This document shows, in pieces, positions 1 to 64,000 of a DNA stretch of 64,000 bases (position 1 is the stretch's first letter; every line of letters begins with the position of its first letter). The translations under genes were made by a program, and so were the position numbers. The stretch lies in the IMG/VR virus record IMGVR_UViG_3300021087_001082, positions 1 to 64,000 of that record; one strand, 5' to 3'. The notes under the pieces were generated by a model. That model ran no database searches. It saw only the letters and a program-made list of their open reading frames with translations, and was not told the origin of the DNA. The DNA comes from a virus (lineage: Duplodnaviria; Caudoviricetes).

Positions 1-456
1 AGCGAACATATACATTTCAATATAAAGGCAAACGACCAAAAGGACACGTAAAGTTTGTCGAACGTCTAACAGCAGCAATATGAAATATTTTTTAATTATA
101 ACCTTGATGATAGCTATGAGTATTCCCGTCACATGTATAACATTGATGACTGATAGCTATGAGATACCGTTTGTAGGTGAGGCAATTGTATTGCTGCAAG
201 GAAAATAAATAACAATTATTGGGAGTGGGTGTAAGCTGGAATAAGCTCAGAGCTAGTGATAAACCTACTTCCTTTAACTAAATAGAGAGAGAAATTATGA
301 GTATGATAGTTTGTAAGTATGGATGTCTGAGTGATACAGACGAAGAACCGGATTTTGGATTCGAAGAAATTAAATGTTCGGACGGAACCACAATTCATGA
401 ATATACATGTGAATCTCATATGGAACCAAGAGAATATCCGGAACCAGAATTAGAAT

Positions 457-729
457 ATGACACCCATTGAGATTTTTGAATATAAGCAGAGATGGAAGCC
501 AAATGGTTTCAGTGTTGCATTTCATTCTGATTGGGACATCCACGTTAAGGCCTGGTTGAAGCAATTAGATAAGACCGAATGGATTTGGGATAACTGGACA
601 GGAGTATATGAACATACATGTTACTTTGAAGACCTGACAGTTGCTCAAGCTTTTACAAAATTCTTAGATGAAGGACACCCACGTGCCAGAATTAAAAAGG
701 CCGTGTTTGATGGACTTCCTGATAAATAG
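457..729 (+). CDS. hypothetical protein
   Basis: 90 aa ORF in the dominant + orientation; no recognisable motif. Confidence 0.6.
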   Translation: MTPIEIFEYKQRWKPNGFSVAFHSDWDIHVKAWLKQLDKTEWIWDNWTGVYEHTCYFEDLTVAQAFTKFLDEGHPRARIKKAVFDGLPDK

Positions 730-991
730 AAAGACCTAAGCATTCTGAGTTAGTGGTAGATCGTGGTCAGAGGTACGGCGGAGGTTCGTTGACCGAAGCT
801 GTAGGGTAACTTCCCCTTCAATGACTCTGAGGTAAGAATGTTATGTGTGAATGTTGTGGATATAAGCAGTCATCAATTTGGTGACAGTAACCACATACAC
901 TGGAGCGGCGATGACGATTCGTGAGAAGTTCGCAGGCCAAAGGTTCCAGGTATCGACGTACAAGGACGGACACATGGTCTTTCTTTTTTTT
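728..991 (+). ncRNA. putative structured ncRNA, unknown class (~257 nt)
   Basis: ORF-free GC-richer gap; AGAAAGACC (728-736) pairs with GGTCTTTCT (976-984), followed by a T run; internal helices such as TCAGAG/CTCTGA and GTCATCA-ATT-TGGTGAC. Confidence 0.6.
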
Positions 992-1011
992 AACCCTAAT
1001 CGGTATATATT

Positions 1012-1299
1012 ATGAGTAAAAATAAAAATAAAAAAAGAATAAGAGATGATGAAACAGTTACATCATGGGGTGCTCTAAGAGAATCAATTAGAGAAGAGGT
1101 CTTAGAAGAGTTCGTTGAAAAAGAACAAAATTATTTGCAGCGTATTGAATATCTAGTAGGTGCAAATAACGAAGCTATGGATTTGTTAAAAGTATGTGAA
1201 GATAAGTGTTCTTGCATGCATGAAGAATTAGATGCCTATCGATATCCAATGTTGCCAGGCCTTGAACAAGGAAAAGAGATAATATACGATCCGTTCTAA
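1012..1299 (+). CDS. hypothetical protein
   Basis: 95 aa ORF ending just before tRNA-Asn. Confidence 0.6.
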   Translation: MSKNKNKKRIRDDETVTSWGALRESIREEVLEEFVEKEQNYLQRIEYLVGANNEAMDLLKVCEDKCSCMHEELDAYRYPMLPGLEQGKEIIYDPF

Positions 1300-1305
1300 T
1301 TACAT

Positions 1306-1380
1306 TCCTCGGTAGCTCAGTGGTAGAGCAGATGACTGTTAATCATCGGGTCGCAGGTTCGAATCCCGCTCGGGGAGCCA
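1306..1380 (+). tRNA. tRNA-Asn(GTT), canonical
   Basis: TCCTCGG acceptor, GATGA-CT-GTT-AA-TCATC anticodon arm, GTTCGAATCC T arm, G73 and encoded CCA. Confidence 0.97.
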
Positions 1381-1528
1381 GCTTATGAAAGAAATAAAAC
1401 CATGACATTAGAAGAAGTAGAAACACGTTTAAAAGAGTTAATTGATATACCTATAATATTATATCAGGAGTGCTTAGAAGAAGGGTTCACAGAGGAAGAG
1501 GCTATTAAGGAAACGTTTATAAGGTTTT

Positions 1529-1735
1529 ATGAATGAAAAATGGATAAAGTATGGAGGGTGGATGCTCTCGTTGTTGACAATACTGATTGGTGTATCTTTC
1601 ATCTGGCCACATTTTCATGTAGCATTATTGGGATTTGCATTAATTTATTTGGGAGTTCGGATTTTTAATTTTTCTACCTTTGAAGAATATAAAGAAAAAC
1701 GAATATTGTTGATGCTAAAGCTAAGAAAATGGTGA
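1529..1735 (+). CDS. small membrane protein
   Basis: two hydrophobic segments in 68 aa. Confidence 0.6.
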   Translation: MNEKWIKYGGWMLSLLTILIGVSFIWPHFHVALLGFALIYLGVRIFNFSTFEEYKEKRILLMLKLRKW

Positions 1736-1736
1736 T

Positions 1737-2009
1737 ATGCCAGTAATGCGATATGATAGTGGATTCGCTGATTTGAAGCATACTAATATGTGCTATCGTT
1801 GTGATTGGTGTGATCAAGGATATAACAGGATCATCTACCTGGCGCAAGTAGGATTAGATTACTTCATGTGCGATCGATGTAGAGAATATTATAAGGTATC
1901 TTATAGTGATGCCAAAAGGTTACAATTCGTAACTAGTAAAAGAGAATGGATATCAGCAGTAGGATTATGGGTACCAGATCCCTTCTGGCGGAAGGATGAT
2001 GATGACTGA
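1737..2009 (+). CDS. hypothetical Cys-containing (possible Zn-ribbon) protein
   Basis: CDWC...CDRC motifs. Confidence 0.55.
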   Translation: MPVMRYDSGFADLKHTNMCYRCDWCDQGYNRIIYLAQVGLDYFMCDRCREYYKVSYSDAKRLQFVTSKREWISAVGLWVPDPFWRKDDDD

Positions 2010-2316
2010 GATCTGGATAGCATTGGTACTTACATGGATGCCAGTAGAGAGAGTAATAGATAAGGAATTCAACACAGAGAAAGAATGCTGGGATTATTAT
2101 GAAACAATAATATCAGAAGGCACAACATATGCTGAAGGTAAATGGGGAAAACAAAATCTAGATCATCAAGGAAGAAGACCAGATATGAATTTTCATTTCA
2201 AAACAAATTGGAATTATCCTATAAGGACTTATAAAGGTTTAGGAGAATCACCAAGGGGTAAAGATCAAGTATGGTTGAGTTGTGAACCAAAATATCCAAA
2301 TATCTATAACAAGTAA
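1996..2316 (+). CDS. hypothetical protein
   Basis: 106 aa ORF overlapping the upstream stop; hydrophobic N-terminus. Confidence 0.55.
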   Translation: MMMTEIWIALVLTWMPVERVIDKEFNTEKECWDYYETIISEGTTYAEGKWGKQNLDHQGRRPDMNFHFKTNWNYPIRTYKGLGESPRGKDQVWLSCEPKYPNIYNK

Positions 2317-2330
2317 TAAACATCAAAATT

Positions 2331-2532
2331 GATTTGTTGGGTAAACGACAGCTTGTAGGTCACTCGGAGGTAGACCGGCAAGGCTTGTACAAGTGCTCTA
2401 CTCTGGAGAAATTTAAGGTGTTATGTGGGAAGGCCAACGGTATGCGCCAACGGACGATACATAACTTAGGGAATGATGTGTCACTCGGTGATACCCTCTC
2501 ATTCGCACATCCAGAGCTCTACCCAACAAATC
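2331..2532 (+). ncRNA. putative structured ncRNA, unknown class (~202 nt)
   Basis: perfect 13-bp terminal helix GATTTGTTGGGTA/TACCCAACAAATC; nested CTCTGGA/TCCAGAG, GTTATGT/ACATAAC and GAATGA/TCATTC helices; ends 10 nt before tRNA-Asp. Confidence 0.65.
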
Positions 2533-2542
2533 TTTTATTATT

Positions 2543-2619
2543 GGTCCCATCGTCTAGGCGGCCTAGGACACCGGCCTGTCACGCCGGCAACATGGGTTCG
2601 AATCCCATTGGGACCGCCA
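2543..2619 (+). tRNA. tRNA-Asp(GTC)
   Basis: GGTCCCA/TGGGACC acceptor, CCGGC-CT-GTC-AC-GCCGG arm, GCCA end. Confidence 0.97.
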
Positions 2620-2632
2620 CAAAGGAATGTGA

Positions 2633-3576
2633 ATGACAGGGATTACACCAGCAGAATTTCTCGCAATACTTCCAAAAAAAAGTAAAGAGGATCATAAAAA
2701 GGATATTGAAGCAATGAAACAAATGTGGGGAACAAGTAAAAATATAAATCTTAATCCTAAAGTAGATTTAGAAGAAGCCGCAAAAGCAGTCAAAGTTATA
2801 GAAGACAATTTAAAAAAGAAACGAATTGAGGAAACATGACTGATAAAATTAAACCACAATCTCCCTGCAAACGTTGGAAGAAAAAAAAATTAGGAAAAAA
2901 TGAATATTGGAGCCCTAATATGAATATAGAATCAAAAGATAAAACATCTTTCGGAGAGTACTTTGACAATCAACGTGATAGAATAGTCAAGGCCATGCAA
3001 GATAAGAATAAGCAATTGAATGTTGAATGGATGGAAAGATATGAAAAGAGAAAGAAAATAGCTAAGGAGATGTTAGATGCACAAGTATAACTTTGAGAAT
3101 GCTACAGAGAAGAGAGAAGCAGATAAAATAATGGGACATATATTAATGCCTCATCCGGATGGTCAGGTAAAGCATCCAGAACATTTACAACAACATGAAA
3201 TGCTTCAAGTATTACAACGAGAAGCTATAAGTGCTAATTGGGAGGTTGTTAAAAAAACGATTTCTGAATTACCAGAACATCAAAAAAAAGATACAATAGA
3301 AATGTTAAAACGTTCAATGGACGTATCGCGGCACACCTGGCCCGATGATATAGTATGAAAGAAGTTCAAATTTTCATTGATAAAAAAGAAATGCCGTATT
3401 CACATCCAAATATGGTAGTAGCAATTAATTCATGGTTGCCATACTTAACAAATACAGATTTGGATGAATTAATAAAAAGAATCTGTGCTATGAAAGATCA
3501 TCGAGAAGAAAAACAAAAACAAGTAGAAGAAGAATGCAAAAACATTCCGATACAAACAAATAGACACGATACTTAA
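2633..3576 (+). CDS. four tandem small hypothetical proteins (2633-2839, 2836-3090, 3077-3358, 3355-3576)
   Basis: ATGA-type overlapping start/stop coupling typical of phage operons. Confidence 0.6.
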
Positions 3577-3577
3577 T

Positions 3578-3653
3578 AGGTGTTTAGCTCAGATGGGAGA
3601 GCAGGTGTTTAACAGGCATCAGGTCGCTGGTTCGATCCCAGCAACACCTACCA
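3578..3653 (+). tRNA. tRNA-Val with AAC anticodon (A34)
   Basis: AGGTGTT/AACACCT acceptor, Val-type D arm AGCTCAGATGGGAGAGC, anticodon arm GGTGT-TT-AAC-AG-GCATC, A73 and CCA. Confidence 0.9.
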
Positions 3654-3664
3654 TTAGGAAAAAA

Positions 3665-3874
3665 ATGAAAAGGCTATTATTAATTTTTACAATGATGGCA
3701 ACATGGATAGTTGTTAGTTGCAGCAGTACAGCAGGATGTTTTGGGCATTGGGTTAAAGGGCCAGGCCCTCAAAGAGGGACTAGAGATCTTAATCGAGACG
3801 CTAAATTACCTTATTACCAATGTGTAGATGAGAATAACAAAGGTAGTAATTTAGAAAGACGGAGTTCCCCGTGA
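3665..3874 (+). CDS. small putative lipoprotein
   Basis: MKRLLLIFTMMATWIVVSC signal peptide ending in a lipobox-like Cys; likely start lies after the tRNA. Confidence 0.55.
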   Translation: MKRLLLIFTMMATWIVVSCSSTAGCFGHWVKGPGPQRGTRDLNRDAKLPYYQCVDENNKGSNLERRSSP

Positions 3875-3878
3875 CCAA

Positions 3879-3952
3879 GCGAGTATCGTATAAAGGCAAT
3901 ACCTGAGATTTCCAATCTCATGATGAGGGTTCGATTCCTTCTACTCGCTCCA
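3879..3952 (+). tRNA. tRNA-Gly(TCC)
   Basis: GCGAGTA/TACTCGC acceptor, TGAGA-TT-TCC-AA-TCTCA arm, U73 and CCA. Confidence 0.96.
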
Positions 3953-4070
3953 TAAATAAATATATGGAAGAGCCACATCACGTATTAGTCGCGAGAAGCA
4001 GAGCCCGGAAAGACAAAGATTATTGGATCGAAACTACTTTAGAATATAAAACTCCAGACGGAGATCGTGG

Positions 4071-4289
4071 ATGGATAGTCAAAGTGCACAACGGACCAAA
4101 ACCGAAGACGTATCGGAAGAGATAGATCTATGCGTTCTTTGTAAAGAACCTACCAATTATAAAATTTCAGATCATATAGATAAAAGAAGAGACTACATAG
4201 AAGGCATGGGCCAAGTATGTAGTAGGTGTAGTTATACTCATCGGCAATATAAAAGCAATGAAGTGACAGACATGTTATATGATATATGA
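4071..4289 (+). CDS. small Zn-ribbon-like protein
   Basis: CVLC...YIEGMGQVCSRC. Confidence 0.6.
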   Translation: MDSQSAQRTKTEDVSEEIDLCVLCKEPTNYKISDHIDKRRDYIEGMGQVCSRCSYTHRQYKSNEVTDMLYDI

Positions 4290-5623
4290 ATCCTAAAGAC
4301 CATCCAACATATTGCCATTACCCTTTTAAGGCTATGACGTTTAAAAAGTGGTCTACAGATGGTAGACGACCAACAAATGTAACGCCTTGCTGTATGATGA
4401 TGAATCCTGTGGAACAAAAGGGAGAGGCTGCAGATATGCATTACAACATGGGTCTTTCCGAAAAGGCGTTAGCAGGAATGAATCCCCTTGAAATATTTAA
4501 TTCTCCTCAATACGAAAAGTTAAGAAACGATTTAACGAATGGTATAAAGAATGAAGCATGTTCTGTCTGCTGGAGGATGGAAGAAAAAGGTTTAGAATCG
4601 TTTAGACAATGTTCTGATTTATATGGAGGCACTGAAGGTCTATTTGAATTTGACATTACACTCTCTAACCTTTGTAACCTAGCTTGTAGAATGTGCAATG
4701 TTGGAAGTTCTCATCAGATAGGTAAAGATGTGGACGCTATGGTTAAGAATGGTACTCACGATGAATTTATGAGCGTAAGTGATAGAGCAATGCCAATAGA
4801 GAAAGGTGTTATCTATGATAAAGAGTCTAACGAAGTAATTGATTGGTTAATGAATAATACTCATCAGATAAAAATGTTAAAAGCATCTGGTGGAGAACCT
4901 TTTTATGATAGACGAGTTGTAAAGGTATTAGAAAAGTATGTTGAAGATGGCACTGCTAAAAATACAACTTTAAAGTTCCATACTAATGCTACTCAATTTA
5001 CACCTGAGTTAGCAAATCTATTAAACAACTTTAAAGAACAGGGCCACACATTTAGTATAGATGGCACACAAAGAACATATAATTATATTAGACACAATTC
5101 TAATTGGGGTGATTTAAATAATAGTTTAGATTGTTATTTAAGTAGGTGTAAAAATGTTAAACATCAATATTTTAATATGGTGTTATCTGGTATTAATGTT
5201 TTAAATGCTGCTGACTATATTGAATGGATTTGTATCAAATGTAAATCATTTGAAGTTCCTGATTGGTATATACATTTTGCTGAAATGTTTCCGGGTAATA
5301 GGGGAACATCAATTAAAAATATTCCCATAGAACTTTTAGAAGAATCATTAGATAGACTTATAGAAGTAATAGATTCCGGTATATCAACTGTCGCTGATTC
5401 AGATACTGTACATGCAACTATAAGAGGAAAAGAATATAAGTCATGGTATAGATTTAATATTCATAATTTAGTTGGACAAATACAAAACGCAATTAATAAT
5501 CATAACGGGGATTATAAGAAGTTTCAAAGAGAATTAGTTATTTTAGATAATGTTAGAAATCAATCCTATAAGGATTATATAGACCCTTTATTAGTAAAAC
5601 ATCTGGATAATATAAATGTATAA
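4286..5623 (+). CDS. radical SAM protein with N-terminal SPASM/twitch-like Cys domain
   Basis: CNLACRMC (CxxxCxxC), SGGEPF, HTNAT; N-terminal CHYPF...PCC...CSVC. Confidence 0.9.
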   Translation: MNPKDHPTYCHYPFKAMTFKKWSTDGRRPTNVTPCCMMMNPVEQKGEAADMHYNMGLSEKALAGMNPLEIFNSPQYEKLRNDLTNGIKNEACSVCWRMEEKGLESFRQCSDLYGGTEGLFEFDITLSNLCNLACRMCNVGSSHQIGKDVDAMVKNGTHDEFMSVSDRAMPIEKGVIYDKESNEVIDWLMNNTHQIKMLKASGGEPFYDRRVVKVLEKYVEDGTAKNTTLKFHTNATQFTPELANLLNNFKEQGHTFSIDGTQRTYNYIRHNSNWGDLNNSLDCYLSRCKNVKHQYFNMVLSGINVLNAADYIEWICIKCKSFEVPDWYIHFAEMFPGNRGTSIKNIPIELLEESLDRLIEVIDSGISTVADSDTVHATIRGKEYKSWYRFNIHNLVGQIQNAINNHNGDYKKFQRELVILDNVRNQSYKDYIDPLLVKHLDNINV

Positions 5624-5930
5624 ACCACTGCCCCACTATATAACAATTAAAAAATCTCCTATTAGTGGACTTGGACTTTTTGCAACAGAGAAAATTGAAG
5701 CCAATTCATTAATTGGGATTACACATCATCCTCGAAAAGAAAGTGAAGATGGATACATTCGCACACCTCTAGGTGGATTCGGAAATCATTCTGATGACCC
5801 CAATTGTAGTAAAATATTAATGGAAGATGGCTCGTGGTGGATTTGTGCTTCAAAAGATATTGAGTCGGGAGAAGAACTTACTTGGACATATACTTTATAT
5901 AAAATTACTTTTAATGAAGTTTTTAGTTGA
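5616..5930 (+). CDS. SET-domain protein (putative lysine methyltransferase)
   Basis: SPISGLGLFA, NHSDDPNC and IESGEELTWTY are SET signature motifs. Confidence 0.88.
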   Translation: MYKPLPHYITIKKSPISGLGLFATEKIEANSLIGITHHPRKESEDGYIRTPLGGFGNHSDDPNCSKILMEDGSWWICASKDIESGEELTWTYTLYKITFNEVFS

Positions 5931-5955
5931 CATTTTTGAAAAAATGCTGTATAAT
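5927..5955 (+). promoter_or_regulatory. sigma70-type early promoter
   Basis: TTGACA-N17-TATAAT. Confidence 0.85.
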
Positions 5956-5987
5956 AATAAATGTTGTACCACAAGGGATAATAATAA

Positions 5988-6659
5988 ATGGAAATACCAG
6001 ATTATAGTTACCTAGAAAATTTGAGAATTAAAGCGAACAGAAGTCAATTAGATAATACTATGTCAATGAAAGATGTAGAAAGATTAAGGAAAGCCCAACC
6101 ACCACTGAGAGTTAGATTAGGAAGTACTGATAGAACTATGTCAATCAAAGAAGACATTGATATAGAAAAGATAAACAAAGAAGTAGAAGAAACAGTTAAT
6201 AAGTTAAACCCAGAATGGAAGAAATCAGGAAATTGTCAAATATTATTACAAGGGTGTTTTGAAGGAAAGAATGATCCTTATTTTGGGTCGAGAAGAGTTA
6301 AAGAATTAGAAGATAGTGGTCACGAAGAAAAAGATTTTATTGTTCCTATATTTGATATGCCATATACTAATAAGTTAATAAAACAACTAAAGATGTATAG
6401 GACTCGATTAATGTTATTAAAACCTAAATCGTGTCTATCATGGCATTATGATCTAGGAATGAGAATACATATTCCCTTATATGGGGATAGTGACAGTTTT
6501 CATATTATAGAAGACAATGAAGGTAATAAAATTGTACACCAAATAAGACCAACAGGAGGAGCTCATTTAATGAACACAGAAGTTTATCACTCTGGAATTA
6601 ATCTATCTATGGATGTGGATAGATGTCATATAGTAGGATGTGTTAATGTAGACGAATAA
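5988..6659 (+). CDS. 2OG-Fe(II) oxygenase, aspartyl/asparaginyl beta-hydroxylase-like
   Basis: RTRLMLLKPKSCLSWHYD...RIHIPL...HSGIN...RCHIV (HxD...H...R). Confidence 0.8.
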   Translation: MEIPDYSYLENLRIKANRSQLDNTMSMKDVERLRKAQPPLRVRLGSTDRTMSIKEDIDIEKINKEVEETVNKLNPEWKKSGNCQILLQGCFEGKNDPYFGSRRVKELEDSGHEEKDFIVPIFDMPYTNKLIKQLKMYRTRLMLLKPKSCLSWHYDLGMRIHIPLYGDSDSFHIIEDNEGNKIVHQIRPTGGAHLMNTEVYHSGINLSMDVDRCHIVGCVNVDE

Positions 6660-6668
6660 AGGAGATCT

Positions 6669-6863
6669 ATGTATACTCGAAGAATAGTTATTGATAAAGT
6701 TAACAAACATATTAATGCTATGTACCCATACACAGGTGAATATATTATTGATCAGATGACACTACAAGGAGAAATGTCTCAGAACCTAGATAATGTTTTA
6801 GATAAAGCATATAAAATGTATAGAAAATTAATTAATGGAAATAAACAAGTATTGGACAAATAA
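6669..6863 (+). CDS. hypothetical protein
   Basis: preceded by AGGGAG SD. Confidence 0.55.
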   Translation: MYTRRIVIDKVNKHINAMYPYTGEYIIDQMTLQGEMSQNLDNVLDKAYKMYRKLINGNKQVLDK

Positions 6864-7539
6864 AGGATATGGCTCTGGGTTTGGGGATTTAATAAATCAG
6901 ATATCATATGATTATATAAGTGCTAGTGAACCTACAATAATTAATTGGCATTTACAACCTCGAACCCATAGACAAGTAAAACGAATATTAAACTTTTTTA
7001 AACCTAATGATTTAATTACACATGAGTTTAAAACATTTACTCAAACAGATGAACCGCCATTGAGTCAACATCCACATGATTATTGGCTAGCAAAAGAAAT
7101 TCATCAAGGCGGGGATTATGTAGCCATATGGTTATATACACAACATAAATCAAAATCCCCTCATCATCAAGAAAAGGTAGTGGATATTACTTCTTTGGAA
7201 ATGATGATAAGAAGTCTTAAAGCAAATGGGCATAAGATAGTTATTGTTCCAAGCTTGGGACCTAACAGGACGATCTATAATATCGAATATAATTTTGATC
7301 GATATGGTTATATGTTAACTAGTGTATTAAAGAATTGTAAATTTTTAATTTGTTCAGAAGGTGGCATTGCTCATTTAGCTAGAATGATGAGAGTTCCCTC
7401 TTTAGTTTATTTTAATCAAAAAGCGCCATGGAAGGGCCAACCTGGACCCGATTTAAGGGAATTTTGGATTACTGAATATAGTAGACCGATAGATACGTTA
7501 ACTAGAGCAGCTGCCGAAGGTGCAAAGCTAAATGTTTAA
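6835..7539 (+). CDS. putative glycosyltransferase (GT-B, GT9-like)
   Basis: N-terminal GFGD and C-terminal ICSEGGIAHLARMMRVPSLVYF resemble the GT9 DSG..HLA..LG.P motif. Confidence 0.6.
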   Translation: MEINKYWTNKGYGSGFGDLINQISYDYISASEPTIINWHLQPRTHRQVKRILNFFKPNDLITHEFKTFTQTDEPPLSQHPHDYWLAKEIHQGGDYVAIWLYTQHKSKSPHHQEKVVDITSLEMMIRSLKANGHKIVIVPSLGPNRTIYNIEYNFDRYGYMLTSVLKNCKFLICSEGGIAHLARMMRVPSLVYFNQKAPWKGQPGPDLREFWITEYSRPIDTLTRAAAEGAKLNV

Positions 7540-8086
7540 AGTAATACCTGGATTTGTGGATGAGGACTATTGTAAAGTATTTACAGTATATGCTCTCAAT
7601 GAACGATTAGAGCGATTTAAGCCCTACAGCAAAAAGAAACATGAAACACCTGGGCCTGATACTCACGGCAGATATAAAGACCATTTTGCTGAAGCATCGT
7701 TAAAAGCTTTTTTACCAAGAGTGCAACGATACTTTGGAGATAAAGAAATTTATCCTTCTTATTCATATTACATTGTGTATGAAAATGGTGCACGTTTAAA
7801 TAAACATATTGACAAGGAAGTTTGTGAAATATCTCTTACTATACCTACAGGTTACCTTTATAGTGATAGCTATCAAGGGTCTGTATGGCCTCTATATATC
7901 GATGACGATGTTCCAATAAAGCTAAATATTGGAGATGCTTTTTTATACACGCAAGACCCCAAGAAGCACGTACATTGGCGATTACCTTTTGAAGGAATAT
8001 ATCAAGTTCAATTATTACTTCATTATGTAACGGGATCTAATACAAAGTCCCCCATCCCCGTTCAAAGATTAATGCAAGATGCTTAG
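7532..8086 (+). CDS. 2OG-Fe(II) oxygenase
   Basis: LNKHIDKEVCEISLT...GDAFLY...HWR...QLLLHY. Confidence 0.8.
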   Translation: MFKVIPGFVDEDYCKVFTVYALNERLERFKPYSKKKHETPGPDTHGRYKDHFAEASLKAFLPRVQRYFGDKEIYPSYSYYIVYENGARLNKHIDKEVCEISLTIPTGYLYSDSYQGSVWPLYIDDDVPIKLNIGDAFLYTQDPKKHVHWRLPFEGIYQVQLLLHYVTGSNTKSPIPVQRLMQDA

Positions 8087-8195
8087 GAACCTAATGATCC
8101 GTAATATAATTATTATTTGCTTTTGTTTAGCCTTTGTTGCATTTTATACCCATATTGTCATGACAGGGATGTAGCTCAGACCCCCCTACCAAAAA

Positions 8196-10145
8196 ATGTT
8201 GCCAAAGAAAAAAGATAATTTAGAAAATCCGTTAGGTTATCCACTAGAAGAACATTTGCCTGAAATTAAATCCATAATAGGAAAATATAATAATACTTTA
8301 TATACACCTAATGGTATAACTAGTGATTGGTCAAATTATAAATTACATTTACAACAAACTAAACCTAATTTAAAACCTAGAGTTTTATTTCTTAGTCATG
8401 ATATAAGTGAAATAGAAAATATTACTTTAATGGCATTGGGTGGTATAGTTCGTGACATGAATGGTGAACGATATTATTTGTTAGTTAATGAAAGTAATAT
8501 ACACAAAACATATGAAGTAATAGAACAATTTAAACCCGATTGGATAGGAATTAGTTTATATACCGGTGTCAGTAATTATTTTTTTGATTGGGTTAAACAA
8601 TATAAATTTTCAAATAAAAAAACAATACCTATAATAATTGGCGGTCATTATAATAATTATAATTTTAAAGAAGCAAAAGAATTTGGTGGAGATTATGTTG
8701 TAAGAGGAAAGGGAATTAATATTTTTAGAGATATATTATTAGGATTATATCGACCAGGAATATATCACGATCCTATGCCTTATGCTAATATTCCTCGTAT
8801 GGATAGAGAAAAATTTTATGAAGACACTTTTAATTTTTCAGACAAAACTAAAATATATGCATTGAGTGAAGTTAAATCTGTTCTTACTGCTCTTGGTTGT
8901 GCATATTCTTGCACATATTGTTATATAAGTTCTTTAATAGAAAATTTAAAAGAAGCATATGATGGATCAAATATTTTACCTCCTAGTATAATACAAGATA
9001 GACCAATAGAAACTCTAATCGAAGAAGGTAAAGATATATTAAGATTAGATGAAAAATATAATATTAAAACAACAGCGATATTTGATCAAGCAGATATTTC
9101 TCTTAATAATATTAAATGGTGGAAAGAGTTAAGTGTTAGATGGAAAGAAATTAATATACCATTTTATATACAAGCTAGACCAGGAATGTTGGCGGGTAAA
9201 GGTGGTAAAGATAGAATAAATATTATTTCAAAAAATAACATAGTAGCAGGTATATCTATGGCAATAGAATCGGGTGATCCTAATATTAGAAAATTATTAT
9301 TAGACAGACACGAATCTAATGAAACTATCATAGATGCTATTAACAATGTTAAACAATTTAATATAGAATTAAGAACACAAGCAATAGTCGGATTACCAAC
9401 AGTTAAACCAAAACAATATGTAAAGCCATCTAAGGACTTGCCGTTAAAAGAATATTATTATGAAGACCCTATACAAGAGTCTTTAAAATGTTTAGATCTA
9501 ATTTCTAAATCTAATTTTAGAAAAGAAGATTATTATTGGAATGCACTCTATTCCCCATTTCCGGGAACCCCTTTAGGAGATTATTCTGTTGCTGCTGGAT
9601 TTGCTAATGATAATACAAACTCCAATATATATCAATTTACACAAGATAGTGGATTAAATTGTTTCACAGGAAATATACTAAAAAGACAAATTGCATTTAG
9701 CCAAACATCAAATTTTTTCTCGCATTTAAAAAATGCAAAGGACATGATGACATTATTTCTTTATGGGAATAACGATTTTGATTTGAATGTATATGCAGAT
9801 TTTATTAATAAGAATCGGAAATTATTTAAATTTAAACAACAATCAAATAATAAAGAAATATTTCCTGATGTAAATAAACATGAGTTAAAACTATTTTTTG
9901 ATTATGCATATAAAAACAATAAACCTTTTAAAAAAATAAATCTTAAATTAATACCATATTATCTAAATTTATATGATGGTATTATTTTGGCTGCAAAAGT
10001 AGCAGTTGACTTTTTTAATAAAGAACATTATAATTTAAAAGAATTTTATAGAACAGAACGATTGCATTATTATGATTACAACTATAATAAACATTATATT
10101 CCCAAAGAATATAAAGAATTTCTAACAAATTTATTATCTTATTGA
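8196..10145 (+). CDS. B12-binding-domain radical SAM protein
   Basis: KPDWIGISLYT and IIIGGHY cobalamin-binding fold, GCAYSCTYC, AIESGD, PFPGTPL; noticeably more AT-rich than its neighbours. Confidence 0.85.
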   Translation: MLPKKKDNLENPLGYPLEEHLPEIKSIIGKYNNTLYTPNGITSDWSNYKLHLQQTKPNLKPRVLFLSHDISEIENITLMALGGIVRDMNGERYYLLVNESNIHKTYEVIEQFKPDWIGISLYTGVSNYFFDWVKQYKFSNKKTIPIIIGGHYNNYNFKEAKEFGGDYVVRGKGINIFRDILLGLYRPGIYHDPMPYANIPRMDREKFYEDTFNFSDKTKIYALSEVKSVLTALGCAYSCTYCYISSLIENLKEAYDGSNILPPSIIQDRPIETLIEEGKDILRLDEKYNIKTTAIFDQADISLNNIKWWKELSVRWKEINIPFYIQARPGMLAGKGGKDRINIISKNNIVAGISMAIESGDPNIRKLLLDRHESNETIIDAINNVKQFNIELRTQAIVGLPTVKPKQYVKPSKDLPLKEYYYEDPIQESLKCLDLISKSNFRKEDYYWNALYSPFPGTPLGDYSVAAGFANDNTNSNIYQFTQDSGLNCFTGNILKRQIAFSQTSNFFSHLKNAKDMMTLFLYGNNDFDLNVYADFINKNRKLFKFKQQSNNKEIFPDVNKHELKLFFDYAYKNNKPFKKINLKLIPYYLNLYDGIILAAKVAVDFFNKEHYNLKEFYRTERLHYYDYNYNKHYIPKEYKEFLTNLLSY

Positions 10146-10273
10146 AATCATTATAGATATTTGTTTATCAATGATATCAACACCCTCTAATTATCCTATT
10201 GAAATCATTGATAATCTTTTATCAGCAATGATATCAACGGTTTCTAATTATCCTATTGAAATCATTGATAATC
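10137..10273. repeat. ~2.5 copies of a 57-bp tandem unit upstream of an early promoter
   Basis: TATTGAAATCATT at 10140, 10197 and 10254; CAATGATATCAAC at 10169 and 10226. Confidence 0.9.
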
Positions 10274-10280
10274 ATTTCTG

Positions 10281-10309
10281 TTGCTTTTTTGGTCTAGATG
10301 TGATATAAT
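10281..10309 (+). promoter_or_regulatory. sigma70-type early promoter
   Basis: TTGCTT-N17-TATAAT with extended TG; near-identical to the promoter at 27551. Confidence 0.85.
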
Positions 10310-10344
10310 ATATACAGAGATAAAAAAACTAGCCGGAGAGAGAT

Positions 10345-11890
10345 ATGATAGAGCCAGAAGTAAGTACGATCGCAAAAGAGATGGTTGAGGGGTTCCATAA
10401 TTATGAACCACTTGTTGGCGCAACGTTAAAATCATACGTTGAGACTACAAGTTCTATTGGCCTTGTCACTGCAGATAACAGTAATTTGTTATTTGGCGGT
10501 TTCAGCTTATTCTGTTCTACACTTCCTGGTACTCAGTTCATATGTGTACCAATGGCAGTAGGTTTTGTCTACGAATGGTTCGATCAGACGATCGCACACA
10601 TGTTTTAACATACCGGTGATCAACCACCGAAGCGAAGAGTTGGGAGGGTGGCGGTTAACTTTAATTTATTATGAGAGAGATTATGCTATTACAAGAGATA
10701 TTAAGATTCATAGGAACGACCATCGTCTTTGGTGGTCTGATGTATTTAACAACAATTCTTTTCTTTGTATTATAGAGGCTGTATGGAAGATAATAATTTT
10801 TTAGTTGGTGATAAAGTAGTCATTGGAACTTCTATAAGAGAAGAAGCCGGTGAAATTAAACATCAATTTTTTACAATGACAGGACCAGCTTACGTGGTTG
10901 AATATGATGATGGAACTGCAGAAACTGCAGACCATGATGATATAATTTTAGCACCAGAAGATTTTGTTGCACCTGTTGTGGGATTTAAATATGCAACTAT
11001 TGAAATCTTGAGAGAGAAAGAAACGATTTTCGATTCACCAACATCTGGAAAATATTTTGTTCGAGAGTGGACAGTGACAGATGGAGAAAGAGAAGAGCGA
11101 TCAGGAACGTTTTTTAAAACAATGAATGAGGCTGAAAATTATGTCAATGAATATCAAAGTTAATATGAAAAATGATAATCCGTTTAAACCTAATACTAGT
11201 AGAGTTGATAGATTAGAAACTCAGATATTAATTCTTATGGAGAGAGTCGCTACATTAGAAAGGGACTTAACATATCATATAAAAGAGTCTGAAAGATGTT
11301 AACATACTTATGGAGTCAAGGAATGGTAGATACAATAGCAAAAAAAGTTGCTGAAGAACCTACTGATTTTCAAATTGCAGAACAAATATTGGATAATGTA
11401 CCTCAACATGTGATTGATGAGGAACGTGGAGATATGATTAGAATGTTGAGAAAGGAACAAGCTCAACGTGAAATGTATGATGATCCTTATATGAATTGGT
11501 CAGGTCATAGATGATAATAACAACTACAGCTATAATGGCGGTTCAAGCTATTATTGTTACATGGATAATGGTTACCGCACCCGAAGAATGTCCTATGAAG
11601 TATAGGAAGACAATTGAAGAAGGTGGTGTACTAGAACATCAAGGACAGCTGAATGATTATTGTGTTACCGCATCCCTACCTTATGGAAGATATTACTGGG
11701 TTTTAAAAGAAGAAGAATAATGTTGAAATATATTATTTTAGGATTTTTATTAGGCTATGCATTTAGTTTTGTTAGCCAAGATTGGTACATGTTTTTTCAT
11801 CTTCACTTTATTAAAGCTTGTAGATGGGCAGAATTACCACACGAAGTTTGGGCATTCATGGATCAATATATATTTTTCGGGGCCTTATAA
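10345..11890 (+). CDS. cluster of small early hypothetical proteins (10345-10608, ~10783-11163, 11296-11514, 11511-11720, ~11720-11890)
   Basis: tandem + strand ORFs downstream of the early promoter; no recognisable domains. Confidence 0.55.
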
Positions 11891-11964
11891 CTCGCAGTGT
11901 CCGAGTGATTAGGAGATGGTCTGCAAAACCATTTACGTTGGTTCGATTCCAACCTGCGAGTCCA
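11891..11964 (+). tRNA. tRNA-Cys(GCA)
   Basis: CTCGCAG/CTGCGAG acceptor, ATGGT-CT-GCA-AA-ACCAT arm, U73 and CCA. Confidence 0.94.
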
Positions 11965-11972
11965 CTTTTACC

Positions 11973-12001
11973 TTGACATTTTATTTTTAATGTAGTATAA
12001 T
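11973..12001 (+). promoter_or_regulatory. sigma70-type early promoter
   Basis: TTGACA-N17-TATAAT. Confidence 0.85.
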
Positions 12002-12168
12002 ATAACTTTATAATAATTAACAGAAAGGAATAAGCATGGAAGCTATGACACATTGTTCTGAAATAATATCTACTCTCACAACTACACATCTTATTGGGGG
12101 TATAATGTTCTTCGCTATGGCATTTTGTTTAGGAGCACTTTTTGAAAAGATACAGCAGGAGAAAGCGA

Positions 12169-12378
12169 ATGCAGTCAGGTAAGCGAGTCCGACAAGAGAA
12201 TGCTTTAAAGCGTTTAGAGAAAACCGTGATCGCTCATACTGCGGGTCCGGAATTGGTAAATAAGATTTTGGGGGATAAAAAACTCTCCAAAACTTCCGAT
12301 GAGATAGAAAAAATTCGGAAGAAAAAACTGGTCCGCGCCCAGCTAACAATTGATAATACAAAAGCGCGATTAAGATAG
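12169..12378 (+). CDS. small basic hypothetical protein
   Basis: AGGAGA SD before ATG 12169 (MQSGKRVRQ...). Confidence 0.55.
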   Translation: MQSGKRVRQENALKRLEKTVIAHTAGPELVNKILGDKKLSKTSDEIEKIRKKKLVRAQLTIDNTKARLR

Positions 12379-12655
12379 GTATACCGAGGCGGTGGCTAGA
12401 AGGTCAGCCCTCCCTAAACTGGAGCAGGGGATCTTCGAAGGCTGGAGGTAATGTAGTACATCAACTACATTATTGCTCACTGGGTGATGGCCTCACCAAG
12501 CACCTTATCGATGTCTTTCCATATAAGGAAAGACTTAACGGTTTGGGAAATTTTCCTAACTACATCTTAACGCGTTGAGATGACAATTGGAAATGCTGGT
12601 GACCAGGTGTAGGTATACTAGGAGAAGGGGGTTCCTGATCAGGGCTCCCTTGTCC
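12378..12655 (+). ncRNA. putative multi-hairpin ncRNA, unknown class (~240 nt plus 3' hairpin)
   Basis: GGTATACC/GGTATACT closing helix (12378-85/12612-19) encloses hairpins TAATGTAGT/ACTACATTA, GTCTTTCC/GGAAAGAC and CATCTTAA/TTGAGATG; strong hairpin at 12621-12655. Confidence 0.65.
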
Positions 12656-12680
12656 GTTAACAATTAGAAAGGAATTATTA

Positions 12681-13046
12681 ATGCATTATTGCTTCGATAT
12701 TGATGGTACTATTTGTACTAACAGAGATACAGTAAGAAAAGAAAAAAATGATAATACGATTACTTATATGGATATGGAACCATGGCAGGATCGGATCGAT
12801 CATATAAACGCTCTATATGATAAAGGTCATCGTATTATAATGTGGACAGGAAGAGGTTGTAGAACTTATTCTGATAATCCAGAATTTTGGAAACCACAGA
12901 CTGCAGAACAATTAAAAAAATGGGGTGTTAAGTACCATGAATTAATTGTAGGTAAACCTTTTTTTGATGTATACATTTGTGACAAATCTCAAAACTCTGA
13001 AGCATGGTTTTCTATTAGTGAGGCATTAGACGGCGATGCCCTTTGA
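12681..13046 (+). CDS. HAD-superfamily phosphatase (capsule-biosynthesis phosphatase-like)
   Basis: FDIDGT motif I, WTGR motif II, GKP..DVYICDK. Confidence 0.85.
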   Translation: MHYCFDIDGTICTNRDTVRKEKNDNTITYMDMEPWQDRIDHINALYDKGHRIIMWTGRGCRTYSDNPEFWKPQTAEQLKKWGVKYHELIVGKPFFDVYICDKSQNSEAWFSISEALDGDAL

Positions 13047-13326
13047 AGTTAAAACGAAGCAATATGAAACCCATATACAAGGTAAGGAATTTAAACCGAT
13101 GAAAGCTATATTAGAATTTGAATTGCCTGAAGACTATGAGAACTATCTTCAATCACAATACGGTATGAATTGGTCTTTAGCTATGTGGGATTTAGAACAG
13201 TATTGCAGAAATGAGATTAAACACCGAGAAGAATATTATTCAGAGGGGGAACAGGAAGTTTTACAAACAGTCCGTGATAAGATAGTAGAGATCATGAACG
13301 AATATAATTTAAAATACCCAACATAA
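13036..13326 (+). CDS. hypothetical protein
   Basis: 96 aa ORF ending at tRNA-Tyr. Confidence 0.6.
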   Translation: MPFEVKTKQYETHIQGKEFKPMKAILEFELPEDYENYLQSQYGMNWSLAMWDLEQYCRNEIKHREEYYSEGEQEVLQTVRDKIVEIMNEYNLKYPT

Positions 13327-13411
13327 GGGGAGGCTGTGCAATGGTGAGCTCAACAGACTGTAAATCTGCCGTCTTTCGACTGTGATGGTTCGACTCCATC
13401 CCTCCCCACCA
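13327..13411 (+). tRNA. tRNA-Tyr(GTA)
   Basis: GGGGAGG/CCTCCCC acceptor, CT-GTA-AA loop, type II variable arm, ACCA; position 8 is C rather than the usual U. Confidence 0.92.
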
Positions 13412-13421
13412 AAGGAATATT

Positions 13422-13739
13422 ATGAGTATAACAGAAGGTGCTTTATATGATAGATTTGATCTAGAAGAATCTATAGTACAGTTAGGACAAATTTCAGATG
13501 ATGTAAAATTACTATCTGAGAATGTTATGGAGAATCTTGATATTAATACTGATACAATTGTTAATGCATTAACGGGATTAGAGACAATACATAATATGCG
13601 TTTTGATAAATGCATTGAAGTATTAGAATATGTTATTGGTACAAAGATATTAGATAATAAAAATTATAATCATCCTAATTTAGTAAAAAAGGTCCCAAAA
13701 GACGAATGGGATGAGACAGGAAGTTTTCAGGACTTCTAA
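13422..13739 (+). CDS. hypothetical protein
   Basis: 105 aa ORF with AAGGA SD. Confidence 0.65.
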   Translation: MSITEGALYDRFDLEESIVQLGQISDDVKLLSENVMENLDINTDTIVNALTGLETIHNMRFDKCIEVLEYVIGTKILDNKNYNHPNLVKKVPKDEWDETGSFQDF

Positions 13740-13744
13740 AATTA

Positions 13745-13752
13745 TATAAATA
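13745..13752 (+). promoter_or_regulatory. T4-type late promoter
   Basis: TATAAATA upstream of an acidic head-core-like gene. Confidence 0.75.
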
Positions 13753-13792
13753 AAGTAAATAAGAAACTGACAATAAATTACGGAGTGTATCA

Positions 13793-14503
13793 ATGTCGGA
13801 TAAGGAAATACAAGAAGAAGTAAATAATGACGATGCAACTGAGGTTATGGAGACTCCTTCGAATCCTGCGTCAGAACTGGTGGATTTAGTCCTATCCGGT
13901 GAGCTACACGCAGCCAATGAGAAGTTCCATGGAATCGTTGAATCTAAAGTGGTTACAGCAATTGAAGATGAAAAATTAAAAATCGCTCAAACTCTTTTTG
14001 CAGAAGAAGATGAAGAGCCCCTTGAAGAAGCACCTAAAGCAAAAGTAAAAGAAGATGATGATGATAGTGATGACGACGAGGACGACGATGAGGAAGAAGA
14101 TAGCGGCGAAGATAAGCCAGCTCCGCCATCGGATAAGGAAGATGACGATGATGATTCAGATTCAGATGATGACGATGATTCTGGAGATAAGGCTAAACCG
14201 AAGAAGGGTAAAATACCCCCTCAATTCATGAAAAAAGAAGACGTAGAACCCGTTGATCAAAATGAAGGGATCACTGGTGATGATGATGCGAATCAAAGAG
14301 CGTTAGATAAAAACCGCGCTATGGCAAAGAAGTATGGCCAAGTTCGACAGGGTATTCCTCCTGAAAAAAAGAAAGAAGAAAAGAAAGAGGAAGTATCACC
14401 TGAACAATCTTTTGATCCAGGCGAAGAGAGTTCAAATGCTCCTATCCCTGAAGGTTCTTTCGTAGCACAAGTAGCAGATTACTTAGCTGGAAACCGTAAA
14501 TAA
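13793..14503 (+). CDS. highly acidic protein, prohead core (gp67-like) N-terminal domain
   Basis: LVDLVLSGELHAANEKFHGIVESKVVTAIEDEKLKIAQTLF resembles the T4-like gp67 core; D/E tracts; late promoter. Confidence 0.55.
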   Translation: MSDKEIQEEVNNDDATEVMETPSNPASELVDLVLSGELHAANEKFHGIVESKVVTAIEDEKLKIAQTLFAEEDEEPLEEAPKAKVKEDDDDSDDDEDDDEEEDSGEDKPAPPSDKEDDDDDSDSDDDDDSGDKAKPKKGKIPPQFMKKEDVEPVDQNEGITGDDDANQRALDKNRAMAKKYGQVRQGIPPEKKKEEKKEEVSPEQSFDPGEESSNAPIPEGSFVAQVADYLAGNRK

Positions 14504-14520
14504 GAACGCAACTTAGGATT

Positions 14521-14555
14521 GGCTGCTGCCTTTGGTAAGCACAGCCTTTCCTTTT
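14521..14555 (+). terminator. probable intrinsic terminator
   Basis: GGCTG...CAGCC hairpin followed by TTTCCTTTT. Confidence 0.5.
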
Positions 14556-14580
14556 GCTTTCCTCAATTTAAAATAATCAA

Positions 14581-14787
14581 ATGAATATTTGGTTAGAGTA
14601 TTTTAAATATAATGATAAGAGTAGTAATTATCATGCGCAGATGAAAGAGAATGTCAAGTGGAGCGCGCCTGATAAAAAAGATATCCAAAGAAGACCCTGC
14701 ATAGATAGAGAAATGGCACTAAAGATAGCTAAGTCTCTACAAGATCAAGGTTACCACGTAACTATAAAAACAGATGGGCCTATTTGA
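14581..14787 (+). CDS. hypothetical protein
   Basis: 68 aa ORF. Confidence 0.5.
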   Translation: MNIWLEYFKYNDKSSNYHAQMKENVKWSAPDKKDIQRRPCIDREMALKIAKSLQDQGYHVTIKTDGPI

Positions 14788-14830
14788 AATAGCCTACCAA
14801 TAAAACAATTACAAATAGAAATGAAAAAAA

Positions 14831-15073
14831 ATGAATCTGGAAATCAGAGGGAATGTTGTAGTTAGACATCAGTCCGTTCCCGATTGTGAATGGTGCGATA
14901 AAGCAAAAGAATTATTAGACCAAAAAGGAATGAAGTATACAGTTATTGATAGTGATAAGAAGTTGTTTTATAATCTTATGCAAGAAACAAACAGTAAGAA
15001 AGTACCACAAATTATATTAGATGGAAAATTTGTTGGTGACTATAACGATCTATTAGAACATTTTGATATATAA
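14831..15073 (+). CDS. glutaredoxin
   Basis: CEWCDKAKELL, VPQI, GKFVGDY. Confidence 0.9.
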   Translation: MNLEIRGNVVVRHQSVPDCEWCDKAKELLDQKGMKYTVIDSDKKLFYNLMQETNSKKVPQIILDGKFVGDYNDLLEHFDI

Positions 15074-15171
15074 TTAACGTCGCAACGTTCGGTCGAAGGA
15101 GGTGTTTTACTTACCGGACATAGACATGATTCGTCTAATATTTTTCTCCCTATATATTTAAAGGAGTTATT

Positions 15172-15375
15172 ATGAATAAAAGTATTAGACGAATAGAATT
15201 ACAAGATTTGGAATATGAAGTGAAGGCAGCAAGAGTTAAAGACTCGGTTGAATATGAATTGCAAATATTGGATGAAGAATATGATGTTATTCAAGCGTTA
15301 TCAAGAGATGGAGATTTAACGCCCGTTGAATTTGGATTTCACCATGATGATATCGATTATATGCGCTCTCTTTAA
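15172..15375 (+). CDS. hypothetical protein
   Basis: AAGGAG SD. Confidence 0.6.
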   Translation: MNKSIRRIELQDLEYEVKAARVKDSVEYELQILDEEYDVIQALSRDGDLTPVEFGFHHDDIDYMRSL

Positions 15376-16066
15376 AGGAAAACGACTTGGTATACCACAC
15401 TCTACAGAAATATATAACGCTGAATGGGCTGATAAATTATATCGCGGTTTAAAGAGAAACATTACAACAGATTTTGAGTTGGTTTGTTTAGTTGATGATG
15501 ACTATACATTTAAAGAACCAATCCGCGCCATTCCTTTCCTAGACCCCAACTCTCCAGGTTGGTCACTCCTAGCAGAATTATTCCGTCCAGATATTACAAC
15601 TAATCGTAGAATGATCATTGGCTTAGACACTGTTATAATGTCTAACATTGATGATATCCTTACATTCCCTTTGGATGTTGGACTATTAACAGATCCAATG
15701 TCTGGCATAGGTATCATTCCAGAGAATGAAGTATGTAATGCAATATGTATTGTTAGTGATAAGACATCTAATTATATTTGGGATGTTTGGACTAATAAAC
15801 GAGATTGGGTTTTACAACATTGTAGATTACAGCCGTGGAATACACCATCTGAATTATCAATGATGAGAAAGTTATTTAATGAAGATGGTAAAGTTCCAAG
15901 AATAGATATTGGATTCCCAGATCGTATCTTATCTTATAAAATGCATATATGTACAAATCCAAAACTATTAGAGACGGCTTCAATTGTTTACTTCCACGGT
16001 AAACCTAAATTACACCAACTAAAGAATGTTCAATTTAACATAAAGGTATTGGAGAATTGGATATGA
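15344..16066 (+). CDS. putative glycosyltransferase (GT-A, GT8-like)
   Basis: LYRGLKRNITTDFELVCLVDD, GLDTVI (DxD-like), IVYFHGKPK. Confidence 0.75.
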   Translation: MMISIICALFKGKRLGIPHSTEIYNAEWADKLYRGLKRNITTDFELVCLVDDDYTFKEPIRAIPFLDPNSPGWSLLAELFRPDITTNRRMIIGLDTVIMSNIDDILTFPLDVGLLTDPMSGIGIIPENEVCNAICIVSDKTSNYIWDVWTNKRDWVLQHCRLQPWNTPSELSMMRKLFNEDGKVPRIDIGFPDRILSYKMHICTNPKLLETASIVYFHGKPKLHQLKNVQFNIKVLENWI

Positions 16067-16812
16067 ATCCTGTACTAATGATAATGCAGCCGAGAATAAT
16101 ACCTCCGGCTATAACATCTATAAGAGAGAATTGGAACAATCCTAGAGTATGGTTTAAAGCATTTACAGAACCTCAAGTAGTAAATGAAATGAATCGGTTT
16201 GTTAGAGAATCTGACTATAGTCATTATATTGTTATATCAGATGATGCTATATGTTATAAAAGAGCTTTTGATAATGTATTAGCTAATGCACCCAAGTACG
16301 ATGTTTTCACCGGATGGTGTAATATGGAAATGTACGGAGATAAAATAAGTTCACATTCTAATGTTTCATTTCATGCATTACCATTAATAGATGAAAATGC
16401 ATCTCTTGTTAGACCTTTATATGATGACTATCCTCCTTGGGCTTCCGTTGATGAGGTATTAAGTAAAGAAGGAAATTTTCAAACCGCAATTGCAAGTTTT
16501 GCAACTAGTTGTTTTACTAGAGATATTTTATTAAAGTATCCTTTAGGAGTTTGGGAGAATGGTAAAGCTTCTGATCATCACATTTCATATAGACTTCAAA
16601 AAGATAGAATACCAATATGGACTAGTAGAGATGTTTTTGTAAGACACTTACGTCAAGGTAGAGAGTCATATTTAAAAAATACTAAAGCATGGCTAGTAGG
16701 TAATGTTCCATCACAAATAATTTATGAGTTAGATAAAAAGCAATATCAATTTGATGGACAGAGACAATATGAATATGAACCTTTATTTGTAGGGACAAAT
16801 GGCAGAATTTAA
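16057..16812 (+). CDS. putative glycosyltransferase (GT-A fold)
   Basis: HYIVISDDA (DxD-like), ASDHHISYRL...VRHL. Confidence 0.55.
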   Translation: MDMNPVLMIMQPRIIPPAITSIRENWNNPRVWFKAFTEPQVVNEMNRFVRESDYSHYIVISDDAICYKRAFDNVLANAPKYDVFTGWCNMEMYGDKISSHSNVSFHALPLIDENASLVRPLYDDYPPWASVDEVLSKEGNFQTAIASFATSCFTRDILLKYPLGVWENGKASDHHISYRLQKDRIPIWTSRDVFVRHLRQGRESYLKNTKAWLVGNVPSQIIYELDKKQYQFDGQRQYEYEPLFVGTNGRI

Positions 16813-17404
16813 TGATTGGTATAATGTAGGTTCAAATAAAATACATAAGACAGCTCTTATTAATTGGGATGTTGTTGAGATAGGTGAAAATAATATTATA
16901 GGAGCTTATACTTGTATCGGTACAGATGCTCAAAGTGTTAGAGGTAAATCTACAGGTGTTATTTCTATTGGAGATAATAATACATTTAGAGAAGCTGTTT
17001 CTGTAAATATGCCAACTGAATGGTCAAAGTTAACAGCTATAGAAGATAATTGCTATTTGATGATTAATGCTAACATAGCACATGATTGTTATGTTGAATC
17101 AAATTGTATTATTAGTAATAATGCAGCTTTTGGTGGGCACGTATATGTTATGAAAAATACAAATATAGGTTATAGTGTATCAATACATCAGTTCCAAGTT
17201 ATAGGTTCATATTGTATGCTAGGTATGGGTTCTATCGTACCTAAGGGGGCTGATCTTAAATGTGGGACATTGTGGTATGGATCCCCAGCAAAATTTAAAA
17301 AGTATAATGAAGTTGGATTGCAACGAAACGAGCTGGCAGTAGAAGATATGAAACTTGAAGATGAAAGACGACAAAAGATTATTGAAGAAAGATCTAAATA
17401 CTAA
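16799..17404 (+). CDS. LpxA-like left-handed beta-helix acyltransferase
   Basis: hexapeptide repeats; NTFREAVSV, IAHDCYV, IHQFQVIG match LpxA-family motifs. Confidence 0.8.
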   Translation: MAEFNDWYNVGSNKIHKTALINWDVVEIGENNIIGAYTCIGTDAQSVRGKSTGVISIGDNNTFREAVSVNMPTEWSKLTAIEDNCYLMINANIAHDCYVESNCIISNNAAFGGHVYVMKNTNIGYSVSIHQFQVIGSYCMLGMGSIVPKGADLKCGTLWYGSPAKFKKYNEVGLQRNELAVEDMKLEDERRQKIIEERSKY

Positions 17405-17440
17405 GCTGGGAAGGCCCACATAATTTAAGGAACCTTTAAA

Positions 17441-17914
17441 ATGTTATACGATATATCAAGAATTAAAGAAGAGGTATTTGACCTAGTAGATATAAACTTT
17501 ATGGGAATAGATTGGAATCAAATTTATCTTCAAGGAAAAGAAAAAGGTTGGGCTCAAGGTAAAAACCAAATGATGTGGCCGGAAATAGATCAAGAAGAAG
17601 AACAATGGGATGTGAATCTATTTGAATTTCCGTATATCAATTCAATTATGGATGAACATAATCTATGTCGAACCAGAATCATTAAATCAAAACCAAAGTC
17701 ATGTTTTCTATGGCACAAAGACCCACGAAAAAGGTTACATATTCCAGTAGTAACAAATGAACATTGTTTTTTATTGCTAGAAAAAGATGGTAGAATACAT
17801 CTACCGGCCACAGGAGAAGCATACGTTGTTGATACCACACAACACCATACACAAATAAATGCATCAAGGGAAGAAAGAATACACATAGTAGGATCATTGA
17901 AATGGAAAAATTAA
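17441..17914 (+). CDS. 2OG-Fe(II) oxygenase, aspartyl/asparaginyl beta-hydroxylase-like
   Basis: WHKDPRKRLHIPVVTN...HTQINAS..ERIHIV; paralog of 5988-6659. Confidence 0.82.
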   Translation: MLYDISRIKEEVFDLVDINFMGIDWNQIYLQGKEKGWAQGKNQMMWPEIDQEEEQWDVNLFEFPYINSIMDEHNLCRTRIIKSKPKSCFLWHKDPRKRLHIPVVTNEHCFLLLEKDGRIHLPATGEAYVVDTTQHHTQINASREERIHIVGSLKWKN

Positions 17915-18001
17915 AAAGAGTTAAAACAAAAAAAGATCCCGATAACTATTCAGTTACCGAAAAACATATGTCCGTATTAGAAAAAGGACAAATTACTGAT
18001 C

Positions 18002-18265
18002 TTGAAGAAAGATCTAAATACTAATATGAACAAAGAAGCGTTTTTATCTATTGTAGACGACAAATTATGTGTGGATACAACTGTTTTTGAATTACATGAA
18101 TTAAGAGAATGTAAAGAGTATCTACAAAAAAATAATTATAAATCATCCCAATTCTTTTCCAAAGATAAAAGTGATGTAGATAAACTACATTCTATTATAG
18201 AAAAGATGGGGAAATTATCACCAGAATGTGCTGGGAAAGATATTGATAGTTTTTATTTAAACTAA
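18002..18265 (+). CDS. hypothetical protein
   Basis: 87 aa ORF; start uncertain. Confidence 0.45.
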   Translation: MKKDLNTNMNKEAFLSIVDDKLCVDTTVFELHELRECKEYLQKNNYKSSQFFSKDKSDVDKLHSIIEKMGKLSPECAGKDIDSFYLN

Positions 18266-18276
18266 TAGAGGAGAAT

Positions 18277-19488
18277 ATGTACACACAAGATGATGTTGAT
18301 CGATTAAGTGGCTCGGTCCATATTGAATACACACTTGCAAAGCTAGGAGCAGCAAAATTACGTAAAAAATTAACGAATCAAAAATACGTTAGTGCACTTG
18401 GGGCATTAACAGGCAACCAAGCAATGCAACAAGCAAAGGCTGGGTTAGATTCAGTTTACCTTTCGGGGTGGCAAGTAGCAGGCGATGCTAATGATAGTTT
18501 AGAGATGTATCCTGATCAATCTCTTTATGCAGTTAGCAGTGTACCCACAGTAGTTAAAAGAATTAATAATACATTTATTAGAGCAGATCAAATTCAATGG
18601 ATGGAGGGAAGAGGTGACCCAGGTTTTAATCATATTGATTATTTTTTGCCAATTATTGCTGATGCTGAGTCCGGTTTTGGCGGTGTTCTTAATACACATG
18701 AACTAGTGAAAGATTTAATCGAAGCAGGAGCAGCAGGTATTCATTTAGAAGATCAATTATCGTCTGCAAAGAAATGTGGACATATGGGAGGGAAGGTTTT
18801 AGTTCCAACTCAAGAGATGGTATCTAAATTAAAGGCTTCTCGATTAGCAGCAGACATAATGGGTGTTGATACAATTATTATTGCCCGTACTGATTCATTA
18901 GCCGGAGCATTATTAGTTACTGATGCTGACGCACATGATAATAGATTCATAACAGGTGATCGTACTGATGAAGGTTTCTTTAGAGTGGAAGCAGGAATGG
19001 ATCAAGCAGTTGCAAGGGGTATTTCATATGCTCCCTATTGTGATTTAATTTGGATGGAAACTGGTAATCCCGACATTGGTGAAATAACAGAATTTACAAA
19101 AGAAGTTCGTAAAGAGTTTCCTAATAAACAGTTTGCATATAACTGTTCACCATCTTTTAATTGGAAGAAGAAGTTATCTGATAGTGAAATAAGTTCCTTT
19201 AAAGATGAGCTCGGCGAGCTAGGTGTTACATATCAATTTATAACACTAGCAGGATTTCACTCATTGAATTATAGCATGTTTGAATTATCTGAGAACTATA
19301 GAGACAACGGAATGTCTGGTTATGTTGAATTACAAGAAAAAGAATTCGCAGCTCAGAAGAGAGGTTTTACAGCAGTGAAACATCAACGTGAAGTTGGCGC
19401 TAGTTATTTTGATGAAATTAATCAAATGTGTACTAATAGTACAGAACTTAGTTCATTAGAAGGATCAACAGAAAAAGAACAGTTCTAA
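18277..19488 (+). CDS. aceA: isocitrate lyase
   Basis: YLSGWQVA, YPDQSLY, PIIADAESGFGG, catalytic KKCGHMGGKVL, AYNCSPSFNW, QFITLAGFH, HQREVG, STEKEQF C-terminus. Confidence 0.97.
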   Translation: MYTQDDVDRLSGSVHIEYTLAKLGAAKLRKKLTNQKYVSALGALTGNQAMQQAKAGLDSVYLSGWQVAGDANDSLEMYPDQSLYAVSSVPTVVKRINNTFIRADQIQWMEGRGDPGFNHIDYFLPIIADAESGFGGVLNTHELVKDLIEAGAAGIHLEDQLSSAKKCGHMGGKVLVPTQEMVSKLKASRLAADIMGVDTIIIARTDSLAGALLVTDADAHDNRFITGDRTDEGFFRVEAGMDQAVARGISYAPYCDLIWMETGNPDIGEITEFTKEVRKEFPNKQFAYNCSPSFNWKKKLSDSEISSFKDELGELGVTYQFITLAGFHSLNYSMFELSENYRDNGMSGYVELQEKEFAAQKRGFTAVKHQREVGASYFDEINQMCTNSTELSSLEGSTEKEQF

Positions 19489-20207
19489 TGGAAATTATAT
19501 TAAATGGTCCAGGCGGTACAGTATCAACTTGGAAATTGACCGAAGCGGCTTATGATTATTGGAAAGATAAGCCGAGAAAAATGCTATTTGATTTTTCTTG
19601 GAATCTACCTGATCTTAGAAGTGATAATATTTTTGATGAAGAACATCCTCCTAGAGATAAGCTTGGTGTGCCCGATGAAGCATGGTTTTTTAAACCGTTA
19701 GATGGAATATGGCGAAATGGAGACTGGTCACAACCGGCTACGCCAACTGGCTGGTGCATAGATATTTGTGAATATGATAAAGCAACAATTTGGATAGAAG
19801 ATAATAACGAAATAACACAATATCATCCAGATGAAATACCATCTATAAGATTTGATAAAACATATGCGCCCCCATCTGAATTATTCTATTCAGCAGTTTC
19901 TACAGAAATAGGCAATTGGCAACATAAGTGGTATTCAAGATCTATCCCTTTACATAAATTTAGATTACATACAATGCGTATTAATGATAAGAAATGGATC
20001 TTTAATCTCGATACAGCTCAAAGAGAAAATTGGAATATGTATAGAATGGTTAGAACTGATTGGGCTTATAGACTCCATGTTAGAAATAAACCATTTGTTG
20101 ATAGTATGAGTTCATTTACAGGTATTGATTTATCATATGATATGAATACTGGAAACCACGAACAAGATTGTTCTCACTTTAAAGTTCATGATCAATGGGG
20201 CCACTGA
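19488..20207 (+). CDS. hypothetical protein
   Basis: 239 aa ORF coupled to aceA. Confidence 0.65.
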   Translation: MEIILNGPGGTVSTWKLTEAAYDYWKDKPRKMLFDFSWNLPDLRSDNIFDEEHPPRDKLGVPDEAWFFKPLDGIWRNGDWSQPATPTGWCIDICEYDKATIWIEDNNEITQYHPDEIPSIRFDKTYAPPSELFYSAVSTEIGNWQHKWYSRSIPLHKFRLHTMRINDKKWIFNLDTAQRENWNMYRMVRTDWAYRLHVRNKPFVDSMSSFTGIDLSYDMNTGNHEQDCSHFKVHDQWGH

Positions 20208-20210
20208 TCT

Positions 20211-20903
20211 GTGATACATGTATTCGGTGATTCATATTGTGATCCTCTCAATGGAAAGGGTGGAGGAATATCATCAGAAAAAAGGTGGTTCAATCTTTTA
20301 GACGAGCCTTCATTTGTTTTTGGTTTAGCGGGTTCTAGTATTGATTGGTCTTTGAATGTTTTTCTTGAAGGGCATAGGCATAGAGAAGGCAAAGTAATTT
20401 TTATTGAATCTATTCCAAGAAGATTTCATTTTGAGTTCTTACAATATCCCGGCCATGCAGGTGCGGTTCTATTTGATGATATGAAAGAGTGGGAAAATGA
20501 TAAATGGCTTTCATCACCACAAATGATATACCTTAATCAACATAAAAAGTTTATAGAATATTTTCATATAAATTATAAGGACTATCATAAAGCAACAAAA
20601 ACAAGATGTACGTTAAAAGCTTTATCCGATCAATATGAGAAGGTCATTTACTTTGCCACATCACATAATAGAAATTTATATGCCCCTGCGGAAATAGAAA
20701 ATACAGAAAAATTTATTATACCTGACATAACATTAATGGATATATCTCGAGCAGAGATAAAGAACGATTATGATCCTTCATTTAAAGATTGGAGATCAAA
20801 TCATTTTACAGAAGAGAATCATATAAATTTATCATCTTATATAAAGAGATTGTTTAATAATGAACCTGTGAATGATATAATATTTAATAAGAATGTGATA
20901 TGA
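20211..20903 (+). CDS. SGNH/GDSL-like hydrolase
   Basis: VFGDSY, GLAGSS, C-terminal NHFTEENH. Confidence 0.65.
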   Translation: MIHVFGDSYCDPLNGKGGGISSEKRWFNLLDEPSFVFGLAGSSIDWSLNVFLEGHRHREGKVIFIESIPRRFHFEFLQYPGHAGAVLFDDMKEWENDKWLSSPQMIYLNQHKKFIEYFHINYKDYHKATKTRCTLKALSDQYEKVIYFATSHNRNLYAPAEIENTEKFIIPDITLMDISRAEIKNDYDPSFKDWRSNHFTEENHINLSSYIKRLFNNEPVNDIIFNKNVI

Positions 20904-22348
20904 TATATTGGGGTATTACTTGTGGATCACATGACGGTGCTTTAGCTGTTTATGATAGTGCGAAACAAGAGGTTCTATTTGCAACCGACGCTGAAAGATT
21001 CTCTAGAAAAAAGAACGATCCTCAAATACCTTTAAGCTTGTTAGATTATGTGAGAGAAGAATATGATGTCCCGGATAAAATTTATTTTTATGAGGATCCT
21101 CGTATAAAGATTTCTCGAAGATGGTATGCTGGACAGAAGCCAGCTTGGAAACCACCTGTGTTACCACATCCTTATAATACTAAACATTATAAGATGAAGT
21201 ATACCTCGCATCATAGGTCACATGCGACATATGGTTATTATACATCTCCTTTTACTGAATGTATGATATTATGTATTGATGCTATAGGAGAATGGGAAAC
21301 ATTAACTACTTGGTACGTTAAAGATCATAAATTTAAAAAATTATGGAACTGGAAATATCCTAAGTCTTTAGGATTAATGTATTCAGCATTGACACAGTAC
21401 TCAGGTTGGAAACCCAATGAAGAAGAATATATTATGATGGGGGCTGCTGCTAGACAATCATATCCATATGATGTAGTAGTAAATAGAATTAGAGATTGTT
21501 GGGAAACAAAAAATATAACCTGGCATAAAGGATGTAATAATATTCCAGAGTGGAATGTGAAACCAGAAATACATCCTCAGGATGTACCTACTGCTGCACA
21601 ACATGTTTATGAAGAAGAGTTTCGTAAAGTATTAGGCCTATTAAGTCAACATAAGTTAAATAATGGAAATATAGTATTCGTGGGAGGATGTGCTTTAAAT
21701 GTTAGTGCCAATAGATTTTTATCTGATTATTTTTCTAATATCTATATACCAGCTAATCCAGGTGACTCTGGATCTGCTATTGGATGTATTCTTGCAAGAA
21801 CAAGAAACCATATTAGTCCTACTCCTTATCTTGGTTATGATATACAAGGACCGTATCCGTCCAAAGAAATAATTGAACACTTGATGATCGATCGAGTGGT
21901 TGGAGTAGCAAACGGAAAATGCGAATTCGGACCACGTGCTTTAGGTAATAGAACACTCTTCGGAGATCCTACTGATAAAAAAATAAAACAAAAAATAAAT
22001 GAAACAAAGGGTAGAGAACAGTTCAGACCTTTTGCTCCGATGATATTACCTGAAGACGTGGCACAGTATTTTAATGGTGGATTTCATTCACCTTATATGA
22101 GTTGCGCATTATCAGCAACAGAAGAATTTAAACAGAAATATCCTGGTGTTGTTCATTTAGATGGAACATCAAGATTACAAGTTGTTGATTCAGAACCTCA
22201 TATAACATTATTAAAAATTTGGAAGGAGATAACAGGATGTCCTGTATTATTAAACACTTCCTTAAATGTAAAGGGACAACCAATTGTCAACACAAGAGAA
22301 GAAGCCGAAGCTTTCACTAAGAGAACAGGTGTTACTGTTCTTTCTTAA
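20900..22348 (+). CDS. carbamoyltransferase (NodU/CmcH family)
   Basis: HDGA, ERFSRKKND, HHRSHA, DAIGE, GGCALN, EFGPRALGNR, FRPFAP, LLNTSLN. Confidence 0.95.
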   Translation: MIYWGITCGSHDGALAVYDSAKQEVLFATDAERFSRKKNDPQIPLSLLDYVREEYDVPDKIYFYEDPRIKISRRWYAGQKPAWKPPVLPHPYNTKHYKMKYTSHHRSHATYGYYTSPFTECMILCIDAIGEWETLTTWYVKDHKFKKLWNWKYPKSLGLMYSALTQYSGWKPNEEEYIMMGAAARQSYPYDVVVNRIRDCWETKNITWHKGCNNIPEWNVKPEIHPQDVPTAAQHVYEEEFRKVLGLLSQHKLNNGNIVFVGGCALNVSANRFLSDYFSNIYIPANPGDSGSAIGCILARTRNHISPTPYLGYDIQGPYPSKEIIEHLMIDRVVGVANGKCEFGPRALGNRTLFGDPTDKKIKQKINETKGREQFRPFAPMILPEDVAQYFNGGFHSPYMSCALSATEEFKQKYPGVVHLDGTSRLQVVDSEPHITLLKIWKEITGCPVLLNTSLNVKGQPIVNTREEAEAFTKRTGVTVLS

Positions 22349-22401
22349 AATTAAAGAAAAGATTTTTGGTAAAAAGAAACAAGATTTAGATCCATTTATA
22401 T

Positions 22402-22890
22402 ATGATTGAAAAAGTATTAATCGGACCTGCAGAACGATTAAGTTTTATGTTAAGACAGCATCATCTTGATGGTATGTATGATGATAAAGAGTTGGGGTTT
22501 GATTATCAAGAACATTTGATTCGCAAATGTTTCGAAGAGAAGGGTTCTGATATTTCTGTATATTTGATATATCAGAATTTTCATAAGAGCATAGGGTTTG
22601 ATGAAGATAAAATATATCCTAGAGATAGAGAACATGCTGAAGGTAAGAAGACATTATCTGAAGTAGAAGGATCTCAAGGTAGTAAAATATTAATGAGAAA
22701 TAAAAACGTAAAAATTAAAAAGAGTCTTCATTGGAAACCTTTTTTGGAATATTATTGTAATCATGAATTTTGGGAAATTGAATATAATAAATTTTTAAAA
22801 ACTTTACCTTACTATAAAAAAGTTTTTACTAATTTTAACTATGGACATATAAAGGATTATGAAAGTTGGAATAATTGGATGCTCTCATAG
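22402..22890 (+). CDS. hypothetical protein
   Basis: 162 aa ORF. Confidence 0.55.
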   Translation: MIEKVLIGPAERLSFMLRQHHLDGMYDDKELGFDYQEHLIRKCFEEKGSDISVYLIYQNFHKSIGFDEDKIYPRDREHAEGKKTLSEVEGSQGSKILMRNKNVKIKKSLHWKPFLEYYCNHEFWEIEYNKFLKTLPYYKKVFTNFNYGHIKDYESWNNWMLS

Positions 22891-23764
22891 TGCTGGTGTA
22901 AGCCAAGCAGGTCTCCTTAATAAAGCAGGTGGATTTAATGCCTGGAAAGGTTGGCCTCGTCAATTAGCAAAGAAATTTCCTCAACATGAGATTCATCTAT
23001 TTGCATCGCCAGGAGGTGGACAGAATAATATGGAAGCTGCTTTGAGGACTTGCCTTGTTGAAGATTATGAAATGGTGATCCTTCAATTTACAACACAACG
23101 TCAAATGTATCCTTTGACAATAGAAAGAAAATCAAAGAAGTATGATGGGTCATTAGATTCATGGTTCTATGCAGGTAATAGAGAAAACTTCTTTCTACAT
23201 CAACAAAGGATGAAATGTCTTTCTATAAAGAATTATGTATTAGAACGAAAATGTGTTAAGGTCGGCCCCCATTGGGATAACCGTATGGGATTAGATCTTG
23301 ATGGTACAAAAGTAAATACAAATGAATTACCCCAAGTTATATTAGATGCTCTTATAGATAATGAATACTTTAATGAGATGGCAGAGACATTTTATAATTG
23401 TCGAAATATGTATAAGAAATTATTTAAATATTTTTTCTCTATGTTATGGGTGCCTACTTATAAGCACGGTCCAACTAATAGCGATCAAGCTTTAATCGAG
23501 GTAGAAGGAAAGGTCCCGGTTTTTGTGGAAGAGTTTTTAACTGGTAAAGAATTAACAGACCAGGTGGATTGGAAAATAACTATATATGATTGGTTAGTTA
23601 AACATTATTCAAAAACAAAAAATATATCTCATCAAGATGCTAATAGAATTATATTTCATGAGTATAGAAAACACAAAGGACATTTAGGGGAAAAGCAACA
23701 ACATGAAGTTTTAAATCAATATTTACTTGCTAATGGAGAATTTTACGGAGCTTTAGATGGATAA
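22859..23764 (+). CDS. SGNH-like hypothetical protein
   Basis: IIGCSHSAG, WPRQLA, PGGG, C-terminal HLGEKQQ. Confidence 0.55.
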   Translation: MKVGIIGCSHSAGVSQAGLLNKAGGFNAWKGWPRQLAKKFPQHEIHLFASPGGGQNNMEAALRTCLVEDYEMVILQFTTQRQMYPLTIERKSKKYDGSLDSWFYAGNRENFFLHQQRMKCLSIKNYVLERKCVKVGPHWDNRMGLDLDGTKVNTNELPQVILDALIDNEYFNEMAETFYNCRNMYKKLFKYFFSMLWVPTYKHGPTNSDQALIEVEGKVPVFVEEFLTGKELTDQVDWKITIYDWLVKHYSKTKNISHQDANRIIFHEYRKHKGHLGEKQQHEVLNQYLLANGEFYGALDG

Positions 23765-25007
23765 ACATCTACAGTTCTTAAATCATAGTTCATTATTATT
23801 AACTACATCTAAAACTAAAATCCTATGTGATCCTTGGTTTAAAGGGACAGCTTTTAGTGATGGGTGGTCATTATTATACGATGAGTCTCATAACATCAAT
23901 GAGTTAGACTTTGACTATATTTGGATGTCACATGAACACCCTGATCACTTTTCAATACCCACATTACGAGAACTGAACAAAAGTTGTACTTTTCTTTTTC
24001 AAGAAACAAAAGATAAGAAAGTAAAAAAGTATCTTGAAGAAAAAGGTCATTTAGTAATAGAGCTTAAGAATAAAGAAGAAACAAAAATTGGTGACTTAAA
24101 GATTACATCTATTGTATGTGATGGCTTTGATTCAAGCCTGTTAGTAAAATATCCTGATGATAAGGTTTTACTAAACATTAATGATGCAATGGTATTAGAT
24201 GATATAGAAGTTGATAAAGTTGATTTACTTACATTTCAGTATAGCTATGCAAATTGGGCTGGTAATAAAGGTGATAAAAAAATACCTAAGTATCTTCAGA
24301 GTATAATAGATAGTAAGAATGATAAGGCAATAGCAAAGTTTAAACCAACTGCTATTATGCCATTTGCGAGTTTTGTATATTTTTCTCATGAAGAAAATTT
24401 TTACTGGAATGACAATAATTGGATAGATCATGTGTTTAACAAATATTTATTTAATGAATCTTTTCTAATATTCCCTAAACCAGATCAATCAATATCATTA
24501 AACAATCTTGAGAAAACACATTATGATCTGTCTGCTTGTGCATTTTGGAAAGACAAATATAAGAATCTAATTATAAAAGATAAAGTTAAGCCACTATCTT
24601 TAGATCAAATTGAAGATTGTTATTTGAAGTTCAATAAAAAACTAAATCAAGAAAATACTATTGATAGTGATCTCTCATTAAATATAAAAATTAATGACCT
24701 AGATAAGATTATTAAGGTTGGATTAGTAGAGACCTCATTTGAAGTAGTTGATGAAGAAGAGACGATTAGTGTCTCATCTGAAACCGCAGGCTTCTTATTT
24801 TCTCAATTATTTGCAAGAGGTACAGTATGTGTTAATTCAAGAGTGTCTTTTAATTATAAAACAGCACACAAATTCTTTTTGTTCTTTTTTATACCTTATG
24901 CAAACAATATTGGAAAATATTTTAAACAGTTTCCAAAAGATGCATATACATCAATAATGAAAACATCAGTAATGAGTGCAATTAATGGAAGTGATAACCT
25001 CGTATGA
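23757..25007 (+). CDS. metallo-beta-lactamase-fold protein (UlaG/CMP-Neu5Ac hydroxylase-like)
   Basis: NHSS, CDPWF, SHEHPDH, NINDA, PFAS. Confidence 0.8.
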   Translation: MDKHLQFLNHSSLLLTTSKTKILCDPWFKGTAFSDGWSLLYDESHNINELDFDYIWMSHEHPDHFSIPTLRELNKSCTFLFQETKDKKVKKYLEEKGHLVIELKNKEETKIGDLKITSIVCDGFDSSLLVKYPDDKVLLNINDAMVLDDIEVDKVDLLTFQYSYANWAGNKGDKKIPKYLQSIIDSKNDKAIAKFKPTAIMPFASFVYFSHEENFYWNDNNWIDHVFNKYLFNESFLIFPKPDQSISLNNLEKTHYDLSACAFWKDKYKNLIIKDKVKPLSLDQIEDCYLKFNKKLNQENTIDSDLSLNIKINDLDKIIKVGLVETSFEVVDEEETISVSSETAGFLFSQLFARGTVCVNSRVSFNYKTAHKFFLFFFIPYANNIGKYFKQFPKDAYTSIMKTSVMSAINGSDNLV

Positions 25008-25060
25008 AAAAAAAACATAGACAACTTTATGATTCATGGAAATATAAAAAAGGAGGCTTA

Positions 25061-25498
25061 ATGGAATTTAATAATCCCATTTTTCAGACCCTATTAGGGT
25101 TAGTGATTTTTTACATTGGTTTAAAAATGTTTTCGGGTGGAATGAAAAGCATGGGTAAGTTAGAACACCTTGAAGTCTTTCTTGGAAATCCTTACTATAT
25201 GTTTATTGGTGGTATTGTGATGACTCTTTTGTGGCAATCTTCATCACTCTCTACTACTGCAATTATCGGATTGGTCGCGAGTGGCGCACTTCCTCTCCCC
25301 GCAGCAATCGGTGCAGTTCTTGGAGCTAACATCGGAACGACAGGTACTATATGGTTAGCAGGGATAATGGTTTCTGATGGAATGCCTCAAGGAATAACAA
25401 AACAGGTAGCCATGGTCCATACAGGAGTCAACCTGTTCATGGCAGTTCTCTTGTTACCATTTGCTCAACATATAGCTAGGTTTATATCAAGATTCTGA
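25061..25498 (+). CDS. Na+/phosphate cotransporter family membrane protein (single repeat)
   Basis: QSSSLST and LGANIGTT motifs; AGGAGG SD before ATG 25061 (ORF open from 25004). Confidence 0.85.
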   Translation: MEFNNPIFQTLLGLVIFYIGLKMFSGGMKSMGKLEHLEVFLGNPYYMFIGGIVMTLLWQSSSLSTTAIIGLVASGALPLPAAIGAVLGANIGTTGTIWLAGIMVSDGMPQGITKQVAMVHTGVNLFMAVLLLPFAQHIARFISRF

Positions 25499-25521
25499 TA
25501 AATAAATCTTTACATTGGAAT

Positions 25522-25614
25522 TGGCTCTGGGGGTTGGATTCGAACCAACACGCCCCTCTGCAAAAGGGACAATACGTAAACAACGCATCACGTCTACCGT
25601 TTCGTCACCCCAGA
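25522..25614 (-). tRNA. non-canonical type II tRNA, anticodon GTT, 93 nt
   Basis: TCTGGGG TG ACG AAACGGTAGA CGT G ATGCG TT GTT TA CGTAT [22-nt variable arm TGTCCCTTTTGCAGAGGGGCGT] GTTGG TTCGAAT CCAAC CCCCAGA G CCA. Confidence 0.88.
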
Positions 25615-25832
25615 GTCCGTTCTTTTATAAGATGTCCCATTTGATGCTCTGCAAGCGCATCAAGGTCTGTATATGTTTCGTCGCATTCGAAGCAACTAGC
25701 AAATCCATTTTTCTTATAAAAGTTTTCTTCATCTATCATTTCTCTTGCTTGCCTTTGTAGCTCATTTATCACGTCGTGTATTCCATGTCCACCTGGGTAG
25801 ATCGGAAATACTTTATTGCTACTTTTAGGCAT
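25605..25832 (-). CDS. small C2H2 zinc-finger protein
   Basis: CFEC-DET-Y-TDLDA-L-AE-H-QMG-H fits C-x2-C-x3-[FY]-x5-L-x2-H-x3-H exactly; TAATG coupling to the upstream gene. Confidence 0.75.
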   Translation of the reverse strand: MPKSSNKVFPIYPGGHGIHDVINELQRQAREMIDEENFYKKNGFASCFECDETYTDLDALAEHQMGHLIKERTLG

Positions 25833-26704
25833 TACATAAGTCCTGCTCTTTTCATTCCACTAATAAGTCTCGTCATTCCTATTCCACCTCCAAACCTAGG
25901 TCTGAAGTCATGCCCCAGAAATTCATCAAGTTCTGCTTCTACTCTTTCTTCACCGAATAGATCATACAATAAACTGGCATACCCACCATCTGATATTGTA
26001 TGGAATTGTTTCCTCATTTCATCAACATCGGTTGCACGTTCAGCACTACCGATTGTTTCCATGCCACCAATAATAACATCGCATTTATTAGCAAGGCTGG
26101 CAGTTTTTTTCACATCTTGTTGACCAAGTTTCATGTTCCAGAAAGGACTTGTTGATTCCGGAAAATGGGTTAAAAAGAATACATCTCCATATTCTTGATA
26201 CATTTCTTCTTCATGGCCAGCATCTAATTCTTCACCAGTATATTTTGCTAATACACTTTGATACATGCCACCCGGAAAATCTAAATCTTTATATGGAGCT
26301 CTTCCATGATCACAATGAAATCCTAAATGAATTAATAAATCATTTTCCAGTTTTAATAATTCTTCAAAGTCGCCAGGAGCTTCAAATTCAAACATTGGGA
26401 AGATTAGTTCATGTCTTCCTTCTATTGAATTTTGTTCTTGCCTGTAACTTGTGCTAACACAATAACAACCTGGCAGATCAGGTTTAGTTAACAATTCATA
26501 TTCTAACCACATTTGCCCTGTTTGTGGTAATGGCCATATTTGACCATTATAATTATAGGTAGCAACTGTAGTGGGATCTTCGCATGCGGCGAGGATTGAT
26601 AATCTGCTTTGGGTATGTACTTCTTGAAAATTACGTGAGGAAAAAAAGGAACGGAGTTGTGAGACTACATTAGTGAAATCGGTTGGATCGATTAAACTAG
26701 TTAT
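25832..26704 (-). CDS. class IIb aaRS-like (AsnRS/AspRS) catalytic domain lacking the anticodon-binding domain, 290 aa; probable ATA start
   Basis: motif 1 LRSFFSSRNFQEVHT, motif 2 SYRQE...RHELIFPMFEFE, ETIGSAER, motif 3 FGGGIGMTRL; frame is open 64 codons upstream of ATG 26512 back to AAGGAGG-GTATT-ATA. Confidence 0.88.
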   Translation of the reverse strand: MTSLIDPTDFTNVVSQLRSFFSSRNFQEVHTQSRLSILAACEDPTTVATYNYNGQIWPLPQTGQMWLEYELLTKPDLPGCYCVSTSYRQEQNSIEGRHELIFPMFEFEAPGDFEELLKLENDLLIHLGFHCDHGRAPYKDLDFPGGMYQSVLAKYTGEELDAGHEEEMYQEYGDVFFLTHFPESTSPFWNMKLGQQDVKKTASLANKCDVIIGGMETIGSAERATDVDEMRKQFHTISDGGYASLLYDLFGEERVEAELDEFLGHDFRPRFGGGIGMTRLISGMKRAGLM

Positions 26705-26813
26705 AATACCCTCCTTTGATAATTAAAATGTTAACCTCCTTTTATTTCACAAATCTTAATATTTATAGAATCTCTTTATTCAACAAAATTTCTAAATAAT
26801 CATAGGAGGAAGT

Positions 26814-27419
26814 ATGGTAACATATTCACATTTATCAATGATTGCTTTTGTGATATTAGGTTTATCTATGGTGAGATTAATGATTAACTATAGTTCATTA
26901 GTTGCTAAAAATTTTAATGATAGTCCAGATGATGATGTTGTGTTTTATTGGCCACATACGGCAATGAGTTTTATAACTTTTTTTACTATTATATTATTTT
27001 GGTGGACTTCTTATCCACTGAGAGATGTGAATTATTTTCCAAACGAAGGATGGAATTTATTTACATTTTTATTATATCTTTCAGTACCATTCTTATTTTT
27101 TATGGTTACTGAAGTGATCGCTCCACAAATTGAAGAACATAGAACGAAGGAAGTTAATTTAAAAGATTATTATTATAATAATCATAAGGTCATATTAGGG
27201 TTGGCAGTAATGTTACAATGCGTTCTGCTCGCAAATCTTTTTGTATTCTTTAAAGGAGAATTGCTATCATTGAAAGTGATAGGCAGAGTCATATTGATTT
27301 GTGTCATGACTCCAATGATATTCAGTATCAATAAAAGATTACATGAAATTGGTATGACAATATTTTTTCTAGGATTCATCTATACCATAATAAAGTATCA
27401 TATCTATCCAGTGATATAA
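26814..27419 (+). CDS. multi-pass membrane protein
   Basis: about 6 hydrophobic helices; AGGAGG SD. Confidence 0.75.
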   Translation: MVTYSHLSMIAFVILGLSMVRLMINYSSLVAKNFNDSPDDDVVFYWPHTAMSFITFFTIILFWWTSYPLRDVNYFPNEGWNLFTFLLYLSVPFLFFMVTEVIAPQIEEHRTKEVNLKDYYYNNHKVILGLAVMLQCVLLANLFVFFKGELLSLKVIGRVILICVMTPMIFSINKRLHEIGMTIFFLGFIYTIIKYHIYPVI

Positions 27420-27550
27420 TGAGATGCGAGGGGCCTGGGGTGTCGTCCCAGCGGCACGCTCCTCCATTCTCAAAAAAAAATCAAAAAAGATCATTAATGA
27501 TATCAAAGCGATAGCGCCTAAGTCGTTGTAATCATTGATAATCATTTCTG

Positions 27551-27579
27551 TTGACATTTTGAGCTAGATGTGATATAAT
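27551..27579 (+). promoter_or_regulatory. sigma70-type early promoter with conserved upstream box
   Basis: TTGACA-N17-TATAAT preceded by AATCATTGATAATCATTTCTG, as at 10260-10280. Confidence 0.88.
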
Positions 27580-27616
27580 ATAAGTACAGAATAAGAAAAG
27601 CGAACGAGAGAGAAAC

Positions 27617-30169
27617 ATGAGCGAATTACGAGAACAAAAATCAATCCTAGCTAAGTTGATGGCTTCCGAGAATATCACGGTCCGTCACGCTAAAGTTCCT
27701 ACCGCAGGATTTGATCCTAAATCAAGAACCTTGATTCTTCCAATCCTTAAAGAGATGGAAGGAGAAGTCTATGACTTGTTTGTTTGTCATGAGGTTGGAC
27801 ACGCCTTATATACACCAGCAGAAGGTTGGCATAAAGTGGTTTCCGAACAAGGACCAAACTACAAAAGTTTTTTAAATATTGTCGAAGATGCCCGAATTGA
27901 AAAATTGATCAAACGCAAATATCATGGTGCAGCAAAAGCAATGCATGCAGGATATCAGGTTTTGATGCATGAACGCGATTTTATGGGACTCAAGAAATAT
28001 AAGATAGATATCAATACAGCCCCTCTGATTGATAAACTCAATATACATTTCAAAGGTGGATTACGCGAAGCAGTACGATTTACTGAAGAGGAAATGTATT
28101 TCGTCCACGAGATGGAAAATCTTGAAACATGGGATGATGTAGAACAATTAACAGGTGAGCTTTGGGATTGGTGTTCAGATCGAGAAGAACAGTTACAAGA
28201 GTTCGATGAATTTCAGATGCAAATGGATACTGAAGAGGATTCAGATTGTGAGGAAGATTGTGAATGGGATGACAATGACAATATGCAAAATATTGTACCT
28301 CCATCTGAAGATAAAGAAAATCCAGAAAATGAAGAACAGGTAAGTAAAGAAGATTGTGATGCCCCAGTTGATAGCTGTCCTGAATCAACGGATGGAGACG
28401 GACCAGAAGAACAGTTGAAAGCAGATGAAGATGGAAACAAACCTGCAGATCAATCTAAAGATGAATCTCAAGAAGAAGCTAAACCGAATAATCAAGCTGG
28501 TAGATCAGAAGGTGGAGATGATGCATGGTATGATGAAGATCCTTGGAAGTGGAATAAGCCTGAACCACAATCAATTACTGATCAAGAGTTTAGAGCCCAT
28601 GAAGAAGAATTAGTTCATGAAGAAGCGATCGAAATTCGATATTTTAATTCACCGAAACTGCATATCAAAAACAATGGTTTGATTGTCACTTATAAAGAGT
28701 TGATGAAAGACCACAAGATCAGAATCGAAAAGAAGGTGGCGGATTATGAAGTTGAATCACAACTTCCATTTGAATATGCACGCAAGTATTTGAAATTAGT
28801 TGATAAGGATAATAAACCAGTTGTTAATTATCTCGCAAAAGAATTTGAGATGAAGAAGAAAGCCGCGGAATATAAAAGATCACAGACTGCTAATTCCGGA
28901 CTCATATCTTTATCAGATATTCACAAATACAAATATTCAGATAATATTTTCAAGAAAGTCACGATCGTTCCAGAAGGAAAGAATCACGGATTATATATGT
29001 TGTGTGATTGGTCAGGATCGATGCACGATAAGATGATTCCAACATTTATTCAGTTGTTGCAATTAGTAGACTTTTGCAGAAAGTGCGCAATCAAACATGA
29101 AGTATATGCATTCGTAGATTATGCTTATGATGAAGAAGGGAATGACGTATTAGTAAAGAAGGAACAAAGGCCTTTAGAAGATAAGATAGCTGGAAATATT
29201 TCATCTGCAGGTAATCACCGAGCAGTTCAATTAATAGAGATCTTTTCAGATAAAATGTCAGCAAAAGATTTTCGTGAGATGAGAGAACAATTGGTTGTGT
29301 CTTTACTTCGATGTGATAATGAGTTTCACCAAGCCCCTTATCAGGAAAACAAAAGAAGAGAGGCTAAGATAAAAGCAGAAGTATATGATAGAAAGCTTAA
29401 AATAATTAAAGAGACCAAGCAAGAGATTGTTTGGAATATGATGAAAGAAGAAAATCCGGAATTATCTACATGGGATTGGAGCGCGCTCTGCTCTCGATAT
29501 AATTTTCCATTATCACGACTTTGTGGAACACCATTAAATTCTGCAATTATGTTTAGTATTCCAAATGCAAATAGATTCAGAAAAGATAATAGATTAGATA
29601 TTGTTAATACAATTATTTTAACAGATGGCGAATCAAATTCAGCTCATAGTTATTGGAAAGAGGACGAAGGTGTCATGAGGGCTTATAACATTGAAAATCA
29701 ACTGGGAGGTGATCCTGTTCGTAATAAGCTGGTAGATACTGAAACAAAAAAAGTATTTGATTGGAACCGTAGAAGTAATTGGAGTGAAACCCGTAATACA
29801 CTTGAGTATTACAAATATAAAACTTTTTCGAATGTGGTTGGATTCTTCCTTTGTACTAGTGGAGATACGGCTGGTAGGATAGGATCAAGGGATATTCAAT
29901 TGAAAACCGGATCAACGTTCAATCAAGAATCATATACAGTTGCAAAATCAGAATATAATAGGAACGGATTTTTTATAAGTAAGAACTTAGGATATTCAGA
30001 ATTGTATGTGATCAAAGCAAATAAATCAGTTCAGACGGAAGATGAGATTGATCTTGATACTGATAAGGAATTGTCCACGGCACAGATAACACGTGCATTT
30101 AAAAAGTTTCAGAAAGGAAAACTTGAGAAGCGCGTTCTGCTTAATCGATTTGCCGAGATGGTTGCGTAA
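27617..30169 (+). CDS. CobT-like protein: HExxH metallopeptidase-like N-domain, acidic linker, vWA domain
   Basis: HEVGHALYT, NIVEDARIE, MIDAS DWSGSM, GTPL, LTDGES; adjacent to an AAA ATPase as in T4-like phages. Confidence 0.88.
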   Translation: MSELREQKSILAKLMASENITVRHAKVPTAGFDPKSRTLILPILKEMEGEVYDLFVCHEVGHALYTPAEGWHKVVSEQGPNYKSFLNIVEDARIEKLIKRKYHGAAKAMHAGYQVLMHERDFMGLKKYKIDINTAPLIDKLNIHFKGGLREAVRFTEEEMYFVHEMENLETWDDVEQLTGELWDWCSDREEQLQEFDEFQMQMDTEEDSDCEEDCEWDDNDNMQNIVPPSEDKENPENEEQVSKEDCDAPVDSCPESTDGDGPEEQLKADEDGNKPADQSKDESQEEAKPNNQAGRSEGGDDAWYDEDPWKWNKPEPQSITDQEFRAHEEELVHEEAIEIRYFNSPKLHIKNNGLIVTYKELMKDHKIRIEKKVADYEVESQLPFEYARKYLKLVDKDNKPVVNYLAKEFEMKKKAAEYKRSQTANSGLISLSDIHKYKYSDNIFKKVTIVPEGKNHGLYMLCDWSGSMHDKMIPTFIQLLQLVDFCRKCAIKHEVYAFVDYAYDEEGNDVLVKKEQRPLEDKIAGNISSAGNHRAVQLIEIFSDKMSAKDFREMREQLVVSLLRCDNEFHQAPYQENKRREAKIKAEVYDRKLKIIKETKQEIVWNMMKEENPELSTWDWSALCSRYNFPLSRLCGTPLNSAIMFSIPNANRFRKDNRLDIVNTIILTDGESNSAHSYWKEDEGVMRAYNIENQLGGDPVRNKLVDTETKKVFDWNRRSNWSETRNTLEYYKYKTFSNVVGFFLCTSGDTAGRIGSRDIQLKTGSTFNQESYTVAKSEYNRNGFFISKNLGYSELYVIKANKSVQTEDEIDLDTDKELSTAQITRAFKKFQKGKLEKRVLLNRFAEMVA

Positions 30170-30176
30170 ATAAACC

Positions 30177-30205
30177 TTGACATTTTGTCAAACTTATGGT
30201 ATAAT
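30177..30205 (+). promoter_or_regulatory. sigma70-type early promoter
   Basis: TTGACA-N17-TATAAT. Confidence 0.85.
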
Positions 30206-30242
30206 ATATCATAATGAAAATAATAACGAGAGAGAGTATATT

Positions 30243-31400
30243 ATGACACACCGAGACCAATTAGTTGAAGCCTGGAAGCAAGTACATGGAGATTCAAAAG
30301 TACTTGATAGATCTGAGGTAAATAGAATAGCCGTTGATGCGGGACTCAAAGAACCGAATCAAAATTTTCTGAGTAAAATCAGAGTAGGTCGAAATCAGTT
30401 TTCGATCGCAAATTATGGACAAGTAGCAGTAATGCCACAAGCAAAATGGGGTGATCGTTATCGTAAGCCTAAAGCAATTGACGTACGTGAAGTACAACAT
30501 GAGACAGCAATTAAAAAGGTTAGCGAAGAAGTTTCATTTGTGCCTGATCATGATCCCAATTATGTTAAAGCAGGTTATTTTACAGAACTTGTAAGAATCA
30601 TAAATTCCGGAATGTTCATTCCAACATTCATTACTGGTCTTTCTGGTATGGGGAAAACCAAAGAGGTTTTCGAAGCAGCAGCAAAAACTAAACGTGAATT
30701 AATTCGAGTCAATATTACAATTGAAACTGATGAAGATGATTTACTTGGACACTATACTCTTAAAGATGGTGAAACTGTTTGGGAAGACGGTCCTGTTATC
30801 GTTGCAATGGAAAGAGGAGCAATTCTTCTTCTTGATGAGATTGACCTTGCATCAAATAAGATCATGTGTCTACAACCAGTACTTGAAGGTGGAGATATCT
30901 TCTTGAAGAAGATTAACAGACTCGTTAAACCAGTACCTGGATTCAATATTATTGCGACAGCGAATACTAAAGGAAAAGGATCTGAAGATGGAAGATTCAT
31001 TGGAACAAACATTCTTAATGAAGCTTTCCTTGATCGTTTCCCATTGACATTCGAACAAGATTATCCAAATGCGTCAACAGAGAAAAAGATTATTACTAAG
31101 ATCCTCGCAAATTATGAAGTCAAGGATGAAACATTTGTTGATCACTTAGTACAGTGGACCGATGTAATTCGTAGGACTTATGATGACGGTGGTATTGATG
31201 AGATCATCTCAACACGTCGTTTGGTAAACATTGTTAATTCGTATATGGTATTCAGAGACAAGATGAAAGCGATCGAATTTTCGATCAATCGTTTCGATGA
31301 AGATACTAAAAATGGTTTTATGGATCTATGGAGCAAAGTGGACCCTGCAGCAACCCCCGAAACAGATGAAGAACCTGCCGAAGAAGCAAAAGAAGAATAA
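30243..31400 (+). CDS. CobS/MoxR-like AAA+ ATPase
   Basis: Walker A GLSGMGKT, Walker B LLLDEID, ATANTKG, NEAFLDRF; start placed after the promoter. Confidence 0.92.
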   Translation: MTHRDQLVEAWKQVHGDSKVLDRSEVNRIAVDAGLKEPNQNFLSKIRVGRNQFSIANYGQVAVMPQAKWGDRYRKPKAIDVREVQHETAIKKVSEEVSFVPDHDPNYVKAGYFTELVRIINSGMFIPTFITGLSGMGKTKEVFEAAAKTKRELIRVNITIETDEDDLLGHYTLKDGETVWEDGPVIVAMERGAILLLDEIDLASNKIMCLQPVLEGGDIFLKKINRLVKPVPGFNIIATANTKGKGSEDGRFIGTNILNEAFLDRFPLTFEQDYPNASTEKKIITKILANYEVKDETFVDHLVQWTDVIRRTYDDGGIDEIISTRRLVNIVNSYMVFRDKMKAIEFSINRFDEDTKNGFMDLWSKVDPAATPETDEEPAEEAKEE

Positions 31401-31414
31401 AAACAAAATAGTCC

Positions 31415-31457
31415 TTGACATTTTAAACGTTATCTTCTATAATATACAATATAAATA
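31415..31457 (+). promoter_or_regulatory. tandem early (sigma70) and late (TATAAATA) promoters
   Basis: TTGACA 31415, TATAAT 31438, TATAAATA 31450. Confidence 0.8.
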
Positions 31458-31497
31458 GATGATAACGTTTTCTGTTTATTTAATATGAAAGGAGTGA

Positions 31498-32496
31498 ATG
31501 CAGATCGAAGTACCAATAGCTGAGTTAAGAAAGAAACGTATATTTGTTGCTACACCAATGTATGGTGGAATGTGTAGTGGAATGTATACTAAAGCTTGTT
31601 GCGACCTAGCAACTACAGCCACCAAATATCAAATCGATTTAAAATTCTTTTATCTATTCAATGAATCTTTAATTACAAGAGCACGAAATTATTGTGTTGA
31701 TGAGTTCTTGAGATCTGAATATACACATCTCATGTTCATTGATGCAGATATTTGTTTCGATCCGAATTACGTTCTTACATTAGCAGCACTATGTGATAGT
31801 ACGAAACCAATCGTTGGTGGAATATATCCTAAGAAGTGTATTGCTTGGGAGAAGGTTCGTAATGCTGTTGATAAAGGATTAGCTGATGATGATCCGACGA
31901 TGCTTGAAAGGTTTACAGGCGATTTTGTTTTCAATCCAGTAGGAGGTCAACAAACTATTTCATTATCAGAACCAGTAGAAGCTTTGGAAATTGGAACTGG
32001 ATTTATGATGCTTCAACGTGAAGTGTTAGATAAGTTCGCAAAAGAATATCCTAAGTTTCGATATAAACCAGATCATAACCGTTCAGAACACTTTGACGGT
32101 TCCAGATACATTCATGCATTCTTTGATACTATTATTGATAATGATCAATGGATGGGTGAAGGTAAATCGGAAAATTCCGATCGTTATCTATCAGAAGATT
32201 ATATGTTCTGTCAATTAGCACATAAGATAGATATCAAAACTTTTCTATGTCCTTGGATGAAATTATCACATGTTGGAACATATGTATTCTCCGGTAACTT
32301 ACCAGATATGGGTGCATTGGAATATGCAGCGCATGGATATGATACTGAGAGTAGACCTTTCTTAGAAGACAGAAAAAAGAAAAAGTCTTCAGAAGGCATG
32401 AATAGAAAAGAACGTAGAAAACTCGCTGCGGCAAAACGCAAAGAGGATAAGAAGTCAGGGAAACCTGATTATTCAAAAAGTCCTAACCATTTATAG
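31498..32496 (+). CDS. glycosyltransferase-like (GT-A) protein
   Basis: ATPMYGG, ESLITRARN, HLMFIDADI, GTGFM, LSEDYMFC, HVG. Confidence 0.8.
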   Translation: MQIEVPIAELRKKRIFVATPMYGGMCSGMYTKACCDLATTATKYQIDLKFFYLFNESLITRARNYCVDEFLRSEYTHLMFIDADICFDPNYVLTLAALCDSTKPIVGGIYPKKCIAWEKVRNAVDKGLADDDPTMLERFTGDFVFNPVGGQQTISLSEPVEALEIGTGFMMLQREVLDKFAKEYPKFRYKPDHNRSEHFDGSRYIHAFFDTIIDNDQWMGEGKSENSDRYLSEDYMFCQLAHKIDIKTFLCPWMKLSHVGTYVFSGNLPDMGALEYAAHGYDTESRPFLEDRKKKKSSEGMNRKERRKLAAAKRKEDKKSGKPDYSKSPNHL

Positions 32497-32502
32497 GAAA
32501 AC

Positions 32503-33189
32503 ATGATTATACATAATGAGACTGTTGAATATTTAAAAAACTTTGCTGAGATTAATCAAAGCCTGGTTATCGAAAAAGGTAAAGTCATTAAGACAGTTAG
32601 TGAACAGACAAATGTAATGGCAAAAGCAGAACTCGGACAAGAGTTCCCACAAGACTTTGCGATCTATGATCTCAATAAGTTTCTGGGTGTTCTTTCTTTA
32701 TTCGTTGAGCCACGATTTGAATTTAGTGAAAAATCTGTAAAAGTTCAATCAAGTGTTGATGCAAATAATTATACAGCTGGAGATCAGATAGCCGAATATC
32801 AATTTGCCAACATGTCTTTGTTTGAAAACGAAAAAAAGATTCTTGCAAAAGATATTGAGTTGCCAGAACCGGAAGCTTCATTTAAACTTGAAGAGAAGTA
32901 TTTCGTTTCTATTATGAGAGCAGCTTCAGTTATGAGTCTACCAGAAATTGCTGTTATAGCAAAAGATGGAAAGATTAAATTGCAAGCAATTGATTCCAAA
33001 ACATCCGTCGATAGTTATGCAGTTGACTTGGGTAATTCTGATTCTAATTTTAAAATGATTTTCAAACTTGAAAATCTTAAATTAATGAAAGGGACTTATG
33101 ATGTGAGAATATCAAATAAGGGTCTCGGACATTTTAAGAACACAGAGAAAAAACTTGAGTATTGGATTGCAACTGAACAGACAATATAA
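32503..33189 (+). CDS. gp45: sliding clamp (T4 gp45)
   Basis: LKNFAEINQS, FAIYDLNKFL, YWIATE; synteny 45-44-62-regA. Confidence 0.95.
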   Translation: MIIHNETVEYLKNFAEINQSLVIEKGKVIKTVSEQTNVMAKAELGQEFPQDFAIYDLNKFLGVLSLFVEPRFEFSEKSVKVQSSVDANNYTAGDQIAEYQFANMSLFENEKKILAKDIELPEPEASFKLEEKYFVSIMRAASVMSLPEIAVIAKDGKIKLQAIDSKTSVDSYAVDLGNSDSNFKMIFKLENLKLMKGTYDVRISNKGLGHFKNTEKKLEYWIATEQTI

Positions 33190-33194
33190 GGATT

Positions 33195-34133
33195 ATGACA
33201 GATAATATATTATGGGTTGAGGCGTATAGACCTCAAAAGGTAGCAGACTGTATTCTTTCTGATCATCTAAAGAATCCATTCCAATCATTTGTAGAAAAAG
33301 GAAATATTCCTAATCTATTATTGACTGGAGGACCTGGTGTTGGTAAAACAACAATTGCGAAAGCAATGTGTAAGGAGATTGGATCTGATTATCTTGTTGT
33401 GAATGGTTCTCAAGAATCTGGTATTGATTTATTGAGAGTCAAACTAGAAAATTATTGTAGTAGTGTTTCATTACTGGGTGGTAGAAAAGTTGTTATAATT
33501 GATGAGGCAGATTATTTAAACCCACAATCTACACAACCAGCTTTAAGAGGATTTATTGAACAGTTCTCTGAAAACTGTAGTTTTATTTTTACTTGTAATT
33601 ATTTACATAGGATTATTGAACCAATTCATTCCAGATGTTCTGTAATTGAATTTAAGATAGATAAAAAGGATGCGCCTGTGATTGCTCAATCTATGTTAGA
33701 TAGAGCAAAGCAAATCCTTGACGAGAATAATGTTAATTATAATGAAAAGGTTCTCGTTGAATTAATAATGAGATATTATCCAGATTTTAGAAGGACATTA
33801 AATGAATTACAACGTTATAGTGCTACAGGTGATATTGATAGTGGGGTTCTCGGTCAATTGGGCGATGCTAACTTTCTCGCTCTTATTAATGCATTAAAAG
33901 AAAAGAACTTTACAAAGGTTCGTAAATGGGTAAATGATTCAAGTCATACAGATCCAAGAAACATATATAGACAATTATATGATAACTTACATGAACATTT
34001 AACACCTAACACATTACCACCAATTATTTTATTATTGGCTGATTATCAATATAAATCTGCATTCGCAGCAGATCAACAAATCAATCTAACCGCATGCTTG
34101 ATCGAAGTAATGGTTGAAGGGCAATGGCAATGA
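33195..34133 (+). CDS. gp44: clamp loader large subunit (T4 gp44)
   Basis: LWVEAYRP, GGPGVGKTT, IIDEAD, HSRC, PDFRR. Confidence 0.96.
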   Translation: MTDNILWVEAYRPQKVADCILSDHLKNPFQSFVEKGNIPNLLLTGGPGVGKTTIAKAMCKEIGSDYLVVNGSQESGIDLLRVKLENYCSSVSLLGGRKVVIIDEADYLNPQSTQPALRGFIEQFSENCSFIFTCNYLHRIIEPIHSRCSVIEFKIDKKDAPVIAQSMLDRAKQILDENNVNYNEKVLVELIMRYYPDFRRTLNELQRYSATGDIDSGVLGQLGDANFLALINALKEKNFTKVRKWVNDSSHTDPRNIYRQLYDNLHEHLTPNTLPPIILLLADYQYKSAFAADQQINLTACLIEVMVEGQWQ

Positions 34134-34549
34134 ATCCATTCGATTTTGTAAAAGATATAAACTATAAGAAAAAAGATTTGTTACAAGATGATCCCGATGG
34201 TCATATAGAACGGGATTATAAACCCTTTTTAATTAATAGAACATTAAGTTTTACCTCTGATACGGCGCTTCATGCTAACGAAATGAACGTAAGACCGTTT
34301 CTAGATAACAAGCTTCAATACCACTATTTGCTAAATATCATTAGACCCAAGAACAGATTTGGTCGATGGTTAAAAGCCGAGAAGTACGAAGCCATAGATC
34401 TTATCGTTGAATATTATGGTTACTCCTTGCAAAAAGCTAGGGAAGTCGTTGATATATTCACGGATGAGGACTTACGTACTCTCAAGCAAAAATTATTTAC
34501 AGGTGGATTGAAGGAGTTAAATGAGTATAGAGGTCGAAGCGCTCGTTGA
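34124..34549 (+). CDS. gp62: clamp loader small subunit (T4 gp62)
   Basis: YKPFLINRTLS, ANEMN, EYYGYS..KA; synteny. Confidence 0.92.
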   Translation: MAMNPFDFVKDINYKKKDLLQDDPDGHIERDYKPFLINRTLSFTSDTALHANEMNVRPFLDNKLQYHYLLNIIRPKNRFGRWLKAEKYEAIDLIVEYYGYSLQKAREVVDIFTDEDLRTLKQKLFTGGLKELNEYRGRSAR

Positions 34550-34946
34550 AATCAAGCTGAAACAACCTGATGATTTTTTAAAAGTAAAAGAGACTTTAAC
34601 AAGAATTGGTGTGGCATCCAAGAAAGATAAGACTCTATATCAGAGTTGTCACATTCTTCATAAACAAAGTCGGTATTACATAGTACATTTTAAAGAGTTG
34701 TTCATGCTAGATGGGAAACCATCTAATTTTTCAGATAATGATGCAGCACGGCGTAATACAATAGTTAATCTATTAGCAGAATGGGATTTAGTACAAATTG
34801 TGGATAACGATAAAGTTAATGACAATATTGTTCCCATTAATCAACTAAAGATTATATCGTTCAAAGAAAAGGACGAATGGAATTTAGTGGCAAAATATAA
34901 TATTGGAAATAAGAAAAGTGACGACACTAAAATTGAAAGTACATAA
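34521..34946 (+). CDS. regA: translational repressor RegA
   Basis: DDFLKVKETLTRIGVAS, LYQSCHILHKQ, YYIVHFKELF. Confidence 0.97.
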   Translation: MSIEVEALVEIKLKQPDDFLKVKETLTRIGVASKKDKTLYQSCHILHKQSRYYIVHFKELFMLDGKPSNFSDNDAARRNTIVNLLAEWDLVQIVDNDKVNDNIVPINQLKIISFKEKDEWNLVAKYNIGNKKSDDTKIEST

Positions 34947-35427
34947 ATTATTTGATGATGTTCAAATTCCCCAATTTTCCACAAAAGGTTCAGCATGCTT
35001 TGATATACATGCATACTATAGACCTGAAGCTGGATATAAGGTTTGGAATGAAGATAAAAAAACATTTATAGAAAGAAAAGATTCTTCTATAACAATTCAT
35101 CCATTTCAAAGGGCATTGATTCCAACAGGATTGATTTTAGATATCCCAAATGGATATTCAGTAAGAATACACCCTAGATCTGGAACAGCAATTAAACAGG
35201 GCATGAGCTTAATTAATTGCGAAGGCGTAATCGATTATGATTACGTAGAACCATTGTTTATTGCTTGTGTGAACCTTTCAGAAGTTCAAACAATCATTAT
35301 AAATAATGGCGACAGAGTCGCTCAGGGCGAACTTGTCGAAATGACTCATTACGAAATTGAGGAGTCGTCTACTAAGCCTACTCAAAAGACTGACCGCGAC
35401 GGTGGTTTTGGAAGTACTGGCAAATGA
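34903..35427 (+). CDS. dut: dUTPase (trimeric)
   Basis: GSACFDI, PRSG, GVIDYDY, GDRVAQ, RDGGFGSTG; real start may be GTG 34918. Confidence 0.95.
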   Translation: MEIRKVTTLKLKVHKLFDDVQIPQFSTKGSACFDIHAYYRPEAGYKVWNEDKKTFIERKDSSITIHPFQRALIPTGLILDIPNGYSVRIHPRSGTAIKQGMSLINCEGVIDYDYVEPLFIACVNLSEVQTIIINNGDRVAQGELVEMTHYEIEESSTKPTQKTDRDGGFGSTGK

Positions 35428-35618
35428 GTAGATTTAAAGTTTTAGGGCACAGTTACGACTTAGAAATATACGAAGAAGTTTTAACTGATCCTGAAAAAGG
35501 TACTATTGAATTCGACGAGGTCGGAGTGTATAGTGCCAAATCCATACTAGAGTTAGTATGGATTGTTCTTAAACATCGGTTTGAACATCTGCTCGCTGGT
35601 GAGGGATGGAGAGACTGA
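35424..35618 (+). CDS. hypothetical protein
   Basis: 64 aa, coupled to dut. Confidence 0.55.
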   Translation: MSRFKVLGHSYDLEIYEEVLTDPEKGTIEFDEVGVYSAKSILELVWIVLKHRFEHLLAGEGWRD

Positions 35619-35644
35619 TAATCTTGCTTTTATAAGGAGATAAT

Positions 35645-36112
35645 ATGTTATATACAAACGCCGCATCACTGTTTACAAATCCCAAACATTTACAACACTT
35701 GACTCAGTCCGCAATTGGATTAGATAATCTGTTTGAAAGAGTGTTTGGAGAATTGTCTAATTTTAATCAAAATCAAACTTCAAGTTACCCACCTTATAAC
35801 TTGAAAAAAGATGGAGATGATTATATAATAGAGTTAGCAGTTGCAGGACTCAATGAAGAAGACATTACAGTGAATGTTGAAAACGGTGTATTAACCGTCG
35901 AATCAACAACAGATAAATCAGATGAAGATTTTCTTTATCAAGGGATTGCAAAGCGTTCTTTTAAACGTTGTTGGACTCTCTCTGATGATATAATTGTTAA
36001 AGAAGCAGCATTAGACGCTGGGATGTTAACAATTACAATGGAGAAGATTATTCCTGAGGAAAAGAAGGCAAAGCAGATTAAGATTGTAACAAATCAAAAG
36101 AAGCTTTCCTAA
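35645..36112 (+). CDS. small heat shock protein Hsp20
   Basis: YPPYN, IELAVAG, YQGIAKRSF, IIPEEKK. Confidence 0.95.
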   Translation: MLYTNAASLFTNPKHLQHLTQSAIGLDNLFERVFGELSNFNQNQTSSYPPYNLKKDGDDYIIELAVAGLNEEDITVNVENGVLTVESTTDKSDEDFLYQGIAKRSFKRCWTLSDDIIVKEAALDAGMLTITMEKIIPEEKKAKQIKIVTNQKKLS

Positions 36113-36174
36113 TTTCGACGGGGTCGTTGAAGATAAATACTTTCTAACCAGCGACCCCATAATAGGAGTGAAAA

Positions 36175-36660
36175 GTGAATGAAGCTGAAGATATTAGGGT
36201 AGCACCGAACTTTACCCTACCTGAATTACTAAAAAGTTCAACAGCAGATAGAATGGGCTTAGATAATACACCTGCCACAGATCAAGTTTTAGTTAATCTT
36301 ACCAATGTAGCAAATCATATTTTACAACCAGTTCGAGAAAAATTTGGACCAGTTCGTGTAAATAGTGGTTACAGAGGACCTGCTTTAAATAAGGCAGTTG
36401 GAGGATCTAAGACAAGTCAACATTGCCATGGAGAAGCAGCAGACTTTGAATGTTCAAGAGTTGGTAACGATGAGTTGGCAGAATGGGTCAGAGACAATTT
36501 AGAATTTGATCAGTTAATCTTAGAGTTCTATCAACAAGGAAAACCATCAAGTGGATGGGTTCATTGTAGTTTTAAAACAAATGGTAAAAATCGTGGAAAG
36601 ATTACGACTGCTTTGAGAGTTAATGGTAAAACTCAATATAAAGAAGGACTAATCAAATGA
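36175..36660 (+). CDS. peptidase M15A (putative endolysin)
   Basis: NFTLPEL, SGYR...LNKAVGGSKTSQHCHGEAAD, FDQLILE, WVHCS. Confidence 0.9.
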   Translation: MNEAEDIRVAPNFTLPELLKSSTADRMGLDNTPATDQVLVNLTNVANHILQPVREKFGPVRVNSGYRGPALNKAVGGSKTSQHCHGEAADFECSRVGNDELAEWVRDNLEFDQLILEFYQQGKPSSGWVHCSFKTNGKNRGKITTALRVNGKTQYKEGLIK

Positions 36661-36836
36661 GAGGGAGAATGGAAGATGAAACTTCTTATTTTAATTTACC
36701 TACAGTTCCTTTATACAATAGGAGCATTTACAGGTAGGTGTTGGATAGACCAACAGATATTATGGTGTTATAAAACACTAGAATCAAAGGGACATAAAGT
36801 AGAACATTATTATAGCATTCCTGAAAAACAAAATAA

Positions 36837-39341
36837 ATGAAATTTTACACTAATGTTCATCAAATTGGTGATCATATATTAGTAAGAGGATATGAGAATG
36901 GTCAGAAGTTCGATGACCGTGTTGAATATCGGCCTACCATTTTTATACCTTCTAGAGAGAAGTCAAGTCATACAACTATTGAGGGGAAATATCTATCCCC
37001 TGTTAAACCTGGAACAATAAAAGAAACAAGAGATTTTATTCGTAGATATGAAGGTGTTGATAACTTTCAAATTTATGGAATGAATACTTATAGGTATAGT
37101 TGGATCTATGATAACTTTCCAAAAGACAAAGGTATAGAATATGATTTTGGTTTATTGTCAATCGCGTCTATTGATATTGAGGTTGGTTCAGAACATGGCT
37201 TTCCTGATCCTATATCTGCAATTGAAGAAATACAAGCAATCACCGTTGGTAATAATGGGAAGTATTATGTTTTCGGTTGTGGGGATTATAAAGCCCATGA
37301 AGATAACATAGAATATTTTCAATGTTCTGATGAGAATCATTTACTTCAAGAGTTTCTTGGCTTCTGGGAAAAGCTAGCTCCAGATATTATTACAGGTTGG
37401 AATATTCAAGGCTTTGATATTCCTTATTTGTATAATCGCATAGTCAGGTTATATGAAGTTAAAGAAGCCCGCAGGCTATCTCCGTGGAGGTTAATACATG
37501 AGCGAGTTACTCAGTTTCGTGGAAAAGATGTTACTTTTCATGATATTATTGGCATTTCTGTTATTGACTATATTGACGTTTACAGACGTAATAGTCCCCC
37601 TGCTGAATCTTATCGGCTCGATTACATCGCATCAATAGAACTAGGAGAAAGAAAATTATCATTTGAAGAGTATGGTAATCTCTATACATTATATAAAGAA
37701 AACTTCCAACTGTTCATTGAATATAATATTAAAGACGTACAATTAGTTGAGCGATTAGAAGAAAAGAAAAAGTTAATCGAAATGGTAGTCGCTCTTGCAT
37801 ATGAAGCAAAAGTAAATTATCAAGATACATTTGGAATGGTTATGATGTGGGAAGTGATTCTCGCAAACGATTTAATGAATAGAAATATTGTTGTCCCACC
37901 AAAGAAAGATAATACAAAGAATAAAGCTTATGTAGGTGCGTATGTAAAGGAAGTACAAACAGGTATGCATAATTGGGTTGTTAGCTTCGATTTAAACAGC
38001 CTATATCCTCATTTAATTATGCAATACAATGTTAGTCCTGAAACTATTTTAACAGGTATTACACAGCAATGTGGCATTGATAACCTATTAAATAAGAAGA
38101 TCGATTTAGATAAGTTCTATGAAAAAGATATTACTATTGCAGCAAGTGGTCAAGCATTCAGAAAAGACACACAAGGATTCTTGCCTAGATTAATGCAAGA
38201 GAAGTATAATAATCGTGTCATCTTTAAAAAGAAGATGATTGAAGCAAAGAAGAAGTTAGAAAAAGAAACAGATCCAAAGAAGATTGATAAACTGCAGAAG
38301 GAAGCAGATTCGTTTGGTAATAAGCAGACCGCCATGAAGTTAATGCTTAATAGTGTTTATGGCGCTTTCGGTAATCCATATTTTAGATTTTATGATTTAA
38401 GAATTTCTGAGGCAATTACATTAGGAGGGCAGCTCAGTATCAGATGGGCGGAAACCACTGTCAATAATTATCTCAATCAAATATTGGAAACAAAGGAGGT
38501 TGATTATGTATTGGCATCGGATACTGACTCCCTCTATATTACTTTGGATGCTTTAGTTAAAAAGGTATTCCCAGAGGATGTGGAGACAACAAAGGTTATT
38601 GATTTTCTAGATAAGGTTTGTGAAGAGAAGATAACAAAGATAATTGATACAGGATATGCTGATTTAGCAAAGTATATGAATGCTTATGATCAGAAGATGT
38701 TTATGAAAAGAGAATGTCTTGCTGATAAAGGAATATGGACTGGTAAGAAACATTATATTTTAAATGTTCATGATAATGAAGGTGTTCGATATACAAATCC
38801 TCGAATTAAAGTTATGGGAATTGAATCTGTTAAATCTTCAACACCAACATCTTGTAGAGATAAATTAAAAAAGTCTTTTGATATTATCATTAATAAAGAT
38901 GAATTAGCCATACAACAATTTATTGCGGATTTTAGAACACAGTTTGAAAAAGAACCTATCGAGAATATTGCATTTCCTAGATCTGTAAAAGGAATTGAAA
39001 AGTATAATGGTGGACATACTTTATATGCTAAAGGAACACCGATACATGTGAAAGCAACACGTTTATATAATCATTTTTTAAAAGAGAAAAAGTTACAAAA
39101 TAAACATCCTTTAATTCAAGAGGGTGAGAAGATTAAGTTCGTTTATTTAAAACAACCTAACCCTATTAGGGATAGTGTGATAGCCATGATGGAGGGGCTA
39201 CCTGAAGAGTTTGGTCTCCATGATTACATTGATTATGAGAAGCAATTTGAGAAATCATTTAGGGGACCATTGAATGAAATACTGAAAGTAATTGGTTGGT
39301 CACCAGAGAAGGTAAGTTCTTTGGAAGCGTTTTTTGTTTGA
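36837..39341 (+). CDS. gp43: family B DNA polymerase (T4 gp43)
   Basis: DIEV exo I, SFDLNSLYPH, KLMLNSVYG, SDTDS; uninterrupted. Confidence 0.98.
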   Translation: MKFYTNVHQIGDHILVRGYENGQKFDDRVEYRPTIFIPSREKSSHTTIEGKYLSPVKPGTIKETRDFIRRYEGVDNFQIYGMNTYRYSWIYDNFPKDKGIEYDFGLLSIASIDIEVGSEHGFPDPISAIEEIQAITVGNNGKYYVFGCGDYKAHEDNIEYFQCSDENHLLQEFLGFWEKLAPDIITGWNIQGFDIPYLYNRIVRLYEVKEARRLSPWRLIHERVTQFRGKDVTFHDIIGISVIDYIDVYRRNSPPAESYRLDYIASIELGERKLSFEEYGNLYTLYKENFQLFIEYNIKDVQLVERLEEKKKLIEMVVALAYEAKVNYQDTFGMVMMWEVILANDLMNRNIVVPPKKDNTKNKAYVGAYVKEVQTGMHNWVVSFDLNSLYPHLIMQYNVSPETILTGITQQCGIDNLLNKKIDLDKFYEKDITIAASGQAFRKDTQGFLPRLMQEKYNNRVIFKKKMIEAKKKLEKETDPKKIDKLQKEADSFGNKQTAMKLMLNSVYGAFGNPYFRFYDLRISEAITLGGQLSIRWAETTVNNYLNQILETKEVDYVLASDTDSLYITLDALVKKVFPEDVETTKVIDFLDKVCEEKITKIIDTGYADLAKYMNAYDQKMFMKRECLADKGIWTGKKHYILNVHDNEGVRYTNPRIKVMGIESVKSSTPTSCRDKLKKSFDIIINKDELAIQQFIADFRTQFEKEPIENIAFPRSVKGIEKYNGGHTLYAKGTPIHVKATRLYNHFLKEKKLQNKHPLIQEGEKIKFVYLKQPNPIRDSVIAMMEGLPEEFGLHDYIDYEKQFEKSFRGPLNEILKVIGWSPEKVSSLEAFFV

Positions 39342-39367
39342 TAAATACTTAATAGTGGAGATTTGTT

Positions 39368-39865
39368 ATGAATAAATTATGGTACACTTGGCAGGAAATG
39401 TGTCTTGATGTTAATCAACTCTGTAGAGAGATTACATTAGATAACTTTACGCCGGACGTGATCGTGGGTTTAAGTAGGGGAGGTCTAACGCCTGGCGTTA
39501 TGATGTCTCATTGGTTAAAAAAACCTTTTAAGCCCGTGAAGAGCTCTCTTAGAGATTTTCCAGAATGGGAAGATTATCTTCCTAGAAAATCAGATGAGAG
39601 GGTTTTAATAGTAGATGACATATGCGATAGTGGTGAAACGTTTGAACGTATATCATCTTTTATTAAGGGCCCAAGAAAGGATCAGCCCTTAGAAATCAGT
39701 TGTGATGTAAAATTTGCATCCCTCTGGTGGAATAATGAAGTTAAATTCGAACCTCATTATTACGTAAGGGAGGTAGCAAAAGATACCGAGAATCTCTGGA
39801 TTCATTTTCCATGGGAATCATGGTGGTCTGCGCCTCTTACTTTTCAAAACAATTTAAAAGGATAA
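39368..39865 (+). CDS. type I phosphoribosyltransferase (xanthine/guanine PRT-like)
   Basis: GLSRGGL, VLIVDDICDSGET, WIHFPWE. Confidence 0.88.
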   Translation: MNKLWYTWQEMCLDVNQLCREITLDNFTPDVIVGLSRGGLTPGVMMSHWLKKPFKPVKSSLRDFPEWEDYLPRKSDERVLIVDDICDSGETFERISSFIKGPRKDQPLEISCDVKFASLWWNNEVKFEPHYYVREVAKDTENLWIHFPWESWWSAPLTFQNNLKG

Positions 39866-39868
39866 TTT

Positions 39869-40090
39869 ATGTTAGATAACGTGCTCGGTTGGATTAGAGG
39901 TATAACCGAATTAGGTCTTGCAATAATTGCTCTTGGCGTTGTTCTTCAAGTAATTTTTGGTGCAGCTGTACCATTTCTCGGAATGGATATCGTGGGTTCA
40001 GTAGTGTCACTCGTAAAACAATTAGGTGCAGAAGGATTAATCGGCCTAGTTTCAATATGGGTACTTTGGGGAATCTACTCTAAGAGGTAA
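39869..40090 (+). CDS. small membrane protein
   Basis: two hydrophobic helices. Confidence 0.7.
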   Translation: MLDNVLGWIRGITELGLAIIALGVVLQVIFGAAVPFLGMDIVGSVVSLVKQLGAEGLIGLVSIWVLWGIYSKR

Positions 40091-40104
40091 GATAACTAAA
40101 AAAT

Positions 40105-40129
40105 AAAAGGCCTCTTCGGGGGCCTTTTT
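40105..40129 (+). terminator. intrinsic terminator with UUCG tetraloop
   Basis: AAAAGGCCTC-TTCG-GGGGCCTTTTT. Confidence 0.9.
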
Positions 40130-40213
40130 ATACGCGAGAGCGGTGAAGGGGTTGGAAGACCCGTTAATGATGAGCGAGAGAGATTAACACACACTTTTCT
40201 TGGAAGGAGAAAA

Positions 40214-41305
40214 ATGAAAAAATTAATTTCAATTTTTATAATTTTGGTTGCAGGTGCAACCTTATTTGGTATTACGGCAGTTAGTAAAAAATTGCCTTCA
40301 GTTGGTTATGTTCTAGTGGGACCAAAAAACGATGGCGGATGGTCAATGAGACATTATCATGGATTCATGTCATTAAAAAAACATGGTTATAACGTAGCTG
40401 GTGTCGAAATGGTACCAGAATCAGAATCAACAAAAGTATTTCGTAAACTTGCCAGAAAACATGATATTGTCTTTGCAACTTCATTCGGTTATATGGATGG
40501 AATGGTAAAAGCTGCAACGAAAGACCCAGATACAATTTTCATGCATGCCACAGGTTACAAGGGTAATGATACAAATATGGACAACTACGTTTGTCACTCA
40601 TTTCAAGCACGATACCTAACAGGGATTGCGGCTGGAATGTTGACAAAGACAAATAAGATTGGTGTAGTTGGCTCACACCCTATTCCTGAAATTATTCGTA
40701 ATATTAATGCACTTACACTTGGTGCACAAACAGTAAATCCTGATATTGAAGTTTCTATAGTATGGATAAATTCTTGGTTTGATCCACCTAAAGATATGGA
40801 TGCGGCCAAGGCTCTTCTTGATGCAGGAAATGATATACTCTATACAACAACCGATTCACCTAGTGTAGTTGCTCTTGCTCAACAAGCATGGAAAACTAAT
40901 GGTAAAGAAGTTTGGAGTATGGGTAATGATGCACCTATGGGAAGTAACGGCCCAGACCGATACATCACAGGAATGATGTTCAACTGGAATGTTCTTTACA
41001 AACATATCGTTGACCAACTTGCAGCTGGAAAACTCAAAATGAACCAGAGATGGAATTGGGGCTTACAAGAAAATTGTGTAGGTCTATCTCCATGGGGTAA
41101 GAATGTTCCGGGTGAAGTTGTTAATAAAGTTGAAACCGTCAAGATGCAATGGATTCAAGATGATCTGGATACATTCTTTCCTTTTGATCAAGGAATCACA
41201 AAAGCTGATGGAAGCACAGTTGGTAAAGGTGAAATTGCTAGACCTCAAATAGAAACTATGCAATATTTTGTTAAAGGGGTTGTTTCCCGATTTCCCTCAA
41301 AATAA
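40214..41305 (+). CDS. BMP/PnrA-family substrate-binding protein (purine nucleoside-type)
   Basis: signal peptide, VGPKNDGGWS, ATSFGYMD, YLTGIAAG, PIPEIIRNINA, WINSWFDP. Confidence 0.92.
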   Translation: MKKLISIFIILVAGATLFGITAVSKKLPSVGYVLVGPKNDGGWSMRHYHGFMSLKKHGYNVAGVEMVPESESTKVFRKLARKHDIVFATSFGYMDGMVKAATKDPDTIFMHATGYKGNDTNMDNYVCHSFQARYLTGIAAGMLTKTNKIGVVGSHPIPEIIRNINALTLGAQTVNPDIEVSIVWINSWFDPPKDMDAAKALLDAGNDILYTTTDSPSVVALAQQAWKTNGKEVWSMGNDAPMGSNGPDRYITGMMFNWNVLYKHIVDQLAAGKLKMNQRWNWGLQENCVGLSPWGKNVPGEVVNKVETVKMQWIQDDLDTFFPFDQGITKADGSTVGKGEIARPQIETMQYFVKGVVSRFPSK

Positions 41306-41322
41306 TATAATGAAAGGTATAT

Positions 41323-42456
41323 ATGGAAGGCTTATTTGAAAGCATTCTGACCGCAGTAGCGGTTGTTATTAATGGTATCCCTCAGGGAATTTTGGCGTTA
41401 AGCTTTGGCTTCGCAGCTTTTCCTACGGCAATAGCATTTGTAATTGGTATCATTGGTTCGGCATTCTTTATGTCTGTCGCAACTATATCCTTTCAAGCAG
41501 AAACAATCACGTTAGCTGGTACTCTAGGTAATAATATAAAAGAAAGACTTTCTCTTATATTTTGGGGTGCCACCCTACTGTTGATTCCCTCTTTGCTTGG
41601 AATGAATGAAGCGTTAGTTAATTTTATTGGTCCCCTAGTTGTCACATCAATGATGGCTGGAGTGGGTATTATGTTAGCGAATGTTTCTGTAGATTTGTTT
41701 AAGTCAGAAAAATGGACAGGAGGAGTATCTTTAATTAGTGCTTTACTTGCTTGGTTTTGGACTAAAGACTTAGCACAAACAATTATATGGTCCGTGAGTT
41801 TATCTACACTTTTTTATGTTGCATTAAAGTTTTATGCTCCATTACGCGAAAAGTTAGGTGTCGTACTAGAAGAAATTGTAGTAGACAGCTCACGCGAAAA
41901 GTTTACAACGGGCAACATTGAGTGGAAGTTTTGGACTAATAGAAACATCGTTATTGGTGCTTTATCATTAGCATGTTTAAACATTGGGGCCAATATTTCA
42001 TTTGGTAAAATTACTGGAAGTATTGCAGGGACTAATACAAATATAGATCATCTTGCAATTTATTCTAGTCTTGCAGATATGGGCTCAGCATTCTTTGGTG
42101 GTGGTCCAGTTGAAGCGATAATTTCTGGAACTGCGGCCGCACCTATGCCAATAGTTGCATCTTGTATTATGATGGGAATTATGGCAGTTATTCTATTAAG
42201 CAAAGCATTGCCTTTGATCGGGCAGTATGTACATAGAGCATCTATTGCAGGTTTTCTTTTTGTATTAGGTGTATTCGTTACCTTTGCTACAAATATTGCT
42301 GGTGCTATTAGCATTGGTGGAACCTTTGCTGGACCATATGGATTTGGAGCAGCAGGAATGGTAATTGGCGCTGCAGCATTTGTAACTGCAAAATTTAATC
42401 CTTTTTATGGTTTGCTTGCAGGATTTGCTACAAGCCTAATCATGATGGGGGCTTAA
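41323..42456 (+). CDS. NCS2/xanthine-uracil-like permease
   Basis: multi-TM; ISFQAETI, FGGGPVEAIISGTA. Confidence 0.7.
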   Translation: MEGLFESILTAVAVVINGIPQGILALSFGFAAFPTAIAFVIGIIGSAFFMSVATISFQAETITLAGTLGNNIKERLSLIFWGATLLLIPSLLGMNEALVNFIGPLVVTSMMAGVGIMLANVSVDLFKSEKWTGGVSLISALLAWFWTKDLAQTIIWSVSLSTLFYVALKFYAPLREKLGVVLEEIVVDSSREKFTTGNIEWKFWTNRNIVIGALSLACLNIGANISFGKITGSIAGTNTNIDHLAIYSSLADMGSAFFGGGPVEAIISGTAAAPMPIVASCIMMGIMAVILLSKALPLIGQYVHRASIAGFLFVLGVFVTFATNIAGAISIGGTFAGPYGFGAAGMVIGAAAFVTAKFNPFYGLLAGFATSLIMMGA

Positions 42457-42457
42457 T

Positions 42458-43048
42458 ATGGCTTGGGGAGAACCTTTTACAGATGAGTTCTACGAATTAA
42501 AAGTCGCAGGACTTACACGTAAGTTACCCAAAGTCAAAATCAATGACGAGCTCGCTATTGCGAGCTTTGTCATATTGGGTGATACAGAATTAATAGAAGA
42601 ATGTGCTGAAGCAATGATTCTTCTGAATAATTTTCCAAAGAAAGATGAAATTGATATTTTTTGTACACCAGAAGCAAAGGGAATACCGTTGGTACATACC
42701 ATTGCAAGAAGGTTAGAAAAAGATTATGTCATTGCAAGAAAATCTATCAAAGGATATATGAATGATCCTATGATAGAAAAAGTTCAATCTATCACTACAA
42801 TCGGCGCACAAACACTTGTCCTTGATAGGAGTGATGTTAAGAAATTAGAAGGAAAGAGAGTAGGTATTATTGATGATGTAGTATCTACAGGGGGCTCTTT
42901 GATAGGACTTCAGACAATGTTAGAAAAAATTGATTGTTCTATTGTATGTAAAGCAGCTGTTTTATTGGAAGAGGCTGGATATGCCAAAGGTGATATACTT
43001 TATTTAGAAAAACTCCCAATTTTTAAACCAGATGATTCCGATAATTGA
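42458..43048 (+). CDS. apt: adenine phosphoribosyltransferase-like
   Basis: TPEAKGIPL, VIARKS, IIDDVVSTGGS. Confidence 0.8.
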   Translation: MAWGEPFTDEFYELKVAGLTRKLPKVKINDELAIASFVILGDTELIEECAEAMILLNNFPKKDEIDIFCTPEAKGIPLVHTIARRLEKDYVIARKSIKGYMNDPMIEKVQSITTIGAQTLVLDRSDVKKLEGKRVGIIDDVVSTGGSLIGLQTMLEKIDCSIVCKAAVLLEEAGYAKGDILYLEKLPIFKPDDSDN

Positions 43049-43928
43049 TTTGAAAAGTGATACTTGCGAAGCGCAGATGTATGACGCTTATACAACTGTG
43101 GGATTCGCAGTATTCACTAATGTTTATGATGAGTGGCTATCAGAATTTCAAGACTGGAAGCAACTCATGGACGAGTTCTTCCAACTACCATTAGATGTGA
43201 AAAAGAAATATGTATATAATGGAGTAAAGGGTTCCTCAACATGTCGTGCCGGCTGGGGCGAGATGGGTTATATTCAGAGTCGAGATGGTGATTCGAAAGA
43301 ATCATATAATTGGATTGAACCAGCAAGAATGCAAGAACAATATTGGCCTACAGAAATTCCAGAGTTTAAACCATTAGCTCAATCTATCCTTCAGATCTCT
43401 CAACGTCTTTCTTATCAATTTTTCAATAAGTTTGAAAGTATGTTCAAACATAAAAAAGGATATTTAATAGATAAGCATACGAATGGTTATGTTAATATGA
43501 GAATGCTTCATTATCCAGCGCACAAGAAGCAAGAGGATCACGAGTTCGGAGGAGAACATACTGATTATGGTTCTATCACTTTACTCTTTCGTTTCGATGA
43601 TGTTGGAGGTTTACAAGTACAGGATAGAAAAACAGATGAATGGATTGATGCTCCTGTAGTGAAAAATTCAATAGTATTAAACATTGGAGATATGTTTCAA
43701 AGATGGTCTAATGATACGTTAAAATCAACTAATCATAGAGTTGTTAATACAGTTCATACAAACTCTAGATATTCAATGCCGTATTTTGTAGATCCCGGTA
43801 GAGATGTATTAATTAAGAATTTCACAGATGAACCAGATAAACATTTACCAATTTCTACCGATGAATATTTTAAACAGACACTAGCTCTACACAATGTTGA
43901 ACAGAGTTGGGAACAACAGATTAATTAA
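43032..43928 (+). CDS. isopenicillin N synthase-family 2OG-Fe(II) dioxygenase
   Basis: IPIIDL, RMLHYP, HTDYGSITLL, GGLQV, NIGDMFQRWSND, HRV, RYSMPYF. Confidence 0.92.
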   Translation: MIPIIDLKSDTCEAQMYDAYTTVGFAVFTNVYDEWLSEFQDWKQLMDEFFQLPLDVKKKYVYNGVKGSSTCRAGWGEMGYIQSRDGDSKESYNWIEPARMQEQYWPTEIPEFKPLAQSILQISQRLSYQFFNKFESMFKHKKGYLIDKHTNGYVNMRMLHYPAHKKQEDHEFGGEHTDYGSITLLFRFDDVGGLQVQDRKTDEWIDAPVVKNSIVLNIGDMFQRWSNDTLKSTNHRVVNTVHTNSRYSMPYFVDPGRDVLIKNFTDEPDKHLPISTDEYFKQTLALHNVEQSWEQQIN

Positions 43929-43938
43929 AAAGGAAAAT

Positions 43939-44244
43939 ATGTTACCAGTATTATTATTTAATGTGATTTCAGGACTTGTTATGGACAAAGCTCAAGACCT
44001 TGCGAAAGAACACGTGGAAGCAATGATTGATAGTATCATTCCAGATGATGCAAAAGAAGAGTTAGATGATCTCGTTAAATCAGATCCTACTCACATGTTT
44101 GAAACAGCAAAAGATGCTTTAGTAGGTGCAGTCGAAGGAAAGCTTCCTATACCATTAAAAGATGGAACTATTAAACCTATAGAACTTATTATTAAAGTGA
44201 AATTCGATCCTACCACTATGGATTTAGATATCGAAAAAGCTTGA
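43939..44244 (+). CDS. hypothetical protein
   Basis: AAGGA SD before MLPVLLF. Confidence 0.6.
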   Translation: MLPVLLFNVISGLVMDKAQDLAKEHVEAMIDSIIPDDAKEELDDLVKSDPTHMFETAKDALVGAVEGKLPIPLKDGTIKPIELIIKVKFDPTTMDLDIEKA

Positions 44245-44269
44245 CATTTGTTTTAACCTGTGGTATAAT
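44241..44269 (+). promoter_or_regulatory. sigma70-type early promoter
   Basis: TTGACA-N17-TATAAT. Confidence 0.85.
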
Positions 44270-44296
44270 ATATAATGATTAAAGTGAAAGGATTAA

Positions 44297-45361
44297 ATGA
44301 GTTATTTTGATGAAATGTTGAAAGTAGCGAACAACACTTATGGTTCAAAAGTGAGTGATGGTGTTGAAGCTGGAGATGTCGAAAGTTATATCGACACAGG
44401 ATCATACATATTAAATGGATTATTATCTGGGAGTATCTATGGAGGATTACCTTCTAATAAAATCACTGCGTTCGCTGGTGAAAGTTCTACAGGAAAAACT
44501 TTCTTTGTCTTGGGTTGTGTCAGACAGTTTCTTGCAGATAATCCTAGCGGCGGTGTTATTTACTTTGAGTCTGAATCCGCTTTAACAAAACAGATGATAG
44601 AATCAAGAGGAATTGATTCTAACCGAATGATTATCCTGCCCGTTGCAACAGTTCAAGAATTTAGAACACAAGCAACAAAAATTTTAGAAAAACATTTAGA
44701 AGAATCTGAAAAAGATCGACCACCAATGATGTTATGTTTAGATTCATTAGGTAATCTTTCTACCTCTAAAGAGATGGAAGATGTTAGCGATGGTAAAGAG
44801 ACCAGAGATATGACCAGAGCTCAAATGGTTAAAGGAACATTTAGAGTTCTTACTTTGTTAGGAGGTAAAGCAAAGGTTCCTCTTGTTGTTACTAATCACA
44901 CATATGATCAAATAGGGACACTGTTTCCTCAAAAGATTATGGGTGGTGGAACCGGTCTCCATTATGCCGCATCTAGCATAGTATTCCTGTCTAAGAAGAA
45001 AGAAAAGGATGGGACTGAGGTAATTGGTAATATAGTCCATTGTAGAAATTTTAAATCTCGGCTCACTAAAGAGAATAAGATGATTGATGTTCTTCTTACT
45101 TATAAAGAAGGATTAAATCGTTATTATGGTTTAGCAGAATTAGCTGAGAAGTATGGAATCTTTAAAAAGGTTTCTACTAGATTAGAAATGCCAGATGGTG
45201 AAAAAGTTTTCTTGAAATCAATTCTAAAAAATCCTACTAAGTATTTTACCAAAGAGATTTTAGATAAAATAGATGCAGTAGCCCATAAAGAATTTCTTTA
45301 TGGTGAAGTCGGTCTTGAAGAAGAAGCAGCAGAGGAAGAGGATGTCGAACGAACTGACTAA
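44297..45361 (+). CDS. uvsX: RecA-like recombinase UvsX
   Basis: [28 protein letters not shown]. Confidence 0.96.
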
Positions 45362-45761
45362 AGAAGATTATGTTAGGATTAATACTTATTATAGATTAGT
45401 CCCTCATCCAGAATATCCTGATGATATTGCTAATCAATGCATAGAGATGACAACCGGACCTTTTAAAGGTGTCATTTATAAGTATGGTAAATTTCAAGTA
45501 GCCCCGCCAGATGCAGAAGATGAAAGTACTGCAAAGTATGAATATGATGTAATACTAGTTCCACCTGAATTAGAAGGAGTTGAACACTCTGATGAAGAAG
45601 GTGAAGAATTTGAATTTATGATTGGTGAAATATTAGTGAAATTATTATGGGACAGATATTTAGAACAAGACAACGCAGAAATGACAAACCCAATAACCTT
45701 TGTGGAGGACGATGAATCAACGGATAGAGCACCTAATACTATCTCATTTGATACACAATGA
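45342..45761 (+). CDS. hypothetical protein at the T4 gene 40 position
   Basis: lies between uvsX and gp41; family not confirmed. Confidence 0.6.
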
Positions 45762-47121
45762 ACCTTTTTCCCGAAAGGTTTCCCCTTATATAAGGCAAGA
45801 ATATTTTGATGATAATTCAGAAAAACTTATCTTCAAACAAGTACAAGACTATATTGTTAAACATAATAGTCTACCTACAAAGCAAAGTCTTCTAATTGAT
45901 TTAGATCAACAAGAAGGTTTGCATGAGAATGAATATCAAAAAGCTACAGAAATAATTAATACCTTAGATAAACCTGAGGATAAAGATGTAACTGCTTGGC
46001 TTATTGAACAATCAGAAACCTTCTGCCAAGATAAGGCAATTTATAATGCGGTTGTTGATGCAATTGCTATTTTAGAAGGTAACGAAAATAAATCAAATTT
46101 ACAAAAAGGTGCTATTCCATCTTTATTGTCAGATGCGTTAGCAGTATCATTTGATCCCCATGTAGGTCATGATTTTATTGAAGATGCAAATGAAAGATTT
46201 GATTTTTATCATAGAATCGAAGAGAAGATTGAATTCGATCTTGAAATGTTTAATAAGATCACTAAAGGAGGGTTACCTAACAAAACCCTTAATATATGTC
46301 TTGCTGGAACTGGTGTCGGTAAGTCTCTTTTTATGTGCCATCATGCTGCTAGTTGTTTATCCATAAACAAGAATGTTCTTTATATTACTTTGGAAATGGC
46401 TGAAGAAAGGATCGCTGAAAGAATAGATGCAAATCTTTTAGATATACCTATTAGTCAATTAGAAGAACTTTCAAGGGATATGTATCAAAAGAAAATTGAT
46501 AAGATAAATGCAAAGACTAAGGGTAAAATTATTATTAAGGAATACCCCACTGCTGCAGCAAGTGCAATGCATTTTAAAAATCTTTTATCAGAATTAAAGT
46601 TGAAACGTAATTTTACTCCTGATATAATATTCATAGATTATTTGAATATATGTTCAAGTGCAAGAATCAGAACAGGAGCAAACGTAAATTCGTATACTTA
46701 TATTAAATCAATTGCTGAAGAGTTAAGAGGATTAGCGGTAGAATTTAATGTTCCCATTGTATCCGCGACGCAGACCACAAGATCAGGTTTTACAAGTACA
46801 GATATTGGATTAGAAGATACTTCTGAAAGTTTTGGTTTACCAGCAACTGCTGATTTTATGTTTGCTATAATATCCTCTGATGAAATGGAAGAATTAAATC
46901 AATTACTTGTAAAACAATTAAAGAATAGATATAATGATCCCACATCTTATAAGAAGTTTATTATAGGTATAGACAGATCTAAGATGAGATTATATGACGT
47001 AGAACAAAAGGCCCAAGATGATATTGCAGATAGTGGGCAAGATGATGAACCATTATTTGATCAATCCACCGGCAATAGAATGCGCAATAAAGTAGACTTT
47101 GGTACTTTTCAATATGAATGA
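45712..47121 (+). CDS. gp41: replicative helicase (T4 gp41)
   Basis: AGTGVGKS, LEMAEERIAERIDAN, IKEYPT, IDYLNI, SESFGLPATAD, KQLKNRY. Confidence 0.97.
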   Translation: MNQRIEHLILSHLIHNEPFSRKVSPYIRQEYFDDNSEKLIFKQVQDYIVKHNSLPTKQSLLIDLDQQEGLHENEYQKATEIINTLDKPEDKDVTAWLIEQSETFCQDKAIYNAVVDAIAILEGNENKSNLQKGAIPSLLSDALAVSFDPHVGHDFIEDANERFDFYHRIEEKIEFDLEMFNKITKGGLPNKTLNICLAGTGVGKSLFMCHHAASCLSINKNVLYITLEMAEERIAERIDANLLDIPISQLEELSRDMYQKKIDKINAKTKGKIIIKEYPTAAASAMHFKNLLSELKLKRNFTPDIIFIDYLNICSSARIRTGANVNSYTYIKSIAEELRGLAVEFNVPIVSATQTTRSGFTSTDIGLEDTSESFGLPATADFMFAIISSDEMEELNQLLVKQLKNRYNDPTSYKKFIIGIDRSKMRLYDVEQKAQDDIADSGQDDEPLFDQSTGNRMRNKVDFGTFQYE

Positions 47122-47731
47122 TTTAGATTTTGTTAAAAATTCATTAGGATGTATAAACGAAGCCTTTAAAGAATTTAAGAGTTCTTATAATACATTGGAA
47201 TTCGGCTTCCGGAAACCTATTTCTCATTGGCATGTCTGCGCCAACAGAATGGAAGAAATATTAGAAGAAGAATTAGATTTTTCTTGTTATGTTACTATAC
47301 GAAAAGATAGAAGCCATGCTTTATATGAAATGACCTTTGATGGAGCCGCTAATGTTCCCGAAGAACATATTTCAGAATCTGAATTAGAAATAACAATTAA
47401 CTTATCACCAGAATTTTATACGCAACAACTATCTATTCCGGACGATACTTGGGAAAACTATAAACAACAACTTACCCTCACTTTCATTCATGAATTAACA
47501 CATTCTTTACAATTAGATGACGGCAAAAAGAAAAAAGATAATGATTATTTTTCAAGCCCATTTGAAATAGATGCGTATAGTTCTGAACTCGCCTTTGATA
47601 TGTTTCTTTATAATAAAGAAGAAAAAACTTGCGATTCGTATGCAAGGTATGCTACAATAGATTCTAAGGTTTCTAATAAAATGAAAACCTTGGCAAAAGA
47701 GAAATATCAGTATCTTAAAAATACTAAATAG
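47114..47731 (+). CDS. putative zincin metalloprotease
   Basis: FIHELTHSLQ followed by YFSSPFEIDAY. Confidence 0.6.
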   Translation: MNDLDFVKNSLGCINEAFKEFKSSYNTLEFGFRKPISHWHVCANRMEEILEEELDFSCYVTIRKDRSHALYEMTFDGAANVPEEHISESELEITINLSPEFYTQQLSIPDDTWENYKQQLTLTFIHELTHSLQLDDGKKKKDNDYFSSPFEIDAYSSELAFDMFLYNKEEKTCDSYARYATIDSKVSNKMKTLAKEKYQYLKNTK

Positions 47732-47780
47732 AGTATAATTCTAATAATTGGAGAAGAATGGATTATACGGTAGAGAAAAA

Positions 47781-49286
47781 ATGAAAACATATACAACTTT
47801 CATGGCTCCAATTGAAACTAAATCGGAAATTAGAACCCTTTTAGAGAGAGTAACACCAGAACTTAAAAAACAAGTGCTTGATCAAATCGAAATGATTGAC
47901 AAGGACGAGGTGTTAAAAAATGTATTAGAGGCCATTCAAAAAGATGTGATGGGCAACATGCTAAGAGTGAAAGCAGCTGACGCCAAAATCACTATGAATG
48001 TAGATCTGTTTATTGATTCTATAATATCTATAATTAATAAAACAGGTGATAGTGCAGAAGACCAAGTTACTTTTCTTAAAGACCTACTTGATGGCAAAGT
48101 AATAGATTGTATCAAAATGGTCAAAGATAGTTTGAATAAAGTAGTTAAAATGGATTCATATGTTAAGACAAAGAGTCCATTATGGTCCAAGGTTAAAGAT
48201 AAATTAATCGCTTTAGATATAAAAATTGATAATCAAAATATAGGTCCTGGTGAAATTCTTTATATAATATCAACACCAGGAGGCAAAAAAGGCGATGAAG
48301 AGAATAAAGGTGATTGTTGGTTAGCACAAGGTGTTAATGTTGAATTAAAGAAAGATGGAGGAACCTTTTCAAAACCAACTAAATTTGCTGATGCCAGATT
48401 AGCATGGATTAATGCATTTAAAGACTTAGGAAGAGATTTAAGTGGTGCAGATGCAGATACAATGGGCCTTGGTGGAACAAGTATATACGGCGAATCAAAT
48501 AAAGGTGGTGGTATAGCTAATGCATTATCCATAGGAAGTAAAGACTATACAACATTGTATATGGATAACAAAGGCGTTACTCAAAGACTAGCAGACAAAG
48601 CCTGTGAATCATTATATGCTAAAGTTTGTGCTATAGCTTGTCCTAATAACGGCGCGCTTCCATATACATTTAATAAAACAGTAAAAAATGGATTAACTGA
48701 CCCTAATGAATTTGTAAGACAATGGAATGCTAATGCCTTACATGATTATAAAGTACATGGTTGGGATTACTTAACATTATTTAATGCTGATTCAGGTGAT
48801 ACAATTTCATTTATGAGTGCACAGGATTTATATAAGTCTAAACAATGGAATGTGGGTTCTGAATGGATGTTAAGATGGACTGGAGGCGGAGGTTTCGGAG
48901 GTACTGGGTCTTCAACAAGAGTTTATGCTGGCACATTTAAAAATATAGCTACATATGATCCTGGTGATACCGATTTTGAGAAAAAGGTAGCAGAAAAAAA
49001 TAATATAAGAAAAGCTTTAGAGCACGCTTTCGGACAATTAAGCAACAAGAAAAATTCAGGAAAAATAAAAGCGGCATTTAGTAAAGCTAATGATTTAAAA
49101 GGTCCTATGAACGATCTTTCAAAGAATAACGAACCTAAAGATTTTAAACCTCTTGTAGGTCAAATAGGACAAAAAATAAGTGACTATTTTCAGGCTAAGA
49201 ATGAACTTAATTTTGGGAGAGATAAATCAGATAGAGATCTAGGAAAAAGCTTCGCGGATATGAAACGGAAATTGGGAGTAAGGTGA
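47781..49286 (+). CDS. hypothetical protein with capsid-targeting-like N-terminus
   Basis: MKTYTTF...; GPGE...GD...VELK may be a PD-(D/E)xK-like motif. Confidence 0.65.
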   Translation: MKTYTTFMAPIETKSEIRTLLERVTPELKKQVLDQIEMIDKDEVLKNVLEAIQKDVMGNMLRVKAADAKITMNVDLFIDSIISIINKTGDSAEDQVTFLKDLLDGKVIDCIKMVKDSLNKVVKMDSYVKTKSPLWSKVKDKLIALDIKIDNQNIGPGEILYIISTPGGKKGDEENKGDCWLAQGVNVELKKDGGTFSKPTKFADARLAWINAFKDLGRDLSGADADTMGLGGTSIYGESNKGGGIANALSIGSKDYTTLYMDNKGVTQRLADKACESLYAKVCAIACPNNGALPYTFNKTVKNGLTDPNEFVRQWNANALHDYKVHGWDYLTLFNADSGDTISFMSAQDLYKSKQWNVGSEWMLRWTGGGGFGGTGSSTRVYAGTFKNIATYDPGDTDFEKKVAEKNNIRKALEHAFGQLSNKKNSGKIKAAFSKANDLKGPMNDLSKNNEPKDFKPLVGQIGQKISDYFQAKNELNFGRDKSDRDLGKSFADMKRKLGVR

Positions 49287-50509
49287 AACAATATAAACAA
49301 TTTCTTACTGAAGCTTCTGGAAAAAATCTTCATATGGAACATCTCGAAGATGAGGTGTTAAATGGTGGGGTTAATGGTACTAGAGGTGCTATTGATTTTT
49401 TAAGATCTTTAAGAAACATGTTAGCCGGTCATAATAAAGAAGCAGTTAATGTTACTGTTAAATGGGATGGTGCTCCTGCTATATGCGCCGGTATTCATCC
49501 TAATGGAAAATTCTTTGTTGATTATAAGTCAATGAGACGTCCATGTTTTATTCAAGCCGATGTTGATGAACATTTCAGTGGTGGCCCCCTTCATTCTAAA
49601 ATGAGTGCTTTATTAGAACATTTACCTAAGTTAAAGATTCCAGGTAATATTTTTCAAGGTGATGTTCTTTGGACAGAGGATAAAGATAAGAAGATACAGA
49701 CAATTGATAAGGAAAGACAGATTACGTTTACACCTAATACGATAACTTATGCCGTTCCTTTAAATACAGAATTAGCAAATGCCATAATTAGAGCAAAGAT
49801 TGGAATTGTTTTTCATACAACATACAGAACAGCGGGACAAGAAGACTTAGCAGATTTGAAAGCCGAGTTTGGTGCAGATGTAAATCAATGGACATCACAT
49901 AAGGATGTTTGGGCTGTTAATGCGGACTTTACAGATGTAAGTGGAACAGCAACATTTACAAAGGCAGATGAAAAGAAAGTAACAGATATGTTATCTCAGT
50001 TAGGAAAAGATTTTAATAAAGTCAATGGTCGTTTTCTTGATGGTATCAAAGATGATAATATATTAAAAGTTCATATTAAGACCTATATAAATTCTAAAGT
50101 CAGAGAAGGTGAATTTATAGAAGAAAGGTTAGCAAGAGATTGTGTAAAATTTATTAAAGCTAAGTTAGATAAGGATGTTGCAAAGTTAAAATCAGAAAAA
50201 GGTCGTACACGAAAACAAATGACTGTTGATGAATACTTAAAGAAATTAAATGGTAATATAGATCAGATAGGTACTGTTTTTCGTATAATGGCTTTAATAA
50301 ATAATATTAAGCTATATATTGTAGAGAAATTAGAAGAGGTAAAAGGTTTAACTTCTACCTTTATTAAAACCTCAACAGGTTATAAAGTAACAAAACCAGA
50401 AGGGTTTGTTGCTATTGACTCATTTGATTCTGGTAAGGGATTAAAATTAGTTAACAGAATGGAATTTAGTAGAATAAATTTTACCGCAGAAAAGGATTGG
50501 GACCAATGA
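49283..50509 (+). CDS. conserved T4-like protein (DUF6267-type) with nucleotidyltransferase-like KxDG
   Basis: MKQYKQFLTE, KNLHMEHLED, TVKWDGAPA, FQGD, FTPNTITY, PEGFV, KLVNRMEFSRINF. Confidence 0.8.
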   Translation: MKQYKQFLTEASGKNLHMEHLEDEVLNGGVNGTRGAIDFLRSLRNMLAGHNKEAVNVTVKWDGAPAICAGIHPNGKFFVDYKSMRRPCFIQADVDEHFSGGPLHSKMSALLEHLPKLKIPGNIFQGDVLWTEDKDKKIQTIDKERQITFTPNTITYAVPLNTELANAIIRAKIGIVFHTTYRTAGQEDLADLKAEFGADVNQWTSHKDVWAVNADFTDVSGTATFTKADEKKVTDMLSQLGKDFNKVNGRFLDGIKDDNILKVHIKTYINSKVREGEFIEERLARDCVKFIKAKLDKDVAKLKSEKGRTRKQMTVDEYLKKLNGNIDQIGTVFRIMALINNIKLYIVEKLEEVKGLTSTFIKTSTGYKVTKPEGFVAIDSFDSGKGLKLVNRMEFSRINFTAEKDWDQ

Positions 50510-50772
50510 AAAATTACAAAGAATTCTCAAAGCGCGACCTGAAAGAATCTAAGTATTCTGATCAGTTGATTGATGCATTACGTGATTGCATTGATTCCGC
50601 GCCTGATAGAACTAAAAATAAACTAGCACAAGTATATGAGGACTATGTTCATAAGTTTATGAGACGTCCACAAAAATTACCATATATGTTACAAGGGTTC
50701 TTAGATGCTATCGAAGAAGGTACCGATGCAAGAATAGAATGGAAGGGTGGCGGAGATAGGAGCGACTGGTGA
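50506..50772 (+). CDS. small hypothetical protein with capsid-targeting-like N-terminus
   Basis: MKNYKEF...LKE. Confidence 0.6.
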   Translation: MKNYKEFSKRDLKESKYSDQLIDALRDCIDSAPDRTKNKLAQVYEDYVHKFMRRPQKLPYMLQGFLDAIEEGTDARIEWKGGGDRSDW

Positions 50773-51518
50773 AAACATATAAAGAATATACAGAATCTCC
50801 AGTTAATGAAGTTGATTCATCCGGCATAGATATGTATGATAATAAAAGAAAAGAATCAGAGAGGAAGAAGAAGGCTCGGGAAACTCCTTCTTCTCCAGAA
50901 ACTCAAGCTAAGCTTAAAAAGGTAAGAGCAGGGGAAACTGTTGATGAATATGTGGGATCAGTAGAGTATAAGAAAAGAATGAAGAAAAAGGGTTATCCCG
51001 AACATAAGAAAGACAGGTCTTCTGGTTATGTTGAAGATATTAAGAAGACTTTCGCTGAAATTACAACTGGTCTTTTAAACCGCGCCGCAGGTGCAGCAAA
51101 GAAGGATGCCGCAACACAAAGAGACGCGCAAGATTGGGCGACGAGAGTGAAAGGTAAAGGACATGCTTTTGGTGCTGCAGAAGCCGGCAAAAAAGCAGCA
51201 AAGAGAGAGAAACAAGCTGGAAAATTCAGTGCTGCCGCCGATGTCAAACAACGGAATACAGCCTTTAAAAAGGAAGGTGTCATGACTGGATATGTTGATG
51301 AACTTTCAAAAGGCTTATTACAACGCGCGCAACAATCAGCTAAAGCGAAAGCTGGACAACAAAGAGCCGTATCGGCTAAAGCCGCTTCAAGAGTTGGTGA
51401 CACTAGTCAACCACCAGGACAAAATCTTAAATCGAAACGTGCAGATTTCAAAGCAGCAAAAAAAGATTATCAAGCATTTAAATTTAAGAAAGCAGCAGAC
51501 AAGAAAGAAGAGGAATAA
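50769..51518 (+). CDS. basic Ala/Lys-rich putative internal head protein
   Basis: MKTYKEYTE; internal repeats EITTGLLNRA / ELSKGLLQRA. Confidence 0.65.
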   Translation: MKTYKEYTESPVNEVDSSGIDMYDNKRKESERKKKARETPSSPETQAKLKKVRAGETVDEYVGSVEYKKRMKKKGYPEHKKDRSSGYVEDIKKTFAEITTGLLNRAAGAAKKDAATQRDAQDWATRVKGKGHAFGAAEAGKKAAKREKQAGKFSAAADVKQRNTAFKKEGVMTGYVDELSKGLLQRAQQSAKAKAGQQRAVSAKAASRVGDTSQPPGQNLKSKRADFKAAKKDYQAFKFKKAADKKEEE

Positions 51519-51727
51519 TGTCTAAAGATAAACATGATTATTTTGGTGAAGGCCCATTTTCAGGACCACAAAGCGATCTAGTCGCTTCGGTTATGAGAAT
51601 AGCAGAAAAAGCAGAAAAAGAAAAGCCTGAAGAAGAAGAAGTAAAAGGTTTTGAAAAAATGTCTAACGACAAATTAAATCAGTCTGTTAAAGACGCATAT
51701 CTCGATAAGGTTCGAGGGGGAATGTGA
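51518..51727 (+). CDS. hypothetical protein
   Basis: coupled ORF. Confidence 0.55.
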   Translation: MSKDKHDYFGEGPFSGPQSDLVASVMRIAEKAEKEKPEEEEVKGFEKMSNDKLNQSVKDAYLDKVRGGM

Positions 51728-53169
51728 TTTCATTTACTCAATTACGGGAAGGGTCGTTAAAAACAGCAGTATTTGCTTTTGGTCGGTTTAATCCTCCCAC
51801 AATTGGACACGAGATTCTAGTTAATAAAGTAACTACAGTTGCTAAACGCAATCGTGGTGATGCTTTTATATTTCCTAGTTCCACACAAGATTCTAAAAAG
51901 AATCCATTAGATTATAAAGAAAAGATTAAATGGATGAAAAAAATGTTTAAACCGAAAGGCGAAGACATTTTTAAGTATTCCGAAGATCAACCTAAAGAAG
52001 TACTGAAATCTCTTTCATTATTACATGATGAAGGATATGAAGAAGTTATTATGGTTGTAGGAAGTGATAGAGTAAATCAATTTAAAAAACTATTGCCTCA
52101 ATATAATGGTGTTGATGGTAAAACACATGGTTTTTATGATTTCAAAAAAATAGAAATAGAAAGCGCTGGTGAAAGAGATCCAGATGCAGATGATGCTACA
52201 GGAATGTCAGCATCTAAATTAAGATCACTTGCTGTTGATGGTGATTTTGATAAGTTTAAAGAAGGGTTACCAGATATCTTATCTGATAAAGATAAACGTT
52301 CATTATATCAATCATTACGAAAAGGTATGAGACTATCCGTTATTGAATCCCAAATGAAAGAAAAATTGGGTCCTGGTGCACCAATTGGAAAAATGAAAAA
52401 TAGTGTATCGGATCCTAAAAAGGCAATGGGAAAATTTGTATCTAAAACTGCTCCACCAAGAGCAAACGATGATGCAGGAATAGATGATATAATGCAAAAA
52501 GCAGATTCAGGAGTTAAACCATCGAGCCCATCTACTAAAATAAAAAATAAGCAGACGCAGTTAAAGCCACCATCGTCTTCATCAGTAGATAAAGAATCAT
52601 TATGTATGGATAAACTATATTATGAAGATGATGTTTATCATTTAGAAACTGAAACGAAAGAATTATTTAAGTATTTGGAACAATTCGCTACAACTAAACC
52701 CAAACAAGAATATTATAAACGTGCTTTAAAAGAAACAGAAGAATTTTGGAGTAAATATGAAATGGCATTCGGTGGATCTGTTAAAGTGGCACTATGGGAA
52801 ATATCCCGATTAAGAGAACATACAAAGAAAGCTGCTGATTTTATTACATTGTTAGGTGAAGATGTTGATTATAACGTAGCAAACCTTTCTTATATGAATG
52901 AACGAATAGATGAATTGCCTACAAATAACATAGATATTAATAAACCAGTAAGTTCTAAATTACAAGAAATACTTGGTTTAAAGGAATGGCACAAGGATAG
53001 AGCCAAAGAAGGTCAACAGTTAGAAATCGGAACCGATAAATATAGACAGTACCTTGTAGATTTGACTCCGGGAGAGGAGTTTAAATCAGAACAAAATAAA
53101 AAACGCGAACAACAAGCGGAAAGAGTCAGTAAGATGATTTCCAAAATTATTGCCAACAGGAGCAAATAA
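51724..53169 (+). CDS. cytidyltransferase-like (HxGH) protein with C-terminal extension
   Basis: FGRFNPPTIGH, KNPL, VVGSDR, SAGERDPD, MSASKLR. Confidence 0.9.
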   Translation: MISFTQLREGSLKTAVFAFGRFNPPTIGHEILVNKVTTVAKRNRGDAFIFPSSTQDSKKNPLDYKEKIKWMKKMFKPKGEDIFKYSEDQPKEVLKSLSLLHDEGYEEVIMVVGSDRVNQFKKLLPQYNGVDGKTHGFYDFKKIEIESAGERDPDADDATGMSASKLRSLAVDGDFDKFKEGLPDILSDKDKRSLYQSLRKGMRLSVIESQMKEKLGPGAPIGKMKNSVSDPKKAMGKFVSKTAPPRANDDAGIDDIMQKADSGVKPSSPSTKIKNKQTQLKPPSSSSVDKESLCMDKLYYEDDVYHLETETKELFKYLEQFATTKPKQEYYKRALKETEEFWSKYEMAFGGSVKVALWEISRLREHTKKAADFITLLGEDVDYNVANLSYMNERIDELPTNNIDINKPVSSKLQEILGLKEWHKDRAKEGQQLEIGTDKYRQYLVDLTPGEEFKSEQNKKREQQAERVSKMISKIIANRSK

Positions 53170-55052
53170 TGGATTGGTCAAAATATTATCCCGCGAATTA
53201 CTCGGCGATAACAGAAGCAGACATTGAGATGATAAGGGAGAAACGAAAGTTAGAAACTCCTGTTGAAGACAATACTAATGATGAGCCAGATGACGGCGAA
53301 GGAATGGATAAAGTCCAACCTAAAGCGCTAAAGAAAAAGTTTGATAAACGTAAAGATAAAGATATCGACAATGATGGCGATACAGATGATTCTGATGAAG
53401 TTATTCACGCTAAAAGAAAAGCTATTGGTAAAAATATTGCTAAGCAAGATGAATCTAAAGGCGAAATGTGTCCGGAAGAGTGTTGTGGTGTACCAGTTAG
53501 TGAATGTACATGTCCACCAGATTGTCCACATTGTGATTGTAATGCTATTAATGAAATGTCTAAGGATGAATATAAAGATGATAATATGAAAAGACAACAG
53601 GCGAAGAAGAAAAAGAAAGATGAGCCTGAAGAAACAGAATTTTCCAAACAACAGGATACAGTTACAGATATGGAATCAGTCTCTCATGGAAAACCAGGAG
53701 TAATTGATATCTATAAAGAAACATTAGCATTAGCAAAAGTAACAAGAGGTAGAGATAAGTTGTCTCTTGAAGGCGCAGCCAAGTTAATAAAGCAACGTTC
53801 TTATGATAAGTTAGCACCTTACTTAGATAGTATGGAAGAAGAGCCACGACAATCTGTTTTAATGATCTTAATGAATGATCAAAAGATTGCAGATAAAGTC
53901 ATGAGGAAGATGAAGACAGAAAAGTATCATGGTTGGTTGATGTCTGAAATGCATCAGAAGTATGATGGCCTTACATGGGCAGAGATTGGGGAACGTTTAA
54001 TTAGAACACCAGAACGTAGATTAGTTTCTCTTGCATATGCTACTAAGATGGGAACAATTGATGCACCTTCACCTGAAGTCCAAAAATTAGCAGATGATTG
54101 TTCGTTGGAAGATTTAGAAAAAGCAGCCGGGGAAATTATCGGTGAAGATGATGAACTAGAAGAGGCAAAATCAGATGCGGAAAAGATTGCTGATAAACAA
54201 GCTAGCAATAATAAGATAAAACAAAAGTCATCTAATCAGGACAATCAGGCAGACGCAAAAAAAGCAGATAAAGCTCGTGAAACACAAGCTAATACAAATG
54301 ATAAAGAACAGGAAAAACGACAGGCTCAATCAGATAAAGAAAGAGCAGCAAAGAAAAAACAACAAGCTGCTGCCCGTGCTAGAGAAACTGATGATCCTAC
54401 AGTCAAGAGAGACGGCGGTCCAACTACAATGCGTTCAAAAATTGCAAATATAGCATTTTCTGCAATGGAAGACGCCGAAGATGTTCCTGAAACTATTGAT
54501 GCAAGACGTAGAGTATTTAAAGAAAAAATTAGAAAGCTTGCTTATGAGAAGGCCAAAGAATTAATTGCAAAGCAACAATCAGTGCCTGATCCAACTTATG
54601 ATGAAGCTAAAAAAGAAGAAGAAGAGGATTCTGAAGAAATCGGATCCAAAGTTAAAGAGACTGGTAAGGTCGATAACAAAATAAAGATGGAGCCAACAGT
54701 GAAAGAAAGTACAGGTGTTTCCTTTGTGCGGAAGTATAAGAATAAAATGTCAGCGGAACAGCGAGATGCAACTCTCGAAAATAATATACTTGAATATCTA
54801 GCAGGTGGTAGTTCTTTTGGTCGTGTAAAAAGGGCAGTACCTGTTGGTGCCGAATTTGCTTCTGATGATTCGCCAGCTTCAGCTACTTCAATTGCTCGTG
54901 CATTGAAGTGTAGTCCAATGCAAGTACAAAAGTTATTGGATGATATGTTAGAAGCAGGACAGATATCACGTGTAGGCGATGCATATTCATATGCTTCCCC
55001 TAGACCAGCTGATCCACAGGGTGAAAAAGAAGAGTCCGGACTAGAAGTATAA
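53169..55052 (+). CDS. large charged protein with DxDxDG loop, Cys-rich cluster and C-terminal HTH-like segment
   Basis: DKDIDNDGDTDDSDE; CPEECCGVPVSECTCPPDCPHCDC; SIARALKCSPMQVQKLLDDM. Confidence 0.7.
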   Translation: MDWSKYYPANYSAITEADIEMIREKRKLETPVEDNTNDEPDDGEGMDKVQPKALKKKFDKRKDKDIDNDGDTDDSDEVIHAKRKAIGKNIAKQDESKGEMCPEECCGVPVSECTCPPDCPHCDCNAINEMSKDEYKDDNMKRQQAKKKKKDEPEETEFSKQQDTVTDMESVSHGKPGVIDIYKETLALAKVTRGRDKLSLEGAAKLIKQRSYDKLAPYLDSMEEEPRQSVLMILMNDQKIADKVMRKMKTEKYHGWLMSEMHQKYDGLTWAEIGERLIRTPERRLVSLAYATKMGTIDAPSPEVQKLADDCSLEDLEKAAGEIIGEDDELEEAKSDAEKIADKQASNNKIKQKSSNQDNQADAKKADKARETQANTNDKEQEKRQAQSDKERAAKKKQQAAARARETDDPTVKRDGGPTTMRSKIANIAFSAMEDAEDVPETIDARRRVFKEKIRKLAYEKAKELIAKQQSVPDPTYDEAKKEEEEDSEEIGSKVKETGKVDNKIKMEPTVKESTGVSFVRKYKNKMSAEQRDATLENNILEYLAGGSSFGRVKRAVPVGAEFASDDSPASATSIARALKCSPMQVQKLLDDMLEAGQISRVGDAYSYASPRPADPQGEKEESGLEV

Positions 55053-55061
55053 ACAAACAAT

Positions 55062-55805
55062 ATGAATGTAGTGATTGGAAACGGTGAAAGTCGTAAGGCT
55101 TTTAATCTTAATTTATTATTGGATCATACAACATATGGATGTAATGCGATGTATAGGGATTGGAACCCTACACATCTTATATGTATAGACAATAAGATGC
55201 TGCATGAAATAGTAACATCACAGTATCCAAAGTTACATCATTGTTGGTTTAGAAATTTTCAGTTACTGGATCCTGATATGTATCCAGTTTTCAGGTCAAC
55301 AGTTACGCCTGATATTGAAGTAATAGAGAATAAGAATACAGGATATAAATTCGCCTATTACGGACAAGAAATAAGTAGAGTTTATCATGATGATACTCAT
55401 ACAATGGATCTGCTAGATAAACCGGTTCATTATTTTACATGGGTATCAGAACAAGATAAAATAGATGTGGTGGACGATTTAAAACATATACCAATGTTAG
55501 ATTCAGGACCACTCGCAACTTGGATATGTTGTGAACAAGAAAAACCGGAAACGGTTTATTTAATGGGTTTTGATTTTAACATAAATGATGGAAAAGTAAA
55601 CAATATATATAAAGACACAGATTGTTATGCTCCTAATTATGCATTGCCAGTGAAAGCGGCAGGGTGGATTCAGAATTTTGAAGTTATGTTTACTGAACAT
55701 TTTCCTGAAGTCAATTTTGTACATATTCAGGAAGAAGAGTGCTTTAATAAAGAAATTCCAAACATAGATACAATATCTATGGATGAGTTTAAAGAGTTGT
55801 TATAA
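55062..55805 (+). CDS. conserved T4-like hypothetical protein
   Basis: VIGNGESR, YGCNAMYRD, SGPLA, YLMGFD, NNIYKDT. Confidence 0.75.
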   Translation: MNVVIGNGESRKAFNLNLLLDHTTYGCNAMYRDWNPTHLICIDNKMLHEIVTSQYPKLHHCWFRNFQLLDPDMYPVFRSTVTPDIEVIENKNTGYKFAYYGQEISRVYHDDTHTMDLLDKPVHYFTWVSEQDKIDVVDDLKHIPMLDSGPLATWICCEQEKPETVYLMGFDFNINDGKVNNIYKDTDCYAPNYALPVKAAGWIQNFEVMFTEHFPEVNFVHIQEEECFNKEIPNIDTISMDEFKELL

Positions 55806-55808
55806 ATA
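55801..55808 (+). promoter_or_regulatory. T4-type late promoter
   Basis: TATAAATA. Confidence 0.8.
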
Positions 55809-55832
55809 TTTAAAAATTAATAGGAGAAATTC

Positions 55833-56402
55833 ATGCCTCTATGGGGAAAAGCCGCTGCTGGTACTCAGGCACAAAAACCAAAATGGGTTGGTACCACAGA
55901 AGGTGCACAATACAATAAACAAGATATCTATGGCGCTAACAATGGCTGGGTTATTAATACTAAAGCCAGTAAAAATGCTTCAGCTGCCCCAGAGATTCTA
56001 GTTGCAATGGGCGAACTTGGTACCGCTCTTGCCGCACCAACTGTTACATCAATGAGATTTACTGCATCAGCAATCACAGGTGGATCAAGAACAATTGCTG
56101 TTCAGGTCACTTGGGATGAAAGAGTTACAGTTACTGGAACACCACAAGTTGCTATTGCAAACGGTAACCAAGGAACTGGATCTGGTCGAGGACCACATAC
56201 AGCTTCATACGCTTCAGGTTCTGGAACAAACAGACTCACTTTCAGCGTAGCAAGTCAAACAGTTGCAACAGATGACGTTCTTACATTGGGTGGATCTAAT
56301 GTGGCACTAAATAGTGGTACAATTAAAGATACAACTGATGGATCAACTGTAGCATTGTTAGTTCTTTCAGGATTAACTGCGGTAACATTGACAGTAACTT
56401 AA
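55833..56402 (+). CDS. putative virion structural protein (Ig-like)
   Basis: MPLWG start, VTVTGTP, YASGSGTNRLTF; late promoter and AGGAG SD. Confidence 0.75.
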   Translation: MPLWGKAAAGTQAQKPKWVGTTEGAQYNKQDIYGANNGWVINTKASKNASAAPEILVAMGELGTALAAPTVTSMRFTASAITGGSRTIAVQVTWDERVTVTGTPQVAIANGNQGTGSGRGPHTASYASGSGTNRLTFSVASQTVATDDVLTLGGSNVALNSGTIKDTTDGSTVALLVLSGLTAVTLTVT

Positions 56403-56417
56403 TAGTTAACTGATATT

Positions 56418-56642
56418 ATGGAATATGTGGAAAATATAAATGTTGCTATAGTATTACAGCAACTACAGTCATACAAAGCTGAGAAAGAAAAACTTACCCA
56501 AAAACTTTCTCAGCTTAATGACGAAGCAGAAAAAAGTAAACGTGGTATACATAGTTATGACGGCGCTATACAAGCCCTTGATGCATTACTACAAACAGCT
56601 GAATCTAAAGAGATTGATGTTCCTGAATTGGAAGAAAATTAA
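56418..56642 (+). CDS. small coiled-coil protein
   Basis: heptad pattern, GAIQ motif. Confidence 0.65.
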   Translation: MEYVENINVAIVLQQLQSYKAEKEKLTQKLSQLNDEAEKSKRGIHSYDGAIQALDALLQTAESKEIDVPELEEN

Positions 56643-57484
56643 TGGCAGATAAAACGATACCCGCTTTAAATACACATGATAGTCCTACAGCGGAAGACTT
56701 ATTAATTATAGTTGATGATCCTTCGGGTAATCCTGTAAATAAGAAAATACGTGTAGACACATTACTATCAGCACTTTCTACAGATACAACAACTAGAAGT
56801 GTAGCAAATAAGGTTCAATCTAGAGCTGATACTAATATTGCAAGAGATTTAAATTTACGAAATTCTAAAACTGTTTTACAGCCAGAAGTATTGAAAGGTG
56901 AACAGGATGATATGACTGTCATTTTGGGGACCTTAGATATGGCAGAAAATTCTGTATGGCATGTAGAGATTGATGGAACATCTTCTTCAGCAAATGATAC
57001 ATTTAAATGGTGGAGAGATGGAAATACTCAGACCGGTGCAGCAACTGTCACTATTGACGGAACTACGCAAGCATTAGCAAATGGTGTAAGTATTAAATTT
57101 GATGGTGTTACAGGACACAAAGTTACAGATAAATGGCAAATTGTCGGTTTAATAGAATCCAGAATTGATTTTCAGGGAAGTATTTTAGTTGAAGATAGTG
57201 TTCCGGAAAATGGTTCTTTTACCAGTACCTTTTCAGAAACTGGTAATTTGCAATTAGAATCTGGAATAGATATGGCGTTTGAAGATGGTACAGAAAAAGA
57301 TATGTACATATCTGCAAATACCACAGTAATAAGATTTGTGGGTGGTCTACAATTAGGTGAATCCGCGGATCCAGTTGGATTTTTTGGTACTACACCAGTA
57401 TCAGCCAATGCAACATTTGTCGCAGGTGCTAGCACCGCGGCACATATTATAGCCGAATTAGAAAGATTAGGTTTAGTATCATAA
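56642..57484 (+). CDS. putative virion fibre/structural protein
   Basis: MADKTIPAL...EDLLIIVDDPSGNPVNKK N-domain; beta-rich body. Confidence 0.7.
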   Translation: MADKTIPALNTHDSPTAEDLLIIVDDPSGNPVNKKIRVDTLLSALSTDTTTRSVANKVQSRADTNIARDLNLRNSKTVLQPEVLKGEQDDMTVILGTLDMAENSVWHVEIDGTSSSANDTFKWWRDGNTQTGAATVTIDGTTQALANGVSIKFDGVTGHKVTDKWQIVGLIESRIDFQGSILVEDSVPENGSFTSTFSETGNLQLESGIDMAFEDGTEKDMYISANTTVIRFVGGLQLGESADPVGFFGTTPVSANATFVAGASTAAHIIAELERLGLVS

Positions 57485-57587
57485 ATAGTTTTTGGATGTC
57501 TGAGGAAGACCCTTCGCAAGAGTGAGCGATTCTCAGCATGATTTTAACTGGTGATGAGTCCCATCACGACGCCAGCAAGGAGATAAG

Positions 57588-58313
57588 ATGGCTGATAAGA
57601 AAATAACGGCTTTAACTGCTGCATCAGAAGCAGCAAGTGAAGACCTTTTACATATAATTGATGATCCTTCAGGATCTCCAGTTAACAAAAAGTTAACTGT
57701 TAAATCATTTGTAGGTAATGTAACACATACAATTACCGGAACCGCACAAGCAACAACAGAGGTAATTCATAAAACTCTACACACCGCTAATTTAGCCCCA
57801 TCGACTGCAAATGTTTTTGATAGTATTGTAACATCAGATGTTACAGTTGATGTTAAAGCAACAGGCTTAAATCAAGGTAATGTTGCTGTATTAACAGCTT
57901 CTTCAGGAACAGCAAAAATCCATGATGGAAACGTTGCTTTTACTTCAGAAGTGTCAGCTGTTAAAGGTGTTCTAGATCTTAATACATTTGACAGTACAGA
58001 TTCGTCTGCAGGTAAGTCATATTGTATTATCGCATCACACGCAAATAGTGCCGCCGCGCCTAGTGCTTCACCAACTGCTTTTCTTAAGTTTGATGTTGCA
58101 AGTTCATTGACGGGTGCTTCACAAAATGTATCATATGCTATTGACGCTACACCAACAGGTGGATATGGTGCCGCAGCCGGTGCAAACGTTGGGCCATTTT
58201 TGACAACCGGAGCAAATACTTCTGGATCATATACGGGACCTGCTAACGGTGCAATTAAATGTAATGTATCTGGTATTACAAAATATGTCCTTCTTTGGGA
58301 TGGAATTGCTTAA
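57588..58313 (+). CDS. putative virion fibre/structural protein, paralogous N-domain
   Basis: MADKKITAL...[18 protein letters not shown]; Ala/Ser/Thr/Gly-rich. Confidence 0.7.
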
Positions 58314-58333
58314 TATATAATTAATGGATTATT

Positions 58334-58594
58334 ATGATTAAACGTGAAGATATTGAAAAGCAAATTGAGTTTTTACAAAAAGATGTTGTAAATGTAAGGA
58401 CTAGGTTAGACGCAGTGAGGGGAGAAGAAGAACAACTTGTCTCCACACTGTCTTCCCTTCAAGGTGCCATACAGGTTAGTCAACATTATTTGAGTATATG
58501 TGATAAATCAGAGGATTCTGATGATGCTCCAGGAGATGAACCATCTGAAGAGCCCGTGAAAGAAGAAGAAAAGATCGAGCCGAATGAATTTTGA
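58334..58594 (+). CDS. small coiled-coil protein
   Basis: heptads, LQGAIQ motif. Confidence 0.65.
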   Translation: MIKREDIEKQIEFLQKDVVNVRTRLDAVRGEEEQLVSTLSSLQGAIQVSQHYLSICDKSEDSDDAPGDEPSEEPVKEEEKIEPNEF

Positions 58595-58976
58595 TGATAT
58601 TACTGAAAATAATATCGAACTTTTCTGCATGCACAAATACAATAATCCTCAATGTATAAGTACAGAGGATTATAGTGATGATATGAAAAGATTTAAGTAT
58701 TTAAAAAGACACTTAAATCATTATCTTGCATCAGGTGAATTGAAAGAAAGGTTGATTCTTAACCATTTGATTATGATATATAATCTATTTGATAATGAAT
58801 CCGGTACGCGAATATTATTTTATAAAATTGAAGACAACAGTTGGGCAGTATTAAAACCCTTTTTAATTTATTTAAGAAGAATGCCCAAAATAGTTCGTGG
58901 CGTAAAAGGTATGGATATCCGAGACGGTGATATTCAATTAGATCAACATGTAGTAAAGCAGCTAAGATGCCTATAG
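58584..58976 (+). CDS. conserved T4-like hypothetical protein
   Basis: YNNPQC, DMKRFKYLKR, LKERLILNHLI. Confidence 0.8.
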   Translation: MNFDDITENNIELFCMHKYNNPQCISTEDYSDDMKRFKYLKRHLNHYLASGELKERLILNHLIMIYNLFDNESGTRILFYKIEDNSWAVLKPFLIYLRRMPKIVRGVKGMDIRDGDIQLDQHVVKQLRCL

Positions 58977-59755
58977 GATTAAGATCAGCATTAACACAGG
59001 GTTCAGATTTATTCTTCCTATTTTCCTTTTTAAAGCGCCTGGTAACTCCCTTCGAAAAAACTAAAGCATATGCATTAGGCATTGTTGATAAGAATGGTAA
59101 AAATCTTATTAAGAAAAGAAATTTTACCACTCAAGATCAACGCGATGCTTATACAATGATGGATACGCTTATTTTCAATTTGAAAAGACTTTTAGGAAAA
59201 GTGCCTGGTGGTAAGTCAAGAATTGCGACTTATGCTGCGGCCTTGTTATTGCTTAGAGAAGAGAAGCAACTAAAGTTATTACAAGATGAAAAGTTTTTAG
59301 AAGAAGAATTTTCCATTATTTACGAAGATATGTGTTGTGAATGGCAATTAGATATGAATGATCCTGATCAAACGTTTTTGAAAGAAGAAGCGGTTGATGA
59401 GAACCTTGTGACTAAATTCAAAGATGTTCATAGAAATATGAATAGTAAAAAAGCACAGCATGCAATAGCAACTGCACAGGCAATGGGATTAGATCCTCTT
59501 AAAATTCAAATGTATTTGGCGGCAATTTTACCTGTAATGACAACTTTAGGATCAAATTATGAACCTGAAGATGAAGTTATAGAAGATGCGCCTACAATGT
59601 CAATGGGCGCAGGTGGAATTGCAGGTAGTGCTGAAGCAGGTGATGATCCACCTATTAGAAAGAAAAAGAAAAAAGGTGATGCTATGCCAATCCTAGCTAG
59701 GAAAGGGATTAAAGAGCATCTAAGAATTTTCCCATCACAAAATGTAACAATTTAG
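58967..59755 (+). CDS. conserved T4-like hypothetical protein
   Basis: LVTPFEKTKAYALGIVD, NLKRLL, YAAALLLLRE, EDAPT. Confidence 0.75.
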   Translation: MPIGLRSALTQGSDLFFLFSFLKRLVTPFEKTKAYALGIVDKNGKNLIKKRNFTTQDQRDAYTMMDTLIFNLKRLLGKVPGGKSRIATYAAALLLLREEKQLKLLQDEKFLEEEFSIIYEDMCCEWQLDMNDPDQTFLKEEAVDENLVTKFKDVHRNMNSKKAQHAIATAQAMGLDPLKIQMYLAAILPVMTTLGSNYEPEDEVIEDAPTMSMGAGGIAGSAEAGDDPPIRKKKKKGDAMPILARKGIKEHLRIFPSQNVTI

Positions 59756-59765
59756 AAAGGTAATT

Positions 59766-60095
59766 ATGGCAGGAATACAAGAGACAAAAGACGTTTTAGC
59801 TTTTGTGTTTTCACTTGGAAAAGCAACGGCTTCGGCATTGGAAGACGGCGATATTGGTTGGTCAGATGCAATGGACTTTATTGAACCTTTAAAAAAGTTG
59901 GGGCCAGCTATCGACAATATTGAAGACGTTTTAGTTGAACTACAAGACCTAGACGATGCTGAATTCGCAGAATTGGTACAATATGCCAAGGATGAATTTG
60001 GATTAGCTGACTTAGCTGAAGATACCGAAGTAATGGTAGAAGAGGCGATCAATGCAGGGGTTGAAATCGTTAAGATTGTAAGAATGTTTAGCTGA
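59766..60095 (+). CDS. acidic hypothetical protein
   Basis: 109 aa ORF before a terminator. Confidence 0.65.
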   Translation: MAGIQETKDVLAFVFSLGKATASALEDGDIGWSDAMDFIEPLKKLGPAIDNIEDVLVELQDLDDAEFAELVQYAKDEFGLADLAEDTEVMVEEAINAGVEIVKIVRMFS

Positions 60096-60109
60096 AGTAC
60101 ATCCTCGGC

Positions 60110-60140
60110 AAAAAAGGGAATCAATTGATTCCCTTTTTTT
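60110..60140. terminator. bidirectional intrinsic terminator
   Basis: AAAAAAGGGAATC-AATT-GATTCCCTTTTTTT. Confidence 0.88.
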
Positions 60141-60144
60141 ATCC

Positions 60145-60173
60145 TTGAAATTTATTATTTATTATGTTATAAT
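60145..60173 (+). promoter_or_regulatory. sigma70-type early promoter
   Basis: TTGAAA-N17-TATAAT. Confidence 0.7.
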
Positions 60174-60208
60174 ATAATTATTATATTAAACCCCCATAAT
60201 TGAGAGAT

Positions 60209-61216
60209 ATGAGTCTTTACATAGATCATAAGTATACAAATTTATTATCATCCCGCCTACAACGTTTTACAAGAAAATCTAGAGAGCTTTACAATTTCAG
60301 ATGTCCATTATGTGGAGATTCATCTAAGAATCAATTTAAAGCTAGAGGCTATCTTTTCAATAAAAAACAACAATTAATTTTTAAATGTCATAATTGTGGT
60401 TCTGGTGGACCTTTAAAAGTATTATTAGATAAAATTGATCCAACATTATCTAAGCAATATTCTTTTGAAAAATATAGAGAAGAAGCCGGTGACGATACTC
60501 ATCCAGAGAGAGAAGAAAAAGTACCAGTTTTTAGAAAACCTCAATTTAAAAAAGTGGGATGTCCTTCACTAAATGAACTAGGCGCAAATCATCCAGCTGT
60601 AAAGTTTTGTGATGTAAGAAGGATACCTAAAGTTCGTTATCATGATATGTATTTTGCAGATTGCTTTAAGAGTTGGGTTAGCAAATATGATATAGAACTC
60701 GCCGCACGATTAAGACCAGATGATCCCAGAATTATTATCCCATTTTTTGATAAAGATAGAAAGTTAATAGCCGCACAAGGAAGAAGTTTAGAAGATTCAA
60801 CTTTAAGATATTTCACCGTTAAGATTGATAAAACAGCTGGCAAACTTTTTGGATTAGATAGAAATGATCCGAAACAATTAACCTATATTGTTGAAGGCCC
60901 TATTGATAGTATGTTTCTTCCTAATGCTTTAGCTATGGCAGGAAGTGACATGGAAGATATGGGTCAATTTTATGCTCGAGACGTTACCTTTGTGTATGAT
61001 AATGAACGACGAAATAAAGAAATTGTAGACAAAATGCATAAAACAGTGAAGAAAGGTTTCGCAGTTTGCATCTGGCCTGACACAATTAAAGTTAAAGATA
61101 TTAATGATATGGTGCTAGATGGAATGGACATATTAGACATAGTTGATACCATAAATAAAAATACATTTCGTGGCTTACCTGCAAGGGTAAAATTGAATCA
61201 ATGGAAAAGAATATGA
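60209..61216 (+). CDS. gp61: DNA primase (T4 gp61)
   Basis: FRCPLCGDS...CHNC zinc finger, VEGPIDS, YDNE, KDINDM. Confidence 0.96.
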   Translation: MSLYIDHKYTNLLSSRLQRFTRKSRELYNFRCPLCGDSSKNQFKARGYLFNKKQQLIFKCHNCGSGGPLKVLLDKIDPTLSKQYSFEKYREEAGDDTHPEREEKVPVFRKPQFKKVGCPSLNELGANHPAVKFCDVRRIPKVRYHDMYFADCFKSWVSKYDIELAARLRPDDPRIIIPFFDKDRKLIAAQGRSLEDSTLRYFTVKIDKTAGKLFGLDRNDPKQLTYIVEGPIDSMFLPNALAMAGSDMEDMGQFYARDVTFVYDNERRNKEIVDKMHKTVKKGFAVCIWPDTIKVKDINDMVLDGMDILDIVDTINKNTFRGLPARVKLNQWKRI

Positions 61217-62019
61217 GTGAAGAAGTGAAAGTCCATGAGCATGGATTTGTTAAATTATTAGATATAATGGGTGATGATGAAGAAGTAGAAGATGCGGCTC
61301 GAATAAGTTATGGACAGGGAACACGAAAGACTAGTCAGACAAGAAATCTTATTCGGTATCTGATGAGGCATGGTCATACATCACCTTTTGAGATGTGTGA
61401 AGTTAAGTTTCATATGAAGTTACCAATTTTTGTAATGAGACAAATAGTTCGGCATAGGACGGCGAACTTAAATGAGTATTCAGGACGATACTCGATTATG
61501 AGTAATGATTTTTACGTACCTCATGATAATGATATTCAAAAGCAATCAAAACAGAATAACCAAGGTAGGGGGGAAGAAATTGAAAGTAAAGGTTTGGTTA
61601 AATATGAATTTAACAGAATCTATGACAATGCTTCCTGGGCCTACAAAAATTTATTAGATCTTGATTTAGCTCGTGAGTTATCACGTTCAGTACTGCCTGT
61701 TGGCAATTATACAGAGGCTATCTGGAAAATAGATTTACATAACTTTTTTAAGTTTTGTAAATTGAGAATGGATGGACACGCACAAAAAGAAGTTAGAGAT
61801 TATGCAGTTGCCATGTACGGCATGGTAAAACCAAAATTTCCCCTTTGTTGTGAGGCATTTGAAGATTATGTTCAAAATGCGGTTTCATTTTCTCAAAGAG
61901 AATTAAATATTATTAGAGACAATTTAAATGGTAGTTGGGTAATGTCAAAGTACGGATTATCAGAGCGAGAATCAACGGAATTTTTAGAAAAGCTGAAAAC
62001 GATAGAAGGGGAAGAATAG
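61213..62019 (+). CDS. thyX: flavin-dependent thymidylate synthase
   Basis: AARISY, HTSPFE, RHRTANLNEYSGRY ThyX motif. Confidence 0.97.
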   Translation: MSEEVKVHEHGFVKLLDIMGDDEEVEDAARISYGQGTRKTSQTRNLIRYLMRHGHTSPFEMCEVKFHMKLPIFVMRQIVRHRTANLNEYSGRYSIMSNDFYVPHDNDIQKQSKQNNQGRGEEIESKGLVKYEFNRIYDNASWAYKNLLDLDLARELSRSVLPVGNYTEAIWKIDLHNFFKFCKLRMDGHAQKEVRDYAVAMYGMVKPKFPLCCEAFEDYVQNAVSFSQRELNIIRDNLNGSWVMSKYGLSERESTEFLEKLKTIEGEE

Positions 62020-62021
62020 AA

Positions 62022-63983
62022 ATGAATTTGCCTACAGAATACCAGTCCTTTATTCATCTTTCAAGATATGCAAGATGGAGATATGATGAAGAAAGGCGAG
62101 AAACATGGCCAGAAACAGTTGGCCGATATTTTGATTTTTTTAAAGAAGATTTAAAAGAAAAATGTAATTTTAAATTAAGTGAAGCAGAACGAGAACAGTT
62201 AGAAGAAGCAGTATTAAAGATGGAAATTATGCCGTCTATGCGATGTATGATGACAGCTGGTGTTCCGTTAAGAAAAGAAAATGTTGCGGGGTATAATTGT
62301 TCATATATTAAATGTGATCAGCCTAGAACATTTGATGAAATTATGTATGTTTTAATGAATGGAACAGGAGTTGGTTTTTCTGTTGAAGAAGAGCATACAA
62401 AACAGATGCCAATAATTGCAGAAGAATTTTATCCTACAGATACTATCATTGTAGTTGCTGATAGTAAATTGGGATGGTGTAAAGCATATAAAGAATTAGT
62501 TGCTTTATTATATCAAGGTCTAATACCTAAATGGGATATTAGTAAAGTTCGACCAGCTGGGATGCCTTTAAAAACTTTCGGAGGTAGAGCAAGTGGCCCA
62601 CAACCTTTAGTTGATTTATTTAACTTTGTTACGGGGATATTTAAACTTGCCGCAGGAAGAAAACTCAAACCAGTTGAATGTCATGATATCATTTGTAAAA
62701 CGGCGGAAGTTGTTGTTGTGGGTGGGGTCAGGCGTAGCGCTCTTATCAGTTTATCTGATCTCAATGATCGTGAAATGCGATTCGCTAAAGCAGGTGAATG
62801 GTGGAAAAACGATGTCCAACGTGCCCTCGCGAATAATTCGGTTAACTATAAGGAAAGACCAGACATTGGTACTTTCATGCGGGAGTGGTTATCTCTCTAC
62901 GATAGTAAATCCGGAGAACGAGGAATCTATAACAGTATGTCTGCCAAAAATCAAGTAGAAAAATTAAATGAAAGAGAAAAAGATGGAAGTGGAAATTACA
63001 TTCGAAGACGAGTACCCAGAGATGACTTCGGCACAAATCCGTGCAGTGAGATCATTTTACGATCCCGAGAATTCTGCAACTTATCTGAAGTCGTTGTCAG
63101 GGGGACAGACACTAGAGAGCATCTCAAAGACAAAGTTCGCAGTGCGACCATTCTTGGAACATTTCAATCCACACTCACCGACTTCAAATATCTTACAAGA
63201 GAGTGGAACAGAAACTGCGCAGAGGAACGATTACTGGGAGTCTCACTTACTGGAATCATGGATAATGGATTAACAAATGGTAAAGTGGGTAAAAAGAAAA
63301 CTGGTGAACTATTGGAAGAACTCCGTGATATTGCCATTAAAACAAATACAGAATGGGCTGATAAACTTGGTATCCCTAGATCGGCCGCCATTACGTGTGT
63401 TAAACCTTCGGGCACTGTTTCTCAGTTGGTTGATTCTGCTAGTGGTATTCATGCCCGTCATAATCCTTATTACATCAGAACAGTGCGAGCAGATAATAAA
63501 GATCCTTTGTGTAAATTTATGATGCAAGCAGGATTCCCTAATGAACCTGATGTAACAAAACCAGAACATACAACAGTATTTTCATTTCCACAGAAGAGTC
63601 CAAAAGGTGCTATTTGTAGAAATGATATGAATGCTTTAGAACAATTGGAACTTTGGAAATTATATCAAGATCATTGGTGTGAACATAAACCATCTGTTAC
63701 AGTTTCTGTTAAAGAACATGAATGGTTGGGTGTAGGCAATTGGGTATGGGACAATTTTGATAATATCAGTGGTATTTCATTTTTACCATTTAGTGAACAT
63801 ACTTATAAGCAAGCACCATATCAAGATTGCGATAAAAAAGAACATGATGAGCTATCAGCGAAAATGCCTAAAGAAGTAGATTGGACGGCATTAGGAGATT
63901 ATGAGAAAGAAGATCACACTGCTGGAGCTCAATCTGCAGCATGTGCAGCTCCTGGTGGCTGCGAAGTGGTTGATTTAATATAG
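62022..63983 (+). CDS. nrdJ: class II (B12-dependent, RTPR-type) ribonucleotide reductase
   Basis: MPSMR, YNCS, GGVRRSA, TNPCSEI, CVKPSGTVSQL, EHKPS, C-terminal CAAPGGCE. Confidence 0.9.
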   Translation: MNLPTEYQSFIHLSRYARWRYDEERRETWPETVGRYFDFFKEDLKEKCNFKLSEAEREQLEEAVLKMEIMPSMRCMMTAGVPLRKENVAGYNCSYIKCDQPRTFDEIMYVLMNGTGVGFSVEEEHTKQMPIIAEEFYPTDTIIVVADSKLGWCKAYKELVALLYQGLIPKWDISKVRPAGMPLKTFGGRASGPQPLVDLFNFVTGIFKLAAGRKLKPVECHDIICKTAEVVVVGGVRRSALISLSDLNDREMRFAKAGEWWKNDVQRALANNSVNYKERPDIGTFMREWLSLYDSKSGERGIYNSMSAKNQVEKLNEREKDGSGNYIRRRVPRDDFGTNPCSEIILRSREFCNLSEVVVRGTDTREHLKDKVRSATILGTFQSTLTDFKYLTREWNRNCAEERLLGVSLTGIMDNGLTNGKVGKKKTGELLEELRDIAIKTNTEWADKLGIPRSAAITCVKPSGTVSQLVDSASGIHARHNPYYIRTVRADNKDPLCKFMMQAGFPNEPDVTKPEHTTVFSFPQKSPKGAICRNDMNALEQLELWKLYQDHWCEHKPSVTVSVKEHEWLGVGNWVWDNFDNISGISFLPFSEHTYKQAPYQDCDKKEHDELSAKMPKEVDWTALGDYEKEDHTAGAQSAACAAPGGCEVVDLI

Positions 63984-64000
63984 AAATTTTTTACTTGATT

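Follow-up and report, generated by a model that had tools for sequence, protein, structure and literature searches.

A compact structured RNA family of uncultured marine T4-like phages, probably acting in trans, with a palindromic junction strand that may support self-association

In this study, we examined a 64,000-nt stretch of a marine T4-like phage contig (IMG/VR record IMGVR_UViG_3300021087_001082, positions 1 to 64,000; hereafter the window), in which a GC-rich, non-coding gap at 728-992 on the plus strand is filled by the gene for a compact non-coding RNA of about 260 nt. The analysis confirms this RNA as a member of a previously unclassified family of uncultured marine T4-like phages, and that the family is a real structured one we hold to be nearly certain. 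An earlier reading of the letters and open reading frames alone (the sequence-only reading) had proposed a closed multi-domain RNA of ~257 nt at 728-991; covariance model R1 now spans 728-992, its single match within the window, and the helices are conserved among relatives. Our preferred reading as a whole, to which we assign a probability of roughly 55%, is that this phage RNA represents a new, trans-acting class and probably self-associates.

Patterns copied exactly from the window retrieved 8, 65 and 38 loci from IMG/VR, while a scan of JGI metagenomes gave at least 118 stretches, the loci of 80 being searched with the covariance model. Among the matches listed, the model found 75 places in 74 IMG/VR sources and 81 places in 80 metagenome sources; the two collections together hold at least 137 distinct family sequences, so that the search for homologues in viral metagenomes, proposed from the sequence, did recover relatives. 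Similarity starts at the word CCUAAG (window position 735) and stops after the closing helix P1, the flanks being unrelated. The RNA is widespread, runs that hold the window stretch coming from 13 marine metagenome studies, with six of the rows representing RNA libraries. Two contigs carry two copies each (L061 and L134), and the second copy in L061 is a 174-nt 'mini' form that keeps the 5' domain and the junction and has P6a-P9 replaced by a short hairpin. A genome collection scan yielded three matches, one of them the RNA itself on a 1.7-kb contig of a MAG; the other two, read in frame, proved to be chance occurrences of a 20-mer inside apparent coding sequence and were discarded. With two different members as query, no relative appeared even at E<=1 among the 50,697 phage records of INPHARED, a set that presumably includes T4 and its relatives; by the covariance model, the window's other GC-rich gaps (2317-2545 and 12379-12680) are not relatives either.

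Comparison with described RNAs returned nothing at this locus. At gathering thresholds, Rfam 15 (4227 families) finds six tRNAs only in the 64-kb window; over region 1-14000 at E<=5 it gives the six tRNAs and one weak match elsewhere, over region 600-1100 (501 nt) at E<=10 three noise matches, the best of them on the minus strand and scoring 19.3 bits where the gathering score is 55, and over the loci of 13 relatives at E<=10 nothing that covers the RNA. As far as they are curated in Rfam 15, this comparison covers tmRNA, RNase P RNA and SRP RNA, whose hallmarks the sequence-only reading had found lacking, as well as 6S RNA, group I and II introns, riboswitches, GOLLD, ROOL, OLE and raiA. The seven genes that ARAGORN places in the window all lie outside 728-992, and in relatives it finds a tmRNA beside the RNA, never within it. 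In the literature covered, searched by topic and with the core words themselves, no paper describes this RNA, and none like it is described in the available text of PMC10690425, PMC9004378 and bioRxiv 10.1101/2024.12.08.627333. The family is absent from Rfam 15; it may be among the 10,006 unnamed candidate structured RNAs (csRNAs) with covariation that the accessible part of PMC10690425 reports from a screen of the same data source, IMG/VR. A conserved short ORF was also looked for and not found: in 60 distinct full-length members, no plus frame is free of stops, the longest six-frame ORF per member has a median of 41 aa, and member lengths modulo 3 are spread 21/20/19.

Taken alone, the sequence has a minimum free energy of -78.9 kcal/mol with a z of -1.65, 15 of 200 shuffles being equal or better, and the minus strand gives a z of -0.48. 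Single-sequence folding is thus not significant, and the proof of the predicted fold comes from the comparison of relatives. A structure of 57 pairs reaches 96.8% pairing, where shuffles give 86.6 +/- 0.3, none of 500 attaining the observed value, and slid controls 33.7-44.2%; compensatory double changes occur at 37 of the 57 pairs versus 18.5 in shuffles, and in 50 distinct relatives such changes keep every helix class except one. The metagenome set, among the matches listed, is 98.1% paired with double changes at 38 of 57 pairs, in alignments that, like those of the IMG/VR matches, were fitted to the model itself; because IMG/VR and JGI contigs share origins in part, each alignment is not wholly independent of the other. 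Covariation is abundant in both. Across 2821 alignment cells, G-U outnumbers A-C by 338 to 17; therefore the plus strand is the RNA, as had been argued from the G-U pairs of the window. This asymmetry, which fits a single-stranded plus transcript, weighs against the view that the locus encodes no such RNA and is instead an element acting as DNA (recombination or homing site, origin, mobile cassette) or a small protein-coding gene. Such a view could draw on the many genomic contexts and on the contigs with two copies; yet the termini co-vary as a helix instead of being conserved as sequence, and the reading frame is closed in every one of the 60 members, so that we regard it as extremely improbable. 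The sequence-only reading had suggested a new phage ncRNA class and had named a Rfam match, missing covariation or a short ORF as grounds for giving it up; none of the three occurred, and the suggestion is supported.

In the architecture that the comparison shows (table 1), closing helix P1 joins the ends of the RNA and a three-way junction bears two domains, one at the 5' side (P2-P5), which forms the conserved core, and one at the 3' side (P6-P9), which has a variable hairpin and a long arm ending in a GNRA-type GUGA tetraloop. All helices named in the sequence-only reading are present where it placed them, among them the 9-bp terminal helix followed by a T run, GCATTCT/AGAATGT (740-746/835-841), TCAGAG/CTCTGA (767-772/825-830) and TACGGC/GCTGTA (774-779/798-803) in the first domain, and TGTGG/CCACA (855-859/891-895) and CTGGAG/TTCCAG (900-905/944-949) in the second. 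Two further helices of the second domain needed qualification: ATGTGT/ACACAT is present, but its register is shifted by two, covariation supporting 845-848 with 972-975, and GTCATCA/TGGTGAC (869-875/879-885) is present, but lies inside the variable hairpin 856-894, beyond the reach of covariation. A GU repeat in the window permits both registers of the former.

Table 1. Features of the RNA and its immediate surroundings (positions in the window)
Feature	Position	Strand	Evidence or remark
Whole RNA	728..992	+	cmsearch, covariance model R1: 264.1 bits, E 1.5e-65, model positions 1-266
GATAAATA, loosely promoter-like A/T box	721..728	+	overlaps stop codon of upstream ORF (457-729)
P1, closing helix	728..736 / 976..984	+	five inner pairs 96% paired; 4/5 changed on both sides
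P2, closes 5' domain	740..746 / 835..841	+	alignment A2: 94.6% paired, double changes at 3/6 pairs
J2/3, joining strand	747..767	+	variable length; conserved words GAG and GGUGG (alignment A2)
P3 domain	768..829	+	P3 encloses P4 and hairpins P4a and P5
P3	768-772/825-829	+	99.6% paired; has pairs changed on both sides
P4	776-779/798-801	+	82.5% paired; has pairs changed on both sides
P4a hairpin	784-795	+	89% paired; has pairs changed on both sides
P5 hairpin, UAAC-type loop	804-806/812-814	+	98.7% paired; has pairs changed on both sides
P6, closes 3' domain	845..848 / 972..975	+	98% paired
P6a	853..855 / 965..967	+	100% paired; double changes at 2/3 pairs
P7, variable hairpin	856..894	+	base 856-859/891-894: 97.9% paired, 4/4 pairs changed on both sides
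P8, long helix	896-909/936-952	+	98.4% paired; double changes at 9/10 pairs
P9 on P8, GUGA tetraloop tip 921-924	912-934	+	region 896..952
J8/6a, joining strand	953..964	+	holds self-complementary tetranucleotide GUAC at 958-961
T run after P1	984..991	+	read from the sequence

In the metagenome set, P2 is 99.5% paired with double changes at four of six pairs, among the matches listed, and pair 848-972 of P6 is changed on both sides in 24 of 50 sequences. The interior of P7 varies in length and sequence among aligned relatives; a run contig from the same phage lineage has 21 nt absent within this hairpin. P9 is invariant among the sequences fetched via P9 itself, an invariance that is partly by construction because homologues were fetched with exact patterns from the window. 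Among seven loci retrieved by the 5'-domain pattern it does vary: the base changes from G-C to A-U in two (L109 and L111), the stem is rebuilt in a third (L105), and it is shorter in three more (L107, L108 and L110), all of which retain GUGA. The covariation scan found no partner for J2/3 and no pseudoknot. Columns 109/135 of alignment A2 form a further covarying pair (17 U-A, 17 C-G, 10 U-G), which may stem from common ancestry or from a tertiary contact. Two junction words, CCUAAG and (C/U)AUGG, which resemble the 11-nt tetraloop receptor, have their bases put to a different use by the covarying P2 and P6 pairs. Several other arrangements, inspected by eye in the alignments, were dropped for want of covariation: an alternative helix of J2/3 in competition with P3, kissing of the P4a loop with the P5 loop, base pairing between the P4a loop and the word UCGAAG, a K-turn where P9 joins its arm, a P4-like pseudoknot as RNase P has, and a P3/P7 topology like that of group I.

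Signals around the gene are uneven. The box that the sequence-only reading called late-promoter-like and placed against the 5' end is there, but is only loosely promoter-like, and a scan for sigma-70 promoters and hairpin terminators found nothing at the RNA, GATAAATA included. Of 50 distinct relatives, 24 have a TATAA[AT] box in the 40 nt upstream of the RNA, compared with 7.7% of background windows, and these boxes cluster 6-14 nt ahead of the covariance-model start. A T run of at least five within 20 nt past the word CAUGG is found in 64 of 113 distinct full-length relatives among the matches listed; the run noted after the terminal helix is common, not universal. As 49 of the 113 have no U tract and 26 of the 50 no TATAA[AT], release of the RNA by processing of longer transcripts is as likely as autonomous transcription. 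The run data are assembled contigs, which do not show transcript ends, strand or level. Two RNA-library contigs (X17 record 17, 749-1089, and X15 record 12, 805-1107) begin within the RNA and continue past the T run into the following ORF, and are either read-through transcripts or DNA carry-over; the excess of summed depth over 751-955 (X15, X14) is not expression because several family members are mixed in it. The X18 contigs do not cover the RNA.

In every case an ORF on the same strand begins a short way downstream of the RNA (median 21 nt for the largest downstream cluster), and the 3' strand of P1 often leads into the U tract. Both would suit a cis-acting riboswitch or leader, a large ligand-sensing aptamer in which P1 and the U tract terminate transcription, or which otherwise gates the ORF 10-40 nt downstream; the conserved joining strands and three-way junctions resemble ligand pockets, and the available text of PMC9004378 reports riboswitch use by related marine myophages. 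The neighbours, however, are inconstant: the next downstream ORFs of 71 matches fall into 30 unrelated clusters, the largest of 15 members, and the upstream ORFs into 23, which argues against a cis-regulator. The protein of that largest downstream cluster is encoded upstream of the RNA in L051, a tmRNA gene follows the RNA in six sources, the U tract is missing from the 49 relatives counted above, and no alternative pairing with the downstream region was seen by eye. The RNA does not stand consistently ahead of genes related in function, as a cis-regulator would be expected to. We accordingly regard a cis element as quite unlikely and consider it likely that the RNA acts in trans. Its distribution is that of an accessory element. 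Relatives of the upstream ORF are without the gap, having at most 27 nt in 22 of 24 loci (the ORF is uncallable in three more), and neither blastn nor nhmmer matched the RNA in these 27 loci; eight loci of close phage relatives, found via the radical-SAM gene, hold no copy, and the downstream ORF has no relatives in IMG/VR.

The window copy lies 314 nt upstream of a tRNA-Asn gene, in keeping with the placement among tRNA genes first suggested, but among the matches listed a tRNA or tmRNA gene stands on the same strand within 1.5 kb in only 17 of 154 source contigs, which are mostly short. In six sources, again among the matches listed, a two-piece tmRNA gene follows 20-85 nt after the RNA on the same strand; it is of alphaproteobacterial type in some RNA-bearing relatives, as it is in pelagimyophage/Melnitz-like phages according to the accessible part of PMC9004378. 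This abutment, together with the size, the GNRA tetraloop and the strongly conserved junction nucleotides, typical of catalytic RNAs, might point to a ribozyme or to an element that processes a stable-RNA operon, perhaps by freeing the neighbouring tRNA or tmRNA from a precursor. No ribozyme family of Rfam 15 matched, however, the covariation scan showed no pseudoknot, and 137 of the 154 sources listed, many of them short contigs, lack any gene for tRNA or tmRNA in the surrounding 1.5 kb; such a role is, in our estimate, improbable.

In 134 distinct sequences among the matches listed, the J8/6a tetranucleotide at 958-961 is GUAC in 107, GGCC in 18 and GGCU in 9; it is self-complementary in 134 of 134, its middle dinucleotide being UA or GC and mixtures never occurring. 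The adjacent positions 959 and 960 co-vary, the strongest other column being the neighbouring 961 at 0.26, then 0.23; the tree requires at least seven state switches, at least three of them forced by starred branches, and no other segment of the alignment behaves in this way. The available text of bioRxiv 10.1101/2024.12.08.627333 holds that covariation of immediately adjacent nucleotides is not intramolecular and marks symmetric cross-chain pairing, as in OLE L9.3 and GOLLD L21a. Covariation of adjacent nucleotides within a palindrome, as expected of homo-oligomeric 'ornate' RNAs (a functional kind, with no common homology implied), is present in this family. The argument concerns one 4-nt site with three states; phage recombination could spread a state without independent mutation, and a protein reading the middle dinucleotide could yield the same pattern. 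Judged from these alignments, self-association through 958-961 may occur, at slightly less than even odds.

A dimeric protein, rather than RNA-RNA pairing, would be what reads the palindrome if the RNA were a scaffold for a phage protein or a mimic titrating a host ribosomal protein, nuclease or defence sensor. The accessory occurrence of the RNA in hypervariable regions, as is usual for genes of host takeover and counter-defence, would agree with this, as would the long invariant single-stranded words in the alignment and a basic protein of 197 aa that is the commonest neighbour, within 3 kb in 28 of 66 loci examined, and forms the largest downstream cluster described above. Yet this protein is not a constant neighbour and is absent from the window's 76.8-kb record (itself 44% complete), it belongs to no Pfam or PHROG family and yielded no known RNA-binding domain, and a switch from UA to GC that preserves Watson-Crick self-complementarity is more simply base pairing. 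A protein partner or decoy is thus an unlikely account in our view, and we retain the trans-acting, probably self-associating RNA as the preferred reading.

Large intricately folded RNAs without known function are rare, and their study has repeatedly revealed new biochemistry; the phage-borne GOLLD and ROOL, the latter several hundred nt long, have recently been found to build RNA-only cages. OLE comes from extremophilic Firmicutes bacteria and has protein partners, the raiA motif RNA is a compact, highly conserved bacterial ncRNA of ~200 nt, and the stable RNAs C and D of phage T4 (species 1 and 2) are small, have paired ends and lie beside tRNA genes. By description alone, the last resemble the marine phage RNA as stable RNAs beside tRNA genes of a T4-type phage. 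The raiA motif RNA is bacterial and not phage-borne, and the marine phage RNA has no Rfam match. With ROOL and GOLLD, large ornate ncRNAs of phages and prophages, it shares a phage origin, a frequent position near tRNA genes, complex multi-helix folds, conserved loops and the lack of a consistent neighbour gene; it differs in having no match by Rfam 15 cmscan, in its occurrence in marine T4-like myophages, and in its length, which is only ~260 nt, whereas many GOLLD members exceed 800 nt according to the available text of bioRxiv 10.1101/2024.12.08.627333. According to the same preprint (published as PMC12286853), ROOL and GOLLD assemble from RNA alone into homo-oligomers, in part through symmetric kissing contacts. 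Copies of OLE, GOLLD and ROOL alike join through symmetric intermolecular pairings; their oligomerisation is observed, whereas that of the marine phage RNA is inferred from one covarying palindrome. OLE, a dimer in the same available text (bioRxiv 10.1101/2024.12.08.627333), has one loop that switches between palindromic tetranucleotides, an adjacent-nucleotide covariation of the same kind as at 958-961; there is no homology, and the palindrome sits in a hairpin loop in OLE but in a junction strand in the marine phage RNA.

Overall, we suggest that a stable RNA would work in trans, as a self-contained cassette between ORFs, and would form at least a symmetric dimer via the self-complementary tetranucleotide in its 3'-domain junction strand. 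From the company of tRNA and tmRNA genes we would guess that it acts on the host translation or RNA-processing machinery during infection. In a bolder form, which we put forward tentatively and consider rather unlikely, the ~260-nt RNA would be a new self-assembling class, an RNA-only symmetric dimer or larger particle built on the palindromic junction contact, which abundant marine myophages infecting streamlined heterotrophs would produce together with tRNAs and a two-piece tmRNA and which would act on the host translation apparatus. Much shorter than GOLLD and ROOL, the RNA carries the same sequence signature of self-pairing, and its size suits routine synthesis, mutation and structure work; the family also provides a new model for Rfam-style annotation of unexplained gaps in marine phage genomes. 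Since it occurs in phages with an alphaproteobacterial-type tmRNA, it bears on the takeover of dominant ocean bacteria. If self-assembly is true, this RNA would be among the shorter natural self-assembling RNAs, and would belong to a virus-host system that ranks among the most abundant in the ocean.

The RNA at 728-992 (+), which the sequence-only reading had put forward as possibly a new phage ncRNA class, is confirmed as such: it has no match in Rfam 15, abundant covariation and no open frame. It occupies a 282-nt gap (730-1011) between the + strand ORFs 457-729 and 1012-1299, with a GC content of 0.45 versus 0.346 over the entire window. The source record, a 76.8-kb virus contig from IMG/VR with an estimated completeness of 44%, carries genes for a family-B DNA polymerase and for radical-SAM proteins, and encodes a large protein with ~30% identity to the 'peptidase' genes of cyanomyophages; given this gene content, the source is a marine T4-like myophage. 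A tRNA-Asn gene lies 314 nt 3' of the RNA, and 5 more tRNA genes are found within 13 kb (ARAGORN and Rfam agree). ARAGORN also calls a 93-nt tRNA-Asn at 25522-25614 (-), unreported by the Rfam tRNA model at gathering score; it may be a miscall or an unusual tRNA. Between tRNA-Val and tRNA-Gly, ORF 3593-3874 (+), whose start overlaps the tRNA, resembles from an internal Met a small lipoprotein, with a signal-like hydrophobic stretch and then a Cys.

Novelty was assessed against Rfam 15, INPHARED and the literature. Rfam 15 at gathering thresholds returned tRNAs only over the whole window, and at E<=10 three noise matches only in region 600-1100; a search of region 1-14000 gave nothing further for this RNA, and the loci of 13 relatives gave no match over it. 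ARAGORN found neither tRNA nor tmRNA at the site, blastn against 50,697 phage records (INPHARED) no relative, and literature searches by topic and by core words no description. The family may be an unnamed candidate in the supplement of PMC10690425.

Relatives of the upstream ORF occur in 27 IMG/VR loci, where the RNA is absent; the ORF was callable in 24 of these and the next ORF lay at most 27 nt away in 22, which makes the gap an insertion specific to the window's lineage. No relatives of the downstream ORF were found in IMG/VR, and the region is missing from the 8 loci of close phage relatives fetched via the radical-SAM gene. In two related phage contigs (L032, L034), sequence like window 1-79 is joined almost directly to sequence like 3077-3310, so that the 3-kb block 80-3076, in which the RNA, a second RNA element (2317-2545) and two tRNA genes lie, is an insertion or deletion between relatives. 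The RNA stretch is present in public runs from 13 marine metagenome studies, and in four runs examined loose contig ends revealed variant copies in other contexts. Words common to the window and these variants served as exact patterns: the first retrieved 8 IMG/VR loci, a 20-nt core word 65, and a 5'-domain pattern 38 (7 new), while a metagenome pattern scan gave at least 118 stretches, 80 loci among the matches listed being then searched. In the genome collection, three contigs contain the 20-mer and one only, of 1.7 kb in a Gammaproteobacteria MAG bin, the RNA. The core word at L103 1849-1868 and L104 5191-5210, two unrelated bacterial MAG contigs, is a coincidence at sites that look protein-coding when translated in frame (by eye), which calls for caution in pattern-based searching. 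The covariance model made from a 50-sequence alignment with P2 added (266 positions) scored 264.1 bits at 728-992, its single match in the window; it found no copy in 35 related-phage loci fetched via the two neighbouring genes (L002-L036), 75 matches in 74 sources (IMG/VR and genomes), and at least 81 in 80 metagenome sources, with at least 137 distinct sequences across both sets. Similarity starts at the CCUAAG word (window 735) and stops after the CAUGG word and the P1 3' strand; in alignments, flanks are unrelated from one locus group to another.

All the helices named by the sequence-only reading are present in the sequence. The single-sequence fold of the + strand (-78.9 kcal/mol, z -1.65, 15 of 200 shuffles as good) is not significant alone; the minus strand gave z -0.48. 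From 50 distinct sequences, RNAalifold predicted 51 pairs, 34 with compensatory changes; P2, missing from the prediction due to a few misaligned rows, was added, giving 57 pairs in 11 helices (table). Paired cells amounted to 96.8%, versus 86.6 ± 0.3% in 500 shuffles, none of which reached the observed value, and to only 33.7-44.2% when the 3' partners were slid by 1-3 columns; both sides had changed in 37 pairs, versus 18.5 ± 1.8 in shuffles. The metagenome set, fitted to the covariance model and including some JGI contigs from the same assemblies as IMG/VR records, gave 98.1% versus 87.2% shuffled, with double changes in 38 of the 57 pairs. A stop-free + frame was found in none of 60 distinct full-length members, whose lengths are evenly spread over the three classes modulo 3. 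The proposal that G-U pairs favour the + strand was borne out: the 2821 pair cells comprise 2392 Watson-Crick, 338 G-U and 17 A-C, and reading the opposite strand lowers pairing from 96.8% to 85.4%. Thus, the RNA is the + strand; a DNA element is a less well supported reading.

Helices and joining strands of the RNA in window coordinates
Feature	Domain	Position	Strand
P1		728-736 with 976-984	+
J1/2		737-739	+
P2	5'	740-746 with 835-841	+
J2/3	5'	747-767	+
P3	5'	768-772 with 825-829	+
P4	5'	776-779 with 798-801	+
P4a hairpin	5'	784-795	+
P5, UAAC-type loop	5'	804-806 with 812-814	+
P6	3'	845-848 with 972-975	+
P6a	3'	853-855 with 965-967	+
P7 variable hairpin	3'	856-894	+
P8	3'	896-909 with 936-952	+
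P9, GUGA tetraloop 921-924	3'	912-934	+
Junction strand	3'	953-964	+

Since P1, P2 and P6 abut, the core is a three-way junction. The apparent invariance of P9 stems from its use as search word: among loci from the 5'-domain pattern, its basal G-C is A-U in L109 and L111, L105 has a rebuilt upper stem, and P9 is shorter in L107, L108 and L110, which keep the GUGA loop. Besides a full copy, locus L061 holds a second (9222-9395, -, 174 nt, 61 bits) that keeps P1, P6 and the 5' domain in full, with a short hairpin in place of P6a-P9; this marks the 5' domain and junction as the core of the RNA and the 3' domain as its periphery. L134 also has a second copy, at 1693-1748 (+), cut by the contig end.

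Within the 3' domain, the 12-nt junction strand contains a tetranucleotide (958-961) with only three forms: among the matches listed, GUAC in 107, GGCC in 18 and GGCU in 9 of 134 distinct sequences (125 counted by regular expression, 9 by eye from 12 missed rows, the other 3 being without the region). All are self-complementary, GGCU requiring two G-U pairs, and the adjacent middle positions are UA or GC, with zero mixed; their mutual information is 0.76, followed by 0.26 for a neighbouring position and at most 0.23 for others. A maximum-likelihood tree inferred for 60 full-length members, tetranucleotide columns excluded, requires 7 or more changes of state, at least 3 of them forced by starred branches. 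The signal is a single site with three states, and recombination may inflate the number of events. No 4- or 6-nt window elsewhere in the alignment behaves like 958-961. Pairing between adjacent nucleotides is impossible within one chain. Kretsch and colleagues (bioRxiv 10.1101/2024.12.08.627333) take adjacent-nucleotide covariation as a mark of symmetric intermolecular kissing contacts, such as OLE L9.3 and GOLLD L21a, which they observed by cryo-EM. From the adjacent covariation, the intrachain constraint and this precedent, we infer that two RNA copies may pair via 958-961, with a probability a little under one half. A dimeric protein might constrain the tetranucleotide in the same way, and a role as protein decoy or scaffold is less well supported.

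The RNA is tightly placed between same-strand ORFs: the upstream ORF of the larger clusters stops ~10 nt or less from where the model begins, and ~10-40 nt separate the model end from the start of the commonest downstream ORFs. These neighbours vary, forming 23 clusters among 61 upstream ORFs and 30 among 71 downstream ORFs (largest n=15); a cis-regulatory aptamer is a less well supported reading. The commonest neighbour, a basic 197-aa protein of no Pfam or PHROG family, is followed by a glycosyltransferase and an RNase-H-like exonuclease, and is absent from the window's own record (76.8 kb, estimated 44% complete). A TATAA[AT] box is found in 24 of 50 distinct upstream regions, versus 7.7% of background windows, lying 6-14 nt ahead of the model start in many relatives, and among the matches listed 64 of 113 relatives have a T run of at least 5 within 20 nt 3' of the RNA. 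Sigma-70 and hairpin-terminator scans returned nothing at the window's copy. RNA libraries account for six of the listed rows that contain the stretch, and two of these libraries have contigs lying on the RNA; such assembled contigs are blind to ends, strand and level, and DNA carry-over is possible. Two RNA-library contigs extend across the T run into the next ORF, which argues against tight termination in the window's copy. A TATAGA-like word recurs ~10-15 nt ahead of the start codon of many downstream genes and may serve these phages as a promoter or as a signal for translation.

Other elements accompany the family. A ~60-nt element (window 216-275, +), 88-98% identical across loci (L041, L123, L143, L154, L165, L181, L131 and others) and with a potential 10-bp stem around ~30 nt, lies ~450 nt upstream of the RNA, ahead of ORF 297-470; homologues are directly 3' of the RNA in at least 7 other contigs, and also in a contig of public run X14. 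By the covariance model, neither of the gaps 2317-2545 and 12379-12680 holds a relative of the RNA. The former (+) is a GC-rich closed multi-helix element directly 5' of tRNA-Asp (fold z -2.36), with a variable hairpin and compensatory changes in 4 of 67 predicted pairs; relatives 77-83% identical in L084, L087, L147 and L157 have a TATAAT box ahead of the closing helix, and in L084, L147 and L157 lie ~1 kb upstream of copies of the RNA family. The latter (+), a third GC-rich gap (0.457), folds strongly (-107 kcal/mol, z -4.0, matched by 1 of 100 shuffles), with a closing helix and a terminal hairpin, and has no relative in any fetched locus; L029, a 92%-identical phage contig, has a different sequence there and lacks tRNA-Cys 11891-11964.

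Among the matches listed, a tRNA or tmRNA gene lies no more than 1.5 kb from the RNA in 17 of 154 sources, and in every case it shares the strand of the RNA. A permuted two-piece tmRNA follows 20-85 nt downstream, on the same strand, in L054, L068, L074, L105, L168 and L172, whose RNA copies fall in a divergent subgroup of the family. The tmRNA of L074 is of alphaproteobacterial type (Rfam), and PMC9004378 describes two-piece tmRNAs of this type as characteristic of pelagimyophage and Melnitz-like marine phages; this suggests hosts among streamlined marine heterotrophs. The RNA is akin in kind to ROOL, GOLLD and OLE, with self-association predicted here from sequence, yet it is far smaller than these and has no relationship to them. 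Overall, with a ribozyme less well supported, we suggest that it is most likely a stable, compactly folded RNA that acts in trans and self-associates.

Follow-up and report, generated by a model that had tools for sequence, protein, structure and literature searches.

Positions 2331-2532 on the plus strand of the window, by which we mean the whole 64,000-nt stretch of DNA that was analysed, almost certainly hold a real structured RNA gene, which belongs to a family that we describe by the covariance model R1. The family is new in that it is absent from Rfam 15, and it falls within a known yet unexplained category of phage RNAs. Judged by comparison of related sequences, the copy in the window is a divergent, window-type member of this structured-RNA family, and the family is carried by many uncultured marine T4-like myoviruses, often between tRNA genes. 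The evidence for a real feature is its conservation and covariation across related phage contigs. The mode of action is far less certain than the identity of the element as a structured RNA gene; we lean, with moderate confidence, towards a trans-acting, free and stable RNA that binds a partner in infection, probably within the sphere of tRNA and translation, as the best explanation of the whole.

The window comes from an uncultured viral contig of 76.8 kb, estimated to be 44% complete, of which it covers the first 64 kb. It is AT-rich overall, and codes for a family-B DNA polymerase with ~50% identity to those of marine T4-like cyanomyoviruses (Kyanoviridae), as well as for a ribonucleotide reductase, radical-SAM enzymes, an isocitrate lyase and a carbamoyltransferase. 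Its first 4 kb contain short ORFs among genes for tRNA-Asn, tRNA-Asp, tRNA-Val and tRNA-Gly, all on the plus strand, and it is here that the element lies, with a GC content of 45-47% against about 30-35% in its flanks. An earlier note on this DNA had described a closing helix, a repeated 9-mer, a tRNA gene directly downstream and an overlapping ORF, and all four are confirmed to be present in the sequence as described. The helix is perfect over 13 bp, GATTTGTTGGGTA (2331-2343) being fully complementary to TACCCAACAAATC (2520-2532); the window has exactly two copies of the 9-mer GTCACTCGG, starting at 2359 and 2480; tRNA-Asp(GTC), located by ARAGORN at 2543-2619 on the plus strand and scored at 60.4 bits by the Rfam tRNA model, begins 10 nt past the closing helix, after a U-rich spacer (2533-2542); and the 100-aa ORF, at 2334-2636, is open through both the element and tRNA-Asp. 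No promoter-like site directly adjoins the window element upstream, and a terminator-like site was not found on its strand.

Neither the helix nor the 9-mer repeat, each taken alone, goes beyond chance. The window contains one perfect 13-bp inverted repeat with a gap of 100-300 nt and 30 shuffled windows contain 0.7 on average, and when the element is dinucleotide-shuffled 5000 times an exact 9-mer repeat arises in 215 cases (4.3%). The minimum free energy fold of 2331-2532, which is closed by the 2331-2343/2520-2532 helix, reaches -65.6 kcal/mol (z = -2.66), and none of 200 shuffles folds as well. The reverse strand folds about equally well (z = -2.91, 2/200 shuffles), so energy alone cannot tell the strand. 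Many G-U pairs, however, are compatible with the plus strand only (e.g. UG:21 and GU:21 at two pairs), and plus is also the strand of 106 of the 107 tRNAs in oriented loci.

The first relative (L019) was found through contigs that carry the same tRNA-Asp. It is ~165 nt long, occupies the same place and has the same helix ends, with a G-C pair of the helix switched to A-U relative to the window, and its interior is largely different. Viral contigs scanned with a conserved 5' motif yielded further relatives, and R1 was built from a MAFFT alignment of nine sequences, the window being one training row; on this alignment RNAalifold gives 43 pairs and finds compensatory changes at 15. R1 matches L016, absent from the training set, at 105.9 bits, and of 99 metagenome loci collected by an internal-motif scan it matches 92, with 93 matches in all; further viral contigs are matched as well. 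The window itself scores 127.8 bits against R1 (E about 1e-29, model positions 1-174) as a row of the training alignment, and close relatives of the window outside that alignment score 77-93 bits. Scanning with a motif peculiar to the version in the window then defines the window-type subfamily, comprising the window, L261, L244, L257 (five identical copies), L258 and L260, with L259 and L238/L243 as partial members. Copies of the family fall into a short class of about 155-160 nt, a long class of about 210 nt and the window type; among the 68 distinct full-length copies there are 47 short main-type, 15 long main-type and six window-type sequences.

Two motifs, GGUAAAYGAC and AAAGCCAGG, served as search patterns for collecting members, and their conservation is inflated accordingly. 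Two other patterns led to nothing resembling the family. In viral contigs scanned for the 9-mer pair at a spacing of 97-127 nt there were 10 matches, none of them like the element, and the pair is therefore not a family signature; the loose pattern GAAGTTAAR...GTACGTGC occurs at 112 loci or more, and among the matches listed R1 confirms 0/112 at E ≤ 0.01, the best of these 112 (L050) scoring 14.1 bits with E = 0.89.

Covariation was assessed on two alignments. The first was fitted to the model and contains 69 distinct rows; the paired cells amount to 96.1%, and both sides differ in 25 of 43 pairs; 0/500 column shuffles reach the observed value, and sliding the partners by 1-3 columns leaves 24-46% paired. 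Since a model-fitted alignment leans towards R1, the 68 distinct full-length copies were aligned independently with MAFFT and the test was rerun. Here RNAalifold predicts 30 pairs, 22 of them compensatory, and with a loop-loop contact (described below) included, pairing is seen in 98.1% of cells, and variation on both sides in 25 of 33 pairs; again 0/500 shuffles reach the observed value, and slid partners give 20-39%. The earlier note had held that its RNA would be in doubt if the helices did not covary and the overlapping ORF was conserved in the manner of a coding sequence. The helices covary as stated, and coding-type conservation is absent: an open frame spanning the whole element is found in only 2 of 77 copies, the window being one of the two, and family members differ by insertions and deletions of 1 and 2 nt, so that the 100-aa ORF is judged spurious. 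That 2334-2636 is a genuine protein-coding gene, for which the open frame in the window speaks, and against which stand these figures (any frame being open in just those two members) and the fact that the ORF crosses tRNA-Asp, is accordingly a reading to which we give next to no credence. These results support the earlier note in its proposal of an RNA that is structured yet unassigned, its branched fold being shut by a terminal helix.

The fold, as modelled, consists of a closing helix P1 leading to a three-way junction from which two arms, P2 and P3-P4, extend and pair with each other at their tips, which gives the predicted RNA the shape of a tuning fork. All features are on the plus strand. 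P1 is formed by 2331-2343 (5' strand, with a family core at 2335-2343; assigned from the sequence and R1 mapping) and 2520-2532 (3' strand; sequence, R1 mapping and covariation), and is followed on its 3' side by a U-rich tract; across the 68 sequences six of the nine family P1 pairs vary on both sides. The conserved strands of the junction are GGUA-AAY-GAC, CUCUAC and GCUCU. Of these the window carries the GGUAAAYGAC and GCUCUAC motifs, along with the mapped P1, P2/P2b, P3 and P4 helices, and in the alignments its J1/2 (AAC, 2344-2346) lies within the GGUAAAYGAC that is near-invariant in the family, partly by selection. The P2 arm (2347-2398) follows the window-type consensus fold, with pairs 2347-2348/2397-2398, helix P2a (2351-2357/2388-2394) and, at the tip, the hairpin P2b (2365-2367/2375-2377), and P2 and P2b covary in the family. 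The first GTCACTCGG copy (2359-2367) lies within this arm. The 7-nt P2b loop, at 2368-2374 in the window, reads AGGUAGA in the window type and GGACGGA in the main type.

P3 pairs 2401-2407 with 2510-2516, the former strand being assigned by covariation and the latter by R1 mapping, consensus and covariation; all seven of its pairs vary on both sides, and 99.8% of its cells are paired in the 68 sequences. The P4 arm (2420-2465) has a covarying stem (2420-2426/2459-2465), inner pairs 2434-2435/2452-2453 and a tip hairpin (2439-2441/2446-2448, loop 2442-2445) located by R1 mapping and consensus, which is built around a near-invariant GUACGUGC in the main type and GUAUGCGC or GUAUACGC in the window type. 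The window type and the 15 long main-type members carry a further arm, P5, inserted after P4 and ahead of the 3' strand of P3, which is missing from all 47 short main-type members. In the window this optional arm spans 2469-2506 and, by the consensus of six window-type sequences, has a stem at 2471-2476/2499-2504 plus the pair G2469-C2506; it bears a small hairpin (2480-2484/2488-2492, loop UCG) that contains the second GTCACTCGG copy (2480-2488).

The contact between the arm tips was discovered by a blind scan for runs of covarying columns and then counted. It joins 2370-2372 in the P2b loop to 2443-2445 in the P4 tip loop through the pairs G2370-C2445, U2371-G2444 and A2372-U2443, and the 3 bp are paired in 68/68 sequences, as ACG/CGU in 62/62 main-type and as GUA/UAC or GUA/UGC in 6/6 window-type copies. 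All three pairs thus switch together between main type and window type; because they part the same two clades, the switches may represent a single evolutionary event, and the tip-to-tip contact is well indicated rather than proven, since just two clades are separated by them.

The two 9-mers fare differently from the helices. Their repetition had led to the suggestion of a duplicated binding site in a 6S-like RNA that would act as a protein sponge, each copy lying in a hairpin. The copy at 2359, however, is kept in none of the five complete and neither of the two partial window-type relatives (0/7), the site reading GGCGGCCGG, GACCACACGG or GGCAGACGG instead, and it is also altered in a strain variant from an RNA-library contig. 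The copy at 2480 is simply the stem and loop of the small hairpin at the tip of the optional P5 arm, of the form RUCAC-UCG-GUGAU; this is retained in four of the five complete relatives with one G/A change, a different hairpin taking its place in L244, and the arm that bears it is the one lacking in the 47 short members. With a repeat of this kind arising in shuffles at the frequency given above, the 9-mer repeat is best read as coincidence. As to the likeness to 6S RNA, the Rfam scan returned neither a 6S match nor any other overlapping the element up to E = 10, and the fold is a branched three-way junction. We therefore regard a 6S-like protein sponge with the two 9-mers as its binding sites as very improbable, and 6S RNA itself was rejected as an identity.

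In its surroundings the element is spaced like an extra tRNA gene. When the element is taken together with its flanks, 82 distinct contexts can be told apart. A co-oriented tRNA follows at a distance of no more than 25 nt in 23 of 70 (Asp 10, Tyr 7, Asn 6), and one precedes at no more than 25 nt in 10 of 80 (Asn 5, Pro 5); a tRNA is found within 25 nt on either side in 24/68 and on both sides in 5/68, and in the tightest cases the CCA end of an upstream tRNA is ~6 nt from P1. The remaining copies lie between unrelated protein genes, and what follows them varies, including glycosyltransferase-like, small basic, zinc-ribbon and nuclease-like proteins in addition to tRNAs. In the L257-type context, which belongs to the window subtype, a perfect early promoter, TTGACA-17-TATAAT (12/12 of the sigma-70 consensus), ends 8-9 nt before P1, and this upstream sequence recurs in eight contigs; in the commonest non-tRNA context an 11/12 promoter-like site for the next gene stands at or after the 3' end of the element. 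The 3' ends of family elements that were examined have no terminator-like hairpin on the element strand.

These arrangements bear on the possibility that the element acts in cis, as punctuation of the transcript: it might serve as a processing signal, block exonucleases, stabilise a 3' end or, as a leader, tune the tRNA or gene that follows. Such a role would be in keeping with an element that is always on the strand of its neighbours (the tRNA count above), abuts them within a few nt, lies last (3') in one unit, first (5') in another and elsewhere between tRNAs, and has a U-rich tract after P1. Against it, about half of the unpaired positions are conserved and a tertiary contact is present, neither of which a simple barrier would need, the downstream genes are mutually unrelated, and the 3' end lacks a terminator-like hairpin, so that we consider a cis-acting element unlikely. 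A riboswitch or 5' leader was likewise rejected as an identity, the downstream neighbours being mixed or tRNAs, no terminator-like site being found, and a promoter-like site following the element in the commonest non-tRNA context. Because its position varies between a 5' start, a 3' end and an inter-tRNA site, the element is better described as a free-standing RNA gene than as the leader of one gene.

Several observations concern the movement of the element between contexts. A strain represented by an RNA-library contig differs from the window at one position in 621 nt and has the same element up to 2527, past which it continues into the L257-type flank, without tRNA-Asp; L027 retains only a 5' remnant of about 35 nt; and in L260 the 3' strand of P1 stands in tandem triplicate. 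Together, this flank switch, remnant and triplication point to cassette-like shuffling, as for nearby tRNA genes. The two closest relatives of the upstream ORF (1996-2316) have neither element nor tRNA behind the gene. In contig G001 a main-type and a window-type copy occur together. The viral copy of the L238 contig has a second element that is cut by the contig end.

One could take the same observations, i.e. the many different flanks, the new downstream flank from 2527, the remnant and triplication and the two upstream-gene relatives without an element, to mean that the element is a selfish cassette that spreads by recombination at its conserved ends among co-infecting phages without benefit to the phage. 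The 76.8-kb contig, however, contains a single copy by both BLAST and R1; among the neighbour clusters examined no transposase or homing gene consistently adjoins the element; the tRNA genes of these regions shuffle likewise; and compensatory changes in all helices point to selection on the RNA fold itself. We accordingly hold a selfish cassette to be improbable, and a dispersed repeat or MITE was set aside on the finding of one copy in the 76.8-kb contig.

Matches to the family come solely from uncultured marine viral and metagenome contigs. When 50,697 phage records were searched by blastn with the stretch from the window and with a main-type copy, only tRNA matches or nothing came back, and R1 gave 0 matches in the Pelagibacter phage HTVC008M, S-CAM9, S-PRM1, the marine virus AG-345-F15 and T4, with the window's own contig matched as a positive control for these genome scans. 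An exact-pattern scan of 185,579 prokaryote species, one genome each, produced four matches, of which R1 confirms 0/4. In four RNA-library runs the region is present as low-depth contigs that also span the flanking ORFs, for which reason DNA carry-over stays a possible source.

Comparison with known RNAs assigns the element to none of them. Rfam 15, including its ribozyme and riboswitch models, has no match overlapping the element up to E = 10 in a scan of 2200-2700, and the Rfam models for GOLLD and ROOL match neither the element nor its relatives. Hammerhead, RNase P, 5S, SRP, phi29 pRNA and group I RNAs were considered by eye and rejected, their motifs failing and Rfam giving no support. 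A retron ncRNA (msr-msd) and a Y RNA were also rejected: within the 76.8-kb contig, which represents ~44% of the genome, PF00078 gives 0 matches (control genomes do match) and PF05731 (TROVE) gives 0 matches, the latter candidate also having no Rfam match; RtcB likewise gives 0 matches in this ~44%.

The architecture itself has precedents. A tuning-fork three-way junction is found in the purine riboswitch aptamer and in the extended hammerhead, and the R1 RNA shares with these a P1 helix, a conserved junction and two arms with a loop-loop contact. The likeness is one of shape only, the R1 RNA being much larger, with no sequence match, no expression platform and no fixed downstream gene. It does raise the question of whether the junction with its kissing arms might form a catalytic or small-molecule pocket, i.e. 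whether the element might be a ribozyme or ligand-binding RNA. The high conservation of the junction strands and of several loops, and the clamping of two arms by a tertiary contact, are what such an RNA would be expected to display; but there is no match to any Rfam ribozyme or riboswitch even at the permissive threshold given above, the junction strands AAY, CUCUAC and GCUCU do not resemble the hammerhead core, and the downstream gene is inconsistent and no expression platform is present. On balance we find this reading distinctly improbable.

The closest parallels in arrangement are the stable RNAs rnaC and rnaD of T4, also called species 1 and 2 RNA, which are freed by tRNA-processing enzymes. 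Like the window element they are small RNAs on the tRNA strand, tightly packed and annotated without function: the gap between rnaD and tRNA-Arg is 1 nt and that between rnaC and rnaD 6 nt, as compared with the 10 nt that separate the window element from tRNA-Asp. They are not homologous to the R1 family, since R1 run unfiltered over the T4 tRNA region scores at most 4.9 bits (E > 2) on these two RNAs, and over the whole T4 genome it gives 0 matches at E ≤ 1. They also differ in size (139 and 119 nt, against about 155-215 nt for the R1 family), and rnaC has a tRNA-like GGUUCGAAUCC arm that the R1 family lacks. We know of no function for the small stable RNAs that phages encode beside tRNA genes, half a century after T4 rnaC and rnaD.

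ROOL, another RNA of this kind of setting, is roughly 580 nt in length. In the available text of a preprint on GOLLD and ROOL (bioRxiv 10.1101/2024.12.08.627333), both are described as phage- or prophage-encoded, 'often near tRNA islands' and of a function that is not known, with many GOLLD members exceeding 800 nt; on these descriptions the R1 family shares the tRNA-island setting and is several-fold smaller. A catalogue derived from IMG/VR lists 8,495 unnamed covarying motifs as candidate structured RNAs (Fremin et al. 2023, PMC10690425), to which its main text gives no function. The R1 family may be among these motifs (PMC10690425), the comparison being with their description in the main text. 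A search of the literature found no description of the R1 family.

For the trans-acting RNA that we favour, the following course can be proposed. The RNA would be transcribed rightwards together with its neighbours, and the host's tRNA-maturing enzymes would cut it free, with RNase P presumably cleaving at 2542/2543; that RNase P sets the 3' end is suggested by established tRNA processing in combination with the tRNA-like packing of the family. We infer this route of biogenesis by analogy with that of T4 rnaC and rnaD, the packing being the same. Exonucleases might then trim the RNA back to P1, which would shield both of its ends. The resulting free and stable RNA, with a rigid, pre-organised junction and loops, would bind a partner during infection; this could be a protein, though a small molecule or a second RNA is also conceivable. 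As the RNA shares its island with tRNA genes, the likeliest field of action would be a takeover related to translation and tRNA, or counter-defence.

More far-reaching is the idea that the family constitutes a new functional class of RNA, either a tuning fork with a catalytic or ligand-pocket junction or an RNA capable of GOLLD- or ROOL-like self-assembly, that belongs to 'RNA islands' of T4-like phages in the ocean; we think this doubtful. If true, such 'RNA islands' would amount to a toolkit of trans-acting RNAs kept beside the tRNAs, for example for countering host defences that target tRNAs. The R1 family is in any case compact (within the size range given above), richly covarying and abundant in ocean T4-like phages, and its clear fold, testable contact and natural variants (short, long and window type) mean that probing of its structure, pull-downs and screens for ribozyme activity or ligands are all within reach. 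The family also shows that the GC-rich, gene-poor patches in the variable regions of these phage genomes are RNA genes rather than junk or missed ORFs.

As a separate observation, at least one further conserved orphan RNA is present in the window, at 735-985, and related contigs carry other orphan RNAs next to tRNA-Asp.

In contigs that share the window's tRNA-Asp, further non-coding, GC-rich stretches, each roughly 200 nt long, lie directly upstream of tRNA-Asp or between tRNAs; they make up two further sequence types, with motifs common within each type. They are found at 12445-12659 (-) of L014 and 4438-4652 (-) of L016, and at 4539-4778 (-) of L018, 8503-8742 of L015 and 7899-8103 of L020. 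Searches of these five stretches with Rfam and with R1, the covariance model built from nine sequences of the family of the element at 2331-2532, gave no match from either. Several distinct RNA families seem to be present in the phage tRNA islands of these contigs.

A further GC-rich stretch (GC 45-48%), likewise unassigned and without a good ORF, is found near the start of the window, at 735-985 (+), where a closing helix of its own is formed by 724-736 and 976-988. Homologues with 74-78% identity occur in at least five other contigs, and in L164 and L176 the homologue stands in tandem with a copy of the R1 family, 13-14 nt upstream of that copy. Across four sequences, 21 of the 74 predicted pairs carry compensatory changes, and an Rfam search of the 735-985 stretch returned no match; this is probably another orphan RNA family.

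The 3' strand of the closing helix P1, together with its spacer (TTTACCCAAC), is present three times in tandem right behind the R1-family element of L260 (near 3068, - strand), a pattern suggestive of slippage or recombination at this end of the element. In L027, only the first ~35 nt of the element remain (8095-8129, -); they are joined to the upstream side of a small ORF for a zinc-ribbon protein, a homologue of window 4071-4289.

Window 3665-3874 (+), between tRNA-Val and tRNA-Gly, does not resemble an RNA gene. A small ORF lies there, which starts with MKRLLLIFTMMATWIVVSCSS, apparently a lipoprotein signal, and is conserved in L241 and L014 with 80-88% identity in DNA. The tRNA-Val itself (3578-3653, +) has the anticodon AAC; bacterial-type tRNA-Val does not usually have A as its wobble base. 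A 93-nt 'tRNA-Asn' called by ARAGORN at 25522-25614 (-) was not reported by the Rfam tRNA model, and is probably a false call.

Auxiliary metabolic genes of the window (18277-19488, 20900-22348, 4286-5623 and 8196-10145) encode an isocitrate lyase (E = 2.4e-97), a carbamoyltransferase and a pair of radical-SAM enzymes, of which the one at 8196-10145 is of the B12-binding kind. At and just behind the end of this last gene lie three tandem units of 57 nt (10133-10274, +), each containing an inverted repeat (TTGAAATCATT...AATGATATCAA).

Follow-up and report, generated by a model that had tools for sequence, protein, structure and literature searches.

A probable structured RNA without a catalogued family, carried behind a small protein gene in the tRNA region of an uncultured marine phage

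The locus and its cassette

The window, by which we mean the whole 64,000-nt stretch of viral DNA that was analyzed, contains seven gaps, each 120 nt or longer, in which no + strand open reading frame (ORF) reaches 45 aa. One of them, at 12379–12680, exceeds the other six in GC content (0.46, compared with 0.346 across the window) and holds a predicted multi-helix RNA, hereafter RNA3, whose core of ~243 nt spans 12378–12620 on the + strand. The first-pass annotation had placed this RNA between tRNA-Cys and tRNA-Tyr, and the ARAGORN coordinates of the two tRNAs (11891–11964 and 13327–13411) agree; protein genes separate RNA3 from both. The neighboring features are as follows, L087–L090 being the loci that carry RNA3 homologs.

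11891–11964, + strand: tRNA-Cys (GCA), found by ARAGORN and by Rfam (57.4 bits)
11973–12001, + strand: sigma-70-type promoter, TTGACA-17 nt-TATAAT, with 12/12 hexamer matches
12036–12182, + strand: ORF48, small and hydrophobic, outside the RNA cassette, absent or replaced in L087–L090
12169–12378, + strand: ORF78, 69 aa from an ATG at 12169, basic and all-helical, of a large marine-phage family
12621–12655, + strand: GC-rich 3′ hairpin in the minimum free energy (MFE) fold, without a U tail; L087–L090 differ by one or two changes
12681–13046, + strand: gene for a HAD-superfamily phosphatase-like protein of 121 aa, the downstream neighbor, also in RNA-less relatives
13327–13411, + strand: tRNA-Tyr (GTA), found by ARAGORN and Rfam, also in L087–L089

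At its 5′ boundary RNA3 shares its first base with the ORF78 stop codon (TAG), and RNA3 together with its 3′ hairpin ends 26 nt upstream of the HAD start. The long GC-rich hairpin without a U tail that had been described behind the RNA lies at 12621–12655. The + strand shows no terminator-like site between 11700 and 13500, and the promoter at 11973 would drive ORF48, ORF78, RNA3, the HAD gene, ORF96, and tRNA-Tyr. That a promoter lies upstream, as the first-pass annotation had it, agrees with the 12/12 hexamer matches at 11973–12001 and with 89–92% conservation of this segment in L087–L090 and in L002, a relative without RNA3; its description as "early" is a presumption. The HAD gene matches Pfam HAD_PNKP just below the cut-off (E = 5.4e-6; 27.0 bits against 27.6) as well as PHROG 1238 (E = 3e-25) and PHROG 415, "polynucleotide kinase" (E = 3e-13), and 177 viral stretches were confirmed as its relatives. 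ORF48 has no Pfam or PHROG match.

Contigs from all four RNA-library runs that were compared (three studies) match the RNA3 locus at 99% identity or more, covering 12297–12628, 12397–12634, 12297–12663, and 12404–12670, and two of them run from inside ORF78 (its last 80 nt) into RNA3. Assembled contigs of this kind show presence only, not ends, strand, or level, and may include DNA carry-over; their read depth and uncovered parts are not usable as evidence. This applies to the X18 contig, which is 28.5-deep over RNA3 and has nothing over the flanking ORFs, and equally to the shared start at 12297 of the X15 and X17 contigs, which come without a DNA run for comparison.

Homologs of RNA3 occur in 4/71 metagenome loci (L087–L090; 220–224 bits), in each case between an ORF78 gene and a HAD phosphatase gene, and ORF78 is directly upstream of 5/5 RNA3 copies. 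At the position of tRNA-Cys, homology in L002 and L087–L090 skips from 11890–11893 to 11965–11966, and the tRNA is missing there. Gene order is ORF133, ORF78, RNA3, HAD in L088 and ORF133, HAD in L002, with homology to L002 restarting at 12651, the breakpoint at the end of the cassette. Because L002, a 90%-identical phage, lacks both together, we regard ORF78 and RNA3 as an accessory cassette. For the host-takeover or anti-defense toolkit suggested at first pass, the optional placement of RNA3 in these gene orders is the sole pointer; it fits an accessory function, without telling which.

The ORF78 family reaches far beyond this cassette. An alignment of five ORF78 sequences has 23 invariant columns; relatives number 628 at E ≤ 1e-3, and among the 120 listed none carries a Pfam domain. 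Nine of the ORF78 clusters are 74–90% identical to the window's own protein. An AlphaFold2 model of ORF78 consists of three helices (mean pLDDT 79), for which a Foldseek search of the PDB returned nothing at E ≤ 0.001, only weak generic helical hairpins (Rop, E = 2.8) to which we give no weight. Among 70 ORF78-family loci counted, 66 have no RNA3 behind ORF78. In 20/70 the ORF78 stop is followed within 100 nt by the start of a tRNA gene, and in six more loci (L096, L098, L101, L110, L145, and L146) an element of the type of RNA 1, another structured RNA of the window, lies directly behind ORF78. RNA3 therefore occupies a slot in which relatives keep processed stable RNAs.

Fold, constraint, and pairing

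RNA3 folds more stably than shuffled sequence, but energy alone does not single it out. The 278-nt fold has an energy of −106.9 kcal/mol (z = −4.86) and the 245-nt core a z of −4.32, and at both lengths 0/200 shuffles were as good, the reverse of the outcome that had been named at first pass as counting against the RNA. The minus strand folds less well (z = −3.80). However, a coding window inside ORFs (35341–35585) is equal in fold strength (z = −4.99), and in a composition-corrected scan of 1063 windows those of the grid that cover RNA3 rank about 12th. Conversely, 730–1011, with boundaries as chosen in our analysis, scores only z = −0.30 although it holds RNA 1, a real family. On these grounds folding energy was rejected as a discriminator. 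A further segment, 3654–3878, is probably a lipoprotein ORF (z = −0.41). The predicted helices of RNA3 are listed below.

12378–12385 / 12612–12619, + strand: P1, closing helix of 8 bp, pair probability 0.98
12391–12399, + strand: 5′ strand of P2, the second closing helix, partner 12596–12604, with one G·G mismatch
12399–12436, + strand: hairpin A, probability 0.92–0.96, base conserved, distal part hypervariable
12448–12473, + strand: hairpin B, 10 bp closing a 6-nt loop, probability 0.98
12503–12546, + strand: hairpin C (12513–12534) on an extended stem, inner stem probability 1.0
12552–12593, + strand: hairpin D (12563–12582) in an outer helix (12552–12556/12589–12593), probability 0.94 and 0.74

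The first-pass annotation had drawn RNA3 as two closing helices around a wheel of about six hairpins, and this picture survives in part. P1 is recovered at a probability of 0.98, and P2 is present in the RNAalifold consensus and in the MFE of 2/3 homologs folded; the MFE of the window sequence contains just part of it. A helix pairing 12494–12502 with 12594–12601 competes with P2 for the same 3′ strand, and both helices alike are 100% paired in the four sequences. Hairpins at 12449–12472, 12513–12534, and 12563–12582 were all found, while two further ones, GGUGA/UCACC and UUGGGAA/UUCCUAA, are possible but absent from the MFE. With four sequences, the exact wheel is indistinguishable from at least two other topologies, and in its plain form it scores −64.3 kcal/mol against −86.8 for the MFE. 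Because the 5′ half folds differently across separate MFE predictions, any one topology is provisional.

Conservation differs among the hairpins. In the distal part of hairpin A (about 12404–12433), 18/30 columns differ, and this part is 6–7 nt shorter in homologs. Hairpin B retains 10/10 pairs in all four sequences, two of them via one-sided wobble changes. The extended stem of hairpin C, composed of 12503–12504/12545–12546 and 12507–12510/12539–12542, has all cells paired in the homolog alignments, whereas the hairpin loop varies and is 2 nt shorter in homologs through a deletion. Hairpin D has an invariant loop region, AACGCGUU; the pair 12564/12581 at its stem base is an A·G mismatch, broken in all homologs. 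Since no ORF exceeds 36 aa on either strand of RNA3 and the indels among homologs (2 nt and 6–7 nt) are non-triplet, we conclude that RNA3 is not coding.

All comparisons rest on five RNA3 copies from one lineage, of which only four are distinct in sequence, about 8–11% apart. Between the window and L087, the core outside the hypervariable hairpin differs at 13/213 sites, compared with 47/286 third codon positions of ORF78, HAD, and ORF96 (P = 4e-4, Fisher's exact test); the core rate of 6.1% is not different from that over all codon positions (75/858, P = 0.26). At the level of sequence, this comparison shows the core to be under constraint, without showing that the constraint acts on RNA structure. 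Of the 304 cells of the consensus structure, 99% are paired, against 31–45% with partners slid, the structure having been derived from the same four sequences that were used to score it. There, 15 pairs vary one-sidedly yet stay paired and three have unpaired cells. The pair 12497/12599 shows a two-sided change from C-G to U-A in L087 and L088 (C12497U plus G12599A) and is U·G in L090, a change that counts only under the alternative helix 12494–12502/12594–12601. Covariation is not significant with these four sequences (70/500 shuffles match the double-change count), nor is a shuffle control on the consensus structure, where that control is uninformative. Many helix pairs are G·U or turn into G·U in homologs. 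Because such pairs would be A·C mismatches on the other strand, and given the weaker minus-strand fold, the + strand is favored.

Comparison with known RNAs and distribution

RNA3 corresponds to no known family among those compared. Across the whole window, Rfam 15 (4227 models, gathering thresholds) gave six tRNA matches and nothing else; on 12100–12900 at E ≤ 10 it gave three weak matches, none within 12378–12655, and on the homolog locus L087 it found the tRNA only. The Rfam check that had been proposed at first pass thus returned no known family at RNA3 even at E ≤ 10. ARAGORN found 0 genes by default or when relaxed (introns up to 400 nt plus tmRNA mode, 12250–12800), and we reject a tRNA, an intron-bearing tRNA, or tmRNA. 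A self-cleaving ribozyme or group I/II intron was likewise rejected, as judged by Rfam models, none of which gave a catalytic-core match. A retron or DGR RNA was set aside because the 76.8-kb record, which amounts to 44% of the estimated genome, gave no RVT_1 match; the search controls gave matches in three genomes. We also rejected an antisense RNA against phage messages, as no + strand segment outside RNA3 in the window is complementary to it over 12 nt or more. Regarding a riboswitch or leader, there is no terminator-like site, the hairpin lacks a U tail, and the HAD gene with its leader occurs RNA-less in L002, L091, and L092. The description of an ~240-nt RNA outside known families is consistent with all of these results, in that Rfam, tRNA, tmRNA, intron, and T4 rnaC/rnaD comparisons were without a match.

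Unexplained stable RNAs in phage tRNA regions date from the discovery of species 1 and 2 in T4, annotated in its tRNA cluster as rnaC (139 nt) and rnaD (119 nt), whose precursors the tRNA-processing enzymes cleave. Like RNA3, they are non-tRNA structured RNAs in the tRNA region of a T4-like phage and look accessory; they are co-transcribed with tRNAs, a property that RNA3 shares by position, its own co-transcription being presumed. They are half the size of RNA3, and by eye rnaC shows a T arm resembling that of a tRNA and rnaD has CACCA at its end, whereas RNA3 has neither. With filters off, the RNA3 model reached at best 5.4 bits in T4 region 69500–74500, and the matches listed cover no stretch of rnaC or rnaD length, so homology was rejected. 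We know of no function for T4 species 1/2, GOLLD, or ROOL. The last two (RF02032 and RF03087) resemble RNA3 as multi-helix RNAs near tRNA genes in phage DNA; PMC5737381 describes them as multi-helix RNAs whose function is unknown and which frequently lie close to tRNAs and in prophages, and PMC12286853 reports that they fold by themselves into RNA-only homo-oligomers. ROOL averages 581 nt and GOLLD more, against 243 nt for the RNA3 core, which matches neither at E ≤ 10, and RNA3 is, unlike both, known in one marine phage lineage only. RNA3 could in principle be among the 8495 candidate structured RNAs (csRNAs), tRNA-like ones included, that PMC10690425 predicted computationally in IMG/VR viral contigs.

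The same tRNA region had been described as holding two further structured RNAs, without obvious similarity to RNA3, and our results agree on both counts. Both are, like RNA3, unassigned, and both have relatives. RNA 1 (730–1010) belongs to a family whose closing helix stays paired through two-sided changes in 6/8 pairs, and RNA 2 (2317–2542) has weak relatives. The RNA3 covariance model finds only itself in the window; with filters off it matches only the closing helix of RNA 1 (6.9 bits, E = 0.075 over 4.4 kb), and nhmmer found no match between RNA3 and RNA 1. Paralogy with either RNA was rejected on the self-only result and the 6.9-bit closing-helix match. RNA 1 and RNA3 nevertheless share an 8-bp closing helix with GAG after its 5′ side and GUA before its 3′ side, occur in the same phage and tRNA region, and elsewhere occupy the same slot behind ORF78-family genes; the body enclosed by P1 is ~95 nt in RNA 1 versus ~225 nt in RNA3. 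A 15-nt resemblance between RNA 2 and RNA3 (11/15 identical) is at chance level by our own estimate.

Searches elsewhere point to a narrow distribution. Among 50,697 GenBank phage records, blastn matched 236, the 40 matches listed covering only the tRNA-Cys or tRNA-Tyr part of the query, and nhmmer and blastn against 84 viral loci gave no RNA3 homolog. The covariance model found itself only among 86 sources and gave 0/50 in whole viral records. Exact-pattern scans found no copy in IMG/VR beyond the window's own record, one scan counting less as its pattern contained a base later found variable, and none in JGI metagenomes or GTDB genomes. A search for close relatives through a radical-SAM neighbor returned only the contig already known. 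The same RNA3-locus genotype is present at 99% or more of sampled words in 14 marine DNA runs from nine studies.

Interpretation of RNA3

In this uncultured marine T4-like phage, RNA3 is most likely a real, previously uncatalogued folded RNA that is inherited, as an optional unit, with the gene of a tiny basic protein. From comparative sequence analysis, it is best read as a family without an Rfam entry, present in a single lineage of uncultured marine T4-like myoviruses. We lean, with about even confidence, toward RNA3 being a stable noncoding RNA that is processed out of an early polycistronic message, one more RNA of the T4 species 1/2 and GOLLD/ROOL type. Under this reading, the phage would carry an optional two-part cassette, the ORF78 gene followed by RNA3 with its 3′ hairpin, and the promoter at 11973 would give an early polycistronic transcript of small ORFs, ORF78, RNA3, HAD, ORF96, and tRNA-Tyr. 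P1 (8 bp) would bring the ends of RNA3 together in a compact multi-helix body, which host RNases that mature the neighboring tRNAs might free and which P1 and the GC-rich hairpin might protect from exonucleases. The freed RNA may work in trans, binding protein as a scaffold or decoy in an accessory role, with the co-inherited ORF78 protein as a candidate partner. Promoter use, processing, stability, trans action, partner, and role are what we infer for RNA3.

The competing account to which we give most weight, although we think it unlikely, is that RNA3 is never released and works in cis as an intercistronic or 3′-UTR element that stabilizes the ORF78 message against 3′ exonucleases or sets HAD processing or translation. 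Its position speaks for this, since it lies inside a transcription unit without a + strand terminator-like site, starts at the ORF78 stop, and leaves 26 nt between its end and the HAD start, and two RNA-library contigs link the last 80 nt of ORF78 to RNA3. Co-inheritance of ORF78 and RNA3 in 5/5 copies and the resemblance of the U-tail-less GC-rich hairpin to 3′ protective or processing hairpins point the same way. However, the HAD leader and ribosome-binding site are unchanged in RNA-less L002, L091, and L092, 66/70 counted ORF78 loci do without RNA3 behind them, and a constrained multi-helix structure of ~240 nt far exceeds what a stabilizer hairpin needs; by eye, no terminator/antiterminator or RBS-masking arrangement was seen. 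If RNA3 were only an mRNA element, the finding would be an ordinary one.

Less probable again is a neutral or selfish remnant, that is, decayed foreign DNA or a mobile-element relic without function for the phage. A remnant would account for the narrow spread (five sequences of one lineage, with 0 in GenBank phages, GTDB, and IMG/VR beyond the window's own record), for presence and absence differing among close relatives, and for a GC content unlike the rest of the genome, and coding DNA also yields strong folds. Yet the core changes 2.7 times more slowly than adjacent third codon positions, 15 one-sided and one two-sided change keep pairing against three pairs with unpaired cells, and the 14 marine DNA runs of nine studies share the genotype at 99% or more of the words sampled; nor are there repeats, inverted terminal repeats beyond P1, or a transposase or reverse transcriptase nearby. 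Least of all do we expect RNA3 to function at the DNA level, in double-stranded or extruded form, for example as an origin of replication, a recombination hotspot, or a packaging signal. T4 origins sit just downstream of strong promoters, as RNA3 does, the segment abounds in palindromes (among them GGTATACC, TTCGAA, and CCTGATCAGG), and its minus strand also folds well (z = −3.80). Against this, the helices contain many G·U pairs and changes to or from G·U, which become mismatches on the opposite strand and at the DNA level, two palindromes are broken in homologs (GGTATGCC in all, TTCAAA in L090), and the segment is dispensable in a 90%-identical relative.

As a stable noncoding RNA, RNA3 would add a compact ~240-nt example from an abundant uncultured marine phage. 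We also entertain, as a long shot, a more specific picture in which an ORF78-family protein and the RNA behind it are interchangeable protein-RNA modules of marine T4-like phages, ORF78 binding, chaperoning, or loading that RNA (a tRNA in 20/70 loci, an RNA 1-type element in six, RNA3 in four). The shared GAG/GUA closing module would then be a docking site, and RNA3 the RNA subunit of a small phage ribonucleoprotein, possibly self-assembling through its invariant palindromic AACGCGUU loop like ROOL/GOLLD, directed against host RNA-targeting defense or used for takeover. That tRNA or structured-RNA genes lie directly behind genes of the very common ORF78 family (at least 628 sequence clusters) offers a concrete lead, one that bears on how these RNA cassettes move or work. 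Since near-identical phages with and without the ORF78-RNA3 cassette exist, the function of RNA3 is testable by comparing them or by supplying the cassette.

Gene neighbourhood and known RNA families

The parent IMG/VR virus record spans 76.8 kb and is rated 44% complete; the window is its first 64 kb. Genes in the window include a family B DNA polymerase, a class II ribonucleotide reductase and radical-SAM enzymes. The nearest cultured phages are T4-like cyanophages, whose polymerases are approximately 50% identical to this one; on this affinity and its gene content, the source is an uncultured marine T4-like myovirus. ARAGORN finds seven tRNA genes in the window. The first-pass annotation had placed a candidate structured RNA, RNA3 (core here taken as 12378-12620), between tRNA-Cys and tRNA-Tyr and 3′ of a promoter, and we located both tRNAs and a perfect promoter match around it:

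11891-11964: tRNA-Cys (ARAGORN)
11973-12001: sigma-70-type promoter, perfect match
12036-12182, + strand: ORF48, first ORF behind the promoter
12169 onward, + strand: ORF78, small basic protein of 69 aa; stop codon TAG at 12376-12378
12379-12680, + strand: ORF-free stretch between ORF78 and the HAD gene
12681-13046, + strand: HAD-type phosphatase-like gene, followed by ORF96 and then tRNA-Tyr
13327-13411: tRNA-Tyr (ARAGORN)

Seven ORF-free gaps of 120 nt or more lie on the + strand of the window; the one at 12379-12680 has the highest GC content (0.46; window overall, 0.346). No terminator-like site was found on the + strand after the promoter up to 13500.

RNA3 had been described as unassigned, and it stays so after comparison with Rfam 15, which at gathering thresholds returned only six tRNAs across the whole window; at E <= 10, region 12100-12900 yielded three weak matches, all outside RNA3. 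Relaxed ARAGORN searches of 12250-12800, including introns and tmRNA, found no gene, and the 76.8-kb record, 44% complete, contains no recognized reverse transcriptase. The tRNA cluster of T4 has two annotated RNAs of this sort, rnaC (139 nt) and rnaD (119 nt). These have, by eye, tRNA-like 3′ parts, whereas RNA3 has none, and the RNA3 covariance model scored at best 5.4 bits against the T4 tRNA cluster with filters off. By analogy, RNA3 may work like the T4 species 1/2 RNAs, but it does not belong to that group. With GOLLD and ROOL, which are reported near tRNAs in phage DNA (PMC5737381), it has this location in common; both are also reported to form homo-oligomeric structures (PMC12286853). 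An IMG/VR-derived catalogue reports 8495 candidate structured RNAs (PMC10690425), and RNA3 may already be listed there.

Homologues, constraint and folding of RNA3

Direct searches of GenBank phages (among the matches listed) and 84 viral loci, and pattern scans of IMG/VR, JGI metagenomes and GTDB genomes, returned no RNA3 homologue, and the covariance model R1 had no match in 50 whole viral records. Homologues were reached via the neighbouring gene: the ORF78 alignment, run against metagenomes, gave 71 loci, four of which (L087-L090) match R1 at 220-224 bits. All four share one arrangement, in which the ORF78 stop codon marks the start of RNA3 and the same GC hairpin and HAD gene come next. 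Since the RNAs of L087 and L089 are identical, there are four distinct RNA3 sequences, including that of the window. RNA3 represents a genuine family of narrow distribution.

In the comparison of the window with L087, 13/213 sites of the core differ (6.1%, excluding alignment columns 27-56), compared with 47/286 third codon positions in ORF78, HAD and ORF96 (16.4%; P = 4e-4, Fisher's exact test); the core rate does not differ from that of all codon positions (75/858; P = 0.26). The excluded columns are distal hairpin A, where 18/30 columns differ; it is 6-7 nt shorter in the homologues, which still form a small hairpin there, and its loop differs among L087, L088 and L090. The loop of hairpin C carries a 2-nt deletion. 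These indels and the lack of a shared ORF exclude a coding region.

Much of the fold first proposed is borne out. The 8-bp closing helix P1 (12378-85 / 12612-19) is present with a pair probability of 0.98, hairpins A (12399-12436), B (12448-12473), C (12513-12534) and D (12563-12582) reach 0.92-1.0, and a GC hairpin without a U tail does follow RNA3 (35 nt, 12621-12655). The second closing helix (12391-99 / 12596-604), which contains one G.G mismatch, fares less evenly: it occurs in the RNAalifold consensus and in the minimum free energy (MFE) structures of L087 and L088, and is missing from that of L090. Two more of the named hairpins, GGUGA/UCACC and UUGGGAA/UUCCUAA, are able to form but are absent from the MFE structure, and the bare wheel topology has -64.3 kcal/mol versus -86.8 for the MFE.

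The fold is also better than shuffled controls, with both the 278-nt sequence (z -4.86) and the 245-nt core (z -4.32) beating 200/200 dinucleotide shuffles; the minus strand gives z -3.80. In a composition-corrected folding scan of the window, RNA3 grid windows rank about 12th of 1063, and the strongest 245-nt fold is at 35341-35585 (+), inside ORFs (z -4.99; 0/200 shuffles as good). RNA3 folding exceeds chance for its own sequence, yet the genome has comparable folds elsewhere, and folding energy is supporting evidence only. The segment 35341-35585 (+) spans the junction of small ORFs 34903-35427 and 35424-35618 and may reflect chance or a structured mRNA where the two genes meet.

Across homologues, 99% of 304 cells are paired in the RNAalifold consensus, which was fitted to these same sequences, versus 31-45% with slid partners, and 15 pairs show one-sided changes that retain pairing. 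Scored on the MFE structure of the window sequence, 95.1% of cells are paired and two pairs are changed on both sides, with 70/500 shuffles as good. One of the two, 12497/12599, has C-G in the window sequence, U-A in both L087 and L088, and U.G in L090. Outside these counts, columns 27/53 are C-G in L087 and U-A in L090 when aligned by eye with the register shifted by one bulged base; in every homologue one basal pair of hairpin D is disrupted. The 3′ strand 12594-12604 has two possible partners, 12391-99 or 12494-12502, both helices being fully kept, and separate predictions fold the 5′ half differently. The solid elements of the fold are P1 and hairpins B, C and D with their extensions; the remaining topology is ambiguous. 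Many pairs are G.U or change to G.U, which identifies the folded form as + strand RNA, not DNA or the other strand.

The ORF78-RNA3 unit, its proposed transcription and action

Gene order differs by blocks among close relatives:

Window: tRNA-Cys, promoter, ORF48, ORF78, RNA3, HAD
L087, L089: promoter, ORF78, RNA3, HAD
L088, L090: promoter, ORF133, ORF78, RNA3, HAD
L002 (~90% identical): promoter, ORF133, HAD
L091: ORF78, terminator-like hairpin, small membrane ORF, HAD
L092: ORF78, ~44 nt, HAD

Homology to L002 picks up again at 12651. These differences make ORF78, RNA3 and the hairpin an optional unit. Across L002 and L087-L090, which are ~90% identical here, tRNA-Cys (11891-11964) and the block 12004-12168 with ORF48 are present or missing independently, and the consensus promoter between them is retained; the region is a block-exchange hot spot.

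ORF78 itself is, judging by its alignment, a real protein family, with 628 clusters at E <= 1e-3 and 23 invariant columns in five sequences. Members (window 12169-12378 and loci L082-L157) are basic, all-helical proteins of 69-73 aa and are very common in marine phages. The family has no match in Pfam or PHROG, and an AlphaFold2 model has three helices, for which fold comparison gave no informative match. Among 70 ORF78-family loci with at least 120 nt downstream of the stop, some of which are probably one sequence assembled twice, 20 have a tRNA gene beginning no more than 100 nt past the stop (mostly tRNA-Arg(TCT) at 0-10 nt), six (L096, L098, L101, L110, L145 and L146) have an RNA 1-family element immediately behind ORF78, and in about half the next ORF abuts ORF78. 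This ORF78-RNA linkage is the most useful new lead.

At least 99% of sampled words of 11500-13500 occur in each of 14 marine DNA runs (nine studies), and six RNA runs carry parts of the region. RNA3 contigs were present in all four RNA runs examined of these six (three studies, >=99% identity), spanning 12297-12628, 12397-12634, 12297-12663 and 12404-12670; this shows that RNA libraries contain the sequence, with DNA carry-over possible, but not a discrete species, as contigs are blind to ends, strand and level. One contig (X16) has C for T at 12522 (+), in the hairpin C loop, which is also variable among homologues.

RNA3 is constrained, non-coding, paired as + strand RNA, cassette-like in behavior and located in a slot common with tRNAs. 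We put about even weight on its being a stable trans-acting non-coding RNA. The consensus promoter would then drive a polycistronic early transcript carrying RNA3 and tRNA-Tyr; P1 would close RNA3, host RNases would cut it free, and the released RNA, shielded by P1 and the GC hairpin, may serve an accessory role as a protein-binding scaffold or decoy. A cis-acting mRNA element, to which the constant position at the ORF78 stop would be suited, is possible but distinctly less probable. Optional presence could also fit a neutral remnant; set against the slow change of the core, we regard this as improbable. An element acting at the DNA level is a reading that the + strand pairing makes very improbable. 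A search for complementary matches within the window gave no support for RNA3 as an antisense to phage messages.

Other RNAs of the tRNA region

RNA 1 of the window is one member of a conserved family:

Window 730-1010 (+)
L110 2718-2961
L095 1913-2157
L101 2710-2823
L145 702-873
L146 2734-2905
L098 2704-2866
L096 2089-2261

In its 8-bp closing helix, 6/8 pairs are changed on both sides with pairing kept (seven sequences), and an invariant GAG lies 3′ of the helix 5′ strand and an invariant GGUA 5′ of the 3′ strand. The element ends just 5′ of tRNA-Leu in L096, L145 and L146 and has no Rfam match at E <= 1. The gap at 3654-3878 (+), GC-enriched and between tRNA-Val and tRNA-Gly, contains an ORF with a start resembling a lipoprotein signal peptide (MKRLLLIFTMMATWIVVSCSS). 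Folding of this gap is on a par with shuffled controls (z -0.41), so it is probably coding, not an RNA gene.

RNA 2 (2317-2542, +), directly 5′ of tRNA-Asp, folds with z -2.71 (1/200 shuffles as good) and has a 13-bp closing helix and weak nhmmer relatives at E 0.003-0.008 in L107, L149, L150, L145, L146 and L117. In L146, a GC-rich, ORF-free stretch of ~200 nt after tRNA-Leu (2990-3200, +) has words in common with RNA 2 (nhmmer E 0.0077), which makes this array a run of several RNA families.
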